From a virus (lineage: Duplodnaviria; Heunggongvirae; Uroviricota; Caudoviricetes): a stretch of DNA of 64,000 nucleotides. Positions within the stretch are counted from its first letter, which is position 1, and the number at the start of each line of letters is the position of its first letter. A model generated the notes under the pieces. The model saw only the letters and a program-made list of their open reading frames with translations, did no database searches and was not told the DNA's origin. Shown here piece after piece: positions 1-64,000 of this stretch. Location: positions 12,183-76,182 of IMG/VR virus record IMGVR_UViG_3300032070_000001. One strand, given 5' to 3'. Position numbers and translations under genes: made by a program.

Positions 1-878
1 AGGCTGGAGAAGATGTGGCCGCTCGTGATTGCCTGCCAGCAGGTCGCCACTTTTTCGGCGAGCTTCTGTTGGTAGTCAGCTTTGACCCGGCCGCGATGGC
101 GGGCGTAGCGGAGCGTGGGTGGATTGCCCTCGCCCATGAACTTGGCACAGAGTTCCTCGATCCCCAGGACCGTGTTCTCGTCGCCGATCTTCTCGCCCAA
201 GAGCCAGCTATAGAGGCAAAGCTGGTCGGCGTATTCGTCGTTGCAGAACTCCATGTAGCCGCTGTTGATCGTCAGGCCCCGGAAGTCCATTGCCTTATAC
301 ATGGCGTGCTCTTTGCCTTGGCTGCGGCTGGCCTTGCCGACGAAGCCGTCCAGGCAAGTGGCATAACCCTTGGATGGACTGGCCCCGTACTTGGAGCAGT
401 AGCCTCGAACCTTCCAGTCATAGACGCACCGGATGCGTCCTAACCCACGGTCCAGGGTGAAACCCAAGTCGGGCTTCCCGGTGAAAGGTGCGCCGGCGAT
501 CACGCCGTCTACCTTGAACTCGAAGCGCGGCGGCTCGACCGACTGTTGCAAGGTCTTGAGCAGATCGTCGTAGGCCCCGCACAACTTGTACGCCTTGAAG
601 ACCCGCTTGCCGGCCACCAGGGCGAAGTCGCGGTTCTGGGGTTCCACCTGGCTCTCGAAGATTGCCGGGAACTCGAACTGCGGCGATACGGCGTGGCCAT
701 AGAGGTGCCAGTTGAGCATGGCCTTGACGTAGGCATCAAAGGCACTCCCCACAGCCGCCGGTTTCTCCTGGGGTAGCCGGGGCGCGGCATGATCGGCCAG
801 GTAGCGGACGTAGAACTCATCCTGGTCCTTGTACCAAAGGGACATCGACGAATAGGAAAGCGACCTCGGGATACGCAT
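1..878 (-). CDS. PD-(D/E)XK-type nuclease-like protein (C-terminus runs past the window edge)
   Basis: Reverse-strand frame starts at ATG (RC of 876-878) and stays open to position 1, so it is absent from the ORF track (no stop in window). Translation MRIPRSLSYSSMSLWYKDQDEF...GKPDLGF(x12)IRCVYDWKV shows a D...(D/E)xK-like core. A TAG 9 nt upstream ends the previous gene. Confidence 0.5.
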   Translation of the reverse strand, partial: MRIPRSLSYSSMSLWYKDQDEFYVRYLADHAAPRLPQEKPAAVGSAFDAYVKAMLNWHLYGHAVSPQFEFPAIFESQVEPQNRDFALVAGKRVFKAYKLCGAYDDLLKTLQQSVEPPRFEFKVDGVIAGAPFTGKPDLGFTLDRGLGRIRCVYDWKVRGYCSKYGASPSKGYATCLDGFVGKASRSQGKEHAMYKAMDFRGLTINSGYMEFCNDEYADQLCLYSWLLGEKIGDENTVLGIEELCAKFMGEGNPPTLRYARHRGRVKADYQQKLAEKVATCWQAITSGHIFSS

Positions 879-885
879 GATTGAT

Positions 886-1297
886 CTCTACTTGTGGGGT
901 CCAGGGTGCGGTGACTGGGGCTGCGGTGGCTGGGGCTGCGGTGGCTGGGGCCTCGGCGGGGCTGGCTTAGGTGGCCGGGGCGGTTCTGGCCTCGGCGGGG
1001 CTGGCTTAGGTGGCCGGGGCGGTTCTGGCCTCGGCGGGCTGGCTTAGGTGGCTGAGGTTTCGGCGGCATCGGTTTGGGTGGGCGCGGAGGCTCGGGCCTG
1101 GGCGGGCGCGGAGGCGGGGGCGGATAGGGTCGTGGTGGCCGGGGGCTGGGCACCGGGTAGGGTTCCGGGTAAGGCAACGGGTAAGGAATAGGAACAGGGA
1201 TTGGCATAGGCCGAGGCACCGGCTGAGGCTGAGGGCGCGGTTCATTCGGCTGGCAACCCAACCCAAGAATCAGGACAACAAACAGCAATTTGCGCAT
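886..1297 (-). pseudogene. proline-rich lipoprotein; reading frame broken by a 1-nt difference inside a tandem repeat
   Basis: N-terminus MRKLLFVVLILGLGC has a signal peptide and lipobox Cys, followed by a PxP-rich body. The third copy of the 39-bp repeat has GGG where the other copies have GGGG (about 1036-1040). Restoring one base gives clean PPKPAPPRPEPPRP repeats ending at TAG 888-890, just before the next gene's start at 878. As written, the frame runs on spuriously to 509. Confidence 0.5.
900..1070. repeat. tandem repeats: 15-bp x2 and 39-bp x~2.7, coding for the Pro-rich region
   Basis: ggggctgcggtggct x2, then ggggctggcttaggtggccggggcggttctggcctcggc x2 plus a third copy lacking one G. 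Confidence 0.85.
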
Positions 1298-1309
1298 CGC
1301 ATCAAGTCC

Positions 1310-1708
1310 TCAAGTCCACAGGCATCCTCGCACAGTAATCAGTTTGTGCAGCATGGCGCTGTCTTCGTCGTAGTCGTCGTAGTCCGGGTCGGCTTTGCGG
1401 TGCTGCCACCAGGCGTACAATTCGCGGATCGTCTTCCAGGCGGCCTCACGCTCGTGGGCCTGCTCTTCACCGCACTCCGTCACGTAGGCGGCGTACACGT
1501 CGGCCGTGAACTCCCACGGTTGCTCATGCTTCACGAAGTCTTCCAGGATTTGGAAGGCCGCGAAGACCAATAAGTAGTCACGGTCGCACCACGTCGGCGG
1601 CAAGGCTCGGCAGACCACCACGTTGTAGTGGTGCCACAATCGGCAACGAAGCCAGTACCAGGCGTCGCACAAGCGACGGGTCAAATGACGGAAGCGGTAT
1701 CGACGCAT
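1310..1708 (-). CDS. hypothetical protein
   Basis: C-terminal two-thirds of ORF 1310..1924 looks protein-like ([10 protein letters not shown]...[18 protein letters not shown]...). The first in-frame ATG downstream of the SEC-C gene overlap is at 1706-1708 or 1721-1723 (a 15-bp direct duplication cgcatgtggtatcga). The N-terminal 67 aa of the tabulated ORF is low-complexity. Confidence 0.4.
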
Positions 1709-1973
1709 GTGGTATCGACGCATGTGGTCTCTTGGGGTTGAGTGGTGACAATGATCGTGTCGCCGGTGGTCAAAGACGGCGGCTGCGGCGGCGGCGACAG
1801 AACCGGATGACCGAGAATCTGGGCGACCACGACCTGTTGGCGGAGGTGCGGCGGCAGGGCCGCCAAGACTTGAATGGCCGAGAGGCAACAGCGCTTCGCC
1901 TTCTTGCCGCTGCCACAGGGGCATCGGTCATTGCGGCCCGGGACCTTTTCTTTTCGATAGGGTTGTGGTTTCA
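1681..1973 (-). CDS. small protein with C-terminal-type SEC-C metal-binding motif
   Basis: [30 protein letters not shown] carries the [15 protein letters not shown] motif. ATG is RC of 1971-1973 with a GGAGA RBS 5 nt upstream. The tabulated ORF 1681..2112 is N-extended. Confidence 0.6.
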
Positions 1974-2142
1974 TCTCAGTCTCCAAAAGAAAAGAGCGGA
2001 TTACTGCGCGTTCGCTGGCGTCGGTATAATCTCCGCGTTCACGCGCCCTTGGGCCGCGTGGCCCTCTCCAGAATTCCCGTGCCCGGGTACTACCGAAATC
2101 TTCCCGGGACAACCCTCATCCGCTCAGTGGTTCACTTTGATC

Positions 2143-2370
2143 TCAATTCCGCGATGACTTCGCTTTGCCCCAGGGGACCTGATGCCAGAGACGTTCGTGG
2201 CCGTAGAACAGAACCAGCTTCATCAGAAACGTCACCACGGCAAACGTGACGCACGTGCCGATTTGACCGAACATCAACCAAGCCACGCCAAAGGTCACCA
2301 GCGTGGAGAAAGTCTCCCACGTGACGGCCTTGACGATAGTTCGCTTCGGGGTACTGGAGTCAGGCTTCAT
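2143..2370 (-). CDS. small membrane protein (2 predicted TM helices)
   Basis: 75 aa with two hydrophobic stretches (VTFGVAWLMFGQIGTCVTFAVVTFLMKLVLF). Sits directly upstream of the NDT-HNH gene. Confidence 0.45.
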   Translation of the reverse strand: MKPDSSTPKRTIVKAVTWETFSTLVTFGVAWLMFGQIGTCVTFAVVTFLMKLVLFYGHERLWHQVPWGKAKSSRN

Positions 2371-3422
2371 GGTAGTTGTCTCCTAACAACTCATGGCCTA
2401 CCCGGTTGCGAACTTTGCGTGCTTCATCAAGCGTTGGGTAACGTCCTAACCGATGCTTGACTCCACAGAACATGATTTCCGGGTGATACCAGTTGTCTTG
2501 GACCCAGATGCCCTTTACGCCACTGGTGTTGTTTGACTGCTTACCTCGGTTATGCAGATTGATAGCGCGTTCAGTGACTCGCAAATTCTCCCGGGTATTG
2601 TTCAGCGCATTGCGATCAAGATGATCGACTTGCATGAGTTCGGGGTCGTATGGCAACCCCATTCGCAACACAACCTCTTGGTGCATGTATCGTGTGACAC
2701 CAATGCCCGCGTATTTCTGTTTTCGCATTGCTCGCCAGACATTGTGCCCTTGAGCGCGCTGTTTTGCATTTCCTTGTGGCGTAGCCGACCAAAACCATCG
2801 AGTCAGGTGCGCATGATCCTCCGGGCTGACGTGTGCAATCATTCCTCTGGATACTGGGATGGTTCGTTTACCATAGAGTGTGCCGTAGTCGAGAAACCGC
2901 CAGCGGTTGTAGGTGTCGATTGGCGGAGCGTCTGCGGCAACATGACGGATGTAGCCAAAGAGTTCATCCCAAGTGCTGAAGATGTGCTGATGTGGTAGCG
3001 TCCCCCAATACCAATCAGGCAGAGCAGCTTTGCCCTGTTCCATGTGAACGAGGACTGGCGCCTTGCGGCGATTCAGTAGGGCGATTTCCTCGTGTGTTCC
3101 TGTGGAATACACTTCACGATCAAGATGGACAATCGCAAAGTCACACAGATCAGCCAATCGCAGGTCGATGCAACGAATTAGTCGCATTTCGCGGGATATA
3201 GTCTCGAAGTCTCCACGCTTCTTCTGTTCCAGGCGTAGCGCATGGTTTTCCAAATCCTCGCACGCATAGCCTACCTGCATCGGCTTGGCGCACGGGTCCA
3301 GGAAGATCAAGTCAAGATCAACTAGCTGCTCCTTGACTGTATTGCGCCAGCCTGTGCCAAAATCCTTGGCGTTGTCGATGGGACCAGAAAGGTAGACTCG
3401 GTTATAGAAAAGGCGGTTCACG
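2360..3422 (-). CDS. fusion of a nucleoside 2-deoxyribosyltransferase/DNPH1-like domain with an HNH-AP2 endonuclease domain
   Basis: Likely GTG start (RC of 3420-3422) overlapping the deoC stop in a GTGA arrangement. N-terminus YLSGPID...STGTHEEIALL...PDWYW matches the NDT/Rcl-like motifs YLAGP and a catalytic Glu. C-terminus VDHLDRNALNNTRENLR is an HNH motif, and SGVKGIWVQDNWYHPEIMFCGVKHRLGRYPTLDEARKVRNRVGHELLG is AP2-like. The first ~174 aa of tabulated ORF 2360..3943 are an out-of-gene extension across deoC. Confidence 0.6.
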
Positions 3423-4140
3423 GCAGCAGTTCCTCGTATCGGCCGGCACCTAGTCGTGTGCAACCCAGGTCCAGGTACATCGCGGCGTCGGCATACGTCT
3501 TGATGCCGCCGCTGGCCTTGACTTGAGCCTTGCCGGCAACGGCTTCCAGCATGACCCGGACGGCCTCGGGAGTGGCCCCGCCGGCTGCGTAGCCGGTGGA
3601 AGTCTTCACGAAATCCACGCCGCACTTCACGCAAAGCTGGCAGGCATTCCAAAGTTGCTGACCGTTGTAGTAGCAGGTCTCCAGAATCGCCTTGACGGGC
3701 ACCCCGAACTTGCGAACGGTGTGAACAATCCACGTCAATTCCTCGTGGACGAGCCGCTCGCGGCCTTCCAGGAAACGGCCATAGTTGATTACCACGTCCA
3801 GTTCCGTGGCACCGTGGCCTACTGCCAAAGCGGCCTCGGCCAACTTGACGGCCGGCGTCGTGTTGCCGTGCGGAAAGCCGATCACGGCGGTAACCCGTGT
3901 CGTGATCCGGCGTGCTACGGTGACGTTGCACGGAGCCACACACAGGCTGGCGATGCCCTCTTTCTCCACCAAGGCCGCCGCCTTGCGAACATCCTCCCGC
4001 GTAGCAGTCGGTTTGAGCACGGCCAGGTCCAAGGCACGGGCGATGCGCTCCCGAGCAACCTGACGGTTAATTTCCGCCGACCGCGCCATCGCCTGTTGGT
4101 ATATCTGGTCGGACGGGGGTAGTTGCAGTTTGTCGCTCAT
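3418..4140 (-). CDS. deoC: deoxyribose-phosphate aldolase
   Basis: DeoC motifs LAVLKPTATREDV, FVKTSTGYAAGGAT and VKASGGIKT. ATG is RC of 4138-4140 with an upstream GGAG. The upstream 75 codons of the tabulated ORF are Arg-rich low-complexity. Confidence 0.85.
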   Translation of the reverse strand: MSDKLQLPPSDQIYQQAMARSAEINRQVARERIARALDLAVLKPTATREDVRKAAALVEKEGIASLCVAPCNVTVARRITTRVTAVIGFPHGNTTPAVKLAEAALAVGHGATELDVVINYGRFLEGRERLVHEELTWIVHTVRKFGVPVKAILETCYYNGQQLWNACQLCVKCGVDFVKTSTGYAAGGATPEAVRVMLEAVAGKAQVKASGGIKTYADAAMYLDLGCTRLGAGRYEELLP

Positions 4141-4374
4141 GCGGCGATCTCCGGGAGGAAATGGTGTGGCCTGATGCCTTTGACGTTGAAGATCACTTCG
4201 TCTCGTCAGGACACTTCTCTTTGCAGGCCGCCAAGAACAAGTAGATGTCGTTGGCGTGGCCAAGAAAGTCCAGTTGCTTCTTCTTGGATAGAGCGTTGAA
4301 GACCTCCTCAAACGCCTTCTCCGTCTCCGCCGCCTCTGCTTTCGTGAAATCGCCTTGGGCCCCATTGCAGCCTC

Positions 4375-4560
4375 CTATAGGTGATGGACCTTACACTCTT
4401 TGCAGTAATGCTTGTCGCCCTCAACGAGCCAACCGAGGCGCGTGAGATAACTGGCGACGTTGCGTTCGTCCCATCCGCCTCTAGCCGTGGCGGTCAAGGG
4501 GACAGTCTCGAACGTGTGGCAATCGTCGCATTCGACTTCAATGGAAGCGTCGTATAGCAT
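4375..4560 (-). CDS. small Cys4 zinc-ribbon-like protein
   Basis: 61 aa with CDDC...CKEC pairs. Confidence 0.45.
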   Translation of the reverse strand: MLYDASIEVECDDCHTFETVPLTATARGGWDERNVASYLTRLGWLVEGDKHYCKECKVHHL

Positions 4561-4571
4561 GACTCAACCTG

Positions 4572-5147
4572 TCAGGTTCTTGGTTCTCGAACGGGGCGCG
4601 GGAGCGAGTTGCTCAGCTTCCAGAGTCTTCGTTCACGGTCGTCAATGTGCCCGTGACCGAGGTAAGGGAAGTAGTCATGCAGAGCTTCGTGAACCACGAT
4701 GATCGCAGCGTCCTCCGGCTCCCAAAGCAGTATCTCCGTGTCAAGTGTCATGCCAGGACACCAGGGGCAGTTGCAACCGAGCGTGTTCGCAGGAAGCGGC
4801 GCGATCATCACGTCCCAAGCACCAATCCGGTTATAGCGACGAATCGTGTAGTCCAGGATGCCTTGCAGGTCCGGGTCATCGCAGTTGGCCCGCATCACTT
4901 TCAGATGAGCGATGCACTTATCGAAGAAACACTGCTCCTGAACGTGCTGACCCGTCTGGGTATAATACAGACCGCCAATAAAAGGTCCGATGCCGTTGAC
5001 CACGAAACTCGTTACGCCAGCCACGATGAAAAGAGCCAAAACTGCCTGTGGAAGAGGCCAAAGCAACTCGCGCAGAAGCGAAACGGCCCATCGACGCCAA
5101 AACTGGCCGCGCGGTATGCTCGACCAGCGATCATAGCTCGCCTTCAT
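4572..5147 (-). CDS. membrane-anchored HExxH (zinc metalloprotease-like) protein
   Basis: TM segment LALFIVAGVTSFVVNGIGPFIGG and the motif VVHEALHDYFPYLGHGH. An AAGGGG RBS lies upstream of ATG 5147. Confidence 0.5.
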   Translation of the reverse strand: MKASYDRWSSIPRGQFWRRWAVSLLRELLWPLPQAVLALFIVAGVTSFVVNGIGPFIGGLYYTQTGQHVQEQCFFDKCIAHLKVMRANCDDPDLQGILDYTIRRYNRIGAWDVMIAPLPANTLGCNCPWCPGMTLDTEILLWEPEDAAIIVVHEALHDYFPYLGHGHIDDRERRLWKLSNSLPRPVREPRT

Positions 5148-5251
5148 CTTTTGCCCCTTTCGGACATGGGCACAGAGTCTCAGACAGTAAGCGGATTTAA
5201 CGAATTAAGGACGCATCTATTGGTCGCTTATGAGGCGAACGCCTTGAAGAT

Positions 5252-5482
5252 TCAGCGACCGTCGCACTTCACGTAGCCGTTCTCTTCAGCCCAGGTGACC
5301 AAAGCACGTTCCGTGAACACGTCCCCCGGTTCGCAGTTGTCATTAGCCCAGCACGTCAAGGTCTCGGGCTCGAACACATCCTCGGGGTCCATGTGCTTGC
5401 GAATCCATTCAATGGCGTCATCCAGCGGCCATTGGACAAGCAATACCGCTGCGAAGTCTCGATTCTGTTGCACGTCGGCCAT
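5252..5482 (-). CDS. hypothetical small acidic protein
   Basis: 76-aa ORF with genome-typical codon usage and no overlap conflicts. Confidence 0.45.
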   Translation of the reverse strand: MADVQQNRDFAAVLLVQWPLDDAIEWIRKHMDPEDVFEPETLTCWANDNCEPGDVFTERALVTWAEENGYVKCDGR

Positions 5483-5496
5483 ACAACTTCTCCCGC

Positions 5497-5645
5497 TTAG
5501 AATTTGTCAGCGGCCTTCGCCAAAATGCCAGCGACGAGAACGACGCCGCAGACGGTGACGATGGCCACGGCGGGCGGAGCCGTCATGGTGACGACGATGG
5601 CACCGGCCAGAAGTGAAATAATGATGGTGACGAGAGTTGCCATTG
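5497..5645 (-). CDS. small hydrophobic membrane peptide (48 aa)
   Basis: Not in the ORF track (under 60 aa). MATLVTIIISLLAGAIVVTMTAPPAVAIVTVCGVVLVAGILAKAADKF has an AAGGGGA RBS 7 nt upstream. Its stop abuts the next gene. Confidence 0.4.
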
Positions 5646-5647
5646 GG

Positions 5648-6385
5648 CTATTCCCCTTTCAAACGTTTCATGGTTTGCAGGTAGTAGGTCTCGCAGTTAC
5701 GGCAGTTACGGCAATAACTCGATTCGATGCTACTACACATCGACACGAGGCGATTATCCTGGTAACGGCGCATGACCCACCGCATGAAGGCTTTACTCGG
5801 GCACCAATAGGAATTGATGTGCCGAACCTTCCACTCGTAGCACTTCTCGCCTACGGCCGCGAGCACGTCGGCTGGCACCTGGGGCTCATGGTCATAGTAG
5901 GCCATGAAGGTAATCACCACCGGCACCTGAGCGGCGGTCCAGGCGACCACGGCCGAATCAACCAACCAAAGGTTGGTTGCCGACGTGCGAAGCCGGACAA
6001 ACATCAAGTTTCGGGCCGGCGAATACCAGCCTTCGCCGTGCCAGATCGGCATGGTTTGACCAGGGCGCTCTTCCTTGGGATTGGCCGTCAAGACCACTGG
6101 GCCAGGGAAGTCGTAGCAAGGAACACTCGTATTGAAGAAGAACCTCTTGTACTTCTGGGCGGTCTCAATCACCAGGTCACGTTGATTGTTGCTGTCATTA
6201 CCGGCATTCATGCGCACGATCCCGTCGCCCACTTCTTCGGGCATAGGGACACTGGGGACCTCCGTATAATAGGCATTCGGCCGGTTGAAGAAGCACTGCG
6301 AACAGTTGTGCGGACATTTCCCGGCCTGAGGCACACAGTCCCAGATGGTCGTGCCATCCATTTTCGGATTTCGTTTAACAGTCAC
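5648..6385 (-). CDS. Cys-cluster protein with N-terminal CxxxCxxC (possible radical-SAM-like), function unknown
   Basis: The motif CPHNCSQC lies near the N-terminus of a 245-aa ORF. No further family assignment is possible from sequence alone. Confidence 0.5.
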   Translation of the reverse strand: MTVKRNPKMDGTTIWDCVPQAGKCPHNCSQCFFNRPNAYYTEVPSVPMPEEVGDGIVRMNAGNDSNNQRDLVIETAQKYKRFFFNTSVPCYDFPGPVVLTANPKEERPGQTMPIWHGEGWYSPARNLMFVRLRTSATNLWLVDSAVVAWTAAQVPVVITFMAYYDHEPQVPADVLAAVGEKCYEWKVRHINSYWCPSKAFMRWVMRRYQDNRLVSMCSSIESSYCRNCRNCETYYLQTMKRLKGE

Positions 6386-6891
6386 AATGCGACTCCGCGA
6401 TTCAAGCGAACAAAATCACCAAAGTACCGCAATGCCGCCTCATTATAGCGGCGCGCGGCTTCGACCTTTCCAGCATGTGTACCCGGGAAGCTGCCGAGAT
6501 TCTTCGTTCTTCCGTTGACCTTAATCTGGGCTAACCAGCCGCCGGTTTTCGTAATTCGACTCACGCCCTTAAACCCTGACTTATTGGTCGAAGGCATCGG
6601 ACAGTTGCTTTTGTTTTGTGCCCGCGTGGCACGACGCAGGTTACGCCGTTGATTGTTGAGTTTGTCCAAATCACGGTGGTCAATCTCTACGGACAAATCC
6701 AATCCTTTACGAGCCGCGATGACTCGGTGCATCAAGACAGTTCCCCGTTCTGGACGCACACGATTACGCACGGCATAGCCGCCCTTTCCGTTATTACACT
6801 TGCGGTAACACCACTTCCACTGCCTCACGTAGGCGTAATCGCAATTACTCACCTTGGCAACCATGCCTTGCGTCAAAGGAATCAGTTTCAT
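6382..6891 (-). CDS. HNH-AP2 homing endonuclease (copy 1)
   Basis: IDHRDLDKLNNQRRNLRRATRAQN is an HNH_3 motif and SGFKGVSRITKTGGWLAQIKVNGRTKNLGSFPGTHAGKVEAARRYNEAALRYFGDF is AP2-like. The N-terminus MKLIPLTQG is shared with the other copies. Confidence 0.8.
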   Translation of the reverse strand: MKLIPLTQGMVAKVSNCDYAYVRQWKWCYRKCNNGKGGYAVRNRVRPERGTVLMHRVIAARKGLDLSVEIDHRDLDKLNNQRRNLRRATRAQNKSNCPMPSTNKSGFKGVSRITKTGGWLAQIKVNGRTKNLGSFPGTHAGKVEAARRYNEAALRYFGDFVRLNRGVAL

Positions 6892-7085
6892 TGGTCAAGT
6901 TTCATCACATTACGTTTGATGGCCTTGGCCAACGACTTCGGCAAAACTCGCTCGCCGCAGTTCTCGCAGATCGACCACGAGGCGTTGGGAATCCGGATCG
7001 GTGTGACAGAGCCATTCGGCGATTCGTGGATGTAGTCGCCGTGCTTTTCGCTCAGTGCGTTGCCGCACATGGGACAGCGTTTCAT
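6888..7085 (-). CDS. zinc-ribbon protein
   Basis: MKRCPMCGN...CENCGE. ATGA overlap at both ends (7082-7085 and 6888-6891). Confidence 0.5.
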   Translation of the reverse strand: MKRCPMCGNALSEKHGDYIHESPNGSVTPIRIPNASWSICENCGERVLPKSLAKAIKRNVMKLDQ

Positions 7086-7618
7086 GACGAGTAAACGGCC
7101 TCCTTGACGGTCTGGATGATCGTCTCCCACTGATCGAGGGTAACGGCCAGATATGGAACGTGGCCCGCGTTGAGGTAACCTTTGATCTCGGCGTCCAAGT
7201 CACGAGCCTGCTGCGACTCTTGGTAACGGCCGAAAGAGTTGAAGGGCGTCTCGCCGCGCTCCACCAGGAAACTGAGGCTGGGATGCGTGCGCTCGTATTC
7301 CTGGGCGATCACCGCCAGATACGATGCGATGCTCGCGTCCAGCCGTCGCGTATAAACGCACTGAAGGAGGATCGGGGAGTCGGTCACAATCACCTTGACG
7401 CTGGCCTTGAACAGTCGGTGCTCGTTCCACAGTTGATTGGCAAAAGTGAACACCTGATCGAAGACATCGAGCCGCCGGCCCTCGTAGGCCCAAGACTTGA
7501 CGAACTCCCGGACCAGTTCAGTCGGGACCCGCTGGGTCCGATTCAGTTCGGCATACACGCGGGCCGCCAAGGTGCTCTTGCCCACGCACGGGCCGCCGTA
7601 GAAGTTGATGCGAAGCAT
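7082..7618 (-). CDS. P-loop NTPase, putative (deoxy)nucleoside/nucleotide kinase (AAA_28/NadR-like)
   Basis: Walker A GGPCVGKST near the N-terminus. GGGGAG RBS upstream of ATG 7618. Confidence 0.7.
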   Translation of the reverse strand: MLRINFYGGPCVGKSTLAARVYAELNRTQRVPTELVREFVKSWAYEGRRLDVFDQVFTFANQLWNEHRLFKASVKVIVTDSPILLQCVYTRRLDASIASYLAVIAQEYERTHPSLSFLVERGETPFNSFGRYQESQQARDLDAEIKGYLNAGHVPYLAVTLDQWETIIQTVKEAVYSS

Positions 7619-7635
7619 GATGCTCCCCGGTTCTA

Positions 7636-7792
7636 CTCAGAGGTTGTACTTGCCATCGTTGTTCTTCAAATGTTGACGGAACCGTTTGGCCCCTTGTCGC
7701 TTTGCGCGTTTACCGTGGCCGCGCCGCGTGCCAAAGCAGCGGGTGTCATTGGTCTGGGTGCGGGCGACCGCCATGATCTCGGCACGTTTCAT
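7636..7792 (-). CDS. small basic protein (51 aa)
   Basis: Not in the ORF track. MKRAEIMAVARTQTNDTRCFGTRRGHGKRAKRQGAKRFRQHLKNNDGKYNL. Its ATG overlaps the upstream stop (ATGA at 7789-7792). Confidence 0.4.
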
Positions 7793-8001
7793 AGGAACCT
7801 TACCGGCAGCCACTCTGCATTCCAGCGATAAACGTCATTGGTTGGAGACGTGAATCGGTACTCAATGGTGGCCCATTCCAGCCAACGGGTCTCAACAACC
7901 TCACGGCAGGGACTACGATAGGTCAATCGTATCGGCCACCAAAGGAACTTACGCACGACCTTCGTGTCGCCGATATGTGGAATGGTTCGTTTGAATCTCA
8001 T
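7789..8001 (-). CDS. hypothetical protein, FLWWP family (paralog A)
   Basis: RKFLWWPIRL...RWLEWATIEYRF is shared with the 8071..8322 product. Confidence 0.5.
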   Translation of the reverse strand: MRFKRTIPHIGDTKVVRKFLWWPIRLTYRSPCREVVETRWLEWATIEYRFTSPTNDVYRWNAEWLPVRFL

Positions 8002-8070
8002 CGAACTTGTTGCGGATACTTGCGGACTCGAAACGATTCGATAATGCCCACTACGGCCACGCCACCAGAG

Positions 8071-8322
8071 TCATGGATTCACGAAGCGAACAAGTTCCCA
8101 AAAGTCCTCGTCATAACTACAACGGTGATAACGGTACTCAACATCAGCGGTTTCGAGCCACCGAGTCACGCCGTCAATCGTGATCGGCCACCAGAGGAAC
8201 CGATGAAACACTCGGCACTCGTGATCGCACGGTAGTTTGGTCGGCTTGCCAAATCTCATCCGCACACCAAACGAAACACGAGATACAAAAGGCCATCCAC
8301 AACAAGACCGACGATGAACCAC
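8071..8322 (-). CDS. hypothetical protein, FLWWP family (paralog B)
   Basis: HRFLWWPITIDGVTRWLETADVEYRY. Confidence 0.5.
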   Translation of the reverse strand: MVHRRSCCGWPFVSRVSFGVRMRFGKPTKLPCDHECRVFHRFLWWPITIDGVTRWLETADVEYRYHRCSYDEDFWELVRFVNP

Positions 8323-8335
8323 CGCAGAACGATGC

Positions 8336-8887
8336 TCATGCTGATTTTCGCAGGTACTTGATGGCGCTCTTCAAGATGTCGATGTTGTCGCCGCTCATTC
8401 CCAATAGCACGTTGCAACGGTTACACAACAGACCTCTCACCCTCCTGGTTTCATGACAATGATCGACAACTAGCTGTTTAGGTTTCTGACCACAGATTTT
8501 GCAGCGTCCTTTCTGCGCTTGTCTGAGTGCTTCGTAGTCTGTTTTGCTCAGTCCATAGACTCGAAGCCGGCGGCGGGCTTCTGTCTCAGTCTTCCACTCG
8601 GCGGCATCCTGTGCAGTGGCGCGGCTCTTGTAGTACGATTTTGCTCGGTCGTTAAGCAACGCTTGGCGTTCTGGGTGCCGCCGGTAGTAATGCCGCGAGT
8701 ATTCATTGCACTGCCTCCGATTTTGTATCCTGTACGCCTTGTGATACGCTTTGGTATGCTCAACATTAGTTCTGCGGTGTGTTGCGATGCTTGTTGGCTT
8801 TCCAATAGGCATGATTATAAGCCCGCACACAATCGCAGCACTGACGTGAGCCAATGTGAAAGCCGCATGGCGGATCGACACATCCAC
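8336..8887 (-). CDS. recombination endonuclease VII-like resolvase
   Basis: CKICG...VVDHCHETRRVRGLLCNRCNVLLG is the Endonuclease_7 signature. An alternative start at M26 (8812) is possible. Confidence 0.75.
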   Translation of the reverse strand: MDVSIRHAAFTLAHVSAAIVCGLIIMPIGKPTSIATHRRTNVEHTKAYHKAYRIQNRRQCNEYSRHYYRRHPERQALLNDRAKSYYKSRATAQDAAEWKTETEARRRLRVYGLSKTDYEALRQAQKGRCKICGQKPKQLVVDHCHETRRVRGLLCNRCNVLLGMSGDNIDILKSAIKYLRKSA

Positions 8888-8899
8888 ACTTGGAGCACT

Positions 8900-9406
8900 T
8901 CATGCGGAAGCAAACTCCCCGAAGTGAATGCGTTCCGCTTCCCGGCGGGCCGCTGCCGCCTCTGCAATCGTGTCGTGAGTGCCGCAATCAAGAAGTCGAT
9001 TGTTCACGCCGATCATCGCACGCCACCTTCCATTCGGACGTTGATATACACCGCGCACACCGCTGTTCGCTGCTGTGGCATGGCGATTGCGCCCATTTTG
9101 TTGTGTGGTCGCCGCTCGAAGATTCGCGCGACGATTGTTGAGGCCGTCACCATCGCGGTGGTCAATGAGGCATGAGTCATTGAAACCTGCTCGTCTTGCG
9201 ACCTCAGTGTGCATCCGCACGGTGACTTGACAACCCTTTCGTGTCTCGTGTCTGGCAGCATATTGCTTCCAGCCACCAGATGTCTTACGTGTTCGTTTAC
9301 AATGCCAAACCCATTGACTCAAGTAGGCAAAATCAACATCATCTACTTGAGCGAACTGGCCCTGTGTCAACGGAATGTGTTTCACTCCACGTCTCTCTGT
9401 CGCCAA
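8900..9406 (-). CDS. HNH-AP2 homing endonuclease (copy 2)
   Basis: IDHRDGDGLNNRRANLR plus SGVRGVYQRPNGRWRAMIGVNNRLLDCGTHDTIAEAAAARREAERIHFGEFA. A possible GTG start at 9385 overlaps the ligase stop (GTGA). Confidence 0.8.
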   Translation of the reverse strand: MATERRGVKHIPLTQGQFAQVDDVDFAYLSQWVWHCKRTRKTSGGWKQYAARHETRKGCQVTVRMHTEVARRAGFNDSCLIDHRDGDGLNNRRANLRAATTQQNGRNRHATAANSGVRGVYQRPNGRWRAMIGVNNRLLDCGTHDTIAEAAAARREAERIHFGEFASA

Positions 9407-10524
9407 AACCTTGCTTCTTTCGGGATGCCGTCGTCAGTCAGTTCCCTGTACTTTAGAGTCACAATTTGGCCGACCTTGAACGACCTGCCCTGGAAGAATG
9501 CCGGCATATCTTGCCCCGGCTTCTCCGTCGCCGTGCGGGCCATGTCCGGGTTCAGAAACTCACGCTCGGCATCGGTCAGGCCCGCCAGTTCCAGGCGTTT
9601 GCCCTGGTAGTCCACAATCAATGCGCCAATCTTGCCGAGCAATCGGCTCCCCTTGGTCGTCTCCCGGCCGCTGGTGAAACCCACCACACGAGCCTCAGCG
9701 TCCTGAAACGGCTTGTACTTGAGGACATTGCGATGCCGCTTCGGCAACCAAATCGCCTGGGGATTCCGAATGACCACGCCCTCGCCGCCCTGGTCAAGCA
9801 CCCGCTGCAAATAGGCTTCGACCTGATCCATAGCGGCTTTCGGTACGTCGATCAGCTTTGTCTGTGGATGCAGATAGCAGATCGACGCATCTGTATTCTC
9901 CAAGGCCGTGCTAAGCGCAGTCACCTCCTTGCCAAACGGCTGATCGGCCGTCAGGAACTTGTAGTGATCGCCCAAGCAACTCTTCGGGACGGGCAGACCC
10001 TCGAAACGCTCGCCCCGAGAATTGAGCCGCTGTCTGATCCAAGCCTCAATCGCGAGGTAATCGACCTGACGGACCATGTTGGCATTCTTGATCTCGCCTG
10101 TGCAGAAGATGGCCCCCAAGGGTGGAGTCGAATAGACGGCAAAAACGATCTTGTCGAAGCGAGAGTCCGATTCATCACCGGCACAGATACTCCGACACAA
10201 TTGAAACTTGCCCCGCCCAGCCCACAACTCGCCGTCCAACGGGCAGGCCGGCAACTGATTAAGCCACCAGTCCGGTGCCATGATCGGATTGCCGTAGCGG
10301 GACCAGAGCCCCGTCGCCACGGGCTTGATCTTGGCTTTTTTCTCGCCAGTCTTCGGGTCCAAGACACTGGCCCACGGCACCTCTTCAGTGGGCAGTCCGC
10401 GAGTGAGCCCGCCGTCCCAGAAGCAACGGGTCCCGTCCAGCTTTTCCGATATGAACCAACCTGCGACGTTGTGTTTCTGCGGGTCGTAGTGATCGGCTAG
10501 TTGGAGAAATTCGCGTCGTGCCAT
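9382..10524 (-). CDS. ATP-dependent DNA ligase
   Basis: KLDGTR adenylation motif. 380 aa, typical of phage ligases. Confidence 0.85.
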   Translation of the reverse strand: MARREFLQLADHYDPQKHNVAGWFISEKLDGTRCFWDGGLTRGLPTEEVPWASVLDPKTGEKKAKIKPVATGLWSRYGNPIMAPDWWLNQLPACPLDGELWAGRGKFQLCRSICAGDESDSRFDKIVFAVYSTPPLGAIFCTGEIKNANMVRQVDYLAIEAWIRQRLNSRGERFEGLPVPKSCLGDHYKFLTADQPFGKEVTALSTALENTDASICYLHPQTKLIDVPKAAMDQVEAYLQRVLDQGGEGVVIRNPQAIWLPKRHRNVLKYKPFQDAEARVVGFTSGRETTKGSRLLGKIGALIVDYQGKRLELAGLTDAEREFLNPDMARTATEKPGQDMPAFFQGRSFKVGQIVTLKYRELTDDGIPKEARFWRQRDVE

Positions 10525-10576
10525 CTAGTCCACCTGTGCTGGCAGTAGGGCTTGGGTTAATAGACGTGTGAGTTGC

Positions 10577-10613
10577 TCTACCTGTACGTCGGACACGGCG
10601 CACGAATTCCGAG
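10577..10613 (-). promoter_or_regulatory. motif B copy 1: CTCGGAATT-N8-GTGTCCGACGTAC-N4-TAGAG, ECF-sigma-like promoter candidate upstream of ligase
   Basis: Minus-strand reading is ctcggaattcgtgcgccgtgtccgacgtacaggtagag. GGAAT-N17-CGTAC matches ECF -35/-10 geometry. The same motif recurs at 23896-23933 and 62541-62580. Confidence 0.4.
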
Positions 10614-10641
10614 TTCCGCTGACCATTTTCTTCAAATAAAC

Positions 10642-11460
10642 CTAAAAGAGTCCGTGTTCCACGGCCCGCAGCTTGCGTTGAAGACGTGCATACAGGTTAT
10701 GGGCCAGCATGTACATCGAGGTCACTGGCCAGTGAATCGCTTCTGCAATCTCTGTGTACGTGTACCGAGCTTCGCGCATCGCCATAAAGACACGCTCCTC
10801 GGGACACGCGATACAAGAGGCAATCAGATCGCGCACCTCCAATTCCTTCTCATACGCCGGTGTCTCAAAACGCTCGGGGATGTCGTTATACACCACTGGT
10901 GCGTTTATACTCTGGCCTTGGGCACGCGCACGGTATTTCGATGTGCGCGGCAAATGAATCGGAGTTTCGATTTCAATCAACTCACTCAACTCACGATTGA
11001 TCCACATACCGATGAAACCAGTAACACTCGTTTCATCTGTCTTTCGCGGCCTTGGCCCACTCTCAAGTTTCTTGACAGCGTTAACGAGACCAATGCAGCC
11101 GGCACTAACAAGATCGTCGCGTAGATACGCAACCCCCTGAAAGCAACGGATGAACGCCTCTACTTTTGAGAGAACAAAAGGCATGTTGCCAAGAATGATC
11201 TCTTCCCGCGCTGCTATGTCGCCGGCCTTGATGCGCTCATAAAGTACCGCATTCTTGGCCGCATCTAAGGACTGGCCCCTAGTCGCGCCACGCAAAGTTG
11301 TAATCAACACATCGTTGTACGAACTACTCACGGATGCCGGCCTCCATCGGGTCAATGCGCCAAGCACAGCGGGTATAAAAGCGATGAGCTTCACAAGCAA
11401 GGCGCGAATAGTCGTAGACAGGCCCATCAGGATCGAAGATGTGGCCGTGGTCGTAGGCAA
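10642..11460 (-). CDS. sigma-70-family (ECF-like, regions 2+4) RNA polymerase sigma factor
   Basis: Region 2-like VLYERIKAGDIAAREEIILGNMPFVLSKV and region 4 HTH FMAMREARYTYTEIAEAIHWPVTSMYMLAHNLYARLQ. The start is uncertain: ATG 11460, 11427, or GTG near 11310. Confidence 0.7.
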   Translation of the reverse strand: MPTTTATSSILMGLSTTIRALLVKLIAFIPAVLGALTRWRPASVSSSYNDVLITTLRGATRGQSLDAAKNAVLYERIKAGDIAAREEIILGNMPFVLSKVEAFIRCFQGVAYLRDDLVSAGCIGLVNAVKKLESGPRPRKTDETSVTGFIGMWINRELSELIEIETPIHLPRTSKYRARAQGQSINAPVVYNDIPERFETPAYEKELEVRDLIASCIACPEERVFMAMREARYTYTEIAEAIHWPVTSMYMLAHNLYARLQRKLRAVEHGLF

Positions 11461-11824
11461 CTGAATGACCGCAGCGGAAGCCCGCGCCGTCGATCACGCC
11501 CCGGCTATGTGCAATCGTGTTAGTGAACCGTCGCCAGTTACCCTCGCGGTACGCCACCGTATGCCTCAGCATCGAGTCCTCTGTCGGTTGCATGACCGGA
11601 CAAAGTTCGATGGGCGTGACCGCGAAACTTCGCGCTACAGCTATGTCGATTAGTTCCTGGATGTGGAATCCACGCCGGCAGATCGGCTCATCGAGGCCAG
11701 GAAAGATGATCTTGCTACCATCGTGACCAACCGCCAAAAGCAACTCGGCCACTGGCATATCAAGAGCCATCGCAAAGGCCGTCGGTAAACACATCCAGCG
11801 TTGCGACTTGAGTTGAAGTTCCAT
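11324..11824 (-). CDS. papain-fold cysteine peptidase-like protein (C39-like)
   Basis: QRWMCLPTAFAMAL...GHSVAYDHGH shows a Q/C...H arrangement like C39 peptidase domains. Confidence 0.45.
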   Translation of the reverse strand: MELQLKSQRWMCLPTAFAMALDMPVAELLLAVGHDGSKIIFPGLDEPICRRGFHIQELIDIAVARSFAVTPIELCPVMQPTEDSMLRHTVAYREGNWRRFTNTIAHSRGVIDGAGFRCGHSVAYDHGHIFDPDGPVYDYSRLACEAHRFYTRCAWRIDPMEAGIRE

Positions 11825-11876
11825 AGGCGCAGAGTCTCCCCGCAGTCGGTGGTAGTAACGGATTCAAGAAGACGAG

Positions 11877-12272
11877 TTACCAGCCAGTCCGGTCCAATTC
11901 GTCGAGGAGGGCGTCGATGTCAGGAACCTGACCCCACGACTCCTTCCAGTAATTCTTCCAATTGGGCGGCCCGAACAACTTGTCATACTCTTCTTGCGTA
12001 GCCGCCGTGAGTATCCAGATGCCAGTGCCCTTGGCCGCCCACTGCGGCCACTTGCGCCGCTGGGCTTTGGTGAACGAATAGTGCTTCGGCTGCTTTACGT
12101 CGATCCAGCGCTCGCCCCACTTCTCGTGCATCGCCAACAGATCAGGGAATCCGTTCTGGTACAAGGAACCATGTGTGTGCTCTACGAGCCAGCCCCGAGC
12201 CTGAAGAAAAGCAATCAAGTCCTTCTGGGTATGCCACTCCGGCCCGTGGCGCGGTCGTCGAATATCACCCAT
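11877..12272 (-). CDS. VRR-NUC domain nuclease
   Basis: GFPDLLAMHEKWGERWIDVKQP carries the D...E.K core. 131 aa. Confidence 0.7.
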   Translation of the reverse strand: MGDIRRPRHGPEWHTQKDLIAFLQARGWLVEHTHGSLYQNGFPDLLAMHEKWGERWIDVKQPKHYSFTKAQRRKWPQWAAKGTGIWILTAATQEEYDKLFGPPNWKNYWKESWGQVPDIDALLDELDRTGW

Positions 12273-12492
12273 GACGATGCACCCCCGTCAACCAACCCCA
12301 CGAATGACCGTGACAGATGCTTGACACTAATCCCCGAGGGACCTTTAATCGCTGGCCAATCGCAATACAACTGAACCCACGCTGCCAGAGGCGATGAATC
12401 GTCAAGACGGTCGCAGGTCGAAGGTAATTGTTGCCCGCCCGCACGCCGTCTCGCGGGTCAATGTAGACGTAGACGTAGTAGTCACATTTCAT
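12265..12492 (-). CDS. small HTH protein (homing-endonuclease NUMOD-like N-terminus)
   Basis: YYVYVYIDPRDG followed by an HTH-like segment HRLWQRGFSCIAIGQRLKVPRGLVSSI. ATGA overlap with the polymerase stop. Confidence 0.4.
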   Translation of the reverse strand: MKCDYYVYVYIDPRDGVRAGNNYLRPATVLTIHRLWQRGFSCIAIGQRLKVPRGLVSSICHGHSWGWLTGVHRHG

Positions 12493-15125
12493 GCCGACAT
12501 CTCCGGCGCACGAATCTTGATCTGTGTGGCTCCCGATTTCTTCTCAGCCCAGTTGTGCATCCCTTCGCACCAGTCCATCCCGATCAAAGGGACGTATGGG
12601 CGAAAATGCTCGACGGCATCCATGACGACCTGCGTGACGCCTGAAACCTTGTCCGGGCGCGTGACGCACATGATCTCGTCGTGGATATTCATGGGTGCCA
12701 CATGCCAATCATTCACCCCGGCCGGTTGCAAGTCCCAAATCTGCCGTTGAACGTACTTCGTGATCTCGGCACCCGGACTCTGGATTTCATGGTTCGCTGC
12801 AGCCCGCATGTTGGCCGCCTGCATAGCGAACGCCGCCCCGTAGAGGGCCGAGGCAACCGCTCCACCGGCCGTCTGCACCCGGTCTCGACGGACGACTTTG
12901 AGTATGCACTGTTTCTCGTACTCTTGAGGTACGACGATCTCTTTGCGAACCTCAACGCCATTTTCGATGGAAAGCGTGGCAATGTGAGCGACGATGACTT
13001 CCTGCCCACCCTGCATAACCTTTTCATGACGCAAGACAGTGCCGTGGTTCCGCCAGTGCTTTGGTATGCTATTGGCTAGCCGGAACAATTCCTTGCAGAT
13101 ACGATTCTCCAGAGTGAAGTACCGACGAAAACCGAGCATCGTCTCGGCGTAGTCCACTGGGTCTTTCCAGACCACCTTCGTGCCAAGCCCGCCAGGCTGC
13201 GTCATGGAACAGAAGGAGTCAGCAACCCGTTTGCGCCACTTCTTGACGCCCGTAAAACGGCTACCGAAGTTTTCAATCGCAGCCTTTGCCACCTTTTCGT
13301 CGATCCCCAACCGACTAACCAGCGTGCTAAAATCGCCGCCGTACAACATCGTACCAAAGAACCCTTGCTTGCCCTTCGTGTATAGGTCGTTGTCCGTGTC
13401 CGCCGACGCCTTAATCTCCTCATAGGTCTTCCCCGGGAAGATGGCCATGCCGAAGAGAGCATGAATCTTCTTACCGGCGACCAATTCCGCACGCAGGGCC
13501 TCATCATTGCACACGGCGTCCGCAATCGTCACCTCGAAGGCCGCGAAGTCACCACCGCAAAGCAGGTAGTTGTCCCAGAAGAGCGGAAACATCTGGCGGA
13601 CTTGCTTGGTGTGTTTAATCCCTTGGGCATTCAAGCCGTCACCACCCGCCATGCGAGAGGACAACGCACCAATGACGACAAATGAGGCATGAAACTTGCC
13701 AGCCCGAATCAACTTCTTGTATAGTTCAACCTCTTTGACGGAGTGCTTCACCGTGAGAATTTCCCTCGCACGCATGGCAGCGGGGTGCTGGCCAGGCTGC
13801 AAGAAGCCTGAGCCGCCGCAGCGACGACAAGCCGAGTCGCCTTGGCACTTCCCGCATGGCTCAGGGTCGCCGATGAAGCCGACATCATTGCAAACTTCAC
13901 AATGCTCATTCAGGCTATGCTGTTGCGGACACGGCTTCCCGATGCGCCAGTTCTTGTCCAAGGCTTCAAGATTACTCTTCTTAGTCGAAGTCTCCAGGAA
14001 GACAGCCTCCATATCATCCATGACTTCCGTGATATACTTGCGAACCTCGCCCGGCCGGTTGATGTTGACCGGACTGGCCGCCACGATGGCCTGAGCCTTA
14101 GCGAGCAGTTGTTTCATCCCCTCGATATTGATCGGGAAGCCATGCCAACGGACGGCCGCTACCATGCACGCCAAAGTAGAATCGTTGTCGCCCGGCGAAG
14201 GACAGCCGAAGTGCTTGTCCAACTCCCGCGTATAAACGATGTCATGGCTCGCGTAATCGCGGGCATCCTCGCGGGTGGCCCAGTGCTGAATGTGATTGCG
14301 AATCACACCCGGCCAAGCCAACCCCAGCAGTTTGAGCTTGCCGTCCTCTTCGCCCCATACCTCCCACTTCTTCTCAAGGCTCGACACGGCCAGGGCCGTA
14401 GGCGCGTAGCCCAACTCATAAGGCCGCCATGCGGTGGATGGCTCCACATCTTTGAAGTGATACTTGGGTTTAAGCTTCAAGGCGTGCTCGGCAAGGAACT
14501 TGAGGCCACCGGCCGGATTAAACTTCAAGACGACATCCTTGAAGTCCGGGTCGATGTCGCCGAACCGGTCACGACGATCGAAGACTTGCCACCGTGGCGC
14601 TTCGGGATCGGCCGAGCGGGCAAAGTAGATGTTGTCGAACTGGACGCGCTTCTCCAATTCGTTTCGCAACGCATAGGCCAGCGCGGTGGGAACCCGTCTA
14701 ATGCGAACGTCCCCGCGAGCCATCAACGATTGATACGGCCCCTTGCGACTGTGCAGCATCAGGTCCAAGGCCGCTACTGGTTTTAGGCAAGGACCGTCTT
14801 GGGCCTGCGGCTCCAGCATAGCGATCTCGTCGATATGCTCCTCGGGAATCCAGTCCGGATCACAGAGGCGAAAGATGGTGTAGACCTTGACGATATGAAA
14901 CCAATCGAACGCCAAATTGAAGCCCACGACCGTGTGCTGACACAGCCACTCGATCAAGGCCAGCGTCTCGCGGATCGGCCGCCGCCAGACCTCGTGCAGG
15001 TGGATCGGGCCGTCTTCTTCAGCCCACTGCAACAGCACCATGATGCTGTGCAGCCCGCACGTCTCACTGTCCACGTACACCTTGCTCATCAACGCCCCCG
15101 AAATCAAAATACGTCGTATGACCAT
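12489..15125 (-). CDS. family A DNA polymerase with 3'-5' exonuclease domain
   Basis: Exo I VYVDSETCGL, Exo II FNLAFDWFHI and pol motif C NIHDEIMCVT. A Cys-rich insertion is present (CEVCN...CGKC...CRRCGG). An alternative start at M13 (15089) is possible. Confidence 0.9.
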   Translation of the reverse strand: MVIRRILISGALMSKVYVDSETCGLHSIMVLLQWAEEDGPIHLHEVWRRPIRETLALIEWLCQHTVVGFNLAFDWFHIVKVYTIFRLCDPDWIPEEHIDEIAMLEPQAQDGPCLKPVAALDLMLHSRKGPYQSLMARGDVRIRRVPTALAYALRNELEKRVQFDNIYFARSADPEAPRWQVFDRRDRFGDIDPDFKDVVLKFNPAGGLKFLAEHALKLKPKYHFKDVEPSTAWRPYELGYAPTALAVSSLEKKWEVWGEEDGKLKLLGLAWPGVIRNHIQHWATREDARDYASHDIVYTRELDKHFGCPSPGDNDSTLACMVAAVRWHGFPINIEGMKQLLAKAQAIVAASPVNINRPGEVRKYITEVMDDMEAVFLETSTKKSNLEALDKNWRIGKPCPQQHSLNEHCEVCNDVGFIGDPEPCGKCQGDSACRRCGGSGFLQPGQHPAAMRAREILTVKHSVKEVELYKKLIRAGKFHASFVVIGALSSRMAGGDGLNAQGIKHTKQVRQMFPLFWDNYLLCGGDFAAFEVTIADAVCNDEALRAELVAGKKIHALFGMAIFPGKTYEEIKASADTDNDLYTKGKQGFFGTMLYGGDFSTLVSRLGIDEKVAKAAIENFGSRFTGVKKWRKRVADSFCSMTQPGGLGTKVVWKDPVDYAETMLGFRRYFTLENRICKELFRLANSIPKHWRNHGTVLRHEKVMQGGQEVIVAHIATLSIENGVEVRKEIVVPQEYEKQCILKVVRRDRVQTAGGAVASALYGAAFAMQAANMRAAANHEIQSPGAEITKYVQRQIWDLQPAGVNDWHVAPMNIHDEIMCVTRPDKVSGVTQVVMDAVEHFRPYVPLIGMDWCEGMHNWAEKKSGATQIKIRAPEMSA

Positions 15126-15172
15126 GCCGTCATTGCGCCAGCCCCGTAACGATGCCAGAGACTACGATTGTG

Positions 15173-15976
15173 TCAACCATCAGGACTTTTTCGACTCGCA
15201 TTTCGAGTAGCGAGAATCTCTGCCAGCAACACATCATCCGAGATGTAGCCGGCACACCACGCACCCATCCGCGGGGCCAAACCCTCAATCCCAGCCGCCA
15301 GCATCCGTTCCACCATCCGATTGATCGCGTCTCGACGGCGAACGCCAGATCGCGGTTTGCACGCCTTATCAAGACCCGGTAGAAACTTTCCCTTGCCCCG
15401 TTGCCGCGCATTTCCGATTCGGATTGCCGCAAGAACCTGATCGGTTGCCGACTTCATGCCAGCCAGCACCTCCAAATTCACTTGGGAAAGCAAGCCGGCG
15501 GCAGCCCTCTGTTGCACCACTTCAGGCATCGCCAACAGTCGCAGGCGGATATGCACCCAGCGCGTCGGCCGCTTGAGTTCGGCTGCTGCCGCCCGAATCG
15601 TGGCACCATCCGGATAAAGCCGCCCGATAACACGAGCTTCTTCCATGATGTTCAGATTCTTGCGTTCCAGGTTCTCCATGAAGTTCAATACCTGGGCGTC
15701 CCGCTCTGAAAGCCCGACGCAGATATTAGCGGCAATCGTGGTCCACTTGAGGAAGTAAGTGGCCGCCCGAAAACGGCGATAGCCCACAATCAGCCGATAC
15801 TTGTAGCCATCACGATTCCACGGTTGTACTGTAACCGGTGAAATCAGACCTCCGACCTGCGAGATGCTATCTGCCAGGTCCTTGACGGATTGCAGCGTGA
15901 ATTGGCCGCGGCAGTTGAAGTCACTGTCATACAGGATGTCAGCCACCGGTAGCGCCGGATCAAAGGTCGTGTTCAT
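15173..15976 (-). CDS. ParB/sulfiredoxin-domain (ParB-like nuclease) protein
   Basis: YRLIVGYRRFRAA and ENLERKNL ParB N-domain motifs. Confidence 0.7.
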   Translation of the reverse strand: MNTTFDPALPVADILYDSDFNCRGQFTLQSVKDLADSISQVGGLISPVTVQPWNRDGYKYRLIVGYRRFRAATYFLKWTTIAANICVGLSERDAQVLNFMENLERKNLNIMEEARVIGRLYPDGATIRAAAAELKRPTRWVHIRLRLLAMPEVVQQRAAAGLLSQVNLEVLAGMKSATDQVLAAIRIGNARQRGKGKFLPGLDKACKPRSGVRRRDAINRMVERMLAAGIEGLAPRMGAWCAGYISDDVLLAEILATRNASRKSPDG

Positions 15977-15990
15977 TAACCCTCACGCTG

Positions 15991-16498
15991 CTAACGAATC
16001 CATTCGATGTGGGGTCGTTGCATGTAGCCGTGTTCCCATACGAACCAGGCATAGGCAAGAAGTCCGTTCCCGCCGCTCTTAACGTCCCCTTTGTCGAAAC
16101 TCAGACGTTTTGAAAACACATAGACAGTCCGCAACGGGGTTCGCTGAAAGAACTCGTAGCGACCAACACTTTCAAGGAAATTCAACTTGAGTAGCATCGC
16201 CACTTTACGATCAGTGCATTCTAATGCGTGTTCAACGAAATCCTGCGCCGACCTATAGGGCGGATTGGTGACGATGTTATTAACGTACCGATGGTCAGAA
16301 AGGAAGTCGATTCCTGTCGGCCGGCAAAAGGTCGCTTATGGCTCCGTCGCCACACGCGCACTCCCATATCGTTCCATCAAACGTTTCCCGTCGCAACAGC
16401 GATTCCGTGGCATGAACCGGTGTGCGATAGAAGTCGTCGCGCTCCCGTTGTCCTTTTTGGTTGCTGCCTGTTAAAGTGTGCGATTCAATCATGTTCAT
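15991..16498 (-). pseudogene. Dam-like N6-adenine DNA methyltransferase, frame broken between motif I and NPPY
   Basis: ORF 16295..16549 gives FYRTPVHATESLL...IWECACGDGAISDLL (SAM motif) and stops. The adjacent frame continues ...IVTNPPYRSAQDF... in frame with ORF 15991..16203. The frame switch lies in about 16298-16345 (the AAAA run at 16335-16338 is the likeliest site). ATG 16496-16498 overlaps the upstream stop. Confidence 0.6.
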
Positions 16499-17286
16499 CG
16501 CAACTTTCGGCCATAGGGCACTGGTCCCTTGCCGGGCACCCATTCCCAAACCGCCGTGGTGCCATCGTCGTCGATCCGCACGAAGGTGTCATTCGTCCGG
16601 GCCCAACAACCGCAGTTGAAATGGTAATCGCCGATCTGCCCCGCCTCATGTGTGTGCCCGTAAACCACGACATCCGCCCCTCGCTCCTTGCGCCAGGCTT
16701 CCACGCCGTCGAGCATTTCATCCATACGACCATGCTGAAAGGTCAGCTTCCGCCAGAGGGTCAAGGCCCCTTCCAGGGTCCCGACGAACCCGTCTTCGAT
16801 GGCGTGCCGATGGTTGTTAAACGGCCCTCGATTCCTGTCCTCCAAGAGGGCTGATATGATGGCCGTGATCTCCCCGGTGCCCGGGTTGGCGTCACGGCAG
16901 TACGGATCGCCCTCGTTCCCGTGAAGAAAGGCGAACCGCCGACCGCCGATGGTCCGCTCGAAATGATGAACCTCTCGCTGAAAGAACGGATGACCGGGCA
17001 TCAGCGGTGTGCCAATGAAATGAGCCAAATCGGCATCGTGGTTGCCGACAACGTAGACTGCGTGCATCTCATCCAGCCGCGTGAGTAACGGCAGATACGC
17101 CACGATGGCCTTGCTCAGGTTCGTCTGCCAGAAGTCGAACAGGTCGCCGAGGATGTAAAGCTGACCGCTCTCCCGCTCCGCGTAGTCCAGAAACTCATAG
17201 AAGCGAGCCTCGCGACCCTCCACCGCGAAGTTGTCGCGGTAGCCTCGGTCACACAGATGCAGATCACTGACGGCGAAGATAGGCAT
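16495..17286 (-). CDS. calcineurin-like metallophosphoesterase
   Basis: AVSDLHL, GDLFD, GNHD, GHTH motifs. Confidence 0.8.
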   Translation of the reverse strand: MPIFAVSDLHLCDRGYRDNFAVEGREARFYEFLDYAERESGQLYILGDLFDFWQTNLSKAIVAYLPLLTRLDEMHAVYVVGNHDADLAHFIGTPLMPGHPFFQREVHHFERTIGGRRFAFLHGNEGDPYCRDANPGTGEITAIISALLEDRNRGPFNNHRHAIEDGFVGTLEGALTLWRKLTFQHGRMDEMLDGVEAWRKERGADVVVYGHTHEAGQIGDYHFNCGCWARTNDTFVRIDDDGTTAVWEWVPGKGPVPYGRKLR

Positions 17287-17434
17287 TGAGGTCCTCCACA
17301 GTCACCCGCAAATCTTGCGGATGCTGATCGAAGTCCAGCCACTCCGCAAGTTGTCTACGGATGACATCGTGTACGGTTTCGATGTCCGTGGCATCGGGCA
17401 GGTTGTCAAGTTGTAGGGTCACAGTGAGATTCAT
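17264..17434 (-). CDS. small acidic protein (56 aa)
   Basis: Not in the ORF track. MNLTVTLQLDNLPDATDIETVHDVIRRQLAEWLDFDQHPQDLRVTVEDLNAYLRRQ. Its start is 3 nt from the tRNA end and it overlaps the phosphoesterase start. Confidence 0.35.
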   Translation of the reverse strand: MNLTVTLQLDNLPDATDIETVHDVIRRQLAEWLDFDQHPQDLRVTVEDLNAYLRRQ

Positions 17435-17437
17435 AAG

Positions 17438-17520
17438 CTAGCAAGGCTGGACTCGAACCAGCGGCGGCTTTCGCACGAGATTAACAGTCCCGCCCCTGCT
17501 ACCAACTCGGGTACTTGCCA
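17438..17520 (-). tRNA. tRNA-Asn(GUU)-like gene with an atypical 13-nt variable region
   Basis: Minus-strand sequence TGGCAAG TA CCCG AGTTGGTAGC AGGG G CGGGA CTGTTAA TCTCG TGCGAAAGCCGCC GCTGG TTCGAGT CCAGC CTTGCTA G. It folds with a 7-bp acceptor stem, a D-loop with GG, an anticodon loop CUGUUAA and a T-loop TTCGAGT. No CCA is encoded. Confidence 0.6.
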
Positions 17521-17568
17521 GAATTGCCGGGACGCAACTCCCGGCGTTTGCCAAGTCGCTAAGGCGTA

Positions 17569-17955
<387 letters not shown>

Positions 17956-18020
17956 GGGTCTCTCCGCAAAGGTTGAAAGTGAACAGCAACAACTGCCGCA
18001 AGTGGCAAACCAATCGGCTC

Positions 18021-18233
18021 CTACTGGACGTAACGATTCCAAACGTGATTCAAGGTCTCTGCGATGTCCCACACCGAGTAAATCAGCGTTTTCTCTCGGC
18101 CGTAAATGAAAAGCCGCGTATAGGTGACGGCCTTGAAAGCCGGTCGATTAAGCAACCGGATGGAGAACGGCTCGGCGGGTCTTGGCGGCATGTCATCCCG
18201 CACGTCAACATGCGGAAGATTTGCCGTTAACAC
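18021..18233 (-). CDS. hypothetical protein
   Basis: 70-aa ORF on the coding strand of this block. Confidence 0.4.
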   Translation of the reverse strand: MLTANLPHVDVRDDMPPRPAEPFSIRLLNRPAFKAVTYTRLFIYGREKTLIYSVWDIAETLNHVWNRYVQ

Positions 18234-18259
18234 TCGTTCCTGCCCGTCGATTGGGCCGC

Positions 18260-18472
18260 CTATGAAGAGCGCTCAGTATCGCATACCTTCTCGGTGGTGA
18301 AATCGAAAACCAGGGTGTCGTTCCTTCGCAGGTCCAGGTCCTCCGCAATGACCACGCGAGCCACCATGCCGCCCGCCGGCTTGCGGCCGAGAACGTAATA
18401 CGTCTCGACTGCCTCGGGTTTTTCACCCTTCCGAATATGGAAGAGGTTGAGCTTCAGGCGCGTTTCCGACAT
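18260..18472 (-). CDS. hypothetical protein
   Basis: 70 aa, MSETRLKLNLFHIRKGEKPEAVETYYVLGRKPAGG... Confidence 0.45.
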   Translation of the reverse strand: MSETRLKLNLFHIRKGEKPEAVETYYVLGRKPAGGMVARVVIAEDLDLRRNDTLVFDFTTEKVCDTERSS

Positions 18473-18681
18473 GGCGGCACCTCCGTCAGACTCTCCACGA
18501 GTCCGTCCACGTCGAAGTGCAATTCATCACCAGTCGTGAGGACGAGTCGCCCTGGCGGAAACACGACTCGCGCCGTACCGTCAGGGCATCGTTCTATCAT
18601 CTTCTCCGTGATTTCAATCCTGGCGATACACTCACCATCGCGCCAGTGCTCGATAGTCCGGCGGCCAACACGTTTGGGCAT
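18454..18681 (-). CDS. hypothetical protein
   Basis: 75 aa, with a short overlap with the downstream gene. Confidence 0.45.
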   Translation of the reverse strand: MPKRVGRRTIEHWRDGECIARIEITEKMIERCPDGTARVVFPPGRLVLTTGDELHFDVDGLVESLTEVPPCRKRA

Positions 18682-18714
18682 GGGCCGACTCCTGTTTAAG
18701 GCGATGGGGCAGAC

Positions 18715-18912
18715 CTACTTGCTACGACCTTTCCGATTAGTTGCCATGCGGCCCGTAGGCTTCCTCATCCTGGCTGCAATGACCGCCTCGGGACGCATCA
18801 TCATGTCTCCGACTTGCATCATCGCAGTGGTCCGCAAGTCCTTTACAATCTGGTGCAGCGCGGTCGGCGCTGCTGGCACCGCTGCGCGCTTCCTCGTTGA
18901 TTTCCTCGCCAT
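18715..18912 (-). CDS. small basic protein (65 aa)
   Basis: MARKSTRKRAAVPAAPTALHQIVKDLRTTAMMQVGDMMMRPEAVIAARMRKPTGRMATNRKGRSK from the internal ATG of tabulated ORF 18715..19302. The remainder of that ORF is low-complexity. Confidence 0.4.
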   Translation of the reverse strand: MARKSTRKRAAVPAAPTALHQIVKDLRTTAMMQVGDMMMRPEAVIAARMRKPTGRMATNRKGRSK

Positions 18913-18923
18913 GTGATCCCCTT

Positions 18924-19097
18924 TCACAGGTCCGCAGGCACGCCGCTTCGTCGCTGGATGGCAAGCGCCTGCTTGATGCACTTCTGGCGGGCCGCCTCCC
19001 GGCTCGTCTTGTTGCCGGCTTTGTAGACGTACTTGGCACCGTGAGTGCCATACTGCAAGGCCGGTTGCCCGTTCTTGGTGGTGCGATGAATCGGCAT
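18924..19097 (-). CDS. small protein (57 aa) with canonical AGGAGG RBS
   Basis: Not in the ORF track. ctAGGAGGcggcaATG...MPIHRTTKNGQPALQYGTHGAKYVYKAGNKTSREAARQKCIKQALAIQRRSGVPADL. Confidence 0.5.
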   Translation of the reverse strand: MPIHRTTKNGQPALQYGTHGAKYVYKAGNKTSREAARQKCIKQALAIQRRSGVPADL

Positions 19098-19106
19098 TGC
19101 CGCCTC

Positions 19107-20423
19107 CTAGTTCTTCAGCGGCCCCACGTCGCGCCCGCCGTCGATCAGATAGCGCTTGGGGCCGGACTTCTCGTTCTCGTGACGCAGTTTGCAGTTCAAC
19201 CGCCAGGTGATCCCATGCTTCGGATTGACACCGTGAAGCCACTGGGAAGGCTCGCGGTAGCCAGAAAGCGAGTTGTAGGCAAAGGCATCCGTTCCGACCC
19301 ACGAGCCGTTAATCAACAATTCACCATCCACATCTGCCAACGTGCTGGACGCATGATGATGGCCGACGCAGAAATAGCGGCACCGTTGGGCACCAGCCGC
19401 CGCCCCCAAGGCGATGAGCCCCTTCTGCCGGCGAACCATGCCATACCAAGGGATGCCCAAGCTACTCCGGCAATCGTCGCCGTGGGCGACATTGAAGCCG
19501 ACGCCATTGATGTTGACGTTGGCGCTCCACGCATCGGGGATGGAGAAATGGACGTTCTCTAACCCCCGACAATGCAATCGGGCCACCTCGCCAACAAGGT
19601 AGTCCCAATTGTCATTGGCCCCAAGGTAGTCCTTCTTTGGCGTCCGCCGACCGTGATTGCCGGCCAAGTAAAGGATGTTAACCTCCTCGAAATGGGCGGC
19701 CAAGTCGCGGTACATCAAGGCATGAAGCTGTCCAATAGCCAAACAGTTGCGAAACTGATTACGATAGTAGCTCCGCTCACACGCCCTATGAATTTCACCG
19801 CTGGTGTAATCCCCGTAGGCCAGAATCCAGAGAGTAGGAAAGTAGAACTTCGGGGCCAACGTGTCTTGTGTCCATTCGACCACGGTATTGACATACCGTT
19901 CGGCACGGGCGCAAGAAACCGGGAAGTTGTAGTCTTCCAGGCCACCGACCTCCTCGGGCCGCACGACCTGATCGTGGTGGCCGTCAGAAAGGTGCATGAC
20001 ACAGTGCTCGACGATCTGGGCCTTACGACGGTACTCAAAGGCCGGAGGCAGCGCTGCAAAAGGCTTGACTCGCTGATCCATTTCAGCCACAACCGCCCGA
20101 AAGAGGCCAGTGATCTTTGCACTCGCCTTGACCTTCTGCCGCTCCCGATTACGCTCCTCAGTCACATGAACGAGTTCGGCCTCCAGTGCCAAGACGCGCT
20201 CATCGGTCGGATCATAATCAGGAATGCTTTTGTGCTGACCGCCCGCCCGCTTCGGTGTCGGTGGTTCGTCGTTGGGCCACGGCACATCCTTATGAATACG
20301 CCCCGTAGTAATGTCCGACACAGTAGAGCGGCTGACCCGAAATCGCCTGGCGATCTCAGGCTGCTTGACACCCTCGGCAATGACCATTTTGATCTTTGCA
20401 ACGCGCTTCTTTGTCAGCTTCAT
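19107..20423 (-). CDS. N-terminal HTH + calcineurin-like metallophosphoesterase
   Basis: HTH KQPEIARRFRVSRSTVSDI, then phosphoesterase motifs HLSDGHHD, GNHG and CVGHHH. Confidence 0.7.
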   Translation of the reverse strand: MKLTKKRVAKIKMVIAEGVKQPEIARRFRVSRSTVSDITTGRIHKDVPWPNDEPPTPKRAGGQHKSIPDYDPTDERVLALEAELVHVTEERNRERQKVKASAKITGLFRAVVAEMDQRVKPFAALPPAFEYRRKAQIVEHCVMHLSDGHHDQVVRPEEVGGLEDYNFPVSCARAERYVNTVVEWTQDTLAPKFYFPTLWILAYGDYTSGEIHRACERSYYRNQFRNCLAIGQLHALMYRDLAAHFEEVNILYLAGNHGRRTPKKDYLGANDNWDYLVGEVARLHCRGLENVHFSIPDAWSANVNINGVGFNVAHGDDCRSSLGIPWYGMVRRQKGLIALGAAAGAQRCRYFCVGHHHASSTLADVDGELLINGSWVGTDAFAYNSLSGYREPSQWLHGVNPKHGITWRLNCKLRHENEKSGPKRYLIDGGRDVGPLKN

Positions 20424-20535
20424 GATCGTATTACCTTCGCCGAGAAGAAGATGTAAAAGAGGCCGGATGGCGCTGCCCCGTCGCCACCCGGCGCATACAG
20501 TCGGTCATAAGAGGCAGAGTTCCCAGAAGACCGAC

Positions 20536-21507
20536 TCAAGGCCGACGAATGCGGCCAAAGAAACCGTCCATGTACTTCCCAACCCAATTGATGGCGCTGT
20601 CGAAGTCGAACGGCGGTTTGAAGGCCGGAGCACCTTCATCTGGGCCGCCAGCCAGATTCCGCTGCGGATAGCCGCCCGGCGACTGGCCGGCATCCTCGAC
20701 CGGAATCTTGTCAATCTCCTCCAAGTTCGGCATAGGCACGTTGGGATTCATCGCCCATTCAATCTTGGCGGTCTTTGACCAGGCGTGAATGCGCCGCACC
20801 GGAACGATGAAGTTGAAGCCTTGCAGCTTCATCACGCCTTGAGTGAGCATCCCGATGTATTCGCCGTTCTCCTTGAGAAACATGCCGCCACCGGAGCTTC
20901 CCGGGAAGGCAACGGCCGTCACCTGATCGAAAACCTTGACCGTGGCTCCCTTCATCGGCAAAGTTCGCCCCGTCTGACTAAGCACGCCAGTAGTATAGCT
21001 ATTGGCTCCAAACTGGCCGAGCAGACTACCGCAATGGCTCAACTCGACGCCGATAGGCGGAAGGTAATTCAAGTCCTTGTGGAACTTGGCCGAGGCGCTC
21101 AACGGATACACGCTCTTGCAGCGGACCATAAGCAGAGCCAAGTCTTCACCGTAATCGGCATCGCTAACCTTGATGACCTTGCAGTCGTACTTCACTTCGC
21201 CCACGCGGCGGCCGTCTTGTTGCCGCTCCTGAACGATCTCGGGGTCCTTGTACTCGATGAGCACTCGCGGTGTGCCTTGCGGCGTAACGACCGTGCGTGT
21301 GGTACGAAGATTCTCGACAACATGTGCGGCCGTCCACACAAACGTCACGGTGTCCTCGCCGATCTTGCGGGTAACAAGTGTGCCCGACCCCTGGGCACTG
21401 CCGGCCTTGATGGTGACGCTTACGCGCTGCAACTCATCAGGGACGCTGGCAACCGCCGGACCAGCGGCCAGGGCGATCAGGGTCAAGACCAACAGCACGT
21501 ACTTCAT
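20536..21507 (-). CDS. secreted trypsin-like serine protease (S1 family)
   Basis: Signal peptide MKYVLLVLTLIALAAGPAVA. Catalytic motifs TAAHVV (His) and GSSGGGMF (Ser). Confidence 0.7.
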   Translation of the reverse strand: MKYVLLVLTLIALAAGPAVASVPDELQRVSVTIKAGSAQGSGTLVTRKIGEDTVTFVWTAAHVVENLRTTRTVVTPQGTPRVLIEYKDPEIVQERQQDGRRVGEVKYDCKVIKVSDADYGEDLALLMVRCKSVYPLSASAKFHKDLNYLPPIGVELSHCGSLLGQFGANSYTTGVLSQTGRTLPMKGATVKVFDQVTAVAFPGSSGGGMFLKENGEYIGMLTQGVMKLQGFNFIVPVRRIHAWSKTAKIEWAMNPNVPMPNLEEIDKIPVEDAGQSPGGYPQRNLAGGPDEGAPAFKPPFDFDSAINWVGKYMDGFFGRIRRP

Positions 21508-21557
21508 GATGCGTACTCCAAAGGTGAAAGGGTTAAAACGCAATCATCAAATGCACG

Positions 21558-21872
21558 TCACAAAACGTCACTCAAGTCCCCAAACGGGTCCGGTTGTTCA
21601 TACGCAATCGCAACCTCTACTTGGCTGTCATATTGCGGACACAGATAGTACAAAAGACGCTCATGAATCGCGTCCCGGATATACTCGCTATCGCCGCAAT
21701 ACGTCACAGTTACCTGGACGCACGAATCATCGTCCATCGAGTCACGACAATTCGTTGCCTCGACTTCCAAGGCACCTTGAATCGCATGTACCAAACTCGC
21801 AGGCAAAGATCGTCGGATGCGCGGCGACCACTTTCCCGCATACAGAAGAATGTCACACGTCACACGATTCAC
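21558..21872 (-). CDS. hypothetical protein
   Basis: 104 aa. ATGA overlap with the helicase stop. Confidence 0.45.
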   Translation of the reverse strand: MNRVTCDILLYAGKWSPRIRRSLPASLVHAIQGALEVEATNCRDSMDDDSCVQVTVTYCGDSEYIRDAIHERLLYYLCPQYDSQVEVAIAYEQPDPFGDLSDVL

Positions 21873-23881
21873 GGCACCGATTCCTCAATCTGTATTTCAC
21901 CCTCGCCGCCGGCATCCTTCCAATTGACACCTTCGAGAATTTCACCCATCGTCATTAGTTCCAGACGACGATTGGCCCGAAGAACGTCCAAGACACGTAG
22001 ATCACTCGGCAGGTGAAGCAAATCCACGATGGTACAACCAAGATTCTCATCCATGCCCTTCCGATGGATGCGGTCTTCCGATTGGCTGCGATACTCTGGC
22101 TTCCAAGAGTTGCTCCAATAGACTGCCATTCGGGCCGCCGTCAGGGACAGACTCATACCGCCAGACTCGGGATTAGACACGAACGCTACTCGCCCGTGAT
22201 CGGCCAAATTGTTCCAATAATCCAGAGGCTCTTCGTCAATGACGAGTTCACCGTCGTTCCCTTCACTACGGGCCGCAAAAACCTGATAGTTGCCGCCATC
22301 GCAGCGCACGACGTTCCATTTCTGCGTCAAACACAGCCTGACGATTCGGTCGATGGAACCCGTGAAGCCGGCCCAAACCACCAAGCGGCCAGTCTCCTCG
22401 TTCTCGTCCAGAAGCATCTTGAGTGCAGTATCCTTCGGACAAGGCACCTCGCGGGCAACACGCACTCGCTTGACGACTTCCCGCGTGCCCTGACACACCG
22501 GACAAGGTTGCGTATGTTTGGTCAATCGAGCAACTAGTTCCGGTTCTAACATCCCGATGGCTCCATAGCGGGCCGCCGGATCATCGGGATCGCGCCATTC
22601 CGCCACGGTCCCATCGGAACAGTGCGTACAGCGGGTCATGCCATCGGATACTTCATGATATTGGAAGCCGTCACTGAGTTCGCGCAACAGCGTCAGTCCC
22701 GTAATCGCATTGGGTGCAGCCGCGACAACAGCCTCAGCGACCCGCAACGCACTCGCGGATGGCCGGCAGATGATCCGCCGATATCGCTTATCCGGCAGGT
22801 TCAAGCAGTCTTTCTTGGGCTTAATGATGACCAATCCTTTGAGGCGTTTATACAGATAAGCAACCTCGTTCTTGCTCACCTCGTAGAGATGGTACATCTC
22901 AGGATCATCACACTCAGTCAGGGCGTGGGGCCCCGCATCCCGAGTCTGGCCACAGATGCCGCACTTGGCTTCATCATCCTTCCAGCCTGTGCGCGTCTTG
23001 TAGACCCCGCCGTCATAGGACCCCAGGACCATGAAAGCCAGCCGTTCTTCCATCGCCTTTGGACTGCCTTCCCGCAAGAAGCCTGGCCAGGCAATTTCAC
23101 ACTGGCTCCACCAATCCACAGGCCGCTTCGGAGCCGGTGTCCCCGACATCTCAATCACGTAGCCGCCCTCCAGTCCATACTTTTCGCGGATTAAATCGGC
23201 GAGCTTCTGGCAGGCTTTCGAGCGCTGCGACGTGCAGTTCTTGCAGCGACTTGATTCATCGATCACGAAAAGCCTGGGCAGCGATTGCGAACCATCCCAC
23301 TCGTCCATCACGCGAACCAGGCCCTCGTAAGTGAGCCAGACGACCTTGATCCGGTCGAAGGGGAATCCCCACATGCGGAACTCGCGCTGCATGTTCGGAA
23401 GGCTCGTCTTAGGACCAACCCACCACACCAGATCGACGCCCGAGTTCTCAATCACCATCTGGGCGGAAAGGGTCTTTCCCGTCCCCATCTCAGCGGCGAA
23501 AATATGATAGTGATACGTCAGCCCGCCGTCCGCCATGTCGAACTGATGGGGCATCGGGTCCGTCTGCACACCGTTGAGGTAATACGTTCGGTACTCGTGA
23601 TGAACCACCGGCCGATCGAACCACGCATAAACCTTCTCGCCGCAAAGAAACGCAAGCTGGAAACGATTACGCTGGCAGTCATCAACCGACCAGATTTTCT
23701 CGGGGTTCTCTTCCTCGTAGCCATGCCAACGCGATCCCTGCATAGCCTTGATCTCATCCTTGAGGGCGAAGGGGGATTTGAGAAAACGGATGCGCCCATC
23801 CCGATATTCCAGCGTCGAGGGCACACGAATCAGTGTGCCGCTGGACGTGCGAACGGTCATCTTTACTTGTTCGACAGTCAT
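21869..23881 (-). CDS. SNF2/DEAD-like helicase
   Basis: Walker A AAEMGTGKT and DExx-like box FVIDESS. Inserted Cys clusters (CGICGQ, CTHCSDG, CPVCQG). C-terminal helicase domain. Confidence 0.8.
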   Translation of the reverse strand: MTVEQVKMTVRTSSGTLIRVPSTLEYRDGRIRFLKSPFALKDEIKAMQGSRWHGYEEENPEKIWSVDDCQRNRFQLAFLCGEKVYAWFDRPVVHHEYRTYYLNGVQTDPMPHQFDMADGGLTYHYHIFAAEMGTGKTLSAQMVIENSGVDLVWWVGPKTSLPNMQREFRMWGFPFDRIKVVWLTYEGLVRVMDEWDGSQSLPRLFVIDESSRCKNCTSQRSKACQKLADLIREKYGLEGGYVIEMSGTPAPKRPVDWWSQCEIAWPGFLREGSPKAMEERLAFMVLGSYDGGVYKTRTGWKDDEAKCGICGQTRDAGPHALTECDDPEMYHLYEVSKNEVAYLYKRLKGLVIIKPKKDCLNLPDKRYRRIICRPSASALRVAEAVVAAAPNAITGLTLLRELSDGFQYHEVSDGMTRCTHCSDGTVAEWRDPDDPAARYGAIGMLEPELVARLTKHTQPCPVCQGTREVVKRVRVAREVPCPKDTALKMLLDENEETGRLVVWAGFTGSIDRIVRLCLTQKWNVVRCDGGNYQVFAARSEGNDGELVIDEEPLDYWNNLADHGRVAFVSNPESGGMSLSLTAARMAVYWSNSWKPEYRSQSEDRIHRKGMDENLGCTIVDLLHLPSDLRVLDVLRANRRLELMTMGEILEGVNWKDAGGEGEIQIEESVP

Positions 23882-23895
23882 ATCGGGTCAATGCC

Positions 23896-23933
23896 TCTAA
23901 CCTGTACGTCGGACACAATCCTCAAATTCCGAG
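23896..23933 (-). promoter_or_regulatory. motif B copy 2 upstream of the helicase, overlapping the MTase 3' end
   Basis: Minus-strand reading is ctcggaatttgaggattgtgtccgacgtacaggttagag, then 15 nt to the helicase ATG. Confidence 0.4.
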
Positions 23934-25253
23934 TCGAGCCGCTGCGATTTCGCAGTTTTCCTTACTCAACTCCACCCCGATGCACGGCCGCCCGAGCCGT
24001 TGGGCAGCCAACAACGTAGTGCCACTGCCGGCAAACGGGTCCAGAATCACCCCACCATCAGGGGTCGAAAGAAGTGTAAGTAGATAGCACATCAGGTCCA
24101 GGGGCTTCACGGTCGGATGGATATTCCCCTGGCTGACGACGTGGGACGGGCGCTTCCCGGCCGCCTTAGCGGCGTCATTCTCGGCGATCAACCGGTCGTA
24201 GTCCGCCTGCGGAATACGTTGCCAGTCATTCTTTCGGTCGGATTGATGCCAGAAGAAATCATCCAGACCCGCGTTACGTTCAGTGCCAGCGGCCTTGCCA
24301 CAATAGAAGAACCGACTGGCTCCGCCAGAATCCCCATAGGTGACCTGAACGTCGCCCGGTTTCCCGGCCCCAGCATGTTCGAGGAAAGACGGTGTTTTAC
24401 GGCGAACGCAGTTCGTGCCACTCGTCAGCGTCCCAGTCTGGGCGTCCAACTGAGCGGCGGCCACTTCATCCAGCAGAAGATTCGCTGGCCAACGTCCGCA
24501 CTCCGAACCACCCACAGGCGACCGGTTTGTACTCGCCCAGCCAGCCTTCGTGACGCTATCGCCACGGGTGCGCACCGTGCTCTCGGTGCCGATCCGGCTG
24601 GCCTCTATGTTCAGGCCCGCCACGCCCCAGATCAGGGCATTGTGGGCAATCGTTCCGTCCATCGGCCTCATCGCCAAGATGATCGGCTCCCACGCCGGTT
24701 TGAGGGCCATTGCCCAACCAGTCCAGACCGTGGCCTCGGGTGTAGCCGGGGCCGTGATCTGCGCCGCTCGCAATCTTGCATCCGTGCCAGGGGCATGTAA
24801 CCCATCTCCATCGCCGTAGCATCCACCTCCCTTGCCTTCATGCAAGTGATAACCCGGACGATCCAACTTGTCGCCAACGACCTGACGCTCTGCGCCCTTC
24901 GACGTGTCAATCAACTTGCCGATGTCGCCGCACTTCGGCATCCCTTGCCCATAGAGCCACATCAGACAGTCGCGGATTTTCCAGCCGGCATACTCGATGG
25001 CACATGTCAAGCGATGATAGGTCCGTGGCCCGCCAAAAGCCGCAAGGACGGCTCCGGGCTTGCAGACGCGGGCGATCGCCCGCCAATACTCGGGTCCCGG
25101 GACCTCGTGGTCCCAATTGCGCTCCATGAACGACAGGCCGTAGGGAGGATCGCTGCAGACGAAATCCACCGACGCCTCGGGAAGCTCCGGCAGCACCGCA
25201 CGAAGATCGCCATTGTACAGCGAAATGTCGCCTTGTTGATAGAAGGGCACCAT
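23922..25253 (-). CDS. DNA methyltransferase (N6A/N4C class, DPPY motif)
   Basis: FVCSDPPYG (motif IV), then SAM motif VILDPFAGSGTTLLAA at the C-terminus, the ordering typical of beta-class N-MTases. Confidence 0.85.
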   Translation of the reverse strand: MVPFYQQGDISLYNGDLRAVLPELPEASVDFVCSDPPYGLSFMERNWDHEVPGPEYWRAIARVCKPGAVLAAFGGPRTYHRLTCAIEYAGWKIRDCLMWLYGQGMPKCGDIGKLIDTSKGAERQVVGDKLDRPGYHLHEGKGGGCYGDGDGLHAPGTDARLRAAQITAPATPEATVWTGWAMALKPAWEPIILAMRPMDGTIAHNALIWGVAGLNIEASRIGTESTVRTRGDSVTKAGWASTNRSPVGGSECGRWPANLLLDEVAAAQLDAQTGTLTSGTNCVRRKTPSFLEHAGAGKPGDVQVTYGDSGGASRFFYCGKAAGTERNAGLDDFFWHQSDRKNDWQRIPQADYDRLIAENDAAKAAGKRPSHVVSQGNIHPTVKPLDLMCYLLTLLSTPDGGVILDPFAGSGTTLLAAQRLGRPCIGVELSKENCEIAAARLGI

Positions 25254-25297
25254 GCGTGAACTCGAAGAGGAAAGATACGTGCCAAACTAGCTAACGA

Positions 25298-25828
25298 CTA
25301 CCGGCTGCGTTTGTCGTCCAGCAGCAAAAACGTGGTCTGATCCGGAACCCACCGCGTTTGGAAGTCGCCCCAGGCATTCAGACCCGCCGCCACGAAGAGA
25401 CCATGCAACTTGTTGAAACAGTGCCGTACCGTGGACTCGACGCTATTGCTGCAGCCAGCGATAATAGCGTCTCGCCATTGAGACAAAGTGCCCGTGACGA
25501 CGGCCGCCTGGACGCCGCGCACGATGGTATCCGTGACCACGAACGGCATCCCCGCGCAGAGTTGAAGGATGTCGAGCATGTCCCGGTCGTCGGCCCCGAC
25601 GAAAGCACTGAAAGACACGTGCTTCAAGAGGTGGGGCGCTAGCCCTACTGGTGCGCGCTCATCGCGGAAGGCTGCCAGGCAAGTCAAAAAACGCTCAGCA
25701 TCCGACAACTCCCGCCGGCAGGCATCCGCGGAAGTGGACGGCGACCGACCCAAAACCTTATGACTCAAGCCAATGAAGGTTCGGAAGTCGATGCTCGGGA
25801 CCTGAATCAGTACGGCGTCCGGAATCAT
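25298..25828 (-). CDS. hypothetical protein
   Basis: Internal ATG (RC of 25826-25828) of tabulated ORF 25298..26101. The N-terminal 91 aa of that ORF overlap the upstream gene and are low-complexity. Confidence 0.45.
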   Translation of the reverse strand: MIPDAVLIQVPSIDFRTFIGLSHKVLGRSPSTSADACRRELSDAERFLTCLAAFRDERAPVGLAPHLLKHVSFSAFVGADDRDMLDILQLCAGMPFVVTDTIVRGVQAAVVTGTLSQWRDAIIAGCSNSVESTVRHCFNKLHGLFVAAGLNAWGDFQTRWVPDQTTFLLLDDKRSR

Positions 25829-25976
25829 AATCACACAGTTTGCTAAAGACGTAACAGGTCCAGATGCCGGCCGCGAACGCCACCACGCAGTCAGATGAGC
25901 ATCAGAGAGAAAAGGAAGAATGCCGGAGGCAGTCGCCACGGCCGCCTCCGGCGAAATGCCTGACAGGGCCGGGGAA

Positions 25977-26714
25977 CTAGCGGTCGCGGGCGTTCGGGTC
26001 CGCTTCGACCTTCTCGACACCGTTGTCCTTGGGTGCAAGGAACCGTTGAATTTCCCGCACAACGCGCTCCTGCGTCGGCACCTTAGTAAACAGCGAACCA
26101 CACGGCAGCACGACCGGAGCGTGCCAGATGCCTTTGCGGTTCTCGGCCACCTTCGTCTTCAACGTGACGAGGATCGGGCCATGCGGCTTCAGGTCAGTCA
26201 CATCGTTGCCAGCCGCCGCCTTGGCCTTGATGTCCGCTTCCGAAAGCGGTAGGAAGGGGAAGAGCTTCTTGGCTTCGATGCGACTCGACTTGTTACCGCA
26301 GAAGAACTCCAAGAAACGGCAGGTGGAACGCTCGAAGACCAAGAACGACGGCCCGAATTGGCAGTGCGAGTTGGTTTGCGTCGAGCGTTCGGCGATCGAC
26401 TTGAACACGTCCGATTCCATGTCGTAGCTGATGACCAAGGCTTCCATGTCGGTCATGTCGATGGCCTTCGGCCGGCGCGCCAACGGAATCAAGTCCACGC
26501 TCGCGCCCAGGTCGATGATCTCTTTCTCCGACTCCGGGATGCCATAGTGACCAGTCGGAATGAGACCCTCGATGTTCGCCTTACTCTTGGTGTACAGTTG
26601 GATTCGGCCGATGTAGTCGCCGCCCTTGGCGAGTTCCGCGAACTGGTCATCAGTGCCGATCTGGGTGGAGGGAAGCTGCTCGAAATTGACGGGAACCAAA
26701 GCGTTCTCAGACAT
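25977..26714 (-). CDS. hypothetical protein (replication/recombination block)
   Basis: 245 aa with good codon structure. No family recognised with confidence. Confidence 0.55.
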   Translation of the reverse strand: MSENALVPVNFEQLPSTQIGTDDQFAELAKGGDYIGRIQLYTKSKANIEGLIPTGHYGIPESEKEIIDLGASVDLIPLARRPKAIDMTDMEALVISYDMESDVFKSIAERSTQTNSHCQFGPSFLVFERSTCRFLEFFCGNKSSRIEAKKLFPFLPLSEADIKAKAAAGNDVTDLKPHGPILVTLKTKVAENRKGIWHAPVVLPCGSLFTKVPTQERVVREIQRFLAPKDNGVEKVEADPNARDR

Positions 26715-26756
26715 TGTTACCTCGCATGTTGCAGGCTCAAGGATGAAGGAAACTCG

Positions 26757-27740
<984 letters not shown>

Positions 27741-27742
27741 AA

Positions 27743-27823
27743 CACCTATACAAGACTCCCAAAACTCGCGTTTTTTCCAAAATAGTCCGAAAAATCCCAG
27801 CTTTTGGGAGTCTTGTATAGGTG
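27743..27823. promoter_or_regulatory. 22-bp perfect inverted repeat (cacctatacaagactcccaaaa / RC) = two outward-facing copies of motif A in a divergent intergenic region
   Basis: Left arm 27743-27764, right arm 27802-27823, 37-bp spacer. Each arm is part of ctatacaagactcccaaaa-N6-(a/t)ttttt(c/g)(c/g)aa. A third copy is at 62478-62518. Confidence 0.5.
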
Positions 27824-27895
27824 ACTATCTGCAACTCGACAGCAACGGATGTTCGTAGCGTATAAACGCTCAACATTCACGCCTTCACCGACTCT

Positions 27896-30604
27896 TTGGC
27901 CTGCGACACTCAGACGCGGCCATATCGCTCTTGTAGGATGACTTCTGTGCCCAAAGCCAGCGAAGCCTTCCACGCCTTTCTCCGCGCTCGCAAAACGGCC
28001 GCCAATACCGATCTTGTAGCGCGCTGGTCCACCGAGATGGAGACCCAATTGAACGTCGCTGTCGGCGACGGAGAACCTGTGGCAGGCAAACGGACCACCT
28101 GGTCCGATGGCATCAACGAATGGTTCAACATCCGCATCCCCAAGAACGCTGCCACCGACCCTACGTGGAACGATTACGAATTGCGCTTTCCGCTCGACCT
28201 ACACGCCGAAGGCATCGGCATGACCGGCTGGCGCTGGACCACGAAGCGGTCCTGCTGGTGCGGTTTTGACTTCGACGCCATCACGAACCATGCCAAGGGC
28301 ATCGGCATCGACGACGACCAACTGGAGAGAGTCAAGCAGGCCGCCTGCGCCTTACCCTACGTCGAAGTCCGCAAGAGTACCGGGGGCGGAGGCATCCACC
28401 TCTACGTCTACTTTGCCGACGACGGCATTCCCACCGAGAACCACACCGAGCACGCCGCCCTGGCCCGCTGCATCCTGGGCATGATGTCCGGCGACACTGG
28501 TTTCGACTTCGCCTCGCAGATCGACGCTTGCGGCCACGTGATGTGGATTTGGCACCGGAAGATGACACCCGAGAACCAAGGGCTCGCCATCCTCAAGCCG
28601 GCCGAGAAGCATCTGGCTTTAGCCGACCTACCGCACAACTGGCGAGATCATATCGAAGTAGTCAAGCGCCGCCGCAACAAGGTCCGCATCAACCAGATTG
28701 CCGAAGATGACCAAGACCCCTTCGAGGCCCTAACCTCCAGCCGCAAGATCACTCCCCTCGACGACAGCCACAAGGCCCAGATCGAGGCCCTAATGCGCTC
28801 CGGCTATACCACGCTCTGGATTGCCGACCACCACTTGCTGCAAAGCCACACCAAGGCCATTCAGGACCTACTAGAAAGTCCCGAGGGCAAGGAATTGAAG
28901 CTGACCGGCATCTTCAAAACGCTCTCCGAAGGTAAGGACCCGGGCACCCCCAACTGCTTTCTCTTTCCGTTGCCAGAAGGCGCTTGGCGAGTCTACCGTT
29001 TCTCACCAGGAATCAACGAGGCCGATACCTGGACCCAGGACGGCCAGGGATGGACCACTTGTTACTTCAACCGCTGCCTCGACCTGAAGACCGCTTGCAC
29101 ACTGTTCGGTGGAATCGAAAAGGAGGAAGGCGGCTACATCTTCTCTTCAGCCGAAGACGCCATCAAGGCAGCCCGCAGCCTGGGGCAAGAACTCCAGATT
29201 GACGCCGCTCTCGCCGCCGACCGAAAGGTGACTCTCAAATCTCACAAGGACGGAAGACTCATCGTTGAGATCGAGCGCAAAAAGACTGACCCGTCGCTAC
29301 CCGGCTGGGACGAAAAACGAACCAAGTATGTCAGGATTTTTACCACCAAGGCGGGACCCGAAAACGAAGACGATTTCACCGAGTACGACGGAATCATCCG
29401 GGCCTTGGAGACCGCTGCCATCGAGCACGCCGGCTGGGTCGCCAAGAAGAGCAAGGAATGGGTACGACAGCCAGGCGGCAACATCAAGATGCTACTACAA
29501 AGCCTTGGCAACCCCAAGACAATTGCCGAGGAAATCATGGGAACCTCCATTGGCCGCGGCTGGCGACTGGTCAACCTTCCCTTCCGCGAAGAGTACCCGG
29601 GCGGCCGGCAATGGAACATCGACGCCCCACAATTCCGCTTTCAGCCAGCCGATCTGTCAGACGACGAGGCTCCGCGGCACCCGCACTGGGATTTGATCCT
29701 CGACCATATCGGCCTCGAACTCACGCCCGCTCTTCGAGACCTCACATGGGCGGCAGAAGACAACATCCGCACTGGTGCTGATTATCTTCGTCGCTGGATC
29801 GCCTGCTCCTTCCGTGATCCCTTTGAGCCAGCCCCCTACCTCTTCATGTTCGGCCCCGAGAATAGCGGGAAAAGCATTTTCTACGAGGCCCTGCAACTCC
29901 TCGTCACGAAGGGCGTGGTCAAAGCCGACCGGCCGCTCACCGGCCGTGACGGATTCAACGGCGAACTCGCGGGGGCGATCATCTGCGCGGTAGAAGAAGT
30001 GGACATCTCCAAATGCCCTGGGGCCCACGCCCGAATCAAAGAATGGGTCACCGGTCGTACCCTCTCAATCCGCAAGATGCGGCACGACAGTTTTGAGCAA
30101 CCGAACATGACCCACTGGGTCCATACAGCCAACTTCCGCCAGAACTGTCCAATCTTTCCCGGCGACACGCGCATCACCATGATCTACGTCCCCGATTTGC
30201 TGCCCGATCAAGAAATCGCCAAGCCAACACTCCTATTGAAATTGGAGGAAGAGGCCGCACACTTCATGCACACGTTGATGAGTCTTGACTTGCCGCCGTC
30301 ACGAGGACGTTTGCGGCTCCCGGTCGTAACGACTACTAGCAAACTCAACGCCGAGGAACTGAACCGAACAGCGTTAGAACGGTTCATTGAGACCTATTGT
30401 GAAAGAGCCCCAGAGCAGCACACCCTCTTTGGTGACTTTTACGACCGCTTTCAGCAGTGGCTTCCCGTCGAAGAAAAAGCCGCCTGGCCAAAGAACCGAG
30501 TCAGCAAAGACCTGCCAATTCGTCACGAAACCATCGCTGGCACAGGCAACAAGCGCTATGTCTCAAATCTCACCATGAAACCTGGAGAAGAGAACCATGA
30601 GTAA
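27896..30604 (+). CDS. primase-helicase (P4/D5-type: N-terminal primase-polymerase, C-terminal P-loop NTPase)
   Basis: Walker A FGPENSGKS in the C-terminal third. 902 aa. A start at M15 (27938) is possible. Confidence 0.8.
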   Translation: MACDTQTRPYRSCRMTSVPKASEAFHAFLRARKTAANTDLVARWSTEMETQLNVAVGDGEPVAGKRTTWSDGINEWFNIRIPKNAATDPTWNDYELRFPLDLHAEGIGMTGWRWTTKRSCWCGFDFDAITNHAKGIGIDDDQLERVKQAACALPYVEVRKSTGGGGIHLYVYFADDGIPTENHTEHAALARCILGMMSGDTGFDFASQIDACGHVMWIWHRKMTPENQGLAILKPAEKHLALADLPHNWRDHIEVVKRRRNKVRINQIAEDDQDPFEALTSSRKITPLDDSHKAQIEALMRSGYTTLWIADHHLLQSHTKAIQDLLESPEGKELKLTGIFKTLSEGKDPGTPNCFLFPLPEGAWRVYRFSPGINEADTWTQDGQGWTTCYFNRCLDLKTACTLFGGIEKEEGGYIFSSAEDAIKAARSLGQELQIDAALAADRKVTLKSHKDGRLIVEIERKKTDPSLPGWDEKRTKYVRIFTTKAGPENEDDFTEYDGIIRALETAAIEHAGWVAKKSKEWVRQPGGNIKMLLQSLGNPKTIAEEIMGTSIGRGWRLVNLPFREEYPGGRQWNIDAPQFRFQPADLSDDEAPRHPHWDLILDHIGLELTPALRDLTWAAEDNIRTGADYLRRWIACSFRDPFEPAPYLFMFGPENSGKSIFYEALQLLVTKGVVKADRPLTGRDGFNGELAGAIICAVEEVDISKCPGAHARIKEWVTGRTLSIRKMRHDSFEQPNMTHWVHTANFRQNCPIFPGDTRITMIYVPDLLPDQEIAKPTLLLKLEEEAAHFMHTLMSLDLPPSRGRLRLPVVTTTSKLNAEELNRTALERFIETYCERAPEQHTLFGDFYDRFQQWLPVEEKAAWPKNRVSKDLPIRHETIAGTGNKRYVSNLTMKPGEENHE

Positions 30605-31013
30605 GTACAGCATGAGCGACAGCGGCAAGCGACAGTCCTTCGGCAAGGGCATGGCGATGCGCGACGCCGCCGACGATAAGCCCCGCCCCGATCTGATCTC
30701 CCCGTTCGCCGAAGACCGTTTAGGCCACTGGCTCCGCATGGGAGCAGCGAAGTACGCCGAACGCAATTGGGAAGCAGGGATGCCATTCTCCCGCTGTATC
30801 GCCTCACTCAAGCGCCACGTAATGCGCTACCAGCAGGGCCTCCGTGAAGAAGATCATCTGGCAGCGATCCTCTTCAACGCAATGGCCTTGATTCATTACG
30901 AGGAGATGATCGAACGCGGCGTGCTACCAGCCGAACTCAACAACATGCCCCGCTACACCGCCCGTAAGCCGGCTCGCAAGACTCGCAAACTCCAAAGGAA
31001 GAACCGTGGCTGA
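30597..31013 (+). CDS. putative nucleotide pyrophosphohydrolase (MazG/dGTP-diphosphohydrolase-like), weak
   Basis: HWLRMGAAKYAERNWEAGMPFSRCIASLKRHVMRY...EDHLAAILFNAMALIHY. The assignment is by loose resemblance only. Confidence 0.45.
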   Translation: MSKYSMSDSGKRQSFGKGMAMRDAADDKPRPDLISPFAEDRLGHWLRMGAAKYAERNWEAGMPFSRCIASLKRHVMRYQQGLREEDHLAAILFNAMALIHYEEMIERGVLPAELNNMPRYTARKPARKTRKLQRKNRG

Positions 31014-31665
31014 ACCTGAATCTACAACCATCACCCAAGAAGCTCCAGGGCCGCTAGTCATTTACCCTGGTCTCGTTCAGCTAGCCGGCCACCTGCTCGC
31101 TGCAGTGGACCTAGAAACCACTGGCACTCGGCCAGGCTACCATGAGATCATTCAGATCGCAGTCTTGCCACTAGACTCCGACATCAAGCCTCTCGCAGGT
31201 GTGCGGCCGTTCTACACCCACATGCGGCCCAAACACCCGGAGCGGGAGTCGGTAGGAGCCAAGCACAAGCACAAGATTCCGATGACGGAATTGCTACTCC
31301 ACGCCCCGGAGGCCGAGCGGGTCGAGGACTGGTTCCGGGAGTGGGTCGAGAGGCTGCGCCTGCCCCTTCGGCGGGCCCTGGTGCCGCTGGCCCACAACTG
31401 GGCCTTCGAGTCGGCGTTCTTGAAGTCATGGCTGGGCGTGGCAGCCGTCGATGAACTCTTCCACAGCCACGCCCGCGACTCCATGCTCTACGCCATCGGC
31501 CTCAACGACAAGGCGGCCTTTGCAGGCGAACCCGTACATTTCACCTCAGTCGCCCTGGGGTCCATGTGCCGGAAGCTAAGCATCGTCAACACCAACCCCC
31601 ATGACGCCCTGGCCGACTGCATCGCCGAGGCCGAGGTGTATCGCACGTTGCTGAGGATGTTCTGA
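31006..31665 (+). CDS. DnaQ-like 3'-5' exonuclease (DEDDh)
   Basis: Exo I AVDLETTG, Exo II HNWAFE, Exo III HDALADC. The start is GTG. Confidence 0.8.
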   Translation: MAEPESTTITQEAPGPLVIYPGLVQLAGHLLAAVDLETTGTRPGYHEIIQIAVLPLDSDIKPLAGVRPFYTHMRPKHPERESVGAKHKHKIPMTELLLHAPEAERVEDWFREWVERLRLPLRRALVPLAHNWAFESAFLKSWLGVAAVDELFHSHARDSMLYAIGLNDKAAFAGEPVHFTSVALGSMCRKLSIVNTNPHDALADCIAEAEVYRTLLRMF

Positions 31666-31705
31666 CTCTCCTGCTACTCTCCTGCCACTGGCCGGTTGTG
31701 GGCGG

Positions 31706-32281
31706 CTACGAGTAAAGCTGGTGGGTAGCCAATCCCTGCCGATCTGCCTGGGACGTGAGCAGCTTGAAGACCTTGCAGTCTGCAAAGTCCACCAGCTTGC
31801 AGCGGGTGACGTGGACGCCGAACTGCCGCAATTCGCGGCGGGTCTCTTTAGTCAGCGTCCTGGTCAGGGACTCATCCCTGATCCCCGCCATGATCTCGTC
31901 GTGGGTATGCGTGGCGATCACGCGGGCCACGGCCGATTGCGTGAGATCGTTGATCGTGGTATCAACGTCCCAATTGAGTTTCCCGATGGCCCGCACCACG
32001 TCGGGAATCCGATAGACCACGAGGGTTTTGACGACCACCTTCTTACCGTCCTTCGTGGCCATGACCTGATCGGGAATGGCGAGCGTTTGGCGCGCAGTCA
32101 CCACGACCTCCACCTCGGTCGTAATGGGCCACCAGACATGCAGCCCGGGAGCGAGGGCCTTGATGTGTTTCCCCCGCGCCCATTTCACCCCGCCGTGGGT
32201 GGCCCTGATGATGAGAATATGAGGAATGAACTTGTAGAGTGTCTCGAATAGCTGACCTAGCCAGGCAAAAGCGCTTTCCAT
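31706..32281 (-). CDS. SPFH/band-7 domain protein
   Basis: IPDQVMATKDGKKVVVKTLVVYRIPDV... is the stomatin/prohibitin-like core. Hydrophobic N-terminus. Confidence 0.7.
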   Translation of the reverse strand: MESAFAWLGQLFETLYKFIPHILIIRATHGGVKWARGKHIKALAPGLHVWWPITTEVEVVVTARQTLAIPDQVMATKDGKKVVVKTLVVYRIPDVVRAIGKLNWDVDTTINDLTQSAVARVIATHTHDEIMAGIRDESLTRTLTKETRRELRQFGVHVTRCKLVDFADCKVFKLLTSQADRQGLATHQLYS

Positions 32282-32293
32282 AAAACACCTCCC

Positions 32294-32338
32294 TTAGAAG
32301 AACGAAGTGCCCAGACGGGATGAACCCGACTGGGCACT
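32294..32338 (-). terminator. candidate intrinsic terminator
   Basis: 9-bp stem agtgcccag/ctgggcact (32306-32314 and 32330-32338), followed on the minus strand by CUUCGUUCUUCU. Confidence 0.45.
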
Positions 32339-32363
32339 CACGCCGCACTTGCCGCATTCTGCC

Positions 32364-32567
32364 TTACTTCGCCCGCCTGCCTCGATTAAGACCCTTGAGC
32401 GTCTTCGCCAAGTTGATCTGACGCTTCGTTGTCGTACTGATCCCCTTGGGCGGATGCGCCATGAACTCCGCCACCGACACACCCGCGGCCTTCGCCTTCC
32501 GAGTCAACGCGCCAGGATGCTGGATCGCGCCTTGAATCCACTTCTTTGCCATTGCTGCCCCTCCCAC
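32364..32567 (-). CDS. small basic protein
   Basis: 67 aa, MAKKWIQGAIQHPGALTRKAKAAGVSVAEFMAHPPKGISTTTKRQ... Confidence 0.45.
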   Translation of the reverse strand: MGGAAMAKKWIQGAIQHPGALTRKAKAAGVSVAEFMAHPPKGISTTTKRQINLAKTLKGLNRGRRAK

Positions 32568-32573
32568 GTTTAC

Positions 32574-32804
32574 TTAAAGTTCACTACCTGAAAACAAAAC
32601 CGCATCTCCGTAAATCGTTCTTCCATCAGCCATCTCCGTAGCGGTCGCGTTGATCTCGGTCACGTCCAAACGACTAAGAATCTGTCGCCCATCCTCCAAG
32701 CGCTCAAAGGCCATCAAACATCCGCTGGGGAAACTCCGCAGCACCAACTCACCATACGCCTCTTCCGACCCCACAGGGCCGTCTACCGGGATGAAATGCG
32801 CCAT
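32574..32804 (-). CDS. hypothetical protein
   Basis: Internal ATG (M32) of ORF 32574..32897, MAHFIPVDGPVGSEEAYGELVLRSF... The longer form overlaps the upstream gene. Confidence 0.4.
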   Translation of the reverse strand: MAHFIPVDGPVGSEEAYGELVLRSFPSGCLMAFERLEDGRQILSRLDVTEINATATEMADGRTIYGDAVLFSGSEL

Positions 32805-32811
32805 TAAACTC

Positions 32812-33240
32812 CTACCACAGATTACGGGGACAGTGTTGAGTGGCCATCTTAATCTTGTTGAAGATCGCCGGCCCGTTAGCCGTGACTTTGCAGCCACAGC
32901 CCTGGCAACGTTGTTTGTTCACGTCGTACCATCGACATGGCGGCGACGAAGCACAGAAGGTCGCATGGAGACGAGCGACCTCCTCATCCGACCGCTCAGG
33001 TCGGCCTTGAGCAACCCATTCTACGGTAGCTTCAGCCCAAGTCAGTATCCGACGCGGTAGACTCGGAACCCGGGGTACAACCTCAACAACCGGTTGATAG
33101 TGAGGACATTGGAGGCACTGTTCCAAATTCACATTCTGCGTAAACTGACTTGCCGCCGGATTCGCGCACCGATAAATTACAATCTGTTCACCTAAATGGC
33201 GTTTATGAATCACGTTGCACCGCTTACACAATGCAATCAT
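32812..33240 (-). CDS. Cys-rich (zinc-finger-like) protein
   Basis: CKRCN, CLQCPHY and CQGCGC clusters in 142 aa. Confidence 0.5.
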   Translation of the reverse strand: MIALCKRCNVIHKRHLGEQIVIYRCANPAASQFTQNVNLEQCLQCPHYQPVVEVVPRVPSLPRRILTWAEATVEWVAQGRPERSDEEVARLHATFCASSPPCRWYDVNKQRCQGCGCKVTANGPAIFNKIKMATQHCPRNLW

Positions 33241-33250
33241 CCTCTTTCTC

Positions 33251-36200
33251 CTACATCAAAGTCGGCCTGCTCACCCTGTAGTTCTCACCTTTGTTAGGTT
33301 TCATCTGGTCCCCTGGCACCGTTTCACAAGGAGCAGCCTTCGGATCGGAATCGGGATGTGCGACAGGTCCACTAACTATACTCGGAAATGTCTCCAAATA
33401 ATGACCCCAAATAACGGGGCCAAAAGGACATTTATAAATATGTTGTTGCACTGCTTCACGCATGTGGTATGCGAATTCTAAGGCACTAAATAAGTCAGTA
33501 AATGTCTGACACCACGACGTATAGTTAGAGGTACAAACCAAACCAGTGCAGCCCGCCCCGCACGTCGAAAATCCATCGCCACATTTACCACTGCAACCCT
33601 TATTCGTTGTCAGAACCGTTAGATAGCCTACAGTTACCTCATAAAGGCAACCACCATTATACACACTCTCCCCGCATATTTTTCGCGGCTTTTTATCCTG
33701 ATCCTTTTTACCGCCTGCACCTGCGTCCATTTTAGATTGCATGGCGTCACGATTTGCCTTCTCTGCTTTCTTCAAAGCTTCAAAAACAGGGTCGCGCTCT
33801 TCGACGTAGGCGTCATCCGTCGTTGGGCAGAAACACGTTTCCAGCACGTCGTCCAAATCGGACGGATGCGAATCACCAGCGGTCAAGACCAGTTTAGGTT
33901 GCCCGTCGTCCGGAGCCACTGCATACAGAAGATGCCCTTCAGGCGGAGCCACCGTGAAGTTGTAGCCCAAACCTGCCGTCCGCTCCTCGGCCGTGGGAAA
34001 GATCGTCCCAGCCGGAATCAAGGCAGGCCAGGCATGAATATAGGGTGCCATCTCGCCCGCGCGAATTGGCGTCCAACACGTAAAGTCGATCTGCTGATTC
34101 CCCACGTCATACTTTGCGGCCGTAATCACCGCCTTAGTCGAGGCCACGCCAGGCAAGTCCAGCGTCACACAGTCAAATACCTCTAAGGCTAAGTGCTTCA
34201 GCGGCGTACTGAACTCCACGATCTTCCAGGCATTGGCGTCCCGAATAGCCCAAAAAGTTGCACTCTTCAACACATTGTCGAAGATGTTCAACGTGTAGTA
34301 ATCATGGGTCTTTTCCCGCGTCCCGTACTTGGCGACGTTATGCTTGAGAACGATCTTCAAGTCGCCCTCCGACTCACTCCGTTTCCAGGTGACAACATGC
34401 TTCGTGGCCAGTTCATCAGTGCTCGACAAACTCACCCGAAGCGTATTGACAAGCACATCGCCGACAGCAATCGTCGCCAACGAATCCGGCTCTTCCGAGA
34501 AATACTTCAAGTACACCACGTCGTTGCGGACGTAGACCACGCAGCGGCTCTGGACGGCGATGTCCGCGATCAATTCCATCACGTTCTTGCGCGCCAGAAG
34601 GGCGAAGTTCGCCGGGTACTTCGTCAGCATCGTCCGCACATGGGCGAACGAGGCGCTGTCAATGCTCAACGACGTGTACTTGCCGATCAGCCAGGTGATG
34701 ATGTCCACCGGGTTCGGCCCCACGGATGAGGTGACCGTGACGTAGAGGTCGTCCGACCACTTCGACGGCTCCACGTGCTTGGTCCCGTCCGGGTTCGTGA
34801 CCACCTCGGATCGCTGACTGAGCGGCTTAGCCATGCCGATCTCAGTCACCGTGTACCCGTCGTAGTCTGTCTCGTAGATCGTGTAATACGCTGCCGGCAC
34901 CGTCATCAGCTTCAACCCGAAGGCCGTCTGCTTCATGGCCGCCACGCGCGTGATGGTACAAGGCAGCAGGTTGACGATGAAGAGGACCTCCACCTCGGAC
35001 TCCAGGAAGACCTTACTCCCCGCCCGGGCCCAGAAGAATGAGGCAGTAGGCATATCGTCATACGCCTTCCGTGATTCCACCGGCCCGCCTACTGTCTGCA
35101 ACTTTTGACAACGTTGAATCTCAGCATTGCAATAGTCAGCAATCTCTTGAGGATTGGCGGTAAGCGTACTCTCCTCGTACCATGCCGTACCTGCCTCGGT
35201 AGCCGTCCAAGCACAGCCGCCGCGCGTAGCCTTCACTTGGAAACTACGGTCGTCAATCAAACGGCAGGTCCCCGGCGAATTGACGGCATAGTCCGGATGC
35301 TCGCGGCCCACAATCGTGAACACGTCGCCACTGAAGGTCCCTGTAAACTTACCCCCTTCGATATTCAACACCAGGCGCTCGCCTTGTGGAAACAAGGTGC
35401 TTGCGCCCTGAATCGTCAAGATGGGATGCTCGTATGCCTGTTGTTGCTCCAACTGGTAGATCAAGTCGCAGATGATGAAATACCGATCCTCGACGCACGA
35501 CTGATCGGGACCCCAGTTCTGCTCCTTAGTCACATCGAAGGTCCAGACCATCTGTTCATCCTCACTACCCTCGACACCTGGTATCACGGTACTTTCCGGC
35601 GTCACAGCCTGTGTCTCACCCAGCGGGACATTCGGACACTGAATATATCTTGCCTGACAGATACGGGACTCCAAGGTATAGTCGTGAATCCCTTCGCCGG
35701 TTTGCAGAATCCCGAACCGCGGGGCCCGAACCTGGACCGCTTTCACATCGCAGACCGAGCCGAATACCAGAGGCCACGCCTTGCCCAACGCATCAGGCGG
35801 GACCACCGGGAAGTCCCCCTCCTCCATCGAGAACCCGGCTTCCACGTCCTCGATGCGCGCGGTCACGTCGAAGCTGACAGTGCGGTCGCCCTCGTTCCAT
35901 GTGAACGGGCTGTTGATCTCCCCTTTGAACAAGAGGAATTTGTCGGATAGACTAAGACCCTCGAACCATTGGTAGACCCACACCGGCCGCTTGTGTAGAT
36001 CGTGCTGGTCACAAAGAGCCTTGATTGCCCCATCCGTATCGTCCAGAACCAGACGCATCTGGCTTGAATCTGTGTTACCTTCGACCGTGACCGTGGCGTC
36101 GATGCTGCCAACCTCAACAAGTTGACCAAGCACGACATTGGTGATCTTGCGGTCGGCGTACATACAGACGCCGCCGCCAGGCACCCATTGAATCTCCACA

Positions 36201-36265
36201 ATCAGAACTGATTCCGTACCGCAATTCTGAGCGAGTTTTGCCCCTGCTGATCCGACACTGCGCAT
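33251..36265 (-). CDS. large tail fibre / host-specificity-type tail protein (1004 aa)
   Basis: Terminal gene of the tail block downstream of the tape measure. Cys-rich C-terminal knob (CSGKCGDGFSTCGAGCTGLVC). Confidence 0.65.
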   Translation of the reverse strand: MRSVGSAGAKLAQNCGTESVLIVEIQWVPGGGVCMYADRKITNVVLGQLVEVGSIDATVTVEGNTDSSQMRLVLDDTDGAIKALCDQHDLHKRPVWVYQWFEGLSLSDKFLLFKGEINSPFTWNEGDRTVSFDVTARIEDVEAGFSMEEGDFPVVPPDALGKAWPLVFGSVCDVKAVQVRAPRFGILQTGEGIHDYTLESRICQARYIQCPNVPLGETQAVTPESTVIPGVEGSEDEQMVWTFDVTKEQNWGPDQSCVEDRYFIICDLIYQLEQQQAYEHPILTIQGASTLFPQGERLVLNIEGGKFTGTFSGDVFTIVGREHPDYAVNSPGTCRLIDDRSFQVKATRGGCAWTATEAGTAWYEESTLTANPQEIADYCNAEIQRCQKLQTVGGPVESRKAYDDMPTASFFWARAGSKVFLESEVEVLFIVNLLPCTITRVAAMKQTAFGLKLMTVPAAYYTIYETDYDGYTVTEIGMAKPLSQRSEVVTNPDGTKHVEPSKWSDDLYVTVTSSVGPNPVDIITWLIGKYTSLSIDSASFAHVRTMLTKYPANFALLARKNVMELIADIAVQSRCVVYVRNDVVYLKYFSEEPDSLATIAVGDVLVNTLRVSLSSTDELATKHVVTWKRSESEGDLKIVLKHNVAKYGTREKTHDYYTLNIFDNVLKSATFWAIRDANAWKIVEFSTPLKHLALEVFDCVTLDLPGVASTKAVITAAKYDVGNQQIDFTCWTPIRAGEMAPYIHAWPALIPAGTIFPTAEERTAGLGYNFTVAPPEGHLLYAVAPDDGQPKLVLTAGDSHPSDLDDVLETCFCPTTDDAYVEERDPVFEALKKAEKANRDAMQSKMDAGAGGKKDQDKKPRKICGESVYNGGCLYEVTVGYLTVLTTNKGCSGKCGDGFSTCGAGCTGLVCTSNYTSWCQTFTDLFSALEFAYHMREAVQQHIYKCPFGPVIWGHYLETFPSIVSGPVAHPDSDPKAAPCETVPGDQMKPNKGENYRVSRPTLM

Positions 36266-36678
36266 CAGAATTTTCCTCCCTCGAATTCCACGGTCACGAC
36301 CTGGAGTTCACCACGGGACATCGGCGCAATCGCCGGCGCGGCCCGTTCTGGTGTGTCAAACTCTAATGGATCACCGATGAAGTTCCCAACCCACACTTGG
36401 CCCTGATGATCCACCACCCGAATCCGCGAGGCGAAGTAGGATTGAAAGAACGCTCGTAGTTCCAGGGCCTTGTTGCGCGTCATGTTGAAGGTCCACTGCA
36501 CTTTACGCCGACCGCCATGACGCTGGACGTACACGTACCGCGTCCCATCCATCGCCCGCTTCTGAACCAGCGTGTCCACCAGAGCCTCTTGGTCCGAAAA
36601 CTGGGGATCGGGCAGGAGCGTCGTAGTCTGCACCAACGGATAGGGGGCTTGGAACTGAAACATGATTACGGCTCCCAA
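36265..36678 (-). CDS. tail/baseplate assembly protein (hypothetical)
   Basis: 137 aa. ATG overlaps the downstream stop. Confidence 0.5.
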   Translation of the reverse strand: MGAVIMFQFQAPYPLVQTTTLLPDPQFSDQEALVDTLVQKRAMDGTRYVYVQRHGGRRKVQWTFNMTRNKALELRAFFQSYFASRIRVVDHQGQVWVGNFIGDPLEFDTPERAAPAIAPMSRGELQVVTVEFEGGKF

Positions 36679-37778
36679 TCAGGGTCCAATTCTCCCTCGA
36701 ACTCGAAGTTCGCCGTGAACCGTCCCGCGGAATCCTCGACAACGGGATCAGTCGTTGTAGTCACGATGCCCTGCCAATACCGCGATTCCCAGTCGATCAA
36801 GCCAATCTCTTGCCCAAGATGTGCTGCCAAGAATGTCAATAACGCCAACCCCTCGTCGCGCGCGAGGCCCGAGAAACTCAAAACGAGGACTTGACTCTTC
36901 GGCCAGATCGGATCGGCATAGACCACCAGCGTTCCGCCTCGGGTCTCCCGGTTGATCCGGGTGAATTGCAGCCGATCCTTGTTGCCCAGATTCGGCGCAC
37001 GCAAGGTGCAAGAATCCGTGATCTCTCCCGTCGCCGGGTAAACCAGTTGAAACCGGACGCCGATTTCCGGGTGGGGCAGTACGAGTGTGTTAGCCGGTGG
37101 GTCCGGGGCCTCCACGGCTCCATCTCCGACGAATGGCGCGTACTGACGGTCGAACCGCCGCCCGGCGATCCAGCACGTACACGCCTGACGAAAGCCGAGG
37201 TCTTCCGTAATAGTGCGTGCATAGACACCACCCGCACTCACTGTCTGCACCAAGTCCAAAGATTCCCGGACACTTCCACCTTTGCCAACGCTGATCGTCT
37301 GAACGAGCGTCAATGCGTCATTGACGATCCCCGTCTTTCGGCGTACCCCTTCTTCCGTGAATGTAAGCACCTGGTTAACGGTGACAGGAATCGTGCGCCC
37401 AAAACGCTCTTGGAAATCAAGCACGTCCTGAACCGTAACGTGCGTCACGGCCCGATGCCCATCCACCGATTCCGCAAGACCCAAGGTATGCTGAATCGTA
37501 ATGTAGATGGGACCGTGAACCTCGACGGATTCCACAAGGCCCAAAGAATCGCTGACCGGCCGACCTAGTATCTTTCCAACCGTAACGGAATCTATTAGTT
37601 CAAGAACATCCGTCACGACCTCCGCGAAACACTCAGTAAGAATCTCCACGTATTGTCGTGTGATGCGCGTCGCACCAAGGCCCGCCGCCAAGACCTCGAC
37701 CTGTTGACGGGTGACGCGCGCCAAGCCGTCGCCTGCCGCCAGCACTTCGGTCTGTTGACGAGTCGCGCGCAACACCAT
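36666..37778 (-). CDS. tail/baseplate structural protein with N-terminal ~15-aa tandem repeats
   Basis: TRQQTEVLAAGDGLARV / TRQQVEVLAAGLGATRI / TRQYVEIL, encoded by 45-bp tandem repeats at 37645-37778. Confidence 0.55.
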   Translation of the reverse strand: MVLRATRQQTEVLAAGDGLARVTRQQVEVLAAGLGATRITRQYVEILTECFAEVVTDVLELIDSVTVGKILGRPVSDSLGLVESVEVHGPIYITIQHTLGLAESVDGHRAVTHVTVQDVLDFQERFGRTIPVTVNQVLTFTEEGVRRKTGIVNDALTLVQTISVGKGGSVRESLDLVQTVSAGGVYARTITEDLGFRQACTCWIAGRRFDRQYAPFVGDGAVEAPDPPANTLVLPHPEIGVRFQLVYPATGEITDSCTLRAPNLGNKDRLQFTRINRETRGGTLVVYADPIWPKSQVLVLSFSGLARDEGLALLTFLAAHLGQEIGLIDWESRYWQGIVTTTTDPVVEDSAGRFTANFEFEGELDPDWEP

Positions 37779-37779
37779 A

Positions 37780-39171
37780 CTAGCCGACCCTCACCCCAAA
37801 CTGGGCAGTATTGATACTATTTACCGCCCACACCGCCGCCGCCACAATACCCTGCACCGTCTGTGTGATTGTAACTGTCGTGCTGCCTCCGACGAGATTC
37901 GTTCCGTCACCGGTCATCAGAGTCACATCAGTGGACCCTAAGAAACCCGTAAACTCAACCACCCAATCCGTTCCAGGACCAGGACCACCCGTGACAGCAA
38001 CATCACCGACCTCGATATTAGACAATGCCTCCAAGGCGCTCTTCACGGTGGCGGCATCGGCGTTGTAGGCAATCGCGGCCGTCGTCTGTCCAGAGTACGT
38101 CAGCGTGAAGGTGCCGCTGGAACTGGCGTCATCAATAGCAACGGTCTGCTGCTCATTCGTGCCCGACGCCGGATCAATCGCATTTACCTGGCGCAATGAT
38201 TTATACGTTGTTGAACTAACCACTTCACCAGCATTCTGCAACCGCGTAGATCCCGACTTGATGACAGTCTTCAACGTAAAGTCCTCGGCATCCGTCTCGC
38301 GAGCATGGGTATTGATCTGAATTCCTGCAATGGCTCCCAGCCCCGAGACCGCCTCATAATCCCACAAGTCGGTGTGATTTGCAGTCGAAGACTCCACGTA
38401 GTCCGTGTCATTGTTGATCGGATTCTCGTCTACGAGAGCATAATGATCGACGCCGGTGCTCGGCGTAAAATCCGTATAGCCAGTGACATCCCCAATCGGG
38501 AAGATCGTGACAACCTTCTGGTTGCCAAGAAAATCGTTGTTCACCGACCCCGAGCCATCCAAGCAATAGAAATCATCCACCATGTGCGCCAACGAGACAG
38601 CGGCGATCTCCCCGATACGAAACGCTGTATGATAATCGTGAGTTCCAGCCTTTGTATTCTCCGAAGGATCGGACAATTTGTTCACTCCGTTGATACGCAC
38701 CTCGTAACTGCCACTAGAACCGCACACGACTTTGAACTCGACGTAATACCAACCGCCGACCGTCAATCCTGCGCCACTCGTTGTCGCCAGAAGAGTGCTG
38801 CCACGATAAACAGCGATCTCGCCAGCCGGCGTGACACGGATATTCATGCCCAAGGTATTCTCATCCATAAAAGCCAGTAAGGTCCCAGTGTTTGGCCATG
38901 ATGGATACTTGACAGCGATGCCCACAACCATCGTGGCATTCGTTGTCAGTGGTGGACTCGTCAAATACTGGGCAGAGGTGCCAAATTCCAGACAATAACC
39001 GCCCAATCGGCCGGCTTCAACATCGAATGAACTCTCAAACGTCACGACGATATACTTACGTGCCAACACGCCAGTCGGAGCCGGCGCACTGCCCGGCGTC
39101 GTTCCGTAAGCATCGAAACCGTCAATCCATAAGAGTGCCATCGCCACACCGCCTTTAGCCACTAAGACCAT
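37780..39171 (-). CDS. tail fibre / receptor-binding-like protein with C-terminal Ig-like module
   Basis: The N-terminal jelly-roll-like domain is only a guess. The C-terminal ~95-aa module [32 protein letters not shown]...VTGGPGPGTDWVVEF is shared at the nucleotide level with 53586..54497. Confidence 0.55.
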   Translation of the reverse strand: MVLVAKGGVAMALLWIDGFDAYGTTPGSAPAPTGVLARKYIVVTFESSFDVEAGRLGGYCLEFGTSAQYLTSPPLTTNATMVVGIAVKYPSWPNTGTLLAFMDENTLGMNIRVTPAGEIAVYRGSTLLATTSGAGLTVGGWYYVEFKVVCGSSGSYEVRINGVNKLSDPSENTKAGTHDYHTAFRIGEIAAVSLAHMVDDFYCLDGSGSVNNDFLGNQKVVTIFPIGDVTGYTDFTPSTGVDHYALVDENPINNDTDYVESSTANHTDLWDYEAVSGLGAIAGIQINTHARETDAEDFTLKTVIKSGSTRLQNAGEVVSSTTYKSLRQVNAIDPASGTNEQQTVAIDDASSSGTFTLTYSGQTTAAIAYNADAATVKSALEALSNIEVGDVAVTGGPGPGTDWVVEFTGFLGSTDVTLMTGDGTNLVGGSTTVTITQTVQGIVAAAVWAVNSINTAQFGVRVG

Positions 39172-39712
39172 AGGTGATCTTCAACACGTCGTCGTCGATG
39201 ACTGGAATCGTCGAGGAAAAAGCGGCTGACGACCACAAAGTCCCCGTCGTGCCACCTTTTGAAGCCGCTCCTGTGCCACCACAGATGAACAATCCCTTGA
39301 CTGTCAAGGTATCGCTAATCGTAAAGTCAGCGGTAACGGCGTTGGTAATCGCCCGCCCCGCCGCCGTGCCTGCTGTCCATTGCGGCCGATTAGCCCCATC
39401 GTAATTCGTCGTTTCGACCCAGCCAGCATGGCTCGACATAATATCGGCATTATTGAATGCCGAGAACCCAGCGTTGTTCACGAGGCCGATGTACCAAGTG
39501 GTAATCGGCGTACCAGCGTGAAACTCTGTCTCCAAGATGTGATTCAAACCCACATCAACGATTCCGTTGGGCACGTCAAACTCCGCCAGCAACTTACCAG
39601 CACGAAAATGCTGCACCTTAAAACACCCAACCGGCCGGAAGGTGTCCCCCACCGCCCGCGGCCTATCACAACGGTACTCGCAGACTTCGCGCAAAGACAC
39701 ACTATCCTGCAT
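39155..39712 (-). CDS. distal tail structural protein (hypothetical)
   Basis: 185 aa, directly after the tape measure protein. Confidence 0.5.
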   Translation of the reverse strand: MQDSVSLREVCEYRCDRPRAVGDTFRPVGCFKVQHFRAGKLLAEFDVPNGIVDVGLNHILETEFHAGTPITTWYIGLVNNAGFSAFNNADIMSSHAGWVETTNYDGANRPQWTAGTAAGRAITNAVTADFTISDTLTVKGLFICGGTGAASKGGTTGTLWSSAAFSSTIPVIDDDVLKITYGLSG

Positions 39713-39735
39713 GATATGCCCCTTCCAGAAAGAAT

Positions 39736-42700
39736 TTAGAACACACTGACCCCGCGCCGAAGTTCCCGTTTTAGGGACTTGATAACTTCGCGTGCGGTCT
39801 GACGAGGCTCGACAGCCTCATTGATGTGAATGTCACCCACCGTGACGTTGGCAACCTGACCTCCCTGCGAACGAAAACTCGGCGCGATGCCCGCGTTCAT
39901 GGCCACAAGCTGACTGTACCAGCGCCTTGTGGCCTGCGCGCTCATCACGAACTCGTTGGGCGCAAGCATAGCAGGCACCATGTCTACGCCGCGAGGGGCA
40001 AAACCACCCCGATCAAAATGCCGAACGGCACCGCCGGCAACAAAGTCGAAGAAGTCCTCCAGTCCGGTGATATCCATCGAAGGAACGTCACCGTCACCGC
40101 CACCGCCACCCGAAGCCGCCGAAGCCGCAGCCGCCGAAGCCGCTGCCGCCCCCTTAGCAGCAACCCGTACATCGCGCCAATAATCAACCAACCGGCGAAC
40201 CGCGTCACCGGTGCCATTCACCGCCCGCGTCTGATCGCCAATGACATCAACAGTATCCGCTGCAATCTCCTCGCCCGCCTTTGCTGCTGTCGTTGTACTC
40301 CTCTCGGCTGTCGTCTTCTGTCCAAGCGCTTGAATCTCGCCCTGAATCGCATCCAGTTCAATCTTGCTCGGCTGTCCTTTCCCGACTTCCACCTCAGCCT
40401 GCTGCTTCTTGAGCAACTCGAAGCGCTTTAGCACCGCGTCACCCATTGTCGAGAGTTCCTCAGTGACCCGAGCCGCCGCGAACCGACCGAATGCCGAGCT
40501 TGCCGCCTTGTCGGCGACACTAAACAGCACGTCAAGCTGCCGCATGTCCTCGGTCGTAATCTTTTCAGCCTCATTCAGCCGTTTAAGCAGCGTGAAGGTG
40601 GCCTCAAGATGCTGTTCCGCCTCCTTCTGAATGCGTTCGGCTGCACCACCCGGCCGATTTGAAGTGTCAAATCTTTCCTGCATCCACTTGTCAAAGGCTC
40701 CCTGCCCGGCCCGTTGATTAGCCTCCAAATCCCTTTGATTCTGCGACTGCTGCAATCCGCGCACTGTAGCACCCGCCAACTTCTTCTCATAGGCGTCTAC
40801 CACTTTCGTAAGGCCATCGGCCAGAAGATCGAGACCCGTAACCTGTTCAATCTTCGCAATCACGGGGGCTTCGAGCCGTATCGCCTTGATACCGGCCTGT
40901 AATTGCTCATTTAGTCTGGCAATCGCCTCGGGAGCGGCTACAAGAGTTTGGATGCTTACGCCCGTCAACTGCCGTTCCAATTCCCGACGCATCGACGCAA
41001 AAGCCCGTGTATCCCCCATGAACGTCTTAGCAAAATCCTCTTTGCCGAATTTTTTCAAGTCGGCAGCGAACTTCTCAATCAAGCCCCCGGACTTTGCCAA
41101 ATCCGCTTCCAACTCCCCGCTCGTCTTCCGCCGCAAATTTCCTTCAGCATCCTTGGCCACCACGCTTAACGTTGCTTCAATGGCCTCGCGTTGCCGCTCT
41201 AACTCAGCATTATGACGCTCGGCCTGGAAGGCACGAGCCTCCAAGTCCTGAGAAAGCTTCTGTTGCAAGAGTGCCTGCGCCTGCAGGGACCCTATGCGCC
41301 GCCCGTCTATCTCATCAAGAAGCGCAAGGGCTTGTCGCTGGAGATTCACATCCTCTGTCTGCCTAGCAAGCTGCTCCGCTTGCTTCGCCAGCCCATCGGC
41401 GCGCCGCCAAGCTGAATCAGCCATCTTCTGCTGGTCAGCATCCTTCGCCCCCGCCTGGATGCTAGCCGCTTGATCCGCAAGTTTTTTGGCCCTCGCGGCG
41501 ACGGCGCGAAATTGCGCCTCTGGATCGTTAAAGCGCTGGATGCTCGTCTGAAATGCCCGATCAGCAATCTCGGCCTGAATTCCGGCAATCTCCCCCGGAA
41601 TCTCCGCGGCCTTCTTTGCCGCCGTCTCAGAGGCCGCAAACAGTTCACTGGTCATTTTCTGGCGCGACTGCATGATGCGGTCAAGCGCCAACTTGGCGAC
41701 CTTCTCCTCGATAGTGATAGCCGCTTTGAAGTTGTCGGCGTCCTGGAAATAGATTTTCTGAGCATCAGCCAAATAACGCCGTAGACCGCGTACAATCTCC
41801 TCGTTCTTCCGATCAGCCTCCCGAATAGCGGCAGCCGTCTTTTCCTGATTAGCTTTGATGTCCAGGTCACGCTCTTCCCGCAATGCAGTCTGCGCAGCTC
41901 CCGCCCGCTGCCCGAGCCAATTGCCGAGCAACTGGCCGAACGACTGAGCAAGTGGGATTCCAACAATTGCGAGCAAGCCCGCGCGCACACCCGTGATAGC
42001 GGTTCCCGCCAACGCAGCCTGCATCTTCATGGCCGCAAAAGCTAAGCCAACTAACCCAAGGCCCGCCGCACTCGCTACCACCGAGCCAAGTTGCCCGACA
42101 ACGATTCGCAAAACAGGCACCAGACCACCGGATCCACCAAGGGCATCAACGATTCCAAGAATCGAATGCACGGCATCCCGCCCAAATTCCGTCTTGAAAT
42201 AGTTGCTAATGCGATTGAGTTCGGCCGTCAATCGCTCGGCATCAGTCGAAGTAAACTCCGTGACCTTCTTGCGCAAAGTGTCCACGTCCACTTGACGCAG
42301 TTTGTCCATCGCCTCCTTGTATTTCTCCGCACCGCTACCTGCCAATCGCAAGGCACCCGGCAGAGCACGGGTGTTCGGAAACAACTTCGCGATGGAATTA
42401 GCTGCACCGTCTGTCGTGCTAATGACTTGCTGCAAAGCCCCTTGGAAGCCCCACGTCTGAACCGCAGCCTGCCCGGACTCAACCCTAAGACTCTGGAACG
42501 CCGCTTTCATACCATCCGAAGGCTTCAGAAGTGCCGCCATCATGCTGCGCAGTTGTGTAGCGGCCTCACTCGCCTTCACACCGCCAATCGTAATGGCAAT
42601 CAAAGACGCATCCAGTTCCTCCATGCTCAATCCAAGTTCATGCGCAATACCCTGAGTCCGACTCAAAGCGGCCCCCAACTCCTCCGTCCGCAGCCGGCCT

Positions 42701-43602
42701 AAGTCAATCGTGAGGTTGAACTGCGCCGCGCGCAACCCCGCCATATCCGACGACTCACCGTAGGCATTCAATGCCCCGGTCAACAGTTGCACGGATGCAG
42801 ATAGGTCTTGAACCGTGACCTTGGCTAACATATTAGCGGCCATAAGAATGTTCGCCCGATCTGCTGCCGTGACGAACTGGTCAGAAAGCGTCTGATACTG
42901 GGCCTCTGCCACACGCGAAAGAGGCTGATTGAAGGCATCCGACAATTTCCGAACATCGTCTGCAATCGCACCGAACGTGCGGCTTGGATCAAGCGCCCGA
43001 ATCTCACCGATACGCTTTGAAAAATCCAGAAAACCGCCAATGGCTTCTTTGATACCATCGCGCAAGGCACTTATTGTGCGAACAATCGCCTGAGTCACGA
43101 CCACCCTGGTCAGCGTCTCCCAACTAATCGCGAATCCCTGGGCTGCTTTCCCGGCATCGTCAAGCTTCTGACGCGCCTGTTCAAGCGCCCGCGTATGCGT
43201 GTCCTGACTAATCGCGCCTTTCTGATTCAACGCATCGAGGCGGGCGACTTGAGTAGTGTACTGCTCCAGCGGAGTGCGCGTCTGGTCAAAGATGTGAGCC
43301 GCCTCCTGAGCATCCTTTGACATCTTCGCCGCACCGCTCGCGCCAACGCCTGCACCCGCACCTGCGCCTGATACATTGGCGCTTCCCAATTTGTTTAGCG
43401 AAGCCAAGGTCGCATCCGCTTGGGCAGCCATCTGCTTCAACGCTGACACGACGCTTCCGGCCTCTTTGTTGAAAGAGTCGAAACGGGAGGTAATAGTCGT
43501 CAGTTGCGATCCAAAGGAATTGAACGCCTTATCCAGGCGCGCTAACTCATCAAGCGCCTGGGTGGCATTGAACTCAAGGCTTTGGCGAATGTCGTCAGGC
43601 AT
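39736..43602 (-). CDS. tail tape measure protein
   Basis: 1288 aa, dominated by coiled-coil/Ala-rich segments, and placed after the frameshifted chaperone pair. Confidence 0.8.
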   Translation of the reverse strand: MPDDIRQSLEFNATQALDELARLDKAFNSFGSQLTTITSRFDSFNKEAGSVVSALKQMAAQADATLASLNKLGSANVSGAGAGAGVGASGAAKMSKDAQEAAHIFDQTRTPLEQYTTQVARLDALNQKGAISQDTHTRALEQARQKLDDAGKAAQGFAISWETLTRVVVTQAIVRTISALRDGIKEAIGGFLDFSKRIGEIRALDPSRTFGAIADDVRKLSDAFNQPLSRVAEAQYQTLSDQFVTAADRANILMAANMLAKVTVQDLSASVQLLTGALNAYGESSDMAGLRAAQFNLTIDLGRLRTEELGAALSRTQGIAHELGLSMEELDASLIAITIGGVKASEAATQLRSMMAALLKPSDGMKAAFQSLRVESGQAAVQTWGFQGALQQVISTTDGAANSIAKLFPNTRALPGALRLAGSGAEKYKEAMDKLRQVDVDTLRKKVTEFTSTDAERLTAELNRISNYFKTEFGRDAVHSILGIVDALGGSGGLVPVLRIVVGQLGSVVASAAGLGLVGLAFAAMKMQAALAGTAITGVRAGLLAIVGIPLAQSFGQLLGNWLGQRAGAAQTALREERDLDIKANQEKTAAAIREADRKNEEIVRGLRRYLADAQKIYFQDADNFKAAITIEEKVAKLALDRIMQSRQKMTSELFAASETAAKKAAEIPGEIAGIQAEIADRAFQTSIQRFNDPEAQFRAVAARAKKLADQAASIQAGAKDADQQKMADSAWRRADGLAKQAEQLARQTEDVNLQRQALALLDEIDGRRIGSLQAQALLQQKLSQDLEARAFQAERHNAELERQREAIEATLSVVAKDAEGNLRRKTSGELEADLAKSGGLIEKFAADLKKFGKEDFAKTFMGDTRAFASMRRELERQLTGVSIQTLVAAPEAIARLNEQLQAGIKAIRLEAPVIAKIEQVTGLDLLADGLTKVVDAYEKKLAGATVRGLQQSQNQRDLEANQRAGQGAFDKWMQERFDTSNRPGGAAERIQKEAEQHLEATFTLLKRLNEAEKITTEDMRQLDVLFSVADKAASSAFGRFAAARVTEELSTMGDAVLKRFELLKKQQAEVEVGKGQPSKIELDAIQGEIQALGQKTTAERSTTTAAKAGEEIAADTVDVIGDQTRAVNGTGDAVRRLVDYWRDVRVAAKGAAAASAAAASAASGGGGGDGDVPSMDITGLEDFFDFVAGGAVRHFDRGGFAPRGVDMVPAMLAPNEFVMSAQATRRWYSQLVAMNAGIAPSFRSQGGQVANVTVGDIHINEAVEPRQTAREVIKSLKRELRRGVSVF

Positions 43603-43614
43603 CCCGTAACCTCG

Positions 43615-44139
43615 CTATCCTGCACGCACGATTGTCGTAGTCAAAATGGCATCCCAACCCGGCAACTGAACCTTGGCGGCCACCTCTTCAAAAGCTCTAG
43701 CACCCGCTTCCTGGAAGTGATAGGGACCTGGATTCGTCAGATGAAAATACGGCAGGCCAGTGTGAGGATTGATGAAGGTATTAGCGTTGTAATACTCATT
43801 GATGATGAGATGCGGCAGCATCGTGCTGTAGATGAAGCGATAAAGGCCGGGTATCTCCCCCGCTGTCCACGTTCCCGTACCGTTGGCGATCCCCAAGTCA
43901 ATTCGATTTGGGGCCCCAACCGCAGGCGTACACGACAAGACGAAGTTCACATAACTCGCCAGAGGTGAGAATGTGGCCCGCGATGCCCCGCTCCACACTG
44001 GCACGAGATCGACGGCCGTGGCTTGAAGCCATTGTCGCGTGGCATCCGTCAAGGCCGTCACGAGCCGCTCATGAAGAGCGGCTCGAAAACGATTCCAATC
44101 GACCCGTGGAACTTGAAACACCGCGGACAGCCGCATCAT
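43615..44139 (-). CDS. hypothetical protein between the GT chaperone and the tape measure
   Basis: The start is taken at the ATGATG (44134-44139) that follows the TAA of the -1 frame. The tabulated start at 44196 would overlap the T extension. Confidence 0.45.
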   Translation of the reverse strand: MMRLSAVFQVPRVDWNRFRAALHERLVTALTDATRQWLQATAVDLVPVWSGASRATFSPLASYVNFVLSCTPAVGAPNRIDLGIANGTGTWTAGEIPGLYRFIYSTMLPHLIINEYYNANTFINPHTGLPYFHLTNPGPYHFQEAGARAFEEVAAKVQLPGWDAILTTTIVRAG

Positions 44140-44343
44140 TACCTCATTAGGGCAAACGCACCCCTGCCAAGGCCGCCGCCGCAATCTCCTCGTCATGGCT
44201 CATTGTCTGATCGAACGCCACGATCAAGGCTTGCGTAAAGACACCGCAGTCGTCCCAGCTTGATGGTACATCCGGCGGCCGAATACCCAGCCGAACACAC
44301 GCCTTCCAGATGGCGAACTCCCCTGTGCGGTATTCCGGCCAGA

Positions 44344-44814
44344 CTACGTGGTTGGTCCCTGCGGCGGACCTTGTAGAAAAAACGACCGCGCCTTCTGGAG
44401 TTTAGCCTCATCAAGGCAATTGGCCTCGAAGACCAACGCCAGGATTCGGTTGCACTCAACCTGAGACAACCCGCCGGCCTTTAAGTCGGCCTCCCAGTTG
44501 ATCCAGGTCGCGGGATTTTCCAACTTCACGGTGTCCCATTCGATCTGGCTCGGTTCCAAAGAGTGGACAACCATGTACGCCAACCGCCGCTTGTTGTACT
44601 CGGTCAGGACACTCTTGTAGCCAGCATCCTCGGTATCCGGCACCCAACCATCCTTGGTCAGTTTGCCTGGAGGAGCCGGTTCGGGGCTGAGACTCTTGAA
44701 CTCCTCCATGTTCTCCAATCCGCGGGCGCGAATGACGATCCGCTGATCGCCGCGCGGCAGAACAAGCACTTCCTCCGCCGGTAAGGATTTCGGGTCGATT
44801 CCACCGATTTTCAT
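44344..44814 (-). CDS. tail assembly chaperone (G-like); a -1 frameshift would extend it to 44147 (GT-like)
   Basis: 156-aa acidic protein upstream of the tape measure. The -1 frame opens 6 codons before a T6 slippery run, has no start codon, and reads VVWPEYRTGEFAIWKACVRLGIRPPDVPSSWDDCGVFTQALIVAFDQTMSHDEEIAAAALAGVRLP, ending at TAA 44147-44149. Confidence 0.6.
   Translation of the reverse strand: MKIGGIDPKSLPAEEVLVLPRGDQRIVIRARGLENMEEFKSLSPEPAPPGKLTKDGWVPDTEDAGYKSVLTEYNKRRLAYMVVHSLEPSQIEWDTVKLENPATWINWEADLKAGGLSQVECNRILALVFEANCLDEAKLQKARSFFLQGPPQGPTT
44374..44383 (-). promoter_or_regulatory. candidate -1 programmed ribosomal frameshift site (G TTT TTT C)
   Basis: cgg tcg ttt ttt cta. The alternative frame is stop-delimited 18 nt upstream. 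Confidence 0.45.
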
Positions 44815-44948
44815 GTTGGTTCTCTTGTTGAAGCTCTTGTTAAAGGAAAAGAAAGAGACGGTGCCGGCAGCACTGCCGGCACCGCTTGACTGACCATGTA
44901 GACCAGCCTAACCGGCCTCAAGGCCGGGGAGTCGTCTTACGAGTAGTG

Positions 44949-46067
44949 TCACCCGCGGATGATTTCCGGTTCAGTCACGTTGCACTTGCCAGTGACCGCA
45001 ATCGTCGCACCCTTGATGTCGTAGTCCCGCTTCTCGCTGCGAAAATCCGGAAACGTCCACGTTTCCGATTGCCCAACGCAAGGCGGCACATATTCCACCA
45101 CGACATCCACGGCATACGGTTCGCAGGCATCGACGGACGAAGTAATCCACTCGGCTGCCCCGCCGATTCCCTTCACAGCGTCAACAGGGGTGATGACGTT
45201 ATCCGTTCCCGTTTTGACGTGCTCAAACGTGAAGTTCATATTCACGTCCATAGGCGTCTCGTCACCTTCACGCACAGTATCCAGAACCCCACGATCCTTA
45301 TCGTAGGTGTAGGCGTTCGCCTCGGAATACTTGAGGTCCCCATCACCGATCTTGACCTCAATCTGCTGCGGCAGGAAGGTAATAACAGCATCGGTGCTGT
45401 AACTACCGGGACCGAGCGGTGTATTGATGAATGTGATCGCCGTGGTGACAGCAGACGTAGCCGGCAAGGCTCCTCCCTGTGTCGTGACAACCGTAATCTC
45501 CGTCGTCGGCGTCAGGCTTGTACCATTGGCCACAATAAGAGCTTGAGGCTGGAAACCAAGAGCACCCTTGAACTCGACCACCCACGGGCTTCCATCATGC
45601 GTCACGTCCCAGTCATCCACGGTGTAGCCGTCATCCAACGCCACCAAAGCTGTCTTGAGAGTAGCCGCCGTGATATCAAAAGCCAAGGCCGAAGTCGTAT
45701 GGCCACCCCACGTCAAGGTAAAGGTGCCACCTGTTGCCGAAGTCGTAATCGTCTGTTTCGCATTTGCACCGGCACCGCCTTGCGTGCGGCCAGTCACGAT
45801 ATGAACAGCATCCGGGTCCGTCTCACCGGCGATGGTGAAACGCGCACCTAACGGAATCTTCTGTGTGAACCCACCAACCGCCGGTGGAATACTCACACTT
45901 GTCACAAGGCAACCGGAGTCATTCTCGACCACCGGAGCCGGCACTGCCGTTTTATTCCCAACGGCCGTGCAAGGATAGACAGCAGGGTTAGCCCCCAGGC
46001 CGTCCTTAATGTAAATCGTGCAGTTCTTCAGTTCGATTCTCGCCATGTGTTTGTCTCCACTTGGCAA
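44949..46067 (-). CDS. major tail protein with Ig-like module
   Basis: 372 aa, position before the chaperones. Internal module GGTFTLTWGGHTTSALAFDITAATLKTALVAL...WVVEFKG. Start probably at M8. Confidence 0.55.
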   Translation of the reverse strand: MPSGDKHMARIELKNCTIYIKDGLGANPAVYPCTAVGNKTAVPAPVVENDSGCLVTSVSIPPAVGGFTQKIPLGARFTIAGETDPDAVHIVTGRTQGGAGANAKQTITTSATGGTFTLTWGGHTTSALAFDITAATLKTALVALDDGYTVDDWDVTHDGSPWVVEFKGALGFQPQALIVANGTSLTPTTEITVVTTQGGALPATSAVTTAITFINTPLGPGSYSTDAVITFLPQQIEVKIGDGDLKYSEANAYTYDKDRGVLDTVREGDETPMDVNMNFTFEHVKTGTDNVITPVDAVKGIGGAAEWITSSVDACEPYAVDVVVEYVPPCVGQSETWTFPDFRSEKRDYDIKGATIAVTGKCNVTEPEIIRG

Positions 46068-46071
46068 AGGG

Positions 46072-46578
46072 TCAGTCTTCAGTCAACTCCATCATGTACC
46101 GAGCGTCCACTTCCGTTTGTTTGATCTTGTCCACTAGGGCAATTTGCCCGAAATTCAAGACCCGCACTAACGAGTTGCGCCCCGGCCTCGGTACGAGGCA
46201 ACCAAGAAAGTGCTGCGTTGTCGGATCGCCTTCAACGTAATCCCCCGGCTCCGAGCCGAAATTCCATACCCCAATCGGCAAATCCATCGCCGCCTGAAAT
46301 GCCCCGGCGTGCTTCAGAATGCTGTAGGCATCCGATCCATCGTAACGGCTCGTCAGGAGGACGTTGACATCGACGAATACCTGCCAATAACCTCGACTCA
46401 ACTCCTGAATGAACGGCCCCGTGATACGAATCTCCGCCCGGTCACTAGCTTGCATGAAGGCTTCCGTCCGCTCATCCAAATGTTCAACTAGTACGGGAAG
46501 CTGCCGCTCTGTTGCCACCGATTTTAGGTAATCAGCCACCGAGGCAAATATCCAACGGGCCCAGTCCTTTAGTGCCAT
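46072..46578 (-). CDS. head-tail joining / tail completion protein (hypothetical)
   Basis: 168 aa between the capsid and major tail genes. Confidence 0.5.
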   Translation of the reverse strand: MALKDWARWIFASVADYLKSVATERQLPVLVEHLDERTEAFMQASDRAEIRITGPFIQELSRGYWQVFVDVNVLLTSRYDGSDAYSILKHAGAFQAAMDLPIGVWNFGSEPGDYVEGDPTTQHFLGCLVPRPGRNSLVRVLNFGQIALVDKIKQTEVDARYMMELTED

Positions 46579-46581
46579 GAC

Positions 46582-47088
46582 TTAGACTCCTGCCTCAACC
46601 GATGCCACCAGATTCAAGTTGTCATCCACCTGCACGGAAAATGCTTGAGACGGTTTCTCTCCGACCAGTTCCTTTGCCGTTATGATCCATGCGACATCGA
46701 ACTCGAACGCCTCCACTTCGGCAACTTGATACTTGCGTCCGCTGTAGACGATCCAATCGTCCGCCGTGAGCCCCGACAAAACAGGCACGTCCCGACGCTC
46801 GATGATGAAGTCCCGTTCTTGAGCGTCATACGTGCCACCCATCACCAGAGTCTTGTTGACCGAGATGAGAGAGATTCCGCGAACTGCCTTCCGAGCGGTG
46901 TGCCCCGGCAGAATCACAGCCCGTAGAATGCGTGTTACTTGGACAGTCTGCTGCTTTTGGCCCGTGCGAACATCCGTCTGCGAATCCAGCAGTTTGTGTA
47001 CGTCGATCATGCCGCCATACTGGCGCTTCAGCGCATACAGGACGCGCCGAATCTGCAGGTTCAAGTTGTAGCTGGCGGGGTACGTCAT
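46582..47088 (-). CDS. head-tail connector / head closure protein (hypothetical)
   Basis: 168 aa. Confidence 0.5.
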   Translation of the reverse strand: MTYPASYNLNLQIRRVLYALKRQYGGMIDVHKLLDSQTDVRTGQKQQTVQVTRILRAVILPGHTARKAVRGISLISVNKTLVMGGTYDAQERDFIIERRDVPVLSGLTADDWIVYSGRKYQVAEVEAFEFDVAWIITAKELVGEKPSQAFSVQVDDNLNLVASVEAGV

Positions 47089-47101
47089 AGCAGCACGCCA
47101 A

Positions 47102-47422
47102 CTACGATTGAGGACACTTGTTCCGAAGAGGACACTCGAATCGCCCGTCCATAGCTTTCTCCAATCGCTCCATCATCAACGTGTTCTGAGCGATCACGTC
47201 AGCGCACCGTTCCACCAGCGGCATGAGAACCTTCCGCTGTCCGTCTTCCAGAGTCTCGATGCGCTTCGTCATGCGGCATTCACGGACCCAACCCTGCCAG
47301 AGGAAGAAGGCTGTAACCAGAATCAACGGGCCGTACTGTTTGAGAAGGACAACCATGTCCATAAACGTATCACCGGCTGCCTGCGCAAAGAGCAAGTCCA
47401 TAAGGCATCTCCATTCACCCAT
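47102..47422 (-). CDS. small protein with one TM helix
   Basis: GPLILVTAFFLWQGW is hydrophobic. 106 aa. Confidence 0.45.
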   Translation of the reverse strand: MGEWRCLMDLLFAQAAGDTFMDMVVLLKQYGPLILVTAFFLWQGWVRECRMTKRIETLEDGQRKVLMPLVERCADVIAQNTLMMERLEKAMDGRFECPLRNKCPQS

Positions 47423-47442
47423 AAACTGGGTTAAGAAAGGTC

Positions 47443-47469
47443 ACCTGTCCGGGTTCATCCCGGACAGGT
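47443..47469 (-). terminator. intrinsic terminator after the capsid gene
   Basis: 11-bp perfect stem acctgtccggg/cccggacaggt with loop ttcat, followed on the minus strand by CCUUUCUUAAC. Confidence 0.55.
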
Positions 47470-47492
47470 AACCAGAACTCACTCAGGCAAGA

Positions 47493-48926
47493 TTAGCCGA
47501 GAACCGGCACGAGCAGCCCGCTGTCGAGAACCGCCACACCCGCGAGGATGTCGCAGTTGACGACCACGCCGCCCGCGTTGATGTCGTACTGCATCAAGAC
47601 GCGCATCCCGATCCCGTTGTAGGGGACCACGGCGGCCATGACGCCCATCCGGGTGTCCGGGAGGGCGAGGGGGCGAGTGACCAGGGCCAAGGCGTCCCGA
47701 TGGAACGCCAGGTTCAGCGAACCCTTCGGCCCGGGATAAGCTTCAGCCGTACTCAGCACCTTTGCCTCCAACGGCCGATCCAAGAGGACCGTGGTGTGAG
47801 TCGAATCAACCACCGTCACCTCGATGATCGTGTAGGTATGACGGCCAAGCAGCGTGGCACCGAAGGCAAGCAACTGGCCCACCTGCAGGTACTTGTAGGC
47901 CGTATGCGTGAACGTCATAGCCTTACTGTAACCAGCGGCCCGATCCGTGGCTTCGTTCGCGCACTTCTTGTAATGCGTAACCACGGCCGTGGCCCCAGTA
48001 CCGTACTTGAGCGGCTCATTCAGGATAACATGGCCCGTAGTCGCGTCAAGCATCCAGGTCGGCTGGTCATTACCAGCAATGTTGAGAAACTCACCAGCGG
48101 AACCGGTGATAACGATGTCGATGTCGCCAGCGTACCCGGCCGCCTGAGCATCACTATTGACTGCCAAAAGTTCGTTCTCAGTCCCAGTCAGAACGCAGTT
48201 GACGTTCTGGCACATGAAGGTATCGAAGCCGAGGACGCGGCCGAGGGTCGCATTCTCCAGCGCCGTCCCGCCGTCGCCGCGCTCATTAGCCTTCAGGAAG
48301 ATAGGAGTCTTCAGCATGGCGGTCTCGGCTGTGGGAGCCATGACCAACCGACGACCATCCATCGGGGCCTTGTTAACGTTCAGACGCTCACGGGCGTCCA
48401 AAACGTAATCCTGAGCCGTCGTGGAATCGAGGCCACCTAGCTTGCCGACACGAGCCGCCGGATCGCCGAGGTAAGCGTGAATCCGCCCCAGGAGGGAACG
48501 GTCGATGCCTCGCGCGATGGCCTGCATCGCCGGCCGGAGGTAGATGTTCGTGAGTTCCTGGAAGGACTTGCTGCCTTCACCATCACGGATCACGAAAGAC
48601 TTGTAGAACCACTGGTCCAAAGGCACCGCCACATTGCTGGCGATGGCGTCATCCTGCACCAGAGTCGTGCCGTCCGTTTTCCGGCTGATCTTGAACTCGC
48701 CGGGCTTCCGAGTGTTCACGACATCACCAAACTTGGCAACGGCATTCTCGAAGTCACGATGGACGAGGCTGGCCATGACCATGTTCTCTTCGAGGATGGC
48801 CAGACCCTCCTGCGCCCAAAGTTCGGGCACGTAGGCGTCCAGAAGATTGCCGTCACCATTCGCGTAGCAGGCCACGAAGGGCCGAGAGAGGTAGAGGGAA
48901 TTCATGATGTTCACTCCGATTTTCAA
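47493..48926 (-). CDS. major capsid protein (putative)
   Basis: 477 aa, immediately after the scaffold gene and followed by a strong terminator. Confidence 0.6.
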   Translation of the reverse strand: MKIGVNIMNSLYLSRPFVACYANGDGNLLDAYVPELWAQEGLAILEENMVMASLVHRDFENAVAKFGDVVNTRKPGEFKISRKTDGTTLVQDDAIASNVAVPLDQWFYKSFVIRDGEGSKSFQELTNIYLRPAMQAIARGIDRSLLGRIHAYLGDPAARVGKLGGLDSTTAQDYVLDARERLNVNKAPMDGRRLVMAPTAETAMLKTPIFLKANERGDGGTALENATLGRVLGFDTFMCQNVNCVLTGTENELLAVNSDAQAAGYAGDIDIVITGSAGEFLNIAGNDQPTWMLDATTGHVILNEPLKYGTGATAVVTHYKKCANEATDRAAGYSKAMTFTHTAYKYLQVGQLLAFGATLLGRHTYTIIEVTVVDSTHTTVLLDRPLEAKVLSTAEAYPGPKGSLNLAFHRDALALVTRPLALPDTRMGVMAAVVPYNGIGMRVLMQYDINAGGVVVNCDILAGVAVLDSGLLVPVLG

Positions 48927-49000
48927 TTCCGCTCAAAGGTGCTGTCAGCCAACGTGGCTCACCAGTCACCAGAGCAACCTTTCACCGACCCCTGAGAAGT

Positions 49001-49852
49001 TTAGCGGCGCTTGGGCGCGAGACCGAGCAATTCAGGGTTCTTGGCTCGAATCTCTCGATACTGTGGGGGAGTCAACTTCCGCACGTCGATCTTGCCGCCT
49101 TGACCCGGCGTGAGGCCGCCGGTGACCGAACTGGAACCGATCCCCGAGACAACATTGGAACGAAACAGGTTGCCCCATTGCTCGGGTAATTCTTTCATAC
49201 GTTGGACCGCTTCATCCGGGGTCCGTGAGCACTTCACCATTTCCCCAGTCGTCGCATCCTTATCCAGCATCTTGACCATCGGCGTGTATGTGCCGATGGG
49301 CTTGCCCGTCGTGGGGTCCACGTCAGGCACCAGTTCCGTCTGACTGCGCAGTTGTGTCACAATCTGTCCCGGGCTGAATGCCTCATGCTTCACCGCGGCA
49401 TCCTGCAACGACCTGTCGATGGTGGAATCCCGGAAAAGGGCTTCCCAGACCTGTGCCTTCTTCTCGGCCTCAATCACCTTCTGCTGGTACGCCTCTTCCA
49501 ACTGGCGCTTTTCCAACTGCAACTGCTGCTCCTTCGTGCGCAACTGGCCCTGAACCGTTTCCAAATTGTCTTGCAGAGCCTTACGATCACTCTCAGTAAG
49601 CGTATTGCTCTCCAAAGCTCTTTGCAGCTTGGTCTCGACCTCTTGGAACTTCATCTGATGCTTGCGACGGTCGACGGCAAGAGCATCGTTGAACTTCTTC
49701 TGCTGGTCGGGCGTGAATCCTTCAGGCGGTCGCACGTCACTATCAGCGGCAGCGGCAGCAGCGGCAGCGGCAGCGGCAGCGGCGGCAGTAGCGGCATCCT
49801 CACCCTCGAAACATGACACCCACGGACGCGACAAATACAAAACGCTGAACAT
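49001..49852 (-). CDS. scaffolding protein (coiled-coil)
   Basis: Central heptad-rich region QEVETKLQRALESN...LQLEKRQLEEAYQQKVIEAEKK. Poly-Ala tract near the N-terminus. Confidence 0.55.
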   Translation of the reverse strand: MFSVLYLSRPWVSCFEGEDAATAAAAAAAAAAAAAADSDVRPPEGFTPDQQKKFNDALAVDRRKHQMKFQEVETKLQRALESNTLTESDRKALQDNLETVQGQLRTKEQQLQLEKRQLEEAYQQKVIEAEKKAQVWEALFRDSTIDRSLQDAAVKHEAFSPGQIVTQLRSQTELVPDVDPTTGKPIGTYTPMVKMLDKDATTGEMVKCSRTPDEAVQRMKELPEQWGNLFRSNVVSGIGSSSVTGGLTPGQGGKIDVRKLTPPQYREIRAKNPELLGLAPKRR

Positions 49853-49945
49853 TCAGCACTCCTCGAACCCCGATGAACAACAACAGGAACCCCGTCGCAA
49901 TCGGGTATTGACGGTCCTGGCCCGGCGTAGACCGGTGAAAGGTAG

Positions 49946-50033
49946 CTAAGACACCCGCCTAGCTAATACGTGAAAGCTTCAAAGCACCCGAGTCGCGCAA
50001 GAAAGGCTTAAGTAAGCGCCACGCGGCAGAACT
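49946..50033. repeat. ~88-bp direct repeat, copy A (intergenic); copy B at 50779-50866
   Basis: gcctagctaatacgtgaaagcttcaaagcacccgagtcgcgcaagaaaggcttaagtaagcgccacgcggcagaactcgacacc versus ccgctagctcatacgtgaaagtttcaaaacatccgagtcgcgcaagaaaggcttgagcaagcgccacgcgacagaactcggcacc, about 90% identical. Confidence 0.8.
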
Positions 50034-50060
50034 CGACACCTTAATATATTTGATACTCAC

Positions 50061-50768
50061 CTACACTTGAGCAGCACCAATAAGTGCTGGATAAATGGCG
50101 TCGTTATGCTCAGCAAGTGCAATTTCCAGCGCAATAGCCTTGATTGTCTCCGCACTGAAACGTCGCTCACTGACAGATGCGCCCTGAACCAATGCCGAAG
50201 GGACAACACCTTCCGCCGGCACCGTACCACGAAGGATGCCAAGGCGATCAACCAAAATCGCATACCCGAGCCGGTCGGCTTGACCCTCCGTTGTGACCGT
50301 GATCGCGCCTGCCGAACCGCCGCCCGTCAATTTGGCACCGTCGATCACCGTCAAAGCATGATTCGCTTCCTCGACCGATGCACCGTCGAACGTCAACGTA
50401 ACAGGAGTTGAGGTAAGAGGACCACCGGCAACAGAAATGTCACCGTTCGTCCAACCAACAACACCAGCCGACGTGGCAGCGACATCAATCGCAGTTTCAA
50501 TTGTTGCCGCATTGGCATTATACGCAATGTCGCCCGTCGTAAAGGTCTCGCCACTAACCAAAGTAACTGTTAGTGCAAAGGTACCGCCATCAACAGTTTC
50601 GACATAGATGGCGATTGACTGAACCTCATCGACAGCCTGCAAAGCGGCAGACAATTCAAAATCATGAACCGCCATGAGTTCACGATAGGCGCGCCGATCC
50701 AATGGATCAATCGGAGGCGTAGTATCAATTGTCACCGCCGCATTGAGAAAATCCGCAATAACACCCAT
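50061..50768 (-). CDS. Ig-like-module protein flanked by the 88-bp direct repeats
   Basis: Contains a diverged copy of the shared module (GGTFALTVTLVSGETFTTGDIAYNANAATIETAIDVA). Start taken at M27 so that copy B stays outside. The tabulated start is 50846. Confidence 0.45.
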   Translation of the reverse strand: MGVIADFLNAAVTIDTTPPIDPLDRRAYRELMAVHDFELSAALQAVDEVQSIAIYVETVDGGTFALTVTLVSGETFTTGDIAYNANAATIETAIDVAATSAGVVGWTNGDISVAGGPLTSTPVTLTFDGASVEEANHALTVIDGAKLTGGGSAGAITVTTEGQADRLGYAILVDRLGILRGTVPAEGVVPSALVQGASVSERRFSAETIKAIALEIALAEHNDAIYPALIGAAQV

Positions 50769-50782
50769 TTCAGATATCTCCG

Positions 50783-51322
50783 CTAGCTCATACGTGAAAG
50801 TTTCAAAACATCCGAGTCGCGCAAGAAAGGCTTGAGCAAGCGCCACGCGACAGAACTCGGCACCATGTTGATGATGTGCTCGATAGGCAGTTGCGACCGC
50901 TCGTAGACCGTCTTCACCGCCCCGTACCCCATCGAACTGACGGCCAGATTCTCTAGTTCCAATTCCGGGTCCTTGCCGTCCAGTAGCGCGTAGGCGATCT
51001 CGTACTCCGCGATGCGAATCTCCGTAGGCACCTCAGTATCACTGCCCCTGGGAAACTCCAAGAGTTGATCCGCCTCGGCCACTCGAATCTGCTCTTGCGT
51101 AGCAGATGGGTTCGCCTGCAAGAGAAGATAGACGCTGTTCTTGTAGCCTTTGTAGTTCAGAGTGTCGATGATGGTGCGCGCGGCAACCAGTGCTTTACCA
51201 CGATCCGCTGCTGTAGCATTCGTCCACGCCGTCTCATGAAGTCGGGTGACAAAATACTCATCCGCCTCCTCCAGATCACCGTAAACATCATCGTAAAGTG
51301 TCATTGCGTCACCGTCACCCAA
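50783..51322 (-). CDS. hypothetical head-associated protein
   Basis: 179 aa. Its 3' end is part of repeat copy B. Confidence 0.45.
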   Translation of the reverse strand: MGDGDAMTLYDDVYGDLEEADEYFVTRLHETAWTNATAADRGKALVAARTIIDTLNYKGYKNSVYLLLQANPSATQEQIRVAEADQLLEFPRGSDTEVPTEIRIAEYEIAYALLDGKDPELELENLAVSSMGYGAVKTVYERSQLPIEHIINMVPSSVAWRLLKPFLRDSDVLKLSRMS

Positions 51323-51328
51323 GCCCCA

Positions 51329-52624
51329 TCAAAACTTGTTAAAATGCCGCGAGAGGGGGAAATCCTCAAACACATTCCACTGACCACGAATCCTTAAAAT
51401 CGGTGGATGATTGAATGGAATCCCGTATATCCGACCATTTGGCGCTAAGACACCCCCTGTCCACTTCTCTTCAGCACCGTAGCTCCCAATAGTCGTTACG
51501 GTATCTGACACAGGATCAATTACAAGAATTGATGTGTCACGATAGGGAATACCATAGATGCGTCCATCAGGAGCCAAAACCCCACCTGCCCACTTATTTG
51601 ATGCTGTTCCGACATCACCGAAAGTTGTCGCTGTATCTGTGGTGGGATCAATCTTTAAGACCGATGCACTACTGGCCGGGATACCATAGATGCAACCATT
51701 CGGAGCCAAAACCCCACCATGCCACTTGTATGTTGCCGTCCCAAGATCGCCAAAAAGCGTAGTTGTATCTGTGGCAGGATCAATCTTTAACACGTATGCC
51801 CGACGGTCTGGAATCCCATAGATACAACCATTTGGTGCTAGTACGCCGCCCTTCCACTTCGTTAGCGATGTGCCAAGACTTCCGAATGTTGAATACGTGT
51901 CATTCGTTGGATTGATCTTTAAGATAGTCGCAATGCCAGTTGGAATCCCGTAGATCATTCCATTTGGAGCTAAGACACAACCCCACCACTTACTTCCGGT
52001 AGCAAAACTTCCGAATGTTGATACCGTGTCATTTGCCGGATTGATCCTCAGTATTGTAGACCCACCAAATGGCACAGAATAAATCATACCATTCGGAGCT
52101 AAAACACCGCCCGCCCACGCAGTCCCCTGCGTAGAGACAACACCTCCAAACATGGTCGCAGTGTTGGTAGTAGGATCAATTTTCAATATCGTTGGAGCCG
52201 TCAGACATTGATATGGTATCCCGTAGATACAGCCATTTGGTGCTAAAACGCCTCCAATCCAATGCCGTAAGTTGGCGGTATCAGGATTTGCAACAGTATC
52301 ATGAGCCGCATCATTGGGCACCCATCGTTGCAAAATCGACAACGCTTGAATTATTGCCAATCCATTGTTGCTGTTCTGCTCCCACTCGGGAAAACGAGCA
52401 ACATCCAAGAGATCGGCAACTCGAAGTTGTTGCATACCGCTGCCAATACCGGTATAAATATAGGCATTGTATGCCAATCGCTCTGGCCAAGTCACTTGAC
52501 GTAGACGACCACTCTCTGAGATAATCGGTTTTCGGGCCGCCATGACTCCAACATCCAGAATATCAGCAGTCTTCAACTGTTGAAGTCTACTGTTCACCAA
52601 TACAATAGGATGACGAGTAGCCAT
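51329..52624 (-). CDS. seven-bladed beta-propeller repeat protein
   Basis: Seven ~45-aa repeats of W.GGVLAPNG.IYGIP....IL.I.P..DT..TFG. The N-terminus has duplicated LQQLKTADILDV/MQQLRVADLLDV. Confidence 0.65.
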   Translation of the reverse strand: MATRHPIVLVNSRLQQLKTADILDVGVMAARKPIISESGRLRQVTWPERLAYNAYIYTGIGSGMQQLRVADLLDVARFPEWEQNSNNGLAIIQALSILQRWVPNDAAHDTVANPDTANLRHWIGGVLAPNGCIYGIPYQCLTAPTILKIDPTTNTATMFGGVVSTQGTAWAGGVLAPNGMIYSVPFGGSTILRINPANDTVSTFGSFATGSKWWGCVLAPNGMIYGIPTGIATILKINPTNDTYSTFGSLGTSLTKWKGGVLAPNGCIYGIPDRRAYVLKIDPATDTTTLFGDLGTATYKWHGGVLAPNGCIYGIPASSASVLKIDPTTDTATTFGDVGTASNKWAGGVLAPDGRIYGIPYRDTSILVIDPVSDTVTTIGSYGAEEKWTGGVLAPNGRIYGIPFNHPPILRIRGQWNVFEDFPLSRHFNKF

Positions 52625-52636
52625 TCTTACACCTAC

Positions 52637-53620
52637 CTATATCTCAATTGGTGTCTGAATGTTAATGACTAATCGCGTGGTATCCATTGCTACACCAAGC
52701 GATGCCAGAATCTCTCCGACTTCTGTTGGCGGTGTTACTGTCAACTTTCCAGCCGTTGTTGACAAGTAGTAGCGAGCGCCTTCAGTCAAACCACCAGTTT
52801 CGTCAGTTACAGCGTCCCATTCGTCGGTAGTTGCAACCAAGACGCCTGCATTCTGAATAGCACCATCCAAGCCATCTGCAATGGAGGCGTCTTCAACAAA
52901 TCCGATAACATCGGCTGTCAAAACAGCACTTGCCTCAGCGAGTGCCACTTTTCCGTTTGCCTTTGCATAGACAGGTTGGCATCTATTGATCGCGCTACCT
53001 TGGTCATTTGTGGCAGTAAACAATACACCAGTACCAGTGGGGCCTGTTGCACCGACTTCACCTTGCGGCCCAACCTCGCCCTGGATGCCTTGCGGCCCAA
53101 CCTCGCCCTGGATGCCTTGCGGCCCAACCTCGCCCTGGATGCCTTGCGGCCCAACCTCGCCCTGGATGCCTTGCAGCCCGACTTCGCCTCGCGGCCCGAC
53201 TTCACCTTGCAGCCCGACTTCGCCTCGCGGCCCGACTTCACCTTGCGGCCCGACTTCACCTTGCGGCCCGACTTCACCTTGCGGCCCGACTTCACCTTGC
53301 GGCCCGACTTCACCCGGCAGACCAGCAACGCCTTGTGGCCCAATATCCCCTTTGCCGGCGTAGGACCCAGGTTTTCCTTGCAGACCAATGGGTCCACGGT
53401 CGCCTTTCGGACCTCGTTCACCGCATGGTCCCGATGGTCCCGGCGGTCCCGGCGGTCCTGGCGGTCCTACGCCCCCCCCATCAGGTCCTAGTAACCCTTG
53501 CAGTCCACGATCTCCTTTGGGTCCGCGATCTCCTTTCGGACCTCTTTCACCACGTGGCCCCGGCGGTCCAATTAAAGATGCCATATCAACACGCAATCCA
53601 GGAAAACTGACTGCCCGCAC
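52637..53620 (-). CDS. collagen-like (G-X-Y) fibre protein with globular C-terminal domain
   Basis: About 190 aa of GxY triplets ([13 protein letters not shown]...), encoded by 27-bp and 18-bp perfect tandem repeats. Start may be M13 (53584). Confidence 0.8.
53060..53325. repeat. perfect tandem repeats (27-bp x4, 18-bp x5) inside the collagen-like gene
   Basis: ccttgcggcccaacctcgccctggatg x4, then cttgcggcccgacttcac x5. Confidence 0.9.
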
Positions 53621-54497
53621 TGGCGTCCGTCTTCGTAATGGTGATTGTGAAGCCAGCGTCGCCTTTCTGCGTCTCTGTGATTGTCACCGTCGTACTACCG
53701 CCTACAAGCAACGATCCATCACCCGTCATTGCGTCGACATTCATAAGAGCGAGTGCGCCCTTGAACTCGACCACCCAATCGACGCTCGGACCAGAACCAC
53801 CTGTCACTTCCACATCGCCAACCGCGATGTTGGACAAATCCTCCAATGCGGTCTGAACGGCAGCGGCCGTTGCGTTATAAGCAATGGCCGCAGTCGTCTG
53901 TCCGCTATAAGTCAACGTGAAAGTCCCAGACGAAGTGGCATCGTCGATAGCGACCGTCTGCTTCTCGTTGATGCCCCCATCAGTGCCGATCATCAAAGAC
54001 ATATCCGTCTTCGCCAATGTGCCTTGAAACTCCACAGTATACGGACCGCCCGCATCGCCGCTGACAGCAACATTACCCACCCCGATATTCGGCAGCGCCT
54101 CCAATACGTCTTCCACCGTTCCCGCTGTCGCCTCAACAGCAATCGGATCAGTCATCTCGCCATCCAGCGTCAAGGTAAACGTCTCACCGACGATATCACC
54201 TGAAAGCGTGACGACCTGCTGTGAATTGCCAGCCGGCGTAGCAATCATGTACACCGTACTGATGTCCTCGACCTGTACCTCCAACTCTTCGCCGGCTGGA
54301 AGCGGATAACCATCGACCACCGTAACACCGACACGACCGACATAGATCACGATACCATTGGCTGTTGCCGCGCGTACCCGTACACCTTTAAGCACGATTT
54401 CAGGTGCGTAGCCTGAAACAACAAGAGGCCGCGCCACAGCATCCGCCCCACCATGCCCCACCCAAAACTGTTTAACTGCAGTTCGCACTATGTCCAT
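53586..54497 (-). CDS. protein with two Ig-like modules
   Basis: The two copies are [44 protein letters not shown] and [45 protein letters not shown]. 53650-53860 is nucleotide-similar to 37840-38060. Confidence 0.55.
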
Positions 54498-54507
54498 TGA
54501 TCCGCCC

Positions 54508-56304
54508 TCACACTAGTTTTGGTTTTCCGGCACCGCGCACATGCGAAGCCGTAGTGTCTTGCAACGTTGTGTCGCGGCTAGCCGTCTTCTCATCTTCCCC
54601 GGCGTTGGGATTCGCGGACAAATCCGAGACACCGCGCGCCCCAGGATCACCCGCACTCCTGCCCCGAACCACCCCTTGCCCCTCGGCAATGCGCTTTACG
54701 CGCTCCAAATGATCGACTCGCGCCTTGAGATATTCGTCACCATCGAATCCCAAGGCAACCGAACCAACTTGCTCACCGAGCAACCCCGCTTGAACCGCTT
54801 GAATGATCGTCTGCGGATCACTATTCGTGTAGTGGGCGGCGTCGATTTCGTGGTTGATCTCATCCAGGTCGCTGACGCTAATCTTCCCACCAAGAATCGC
54901 CTGCACGATCCCCTTTGCAAACTCGCGCTTCACCTTGCGGCCCGGAATCTGATTCATCAATTTCGACAAGTCGCCCGCTTCCTTGATCCGGTCAGCATCC
55001 GTCTTGAGACTATACCGATCCGGATACTTGATCGTCGGAACTTGTCGCTTGGAAATTGTCCGCTCTTCGTAGGCCGCCCAAAACTCAGCAACCTGTCGCT
55101 CGCCGCTCTCCAGCAAAAGACCGATGTAACTCAACCCAGCTTCAAGGCCCTGGTTGTCCATCGCCTTTGATTCTGCCGAAGCCCGCACTGCCAAGCTCGA
55201 CACAGCCAGATTGACCAATTCGCGGATGTCTCCCTTGAGTTTGGCCTGCAATTCCAGGCTCGCTCTTAACGGCTCCGACGAGGGATTGATGAAGGCCGGT
55301 TGCACCATCCCTTTATCAAAGGCCCGACCATGCGTGGCACCAACCTTGATGTCCGTCTCTGCTGCCCCCTGGCCACCAGTCGTTGCGGTGCCGTCAGCCG
55401 TGGCGGCAACCTTCAAGTGAGCCCCCACCGCCCGCAGATCCTTCTGTTCGACGTAGAAGGGGAAGTTAGACCCCAGAGCGTAGCTCACGTCGCTCGAACC
55501 CAGGTTCAAAAGCGCAATCTGATGTTGGGCCACATCCTTTATCAGGCTCCCACCGATGTCCAGCATCACGAACGGAATCCGCGTCAGTTCCAACATGATC
55601 GGTCCCGCCGGCTGGCTAAACTGATCGACCGGTGTGCCCTCCAAATTGTAGAACTGCAGGTTAACCTTTTTTGTCTCTTCGTCGATCCAAAGGTAGCGAT
55701 ACCGCTGCACCGAGATCGTCGGCAAGAAGTACGCCTGGTCGTATTGCATCACCGTGTCGCGGAGTAAGACGGCCTGGAACTCGGACGGAGCCTCGGGCTT
55801 CATGCAAGTCCAGGAAAGAATGTCCTCGATGTCGTACTTGTACAGATACGGCGCGACATTCCCTATATCCGCCAAGGTTGCCGTTGCCGAGACCGGCGGG
55901 GCATCCACGTACACACCCACCCGCCCCATGACCAACAATTCCGTCAGAACTTTGACGCCGATGAAGGCGTTCATCGTCGAACCCCGACGATCCACACCCA
56001 GATTCAAGCCGTTAACCGCACTCTGATACGTTGAACTGCCGTCCTTCCGCGTAATATCTCTCATACGCTGATAGATGGAGTTGCGAATGTCGTTGATGGC
56101 CGCACCCGCGAATTTCGGGATCGGCGTCATCGCCTTTCGCCGGATGAACTCCGTCTGGTCTTCCCTCGCGGAAAACTTCTCCAGGTAGACTTCCCGAAAC
56201 TCGTCCCCACCCCCGTAGGTCAGACGCCACTTACACCAATCGGTCATTCCGGAGAGGTAGCCCGGATACCGACTGTCAACCAAGTTGATTACCGCGTCGG
56301 GCAT
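54508..56304 (-). CDS. portal protein (putative)
   Basis: 598 aa, immediately downstream of the large terminase. Confidence 0.6.
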   Translation of the reverse strand: MPDAVINLVDSRYPGYLSGMTDWCKWRLTYGGGDEFREVYLEKFSAREDQTEFIRRKAMTPIPKFAGAAINDIRNSIYQRMRDITRKDGSSTYQSAVNGLNLGVDRRGSTMNAFIGVKVLTELLVMGRVGVYVDAPPVSATATLADIGNVAPYLYKYDIEDILSWTCMKPEAPSEFQAVLLRDTVMQYDQAYFLPTISVQRYRYLWIDEETKKVNLQFYNLEGTPVDQFSQPAGPIMLELTRIPFVMLDIGGSLIKDVAQHQIALLNLGSSDVSYALGSNFPFYVEQKDLRAVGAHLKVAATADGTATTGGQGAAETDIKVGATHGRAFDKGMVQPAFINPSSEPLRASLELQAKLKGDIRELVNLAVSSLAVRASAESKAMDNQGLEAGLSYIGLLLESGERQVAEFWAAYEERTISKRQVPTIKYPDRYSLKTDADRIKEAGDLSKLMNQIPGRKVKREFAKGIVQAILGGKISVSDLDEINHEIDAAHYTNSDPQTIIQAVQAGLLGEQVGSVALGFDGDEYLKARVDHLERVKRIAEGQGVVRGRSAGDPGARGVSDLSANPNAGEDEKTASRDTTLQDTTASHVRGAGKPKLV

Positions 56305-56319
56305 ATCCTGAACCTCTCG

Positions 56320-57981
56320 TCAGATGTCTTGGCCGCCCGGTGACACCGGAGCCAATGCCAAGCCAATATCAGCATAGACCAGGCTGTGAGCGTAGTGATC
56401 CGGTCCCGTGTTTACGTAGGTAGCGACCAAGTTCTTGTGGTCATCCTTCTCATAAGTCCGCACCAGGTTCTTGACGTGCTCGCGGTATTCCAACGAGATG
56501 TCCCGAGGCAGCAAGATGCGCGACGGCTTCGTCTTGAAGCGACCCAGGCTGCAACTGATCCAACTCGTGCGATCTACGATAGCGAACGGTGCCCCTGTCT
56601 CTTCTTCCTGAATAGCGATTTCCTTGGCCGTCTGCCCCCGCCGGTATCGCGTCAGCCATACGTAGCCCCGAAACTTCCGGGCAAAGCGGCGGGCGTCATT
56701 CACATTCGGGTCGGCATCCACCACAGCAGCCAGGACTTGCCACTCCCGCATCAGGTCCCCGAGGTAATCCCAACCATCCTCGGGAAAGTGCCCGAACCAC
56801 AGCAGCTTGGCGATAGCCGCCGAATTGATGTCGCTCCCCGGCGGCCGATCAAACAACCACTCCACCACTGAGATGTAGCCCGTCTTCCCCTGGTCCGCCC
56901 CCATCGTTATCAGCCGCGTGCCGCCTACCTGGGGTCGCGGATCGTTGATCGTATGTCCCTTGAGGCAGTTCTCCAGCATCGCATCCGTGACCTGGGCACC
57001 CTCGCCGATGAAGGGAATCCCGATCTTGCTGCAATGAAACTCCGTTGCCGCCGCCTCGTCGCCTAGACCTTGGTGGTAGGCAATCACCAACTCACCAGGC
57101 GTCACCGTGGATGAGTAAAGCTGGTTGATGTAGAAGCTCCGCCTCTCGTCCACCGAAACCTGTAGCTCGGTCGCCTTCCACTGGCCACCGGCAAGGAACT
57201 CAGGCTTCGCCGCATGTTCCAGCCGGTGCTTGCACTCCTTGCATTTAAGAAAGGACTGCTTGCAGCGTGGATCGTTGACCGACTCCCCGATGATCTCGAC
57301 GCAATCCGGCCAGATCAGTTCCGTTTGCCGGCCGCAATGCGGACACTGGAAGTAAAAGTGCTCTTGAGTGCCCGTTAGGTATAGTTTGTGGATGCCGTAC
57401 TTTGGCACGGTCGGGGTGGAGATCGCCAGGATGTGCTTTTCCACCTGGCCACTCAGGCGCTCCAACGCCAGCCACACCGCATGAATGTCCATCTCATCCA
57501 GTTCGTCCAAGATCAACTCGGACACGGGGATGGACTTCAGGTTGCTGTCACCACGGCTCCCACGGATGTACAGGACATTGCGGCCCGTCGATTTGAGCCC
57601 TACCGTGTTCGTATCGACGAACAACCCCTTGAGATAATCGCTCAGCTTCAGGGCCGTCGTAAACCGAGCCTTGGAAAAGTCGCTCGCGTTAATCGACGTG
57701 GGCAGAACGTAGAGCACGTCCCGCTTCGACTGATCGAGCACGTAAAAGGCCCGGTTGATTCCGGTCTCCGTGACGCCCATCTGGGCGGCCTTCATGGCGA
57801 TGGTCCAAGCCGCCTTACTGTCGTGAATCTCGCGGCACCACGGATGCCACAGGAAGCTGTAGTTTCCCTCAAATGGTGCCCCCATCACCCGGCGATACTC
57901 AGCCCACCGGCTGCAAGACGTAAGCGTCTTGCTTTTAAGCCCCTCGGTAATGGTGGCTTTCAGGTCCGCGAGGAGGCTCAT
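56320..57981 (-). CDS. terminase large subunit
   Basis: 553 aa. N-terminal ATPase-like region with acidic LILDELDEMD box. First gene of the structural operon. Confidence 0.75.
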   Translation of the reverse strand: MSLLADLKATITEGLKSKTLTSCSRWAEYRRVMGAPFEGNYSFLWHPWCREIHDSKAAWTIAMKAAQMGVTETGINRAFYVLDQSKRDVLYVLPTSINASDFSKARFTTALKLSDYLKGLFVDTNTVGLKSTGRNVLYIRGSRGDSNLKSIPVSELILDELDEMDIHAVWLALERLSGQVEKHILAISTPTVPKYGIHKLYLTGTQEHFYFQCPHCGRQTELIWPDCVEIIGESVNDPRCKQSFLKCKECKHRLEHAAKPEFLAGGQWKATELQVSVDERRSFYINQLYSSTVTPGELVIAYHQGLGDEAAATEFHCSKIGIPFIGEGAQVTDAMLENCLKGHTINDPRPQVGGTRLITMGADQGKTGYISVVEWLFDRPPGSDINSAAIAKLLWFGHFPEDGWDYLGDLMREWQVLAAVVDADPNVNDARRFARKFRGYVWLTRYRRGQTAKEIAIQEEETGAPFAIVDRTSWISCSLGRFKTKPSRILLPRDISLEYREHVKNLVRTYEKDDHKNLVATYVNTGPDHYAHSLVYADIGLALAPVSPGGQDI

Positions 57982-57987
57982 GGGGTC

Positions 57988-58160
57988 GCATCATGTTTTG
58001 ATGAGGTTGCACAGTCTCAGGGTCGCGTGGGCAGCGTCAGGACAAATGCAAGGTAGCGGCAAGTGCGGCGCTGGTTGCTTCGGCGTTCGCCCTAGTGCAA
58101 CCTCATGTTTCCTTCTATGTGAAGGCCGAGTGCCACCGTGTGACCTGAGACTCTGCAACC
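57988..58160. other. ORF-free region with nested inverted repeats upstream of terminase (candidate pac/cos or late promoter)
   Basis: atgaggttgcac (58000-58011) pairs with gtgcaacctcat (58094-58105). gttgcacagtctcag (58006-58018) pairs with ctgagactctgcaac (58144-58158, 1 mismatch). No credible small terminase ORF in 57982-58378. Confidence 0.4.
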
Positions 58161-58378
58161 TGTCAATCGCCTCACGTATCGTTGGTTGCTTGTCGTCAAT
58201 CGGGTCAATGCACACGAATGGCCGCGATCTCAACTGTTCTGGACTCGGGCAGGTCCTTGATCTCAGTCCGCCGTGCCCGCTCCCGCCTTCGAGGCATTGT
58301 CGTCACCTTGGGTGCCGGCTCCAACTTCGGAGGATCAGGGCAATTCCGGCAACGTCGTCTCACCATCGAACAGTGCTC

Positions 58379-58750
58379 TCAATGATGCACTCTCAAGAGC
58401 ATAGCCACAACGACATCAATGTTGTTGGTCCGCACCACTGGTTCTCCAGACACAGAGACAATGAACATCGGAACCGCGCCAACGTTGTATCGTCTTGCCA
58501 ACTCGGGATGTATGTCGATGTCCACGATCTGCACCTCCACCCCAGTCGCCTGAAGCTCCAGCAAACGTAGTTTGGCCTTCTGGCACGGAACACACCAAGT
58601 TGCAGTAAATGCGACGATTTTCGCTCGATACGGGCATGGGGCAGGTGGTTGCACAGATGGCGATGTCTCGCAACCCGCGATCAAAACCAGGGCACCCAAC
58701 AATGCCGCTAGCGGCAGGATAACAGACCGAAGAAAGGCTCGATATCTCAT
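58379..58750 (-). CDS. exported thioredoxin-fold lipoprotein (CxxC)
   Basis: Signal and lipobox LVLIAGC. Active-site-like TATWCVPCQ. Confidence 0.65.
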   Translation of the reverse strand: MRYRAFLRSVILPLAALLGALVLIAGCETSPSVQPPAPCPYRAKIVAFTATWCVPCQKAKLRLLELQATGVEVQIVDIDIHPELARRYNVGAVPMFIVSVSGEPVVRTNNIDVVVAMLLRVHH

Positions 58751-58864
58751 TTTATTCTCCGATTGTCGAATAGCTCACAAAGGCACTTGGGAGCCATTCG
58801 ACAATCGCCCCGGTCGCATATAACTGCAACCGGGACGATGGGTTGAAATGCTTGAGGCAGTTGC

Positions 58865-59278
58865 TTACAACTGCAGCACGGACGCAGAGGCAGCCTCGGG
58901 AACCGCCTGGGCCCCTTCAACCTCGACGATCTGAGCCTTGAGATAAGCCAGCCCTTCGGGGTTAGCCAACTTGGCCTTCAGCACACGCTCGTAGACCACG
59001 GCCAGTTCCTTCTCGATGGCATCACTGCCGGCCTCGACCAGCTTGGCGAGATCATGAATCTGCTCGAACATGGCTTGCAGATCGCCAAGAGCGACGGCTT
59101 CGAGGAAGTTGGGAATGCGCTGAAGGCCAGCGGCCCGCAGCTTGCCGGCGAGGACCTGAGCGGCCCGCTTCTTCTGTTGCAGCTTGGTGTTTTCACCGAA
59201 GAGCCATTTGCCGACTTCACGGCCGACCAATACGGCGAGGGCAACGGCCAGAATCCAAATCACGGTGGTGGGGTTCAT
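58865..59278 (-). CDS. membrane protein with N-terminal TM helix and coiled-coil
   Basis: MNPTTVIWILAVALAVLV... 137 aa. Confidence 0.5.
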   Translation of the reverse strand: MNPTTVIWILAVALAVLVGREVGKWLFGENTKLQQKKRAAQVLAGKLRAAGLQRIPNFLEAVALGDLQAMFEQIHDLAKLVEAGSDAIEKELAVVYERVLKAKLANPEGLAYLKAQIVEVEGAQAVPEAASASVLQL

Positions 59279-59360
59279 GTTACTACTCCAGATGCTTGTG
59301 GATGGCCGTCACGCGACAGCCGAAAGAGTCACACGACAAGAGACACGTAAGTACGTGCCG

Positions 59361-60056
59361 TTACTTCACGGCGGGATGCAGCTTCGCGTACAACTGGCGG
59401 CCGTAGCCGACCGAAAGACCACCCAGGAAACCGACCACACACAACATGGCCAGGACCCACGGTGGCAAAACACTTTCCGGCTGCGGCTGCGGCTGCGGCT
59501 CGACAATCGGAGCCTCGCCATCATCAATCGGCTGGGTATCAGGGTCCGGTTGCGGACCTGGGCTAGGTTGCGGGCAACGCCGCCACGGAATACAACGGAT
59601 ACCCTGAGCGCTATGCACGCCGCTGGCAATCGCGCCATACAGACCCTCGACCGTCATCGGAATGTTCTTCCCAGCCGCCTCGTAGACCACTTCACCGTTG
59701 GCCTTCTGCACTCGCACGGTCGGAAGGCCCTTGACATTCGAGGCGTACCGTTCCTGATACATGGGATGACCGGTCGTGACCGGGCAGAAGCGGACCTGGC
59801 TCTTGAGGGCCTTGAGGCTGGTATTGCTGTCGAACCACCCCAGCAGCCGAAGGTAGGCCGTATCGTTGGCGCTGCCCACGACGCTGATGTACCACTTGCC
59901 CTGGTCGTTCGGCAGATTGATGACACGCTCTTCGGCGAGCACGCCGTTGACCGTAGCGGTGTCCGCGAAACACGGAACCGCCGCAGCCAAGAGGCAGAGA
60001 GTCAAGAGACTCAGGAGACTCAGGAGACTCAGGAGACTCAGGAGGATGCGATTCAT
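59361..60056 (-). CDS. secreted protein with (LLS)n signal region and C-terminal TM anchor
   Basis: The N-terminal LLSLLSLLSLLSLLTLCLLAAAVP is encoded by a 9-bp tandem repeat gagactcag x4 (60003-60041). Pro-rich linker, then VLPPWVLAMLCVVGFLGGLSVGYG. Confidence 0.5.
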   Translation of the reverse strand: MNRILLSLLSLLSLLSLLTLCLLAAAVPCFADTATVNGVLAEERVINLPNDQGKWYISVVGSANDTAYLRLLGWFDSNTSLKALKSQVRFCPVTTGHPMYQERYASNVKGLPTVRVQKANGEVVYEAAGKNIPMTVEGLYGAIASGVHSAQGIRCIPWRRCPQPSPGPQPDPDTQPIDDGEAPIVEPQPQPQPESVLPPWVLAMLCVVGFLGGLSVGYGRQLYAKLHPAVK

Positions 60057-60098
60057 GGTTTTCCTCTCGAAGATAAGGGGTTGATGACTTGTTGCGAC

Positions 60099-60662
60099 TT
60101 ACTGCGGCAGGGGTGCGGCCGGCGTGTAGACCGGCGTGACCGCCCACCCGTAACTGGCCTTCCACTCGGCGATCAATGTTGCCCGAGGAACCCAAATGAA
60201 CTTGGAGACGTTGTTATTGTCGAGGATCGCGGCCCACTGGCTGTCCAAGTGGACCAGGGTGACCATGTGAGCGCCACCCATGATCGTGATCCCGCACCCG
60301 CGCCGGGTTCGACAGGCCCACTTCAGGAACCACACGTCCCCATTCGTGGTGTAGGCGTAACGGATGTTCGCCCGGTCGAGCTTGGCGGCCAGATCATCCG
60401 GCTCCTCGCCGTTGCCGTAGGTCCGCCGCCAGTAGTCCGCCGTCTTGTCTCGGCCCTGCCAGCGGAGGAGGCTAATCATCGTCGCGTGGACGCACGATCC
60501 TTGACGCTGATTGCCGACCCAGTTGCTCTGCCGCAGGGCGAGCGGTAGGTTGACGGTCGGCCGTTCGATCTTGATCGGATGGGTTCCAATCGTCGGAACA
60601 TCGCAGCCAGCCACCAACAAAACCAGTGCAACAAGAATTTGCTTCAAACCGAATTGAGACAT
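60099..60662 (-). CDS. lipoprotein with papain-fold (C39-like) peptidase domain
   Basis: Lipobox LLVAGC. QGSCVHATMISLLRW ... GGAHMVTLVHLD gives a Cys/His arrangement. Confidence 0.5.
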   Translation of the reverse strand: MSQFGLKQILVALVLLVAGCDVPTIGTHPIKIERPTVNLPLALRQSNWVGNQRQGSCVHATMISLLRWQGRDKTADYWRRTYGNGEEPDDLAAKLDRANIRYAYTTNGDVWFLKWACRTRRGCGITIMGGAHMVTLVHLDSQWAAILDNNNVSKFIWVPRATLIAEWKASYGWAVTPVYTPAAPLPQ

Positions 60663-61123
60663 GCAAATTCTCCAAAATGTTTCAATGCGGCCTCGTTATA
60701 GGCCCTTGCAGCATCACGCGAGTCGTCAAAAAGCCCTAAGTATCGCTGACGCCTGTGCAACCCGATATAGGCTCGCCACTTCCCGAGTTGTTTGTGCCAG
60801 GAAACACCCTTGAAACCCGATGCGCTATCCCTCCGCCGTCTCTGGTTTGCGGCATTCTGTCTATCAGTTGCCATCCGCAAGTTGCTTCGACAGTTATTAC
60901 ACGTATCGCGGTTGGCATGGTCAATCTTCAGATTTCCACACTTCAGGCCGCACCTTTCGGCGACGACACGGTGCATCCACACAATCTTGCGGACTTCACC
61001 TCGCTGACGCCGCGCGGCGTATTGCCCATCCACCGCAGCGTGCCACTTCCATTGCATCAGGTACTCGTAATCACAGTCGTCTACCAGTGCCTCCCTGCCT
61101 TTGGTCAACGGAATGGCTTTCAC
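60644..61123 (-). CDS. HNH-AP2 homing endonuclease (copy 3)
   Basis: GTG start (RC of 61121-61123) overlapping the upstream TAG, with GGAGG 9 nt upstream. VKAIPLTKG..., IDHANRDTCNNCRSNLR, SGFKGVSWHKQLGKWRAYIGLHRRQRYLGLFDDSRDAARAYNEAALKHFGEFA. Tabulated ORF 60644..61252 is N-extended. Confidence 0.75.
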   Translation of the reverse strand: MKAIPLTKGREALVDDCDYEYLMQWKWHAAVDGQYAARRQRGEVRKIVWMHRVVAERCGLKCGNLKIDHANRDTCNNCRSNLRMATDRQNAANQRRRRDSASGFKGVSWHKQLGKWRAYIGLHRRQRYLGLFDDSRDAARAYNEAALKHFGEFACLNSV

Positions 61124-61725
61124 TATTTCAACCTCCGAGGCTTTCGCAAGATTTTCTTGCGTCGTTCGACCCGCACCAAGCGATTCGGATTCCAACGGCT
61201 CACGTTGTCCGTCTGAAGAATACCGAGGGTTGCATGGGCGGCAGCACACCATTCCGAACAGAAGATCGAAGTAAGGTTATCAGGATGTAGCAGCGATTCG
61301 ATCCATGAAAGACCCACGCCAGCTACCCGAATCGCGCCCAACTTGTCGTAAGGAGTTCCAATCGTCCCCATCAAGAACTCGGTGAGGCGGCTGTCTTCGT
61401 CCGGGTACAAGGACCGGTAAAGCGGATAGTGCCAAACCTTGCCCTTGTAGATGTTGACGACGTGCTCCAGTTGATGGGCTTGGGTTCCCCAGAACACTTC
61501 ACCCGTGATCTCGCACGGCAGATCGTCGAGTTGCGTAGACTCGAATAGCATGAGGCGTCCGTCGTCCGCGTGCCCCATGATGCCAACGTGACCGATGCTC
61601 CAGAACGGAATGCCGTAGGTGGCGATATTAACCAGGGCACTGACCAAACAGTGACCCGAGAATCCGATGATGTCACCGGCCTTGAGTTCGTCGGGCAGGA
61701 ACGGGTTTTCCCGGTGACGGAACAT
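61123..61725 (-). CDS. permuted papain-fold (NlpC/P60-like) peptidase, candidate cell-wall hydrolase
   Basis: GDIIGFSGHCLV / GHVGIMGH (His region) precedes FCSEWCAAAH (Cys). 200 aa. Confidence 0.5.
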   Translation of the reverse strand: MFRHRENPFLPDELKAGDIIGFSGHCLVSALVNIATYGIPFWSIGHVGIMGHADDGRLMLFESTQLDDLPCEITGEVFWGTQAHQLEHVVNIYKGKVWHYPLYRSLYPDEDSRLTEFLMGTIGTPYDKLGAIRVAGVGLSWIESLLHPDNLTSIFCSEWCAAAHATLGILQTDNVSRWNPNRLVRVERRKKILRKPRRLK

Positions 61726-61876
61726 GACTGGCCTCCCGATCCGGCGTGGTCATCGTATGAATGGCTTGACTGCGGCCCGCCCGATACTTGAACTGATCGT
61801 CCGCCCAACAGTCCTCGCAGCGATCCTCACCGGGATAGGTGACCAGTTTGCCGCAAGCACACCAGACGAGTTTCAT
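61673..61876 (-). CDS. small Cys-rich zinc-ribbon protein
   Basis: MKLVWCACGKLVTYPGEDRCEDCW. Overlaps the peptidase start by about 50 nt, so one of the two starts is probably wrong. Confidence 0.35.
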   Translation of the reverse strand: MKLVWCACGKLVTYPGEDRCEDCWADDQFKYRAGRSQAIHTMTTPDREASHVPSPGKPVPARRTQGR

Positions 61877-61899
61877 GCCCTGTTGTTACCAGATGAGTT

Positions 61900-62460
61900 T
61901 CATACCCCGTTGTGACCTACCAGCGGGACTTCAGAGTTGTCGGCCTTGGAGATCGTCGCCACGATGTCGGTGATGATCCCATCGACGATCCGTTCGTAAT
62001 TCTGGATGCCCTCCAGTCGTTCGACGATGATCTGGCAGATTTGCTGGCCCACTCGAAGCACGGCGTTCCGCGCAAGCAACGCACCCAGACTCTTTTCAAT
62101 CGCGTGTGCTGATTTGACAAGACGCTCAACGGTCAAGAGCAGCGTGTTGAGCGAGCCGCAGGCCGAAATCAGGTCAGCGTCGTTCTGGATCAAGTTGAAG
62201 CGCCGCTCGATCAGCATCCGAGCCAGTGCGATCTCGTCCCGAAGCGACTTGACTTCCTCATGCTCGGCAAACTGGGCCAGCCGAGTGCTGTCCTGGGCCT
62301 TGGCAAGAAGGTACTGCCGGAGACGGCGTGCCGGGGCCTGGCTGATGCCACCGCACGCCCGGCAGTAGTCCACCCCGTCCTCCGCAACATTCTGGCACTG
62401 CCCATCGGGTTGAGAGCCTTTACAGCGGCGTGGGTCGGCTAGGTCCGTGACACGTTGCAT
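61900..62460 (-). CDS. hypothetical protein with Cys-rich N-terminus and coiled-coil
   Basis: ATG at 62458-62460 with an AGGTGAGGAG RBS. The tabulated start 62478 is a GTG inside the RBS. Confidence 0.5.
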   Translation of the reverse strand: MQRVTDLADPRRCKGSQPDGQCQNVAEDGVDYCRACGGISQAPARRLRQYLLAKAQDSTRLAQFAEHEEVKSLRDEIALARMLIERRFNLIQNDADLISACGSLNTLLLTVERLVKSAHAIEKSLGALLARNAVLRVGQQICQIIVERLEGIQNYERIVDGIITDIVATISKADNSEVPLVGHNGV

Positions 62461-62477
62461 TGCGCACTTGCTCCTCA

Positions 62478-62518
62478 CCTTATACTAGACTCCCAAAACG
62501 TCGATTTTTTCCAAATTT
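62478..62518 (-). promoter_or_regulatory. motif A copy 3, directly upstream of gene 61900..62460
   Basis: Minus-strand reading is tttggaaaaaatcgacgttttgggagtctagtataagg. Compare copy 1, ttttggaaaaaacgcgagttttgggagtcttgtatagg. Confidence 0.45.
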
Positions 62519-62540
62519 CTTCCATATTTACGACGCAACC

Positions 62541-62580
62541 CTCGGAATAGACTTCCCGTGTCCGACGTACCTTATAGTAA
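62541..62580 (+). promoter_or_regulatory. motif B copy 3 (plus orientation) upstream of gene 62717..63175
   Basis: ctcggaatagacttcccgtgtccgacgtaccttatagta, with GGAAT-N17-CGTAC spacing identical to copies 1 and 2. Confidence 0.4.
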
Positions 62581-62716
62581 CCGATCAGATACCCGCCATT
62601 GCCCGTATAAATGCCTTGATTCGCCGCGTCCAATGCAACATTTCCACCGTTCAACTCCACCCGCCAAGACGCCACCCGCCAAGACGCCACCCGGCACGCC
62701 GACCCCAAAACTCGAA

Positions 62717-63175
62717 ATGACGCAGCTTCCCATCTTTCGCGTCCATTACCACCGGCTCGAAGAATTCCTGAAAACTGTCTACCGCATGGAAGGTTTCGAC
62801 TTCCTCCGTGCCACAGGAGCCGGCCCGGGATTGGTGCCCGAGTACGTCGTTGATCCCAAGCTTCCACCCGCCCACGACGCCCAGCGACAAGCGGACGCGA
62901 TACGTGCCGGCCACCGTACCCAGAACGTCGGCCTCGTCCTCACGGTCCTCTGTCTGGACAAATTCATCCCAGCCGGACGATATATCATCGACACACGACC
63001 AGAACCTTCCGTGCTGAACCAGTACCGCGCCCTATTACAAAGAACCGGCACGCCAGAATCCCCAGAATGTGCAGCCTTCCGACAAACCCACCAACGAGAC
63101 CGAAGTTTCATCCACCAGGCCGCCGAGATCGACAACCGGGTCCTTCAAGTGCTGCGACACCCAAAGGGAAATTAA
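62717..63175 (+). CDS. hypothetical protein
   Basis: Start taken at the ATG of MTQLPIF. The longer tabulated ORF (62558) would contain motif B and a 15-bp tandem repeat (cacccgccaagacgc x2). Confidence 0.45.
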   Translation: MTQLPIFRVHYHRLEEFLKTVYRMEGFDFLRATGAGPGLVPEYVVDPKLPPAHDAQRQADAIRAGHRTQNVGLVLTVLCLDKFIPAGRYIIDTRPEPSVLNQYRALLQRTGTPESPECAAFRQTHQRDRSFIHQAAEIDNRVLQVLRHPKGN

Positions 63176-63176
63176 G

Positions 63177-63380
63177 ATGACCTACCCTTACTTCAAACCT
63201 CGACGATCCTTCATCCTCGATCTGGTCAAGAACTGCCCCGAGGCCAAGGTGGGTTTAGACGCCTGGCAAGAAGGCAAGGCGACTTTTGAAGAAGCCATGA
63301 TGACGGCCGTGCATTGGCTCTTCATGACGAATGAAGAATTGCAGCGGAAGCTGGACTTACGCCCGCTTACCGCCGAGTGA
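63177..63380 (+). CDS. hypothetical small protein
   Basis: MTYPYFKPRRSFILDLVKNCPEAKVGLDAWQEGKATFEEAMMTAVHWLFMTNEELQRKLDLRPLTAE. Confidence 0.4.
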   Translation: MTYPYFKPRRSFILDLVKNCPEAKVGLDAWQEGKATFEEAMMTAVHWLFMTNEELQRKLDLRPLTAE

Positions 63381-63391
63381 CGATCTGTAGC

Positions 63392-63691
63392 TCATCGCTT
63401 CTTTGTACTGGCCGCACGCATCTCGACTTGTATGGCTCGCGTCTCGGAGATAAGTGCAGTCATGGCCTCGCACCACGCCTGGGCATCCAAGAGCCGCAGC
63501 GAATTCTGCAAAGAGACACCTGGAAAGGTGATGCGAATATCACACCCACGTCCTGGACGATGCAACCCTATCTCTGCGTGCATCATCAGAGACTCATTCT
63601 CAAAACCTTTGAACGGTTGGGCCGTCAAACGGACACCCCAATCAAAGACCTCTCGATCAATCGTTCGTGCTTCCGTTACCCGTCGTTTCAT
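63392..63691 (-). CDS. hypothetical protein
   Basis: Internal start (M19) of ORF 63392..63745. It competes with plus-strand ORF 63377..63727. The minus frame looks more protein-like. Confidence 0.3.
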   Translation of the reverse strand: MKRRVTEARTIDREVFDWGVRLTAQPFKGFENESLMMHAEIGLHRPGRGCDIRITFPGVSLQNSLRLLDAQAWCEAMTALISETRAIQVEMRAASTKKR

Positions 63692-64000
63692 AATCGTCTC
63701 CCGGTTCCAAGTGACCAAGCGCAATAAACGGTTTGACGCGCTCACACCGCCACCGACACGGCCCTAGTTTGGCCGATAGCTTCTGAATGAGACTCAATTC
63801 TACCTCGGTATTCGTCAGGAAGCAAGATGCGCATGGAAGCCCGGTCGGCTGGAGTCTGGTCCACCTCTTCTAGGGCAACCAGTGCCCCCCGGTGTGACCG
63901 CACACTGCCCCGAGAAAACCACGGACGCACGAAGCCAACCATCGCTGACTCCCGTTGCGGCATACGACCCGCCGTTGTCTACCACGCCGCCACACGCACC

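Follow-up and report, generated by a model that had tools for sequence, protein, structure and literature searches.

The closest relative with experimental data to the fibre proposed here is the neck fibre of the Anabaena myophage A-1(L), which is composed of gp82, gp81 and gp80 (PDB 8KEG) and whose recombinant trimers self-assemble head to tail, the N-terminal hairpins of one unit docking on the preceding bead (PMC10966104). Canonical proteins in which a Dec-arm precedes a beta-tulip bind the capsid mainly through that N-terminal arm (PMC7602432), and the extension domains of Bxb1 are external and dispensable (PMC8704799). Elements of all three systems come together in a three-gene insert within a 64,000-nt stretch (hereafter the window) of IMG/VR record IMGVR_UViG_3300032070_000001, a member of the Caudoviricetes. 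Computation established the identities of the domains, their homologies, a rule of gene order and how variable the surrounding interval is. The reading we favour, at about even confidence, is that these are late, optional structural genes of a temperate Planctomycetota siphophage, which would encode a plug-and-socket accessory fibre and a separate surface protein.

The genes lie between those for the portal and the head-tail adaptor Ad1 (Table 1). A sequence-only reading of the window had placed three repetitive ORFs between portal and scaffold, and these are real, lie at the positions it gave and are on the minus strand. It had also counted four extra genes there; five were found, one of which is the conserved Ad1 rather than an extra repetitive gene, and another, g261, carries a single module. 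Sixty related loci share the order TerL, portal, slot, Ad1, scaffold, MCP, and across them the slot between portal and Ad1 is hypervariable, holding 0-8 co-directional genes in 24 bp to 9 kb. The portal has 80 relatives in IMG/VR at 56-85% identity and Ad1 is kept in the relatives, while g261 is present in only a few (L030, L013 and L076). Foreign DNA also enters the slot, in the form of TnpB/IS605 elements (L075, L101) and a glycosyltransferase, and in some relatives the slot is empty. The three genes are accordingly read as optional, fibre-like or surface-display virion genes rather than core assembly genes. Within the window the slot genes are packed 1-12 nt apart, and the transcription signals of their own by which morons could be recognised do not exceed chance (3 promoter-like sites against a shuffled expectation of 4.7, and 7 terminator-like sites against 7.0). 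A signal-peptide-like hydrophobic stretch was not seen at the N-termini by a Kyte-Doolittle screen, which is crude. Relatives are prophages in Planctomycetota MAGs (Thermoguttaceae and Planctomycetaceae), and the hosts are Planctomycetota. No close cultured relatives were found, since a tblastn search of 50,697 phage records with the MCP as query gave no hit above 35% identity. Among these Planctomycetota phages, which form a large uncultured family, the portal-adaptor interval is a hot spot of accessory genes.

Table 1. Features of the locus, in nucleotide positions of the window (aa, residues of the protein concerned).
Feature	Position	Strand	Details
Portal protein	54508-56304	-	phrog_145, 5.8e-29; conserved upstream border of variable slot
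g303, 303 aa: small jellyroll core with two inserted alpha/beta display modules	53586-54497	-	ORF list
g303 core, aa 1-91 and 272-303	54225-54497 and 53589-53684	-	
g303 module 1, aa 92-174	53976-54224	-	HMM E 7e-38
g303 module 2, aa 178-262	53712-53966	-	HMM E 3e-36
Collagen-like putative fibre 'initiator': five residues (MASLI), then a collagen stalk, ending in a beta-tulip	52637-53584	-	ORF list; Pfam Collagen 1.6e-26
G-X-Y region	53027-53569	-	59 triplets (177 aa) in runs of 11, 12 and 36; two short breaks
18-bp tandem array, x 8.1, encoding GEVGPQ	53169-53314		TRF
27-bp tandem array, x 4.7, encoding QGIQGEVGP	53061-53188		TRF
collC, beta-tulip candidate 'socket' domain, aa 199-327 (327-aa numbering)	52640-53026	-	
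Putative fibre 'terminator', 431 aa: N-terminal plug, ~95-aa linker, predicted seven-bladed DUF6923 propeller	51329-52624	-	
N-terminal plug (arm) motif, 26 aa, MATRHPIVLVNSRLQQLKTADILDVG	52547-52624	-	weaker second copy at aa 28-43
Propeller blades, aa 122-431	51332-52261	-	seven W.GGVLAPNG.IYGIP units, 43-48 aa spacing
Head-tail adaptor Ad1	50783-51322	-	phrog_477, 6.6e-14; Pfam DnaT_2, 1.7e-7; conserved downstream border of variable slot
g261, optional protein with one Bxb1-type module (aa 75-166)	50061-50846	-	module HMM 1.8e-6; between Ad1 and scaffold gene
Scaffold	49001-49852		phrog_206; downstream of the three ORFs
P22-type coat protein (MCP)	47493-48926		downstream of the three ORFs
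Putative tail tube protein	44949-46067		Bxb1-type module internal, aa 104-183

The middle gene of the three encodes a collagen-like protein (92.2 bits against Pfam PF01391, cut-off 27.2). Its ORF yields 327 aa from a GTG at 53620 (52637-53620) or 315 aa from an ATG at 53584, which sits one base past the stop codon of g303 and is the likelier start. Five residues precede the first G-X-Y triplet, which leaves the anchor of the protein itself unexplained and counts against the fibre model. The collagen stretch had been put at about 190 aa, slightly above the count in Table 1, and the 27-bp and 18-bp tandem arrays beneath it, described as perfect, are present and far above chance but matched at 97% and 92%, respectively (TRF). 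Rapid variation in repeat length had been predicted from these arrays, and a comparison between two assemblies of this phage fits: there are four 27-bp units in the window versus two in contig L081, a 54-bp (18-aa) in-frame difference by protein alignment. Contig L082 breaks off within the tandem array, which calls for caution over copy number.

The C-terminal domain of this protein, collC, was modelled as a monomer and has the fold of a beta-tulip with a mixed alpha/beta subdomain, the reference proteins being lambda gpD, P74-26 gp87, HFTV1, Pam3 cement, TW1 gp56 and the phi29 head fibre gp8.5. Its nearest sequence kin with experimental data are the neck-fibre beads of A-1(L), not capsid cement. 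Alignment with hhalign gave a probability of 96.6% for gp81 (E 6.3e-10) and of 67.8% for gp82C (E 4.9e-5), and phmmer gave 1.3e-4 for homology to beads of the A-1(L) type, whereas no sequence-level match to the solved cement proteins was found.

Downstream of the collagen gene, the 431-aa product is by its sequence a seven-bladed DUF6923 beta-propeller (4.3e-12, 46.8 bits, cut-off 27), and the seven blades that had been read in it were all recovered. It has 1918 homologues, many of them multidomain and some with LamG-type (PF13385) and other Pfam domains, and a search for a solved homologue found none; DUF6923 propellers are common among cellular proteins. An HMM of the plug motif at its N-terminus, built from unrelated database bead proteins, was run against all six-frame ORFs of the window and matched the propeller ORF alone (E 8.5e-9; next 2.2). 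Across 17 loci, the plug opens the gene right after one ending in collC in 25/27 cases, mostly at a spacing of 3-28 nt, with a 3-nt overlap in one and 272 nt in two. Between the motif and the N-termini of A-1(L) gp81 and gp80 no resemblance in sequence could be detected, and docking by the plug is for that reason only inferred. Moreover, relatives resembling L042 have a propeller with neither plug nor collagen gene, which counts against a plug-and-socket model.

The first of the three gene products, g303, has a jellyroll core that accommodates two repeated modules between its strands. They had been taken for Ig-like modules; the repetition stands, but the fold was rejected because each module contains a helix (AF2 model, pLDDT 91.8) and so departs from the all-beta Ig, FN3 and BIG folds. 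In both sequence and fold they are homologous to the domain found in Bxb1 gp23, gp14 and gp19. The corresponding HMM finds five copies in four window proteins, those outside g303 being on the tail tube, a tail-tip protein and g261, and orthologues of g303 carry from 0 to 5 copies. In L103 and L104, which are distant relatives, the core gene is likewise found between portal and Ad1, and in L101 and L102 it lies directly downstream of a 781-aa gene, a putative portal. This jellyroll family was previously unannotated and, when grouped at 50% identity, falls into 200 or more clusters. In cultured phages the module alone finds matches and the core finds none, and against PHROG and PDB the core has marginal matches only (DUF3992, E 0.047; no PHROG). 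We suggest that g303 is a surface protein separate from the fibre, its core belonging to a jellyroll family that may be ancestral to the slot and that would, in this phage, display two Bxb1-type modules.

Proteins assembled from the same parts recur in the relatives and fall into three classes: initiators with collagen and collC without a plug, extenders with a plug and collC, and terminators without collC, in which the plug is joined to a propeller, to collagen and a C-terminal domain, or to a 735-aa protein of unidentified fold. Stand-alone proteins of plug and tulip measure 155-190 aa, and some loci carry three or four tulip/plug proteins in series. Fibres of relatives also carry CBM_5_12 modules, with a GT1 glycosyltransferase adjoining, which points to an adhesin character.

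Under the plug-and-socket reading, the collagen protein would, by analogy with the beta-tulip family, trimerise via its C-terminal beta-tulip and give a triple-helical stalk. At 0.286 nm per residue, its ~180 residues would span ~50 nm. Into the socket offered by the beta-tulip trimer would fit the N-terminal plug of the protein encoded next, whose seven-bladed propeller would form a distal head that probably binds glycans. Such an arrangement would follow the initiator, extender and terminator logic of A-1(L) gp82, gp81 and gp80, with a collagen-tulip initiator, a plug-propeller terminator and the extender absent. The fibre may attach to the virion near the head or neck, and its proposed function is extra, dispensable adhesion to polysaccharide-rich surfaces. 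Most likely, parts already known from phages are combined here in a new way.

A capsid location, as the sequence-only reading had suggested, appears rather unlikely to us. Here the beta-tulip trimer would sit at three-fold or quasi-three-fold sites of the capsid (cf. lambda gpD, P74-26 Dec and the phi29 gp8.5 base) with the collagen pointing outward, and the plug would act as a Dec-arm in trans, clamping the trimer and tethering three propellers at the surface; the fibre would have the opposite polarity to that of phi29. By fold, collC is indeed best matched by capsid-bound cement proteins, with the fold of the phi29 head-fibre base also matched, and the plug and tulip proteins of relatives resemble canonical Dec-arm and beta-tulip proteins in size and layout. 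A paralogue in L085 matches phrog_19421 'head decoration' (9e-5), and a collagen-like spike on a capsid has a precedent in SPP1 gp12. Weak matches to XM1_gp53_minor_capsid, Phage_cement and Phage_cement_2 point the same way, but the last of these (4.7e-4, 20.9 bits) falls under the curated gathering cut-off of 24. The collagen protein in the window also has no N-terminal Dec-arm of its own, MASLI being followed by collagen, and it is the following gene product that carries the arm-like motif. On a capsid, the propeller as putative binding head would be at the base and the tip of the fibre would be a bare N-terminus, and three or four serial tulip/plug proteins are hard to place on one type of capsid site. 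A-1(L) gp81, moreover, makes free chains, not capsid lattices. What survives of the earlier suggestion is that the genes are optional and fibre-like or for display; position, which had been its evidence for the capsid, does not show a capsid location, because in the related phage L085/L086 the same beta-tulip/plug/collagen cassette closes the tail module, after tail-tip genes and a Band_7 gene, and in L087, an unplaced contig, a protein that weakly matches tape-measure and tail-lysin families is followed ~2.6 kb downstream by a bead gene. Placement in the tail region of relatives had been named as what would refute the suggestion, and it is seen in L085/L086.

These placements also speak for side fibres on the tail or baseplate that are merely encoded in the head-gene region, a reading we consider improbable. 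The collagen part matches many PHROGs labelled tail fibre or collagen-like minor tail protein (e.g. phrog_5073, 2.7e-43), and for the terminator of L091 there is a match to phrog_4492 'tail fiber protein' (7.5e-12). However, the matches of the collagen protein are driven by its G-X-Y repeats and the labels are mostly putative. A complete tail-tip module, with a 1004-aa protein among its products, is already encoded in the window, a tail-fibre anchor domain was not found, and the beta-tulip is known from capsid and neck, with a fragment of phi29 gp12 as its sole tail-side match. It is very improbable that the proteins are non-virion cargo ('morons') serving the lysogen or infected cell outside the particle, for example as surface adhesins: the TnpB/IS605 elements and glycosyltransferase accepted by the slot, the cellular DUF6923 propellers and the prophage state of relatives would suit such a role, but tight packing in a late operon, promoter and terminator signals at chance level, N-termini without signal-peptide-like stretches in the crude screen, and a beta-tulip, Bxb1 module and plug known mainly or only from virion proteins (propeller and collagen repeats excepted) argue against it.

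Beyond the plug-and-socket fibre of this phage we venture a wider proposal, with confidence a little short of even: Planctomycetota phages may have made the capsid-cement fold (beta-tulip with N-terminal arm) into a general connector for interchangeable fibre cassettes, shuffled between the portal-adaptor interval and a site closing the tail operon, with the jellyroll as both slot platform and scaffold for domain display. Initiators there would consist of a collagen or CBM stalk and a socket, extenders of plug and socket, and terminators of a plug with a propeller, collagen or other large distal domains. If true, the one bead-chain neck fibre so far characterised by experiment (A-1(L), 2024) would be extended into a widespread modular assembly grammar, and capsid cement proteins and fibre connectors would be linked in evolution. 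The plug-socket pair and the insertion-tolerant core are possible display or engineering handles. General phage biology would be unchanged, since the components are individually known and extra adhesion is ordinary.

Compared with A-1(L), the shared features are a bead domain homologous in sequence to collC and a gene order that would equal the assembly order here as it does there, from plugless initiator through extender to distal binding module; the A-1(L) units are trimeric and docked via the N-terminus of the next unit, as those of the present fibre may be. The present phage differs in having a predicted collagen triple-helix stalk instead of ~14 beads, a putatively distal DUF6923 propeller instead of the carbohydrate-binding module of gp80, and genes between portal and adaptor instead of far from other structural genes, as well as in host phylum and tail type. 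A neck anchor like gp82N is absent from the window ORFs and slot proteins and the window has no gp80-like CBM as a distal gp80 homologue, two absences that count against the favoured reading, and BLASTP found no similarity between Ad1 and the A-1(L) adaptor gp5. Unlike in the cement proteins, the Dec-arm is missing from the chain that carries the tulip, and the collagen fibre is N-terminal to its base, whereas the helical supercoil of phi29 gp8.5 is C-terminal to it. SPP1 gp12, a 6.6-kDa protein, and the collagen-like proteins of E. coli O157 prophages are likewise built on trimeric G-X-Y repeats with a proposed role in surface recognition, the trimer here being predicted. However, SPP1 gp12 binds hexamer centres and has no beta-tulip, whereas the present protein runs to 59 triplets, terminates in a beta-tulip and has a candidate docking partner encoded separately. 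Finally, as in Bxb1 (MCP gp14, tail tube gp19 and tail-tip cage gp23, with Patience gp22 also compared), one module is spread across several virion proteins of a single phage. Nearly all cultured examples are mycobacteriophages, whereas the host here is a planctomycete, and the Bxb1 modules are appended C-terminally to capsid or tube proteins, whereas those of g303 are inserted in a stand-alone jellyroll protein.

Between about 33 and 58 kb of the window, every gene lies on the minus strand, and this block is a siphophage late operon (see table). The sequence-only reading had counted four extra genes between portal and scaffold; there are five, one of which encodes the conserved head-tail adaptor Ad1. 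When the proteins of the window were searched against all related loci by tblastn, the order TerL-portal-X-Ad1-scaffold-MCP was found to be constant, with X, the portal-Ad1 slot, spanning 24 bp (zero genes) to 9 kb (up to eight co-directional genes). The most frequent occupant is a protein of ~199 aa, which comprises the core of the 303-aa protein g303 and one module. Other occupants in relatives are the bare core (~93-107 aa), collagen proteins with G-X-Y runs totalling up to 444 residues, collagens studded with CBM_5_12, large plug-bearing proteins, propellers, a GT1 glycosyltransferase, a 2502-aa protein and a TnpB/IS605 element. Contents this variable mark the slot as a recombination hot spot and the three genes that the window carries there as dispensable accessories. 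TnpB/IS605-type elements lie inside the slot of L075 (7002-8618) and L101 (6493-8083, where a Y1 transposase accompanies TnpB), therefore mobile DNA is also taken up there.

Late operon of the window and selected slot genes of related loci (L-numbers).
Feature	Sequence	Position	Strand	Remarks
gpA-type large terminase	window	56320-57981	-	first in operon order
Portal	window	54508-56304	-	after terminase
g303	window	53586-54497	-	after portal
Collagen-like protein	window	52637-53620	-	after g303
Propeller protein	window	51329-52624	-	after collagen-like protein
Head-tail adaptor Ad1	window	50783-51322	-	after propeller protein
g261 (261 aa)	window	50061-50846	-	after Ad1; Bxb1-type module, aa 75-166
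Scaffold	window	49001-49852	-	after g261
P22-type coat protein	window	47493-48926	-	after scaffold
Head-completion genes	window		-	between coat and putative tail tube
Putative tail tube protein	window	44949-46067	-	after head-completion genes; internal Bxb1-type module, aa 104-183
Chaperone-position genes	window		-	between putative tail tube and tape measure
Tape measure protein	window	39736-43602	-	then tail-tip module
Tail-tip protein	window	37780-39171		C-terminal Bxb1-type module, aa 340-425
GT1-family glycosyltransferase	L003	8949-10136		final slot gene before Ad1
GT1-family glycosyltransferase	L054	13995-15140		final slot gene before Ad1
GT1-family glycosyltransferase	L059	4937-6088		final slot gene before Ad1
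GT1-family glycosyltransferase	L063	11722-12876		final slot gene before Ad1
CBM_5_12-interrupted collagen stalk	L003	6156-7565		
CBM_5_12-interrupted collagen stalk	L007	10108-11601		
CBM_5_12-interrupted collagen stalks	L076	13096-14349 and 17356-18726		

Each interrupted stalk in L003, L007 and L076 carries at least three CBM_5_12 modules, which are of chitin- or cellulose-binding type (Pfam 5e-15 to 3e-24). The slot GT1 genes of collagen-rich relatives match Pfam Glycos_transf_1 (2.5e-20 to 2.9e-18), which suggests that the collagen fibres of these relatives are glycosylated; a GT1 gene is absent from the window. The slot of L071 is filled by the 2502-aa ORF (13344-20852), which is without a Pfam match. 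A sub-lineage whose portals are ~65% identical (L042, L044, L045, L047, L049, L051, L060 and L080) has only a propeller of ~335 aa in the slot, with a Pro-rich C-terminal tail and without the plug motif; collagen and core genes are both missing there. The three slot genes of the window are spaced by 1-12 nt, promoter-like and terminator-like sites around them show no excess over shuffled expectation, and a crude hydropathy screen found no signal-peptide-like hydrophobic stretch at the N-termini of their products. Together, these features argue for late expression alongside the head genes.

Two further contigs carry the same sequence as the window: L081 (ENA metagenome, 102 kb) and L082 (Logan, 3.3 kb). 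Portal relatives were found on 80 IMG/VR contigs and 10 genome contigs. Nine of the latter are Planctomycetota MAGs, and their sizes include 0.44-1.07 Mb, therefore these are prophages. Upstream of the terminase is a thioredoxin-like gene (58379-58750); the distant relative L103 likewise has thioredoxin genes close to its packaging genes, and a contig with fibre genes (L088) has one. In a 231-aa protein (59361-60056), an LLSLLSLL repeat lies in the N-terminal part and a PQP-rich stretch, with a hydrophobic segment behind it, in the C-terminal part; the opposite strand of this DNA reads (QET)n. The product is possibly a membrane protein or one related to lysis. An ORF adjoining the packaging genes (60644-61252) resembles, by eye, an HNH-type endonuclease fused to an AP2-like DNA-binding domain. 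The minus strand carries a single tRNA-Asn (GTT) at 17437-17520.

The collagen region (59 G-X-Y triplets, Pfam Collagen 1.6e-26), the tandem DNA arrays, the ORFs and the seven propeller repeats of the sequence-only reading are all present. The arrays, which had been called perfect, are near-perfect (27 bp x 4.7 copies, 97% match; 18 bp x 8.1 copies, 92% match). For the collagen gene, the ATG at 53584 is the more probable start; it lies one base past the g303 stop codon and leaves only MASLI before the first G-X-Y. Several long overlapping ORFs (125-271 aa) on both strands of this gene (52918-53610), one also spanning much of g303, are regarded as shadow frames of GC-rich repeated sequence rather than genes. 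The window and L081 are 99.8-99.9% identical across 21.3 kb, and the gaps, and apparently the few mismatches, all fall in alignment segments meeting at the tandem array. Four 27-bp units in the window compare with two in L081, an in-frame difference of 54 bp (18 aa) that, from collagen geometry, would change stalk length by about 5 nm. Since contig L082 ends within the array, assembly collapse could be a source of this difference.

Two Ig-like modules had been proposed for g303. Its AlphaFold2 model (27 homologues, pLDDT 91.8) rejects this: residues 1-91 and 272-303 form a single small beta-sandwich, and the modules (aa 92-174 and 178-262), inserted between its strands, are alpha/beta. Five copies of this Bxb1-type module are spread over four window proteins (two in g303; one each in the putative tail tube, tail-tip protein and g261). 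In orthologues of g303 the number of modules ranges from 0 to 5, and at least two different core positions hold them. An exhaustive phmmer search gathered the core family into at least 200 clusters at 50% identity, mostly stand-alone proteins of 90-100 aa. The distant relatives L103 and L104 have a bare core exactly between portal and Ad1, and in L101 and L102 the core gene is directly downstream of a putative portal gene (781 aa). Several core-family members, among them g303 (53586-53600) and most single-module forms of ~199 aa, have a terminal cysteine (...SWIAC); in many others the last residue is V, L or a different one. Cysteines of the collagen protein lie at aa 66 and within INRCQPVY. 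By analogy with Ena pili, disulfide linking of these proteins is conceivable.

The C-terminal 130 residues of the collagen protein (collC; structure model pLDDT 91.0) form a beta-tulip domain, judging by their fold matches, which below the top-ranked include a phi29 gp12 fragment (8.5), TW1 (8.3), the phi29 head-fibre base (8.0) and lambda gpD (5.5). The only solved relative by sequence is the neck fibre of Anabaena phage A-1(L) (PDB 8KEG), with collC aligning to gp81 (hhalign probability 96.6%, E 6.3e-10) and gp82C (E 4.9e-5); a phmmer search of the window ORFs with gp81 gave E 1.3e-4. Stand-alone beta-tulip proteins in the databases open with M..RKPLV..GQ.EQLQ.GD.L. An HMM of this 28-residue opening, the plug motif, was run against all six-frame ORFs of the window and matched the propeller protein alone, at aa 1-26 (E 8.5e-9, against 2.2 for the next best). 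Across 17 loci, 25/27 plug-motif ORFs start shortly past an ORF ending in collC, mostly after 3-28 nt (one 3-nt overlap; two gaps of 272 nt). Relatives encode initiators (stalk and collC, no plug), extenders (plug and collC) and terminators lacking collC (plug with a propeller, with collagen and a C-terminal domain, or with a 735-aa protein); of these classes, the window has only an initiator and a terminator. The propeller itself (seven repeats 43-48 aa apart, Pfam DUF6923 above cut-off) has 1918 domain matches, named sources including Leptospiraceae and Spirochaetota MAGs and the choanoflagellate Salpingoeca. Many of these proteins are multidomain, and in some the propeller is combined with other Pfam domains, such as LamG-type (PF13385). 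No solved homologue of the propeller was found, therefore glycan binding by it is a guess.

Three attachment sites are candidates. Attachment at the neck draws on the homology of collC to A-1(L), the location of the slot between the genes for portal and adaptor, and the constant order within it of core gene before collagen genes. The capsid is a second candidate: collC has the beta-tulip fold, and the head fibre of phi29 is a precedent. Tail attachment is suggested by phage L085/L086, whose tail-tip genes are 34-51% identical to and syntenic with those of the window, and whose cassette (tulip protein, plug-collagen-tulip, two plug-collagen proteins) follows the tail genes; the unplaced contig L087 has a bead gene near a weakly TMP-like protein. 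The proposal that these are surface fibres or decoration outside the tail is partly supported. The initial observation was largely right. A plug-and-socket accessory fibre, together with a jellyroll protein that displays modules, is the model that fits best; both would be encoded in a hypervariable portal-adaptor slot in a family of Planctomycetota prophages.

Virion-wide decoration by one module type, as in the window, is also seen in Bxb1, where the extensions are external, non-essential and immunodominant (PMC8704799). In A-1(L), gp82N anchors gp82 to the neck adaptor, ~14 gp81 beads and a distal gp80 join head to tail beyond it, the N-terminal hairpins of each unit dock on the bead before, and the complex self-assembles in vitro (PMC10966104). 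No gp82N-like anchor was found among window ORFs or slot proteins, and the plug motif has no sequence similarity to the A-1(L) N-termini. The initiator, extender and terminator classes of the relatives mirror gp82, gp81 and gp80. Every component is of a known kind; the novelty lies in their combination, in the apparent connector grammar and in the core family.
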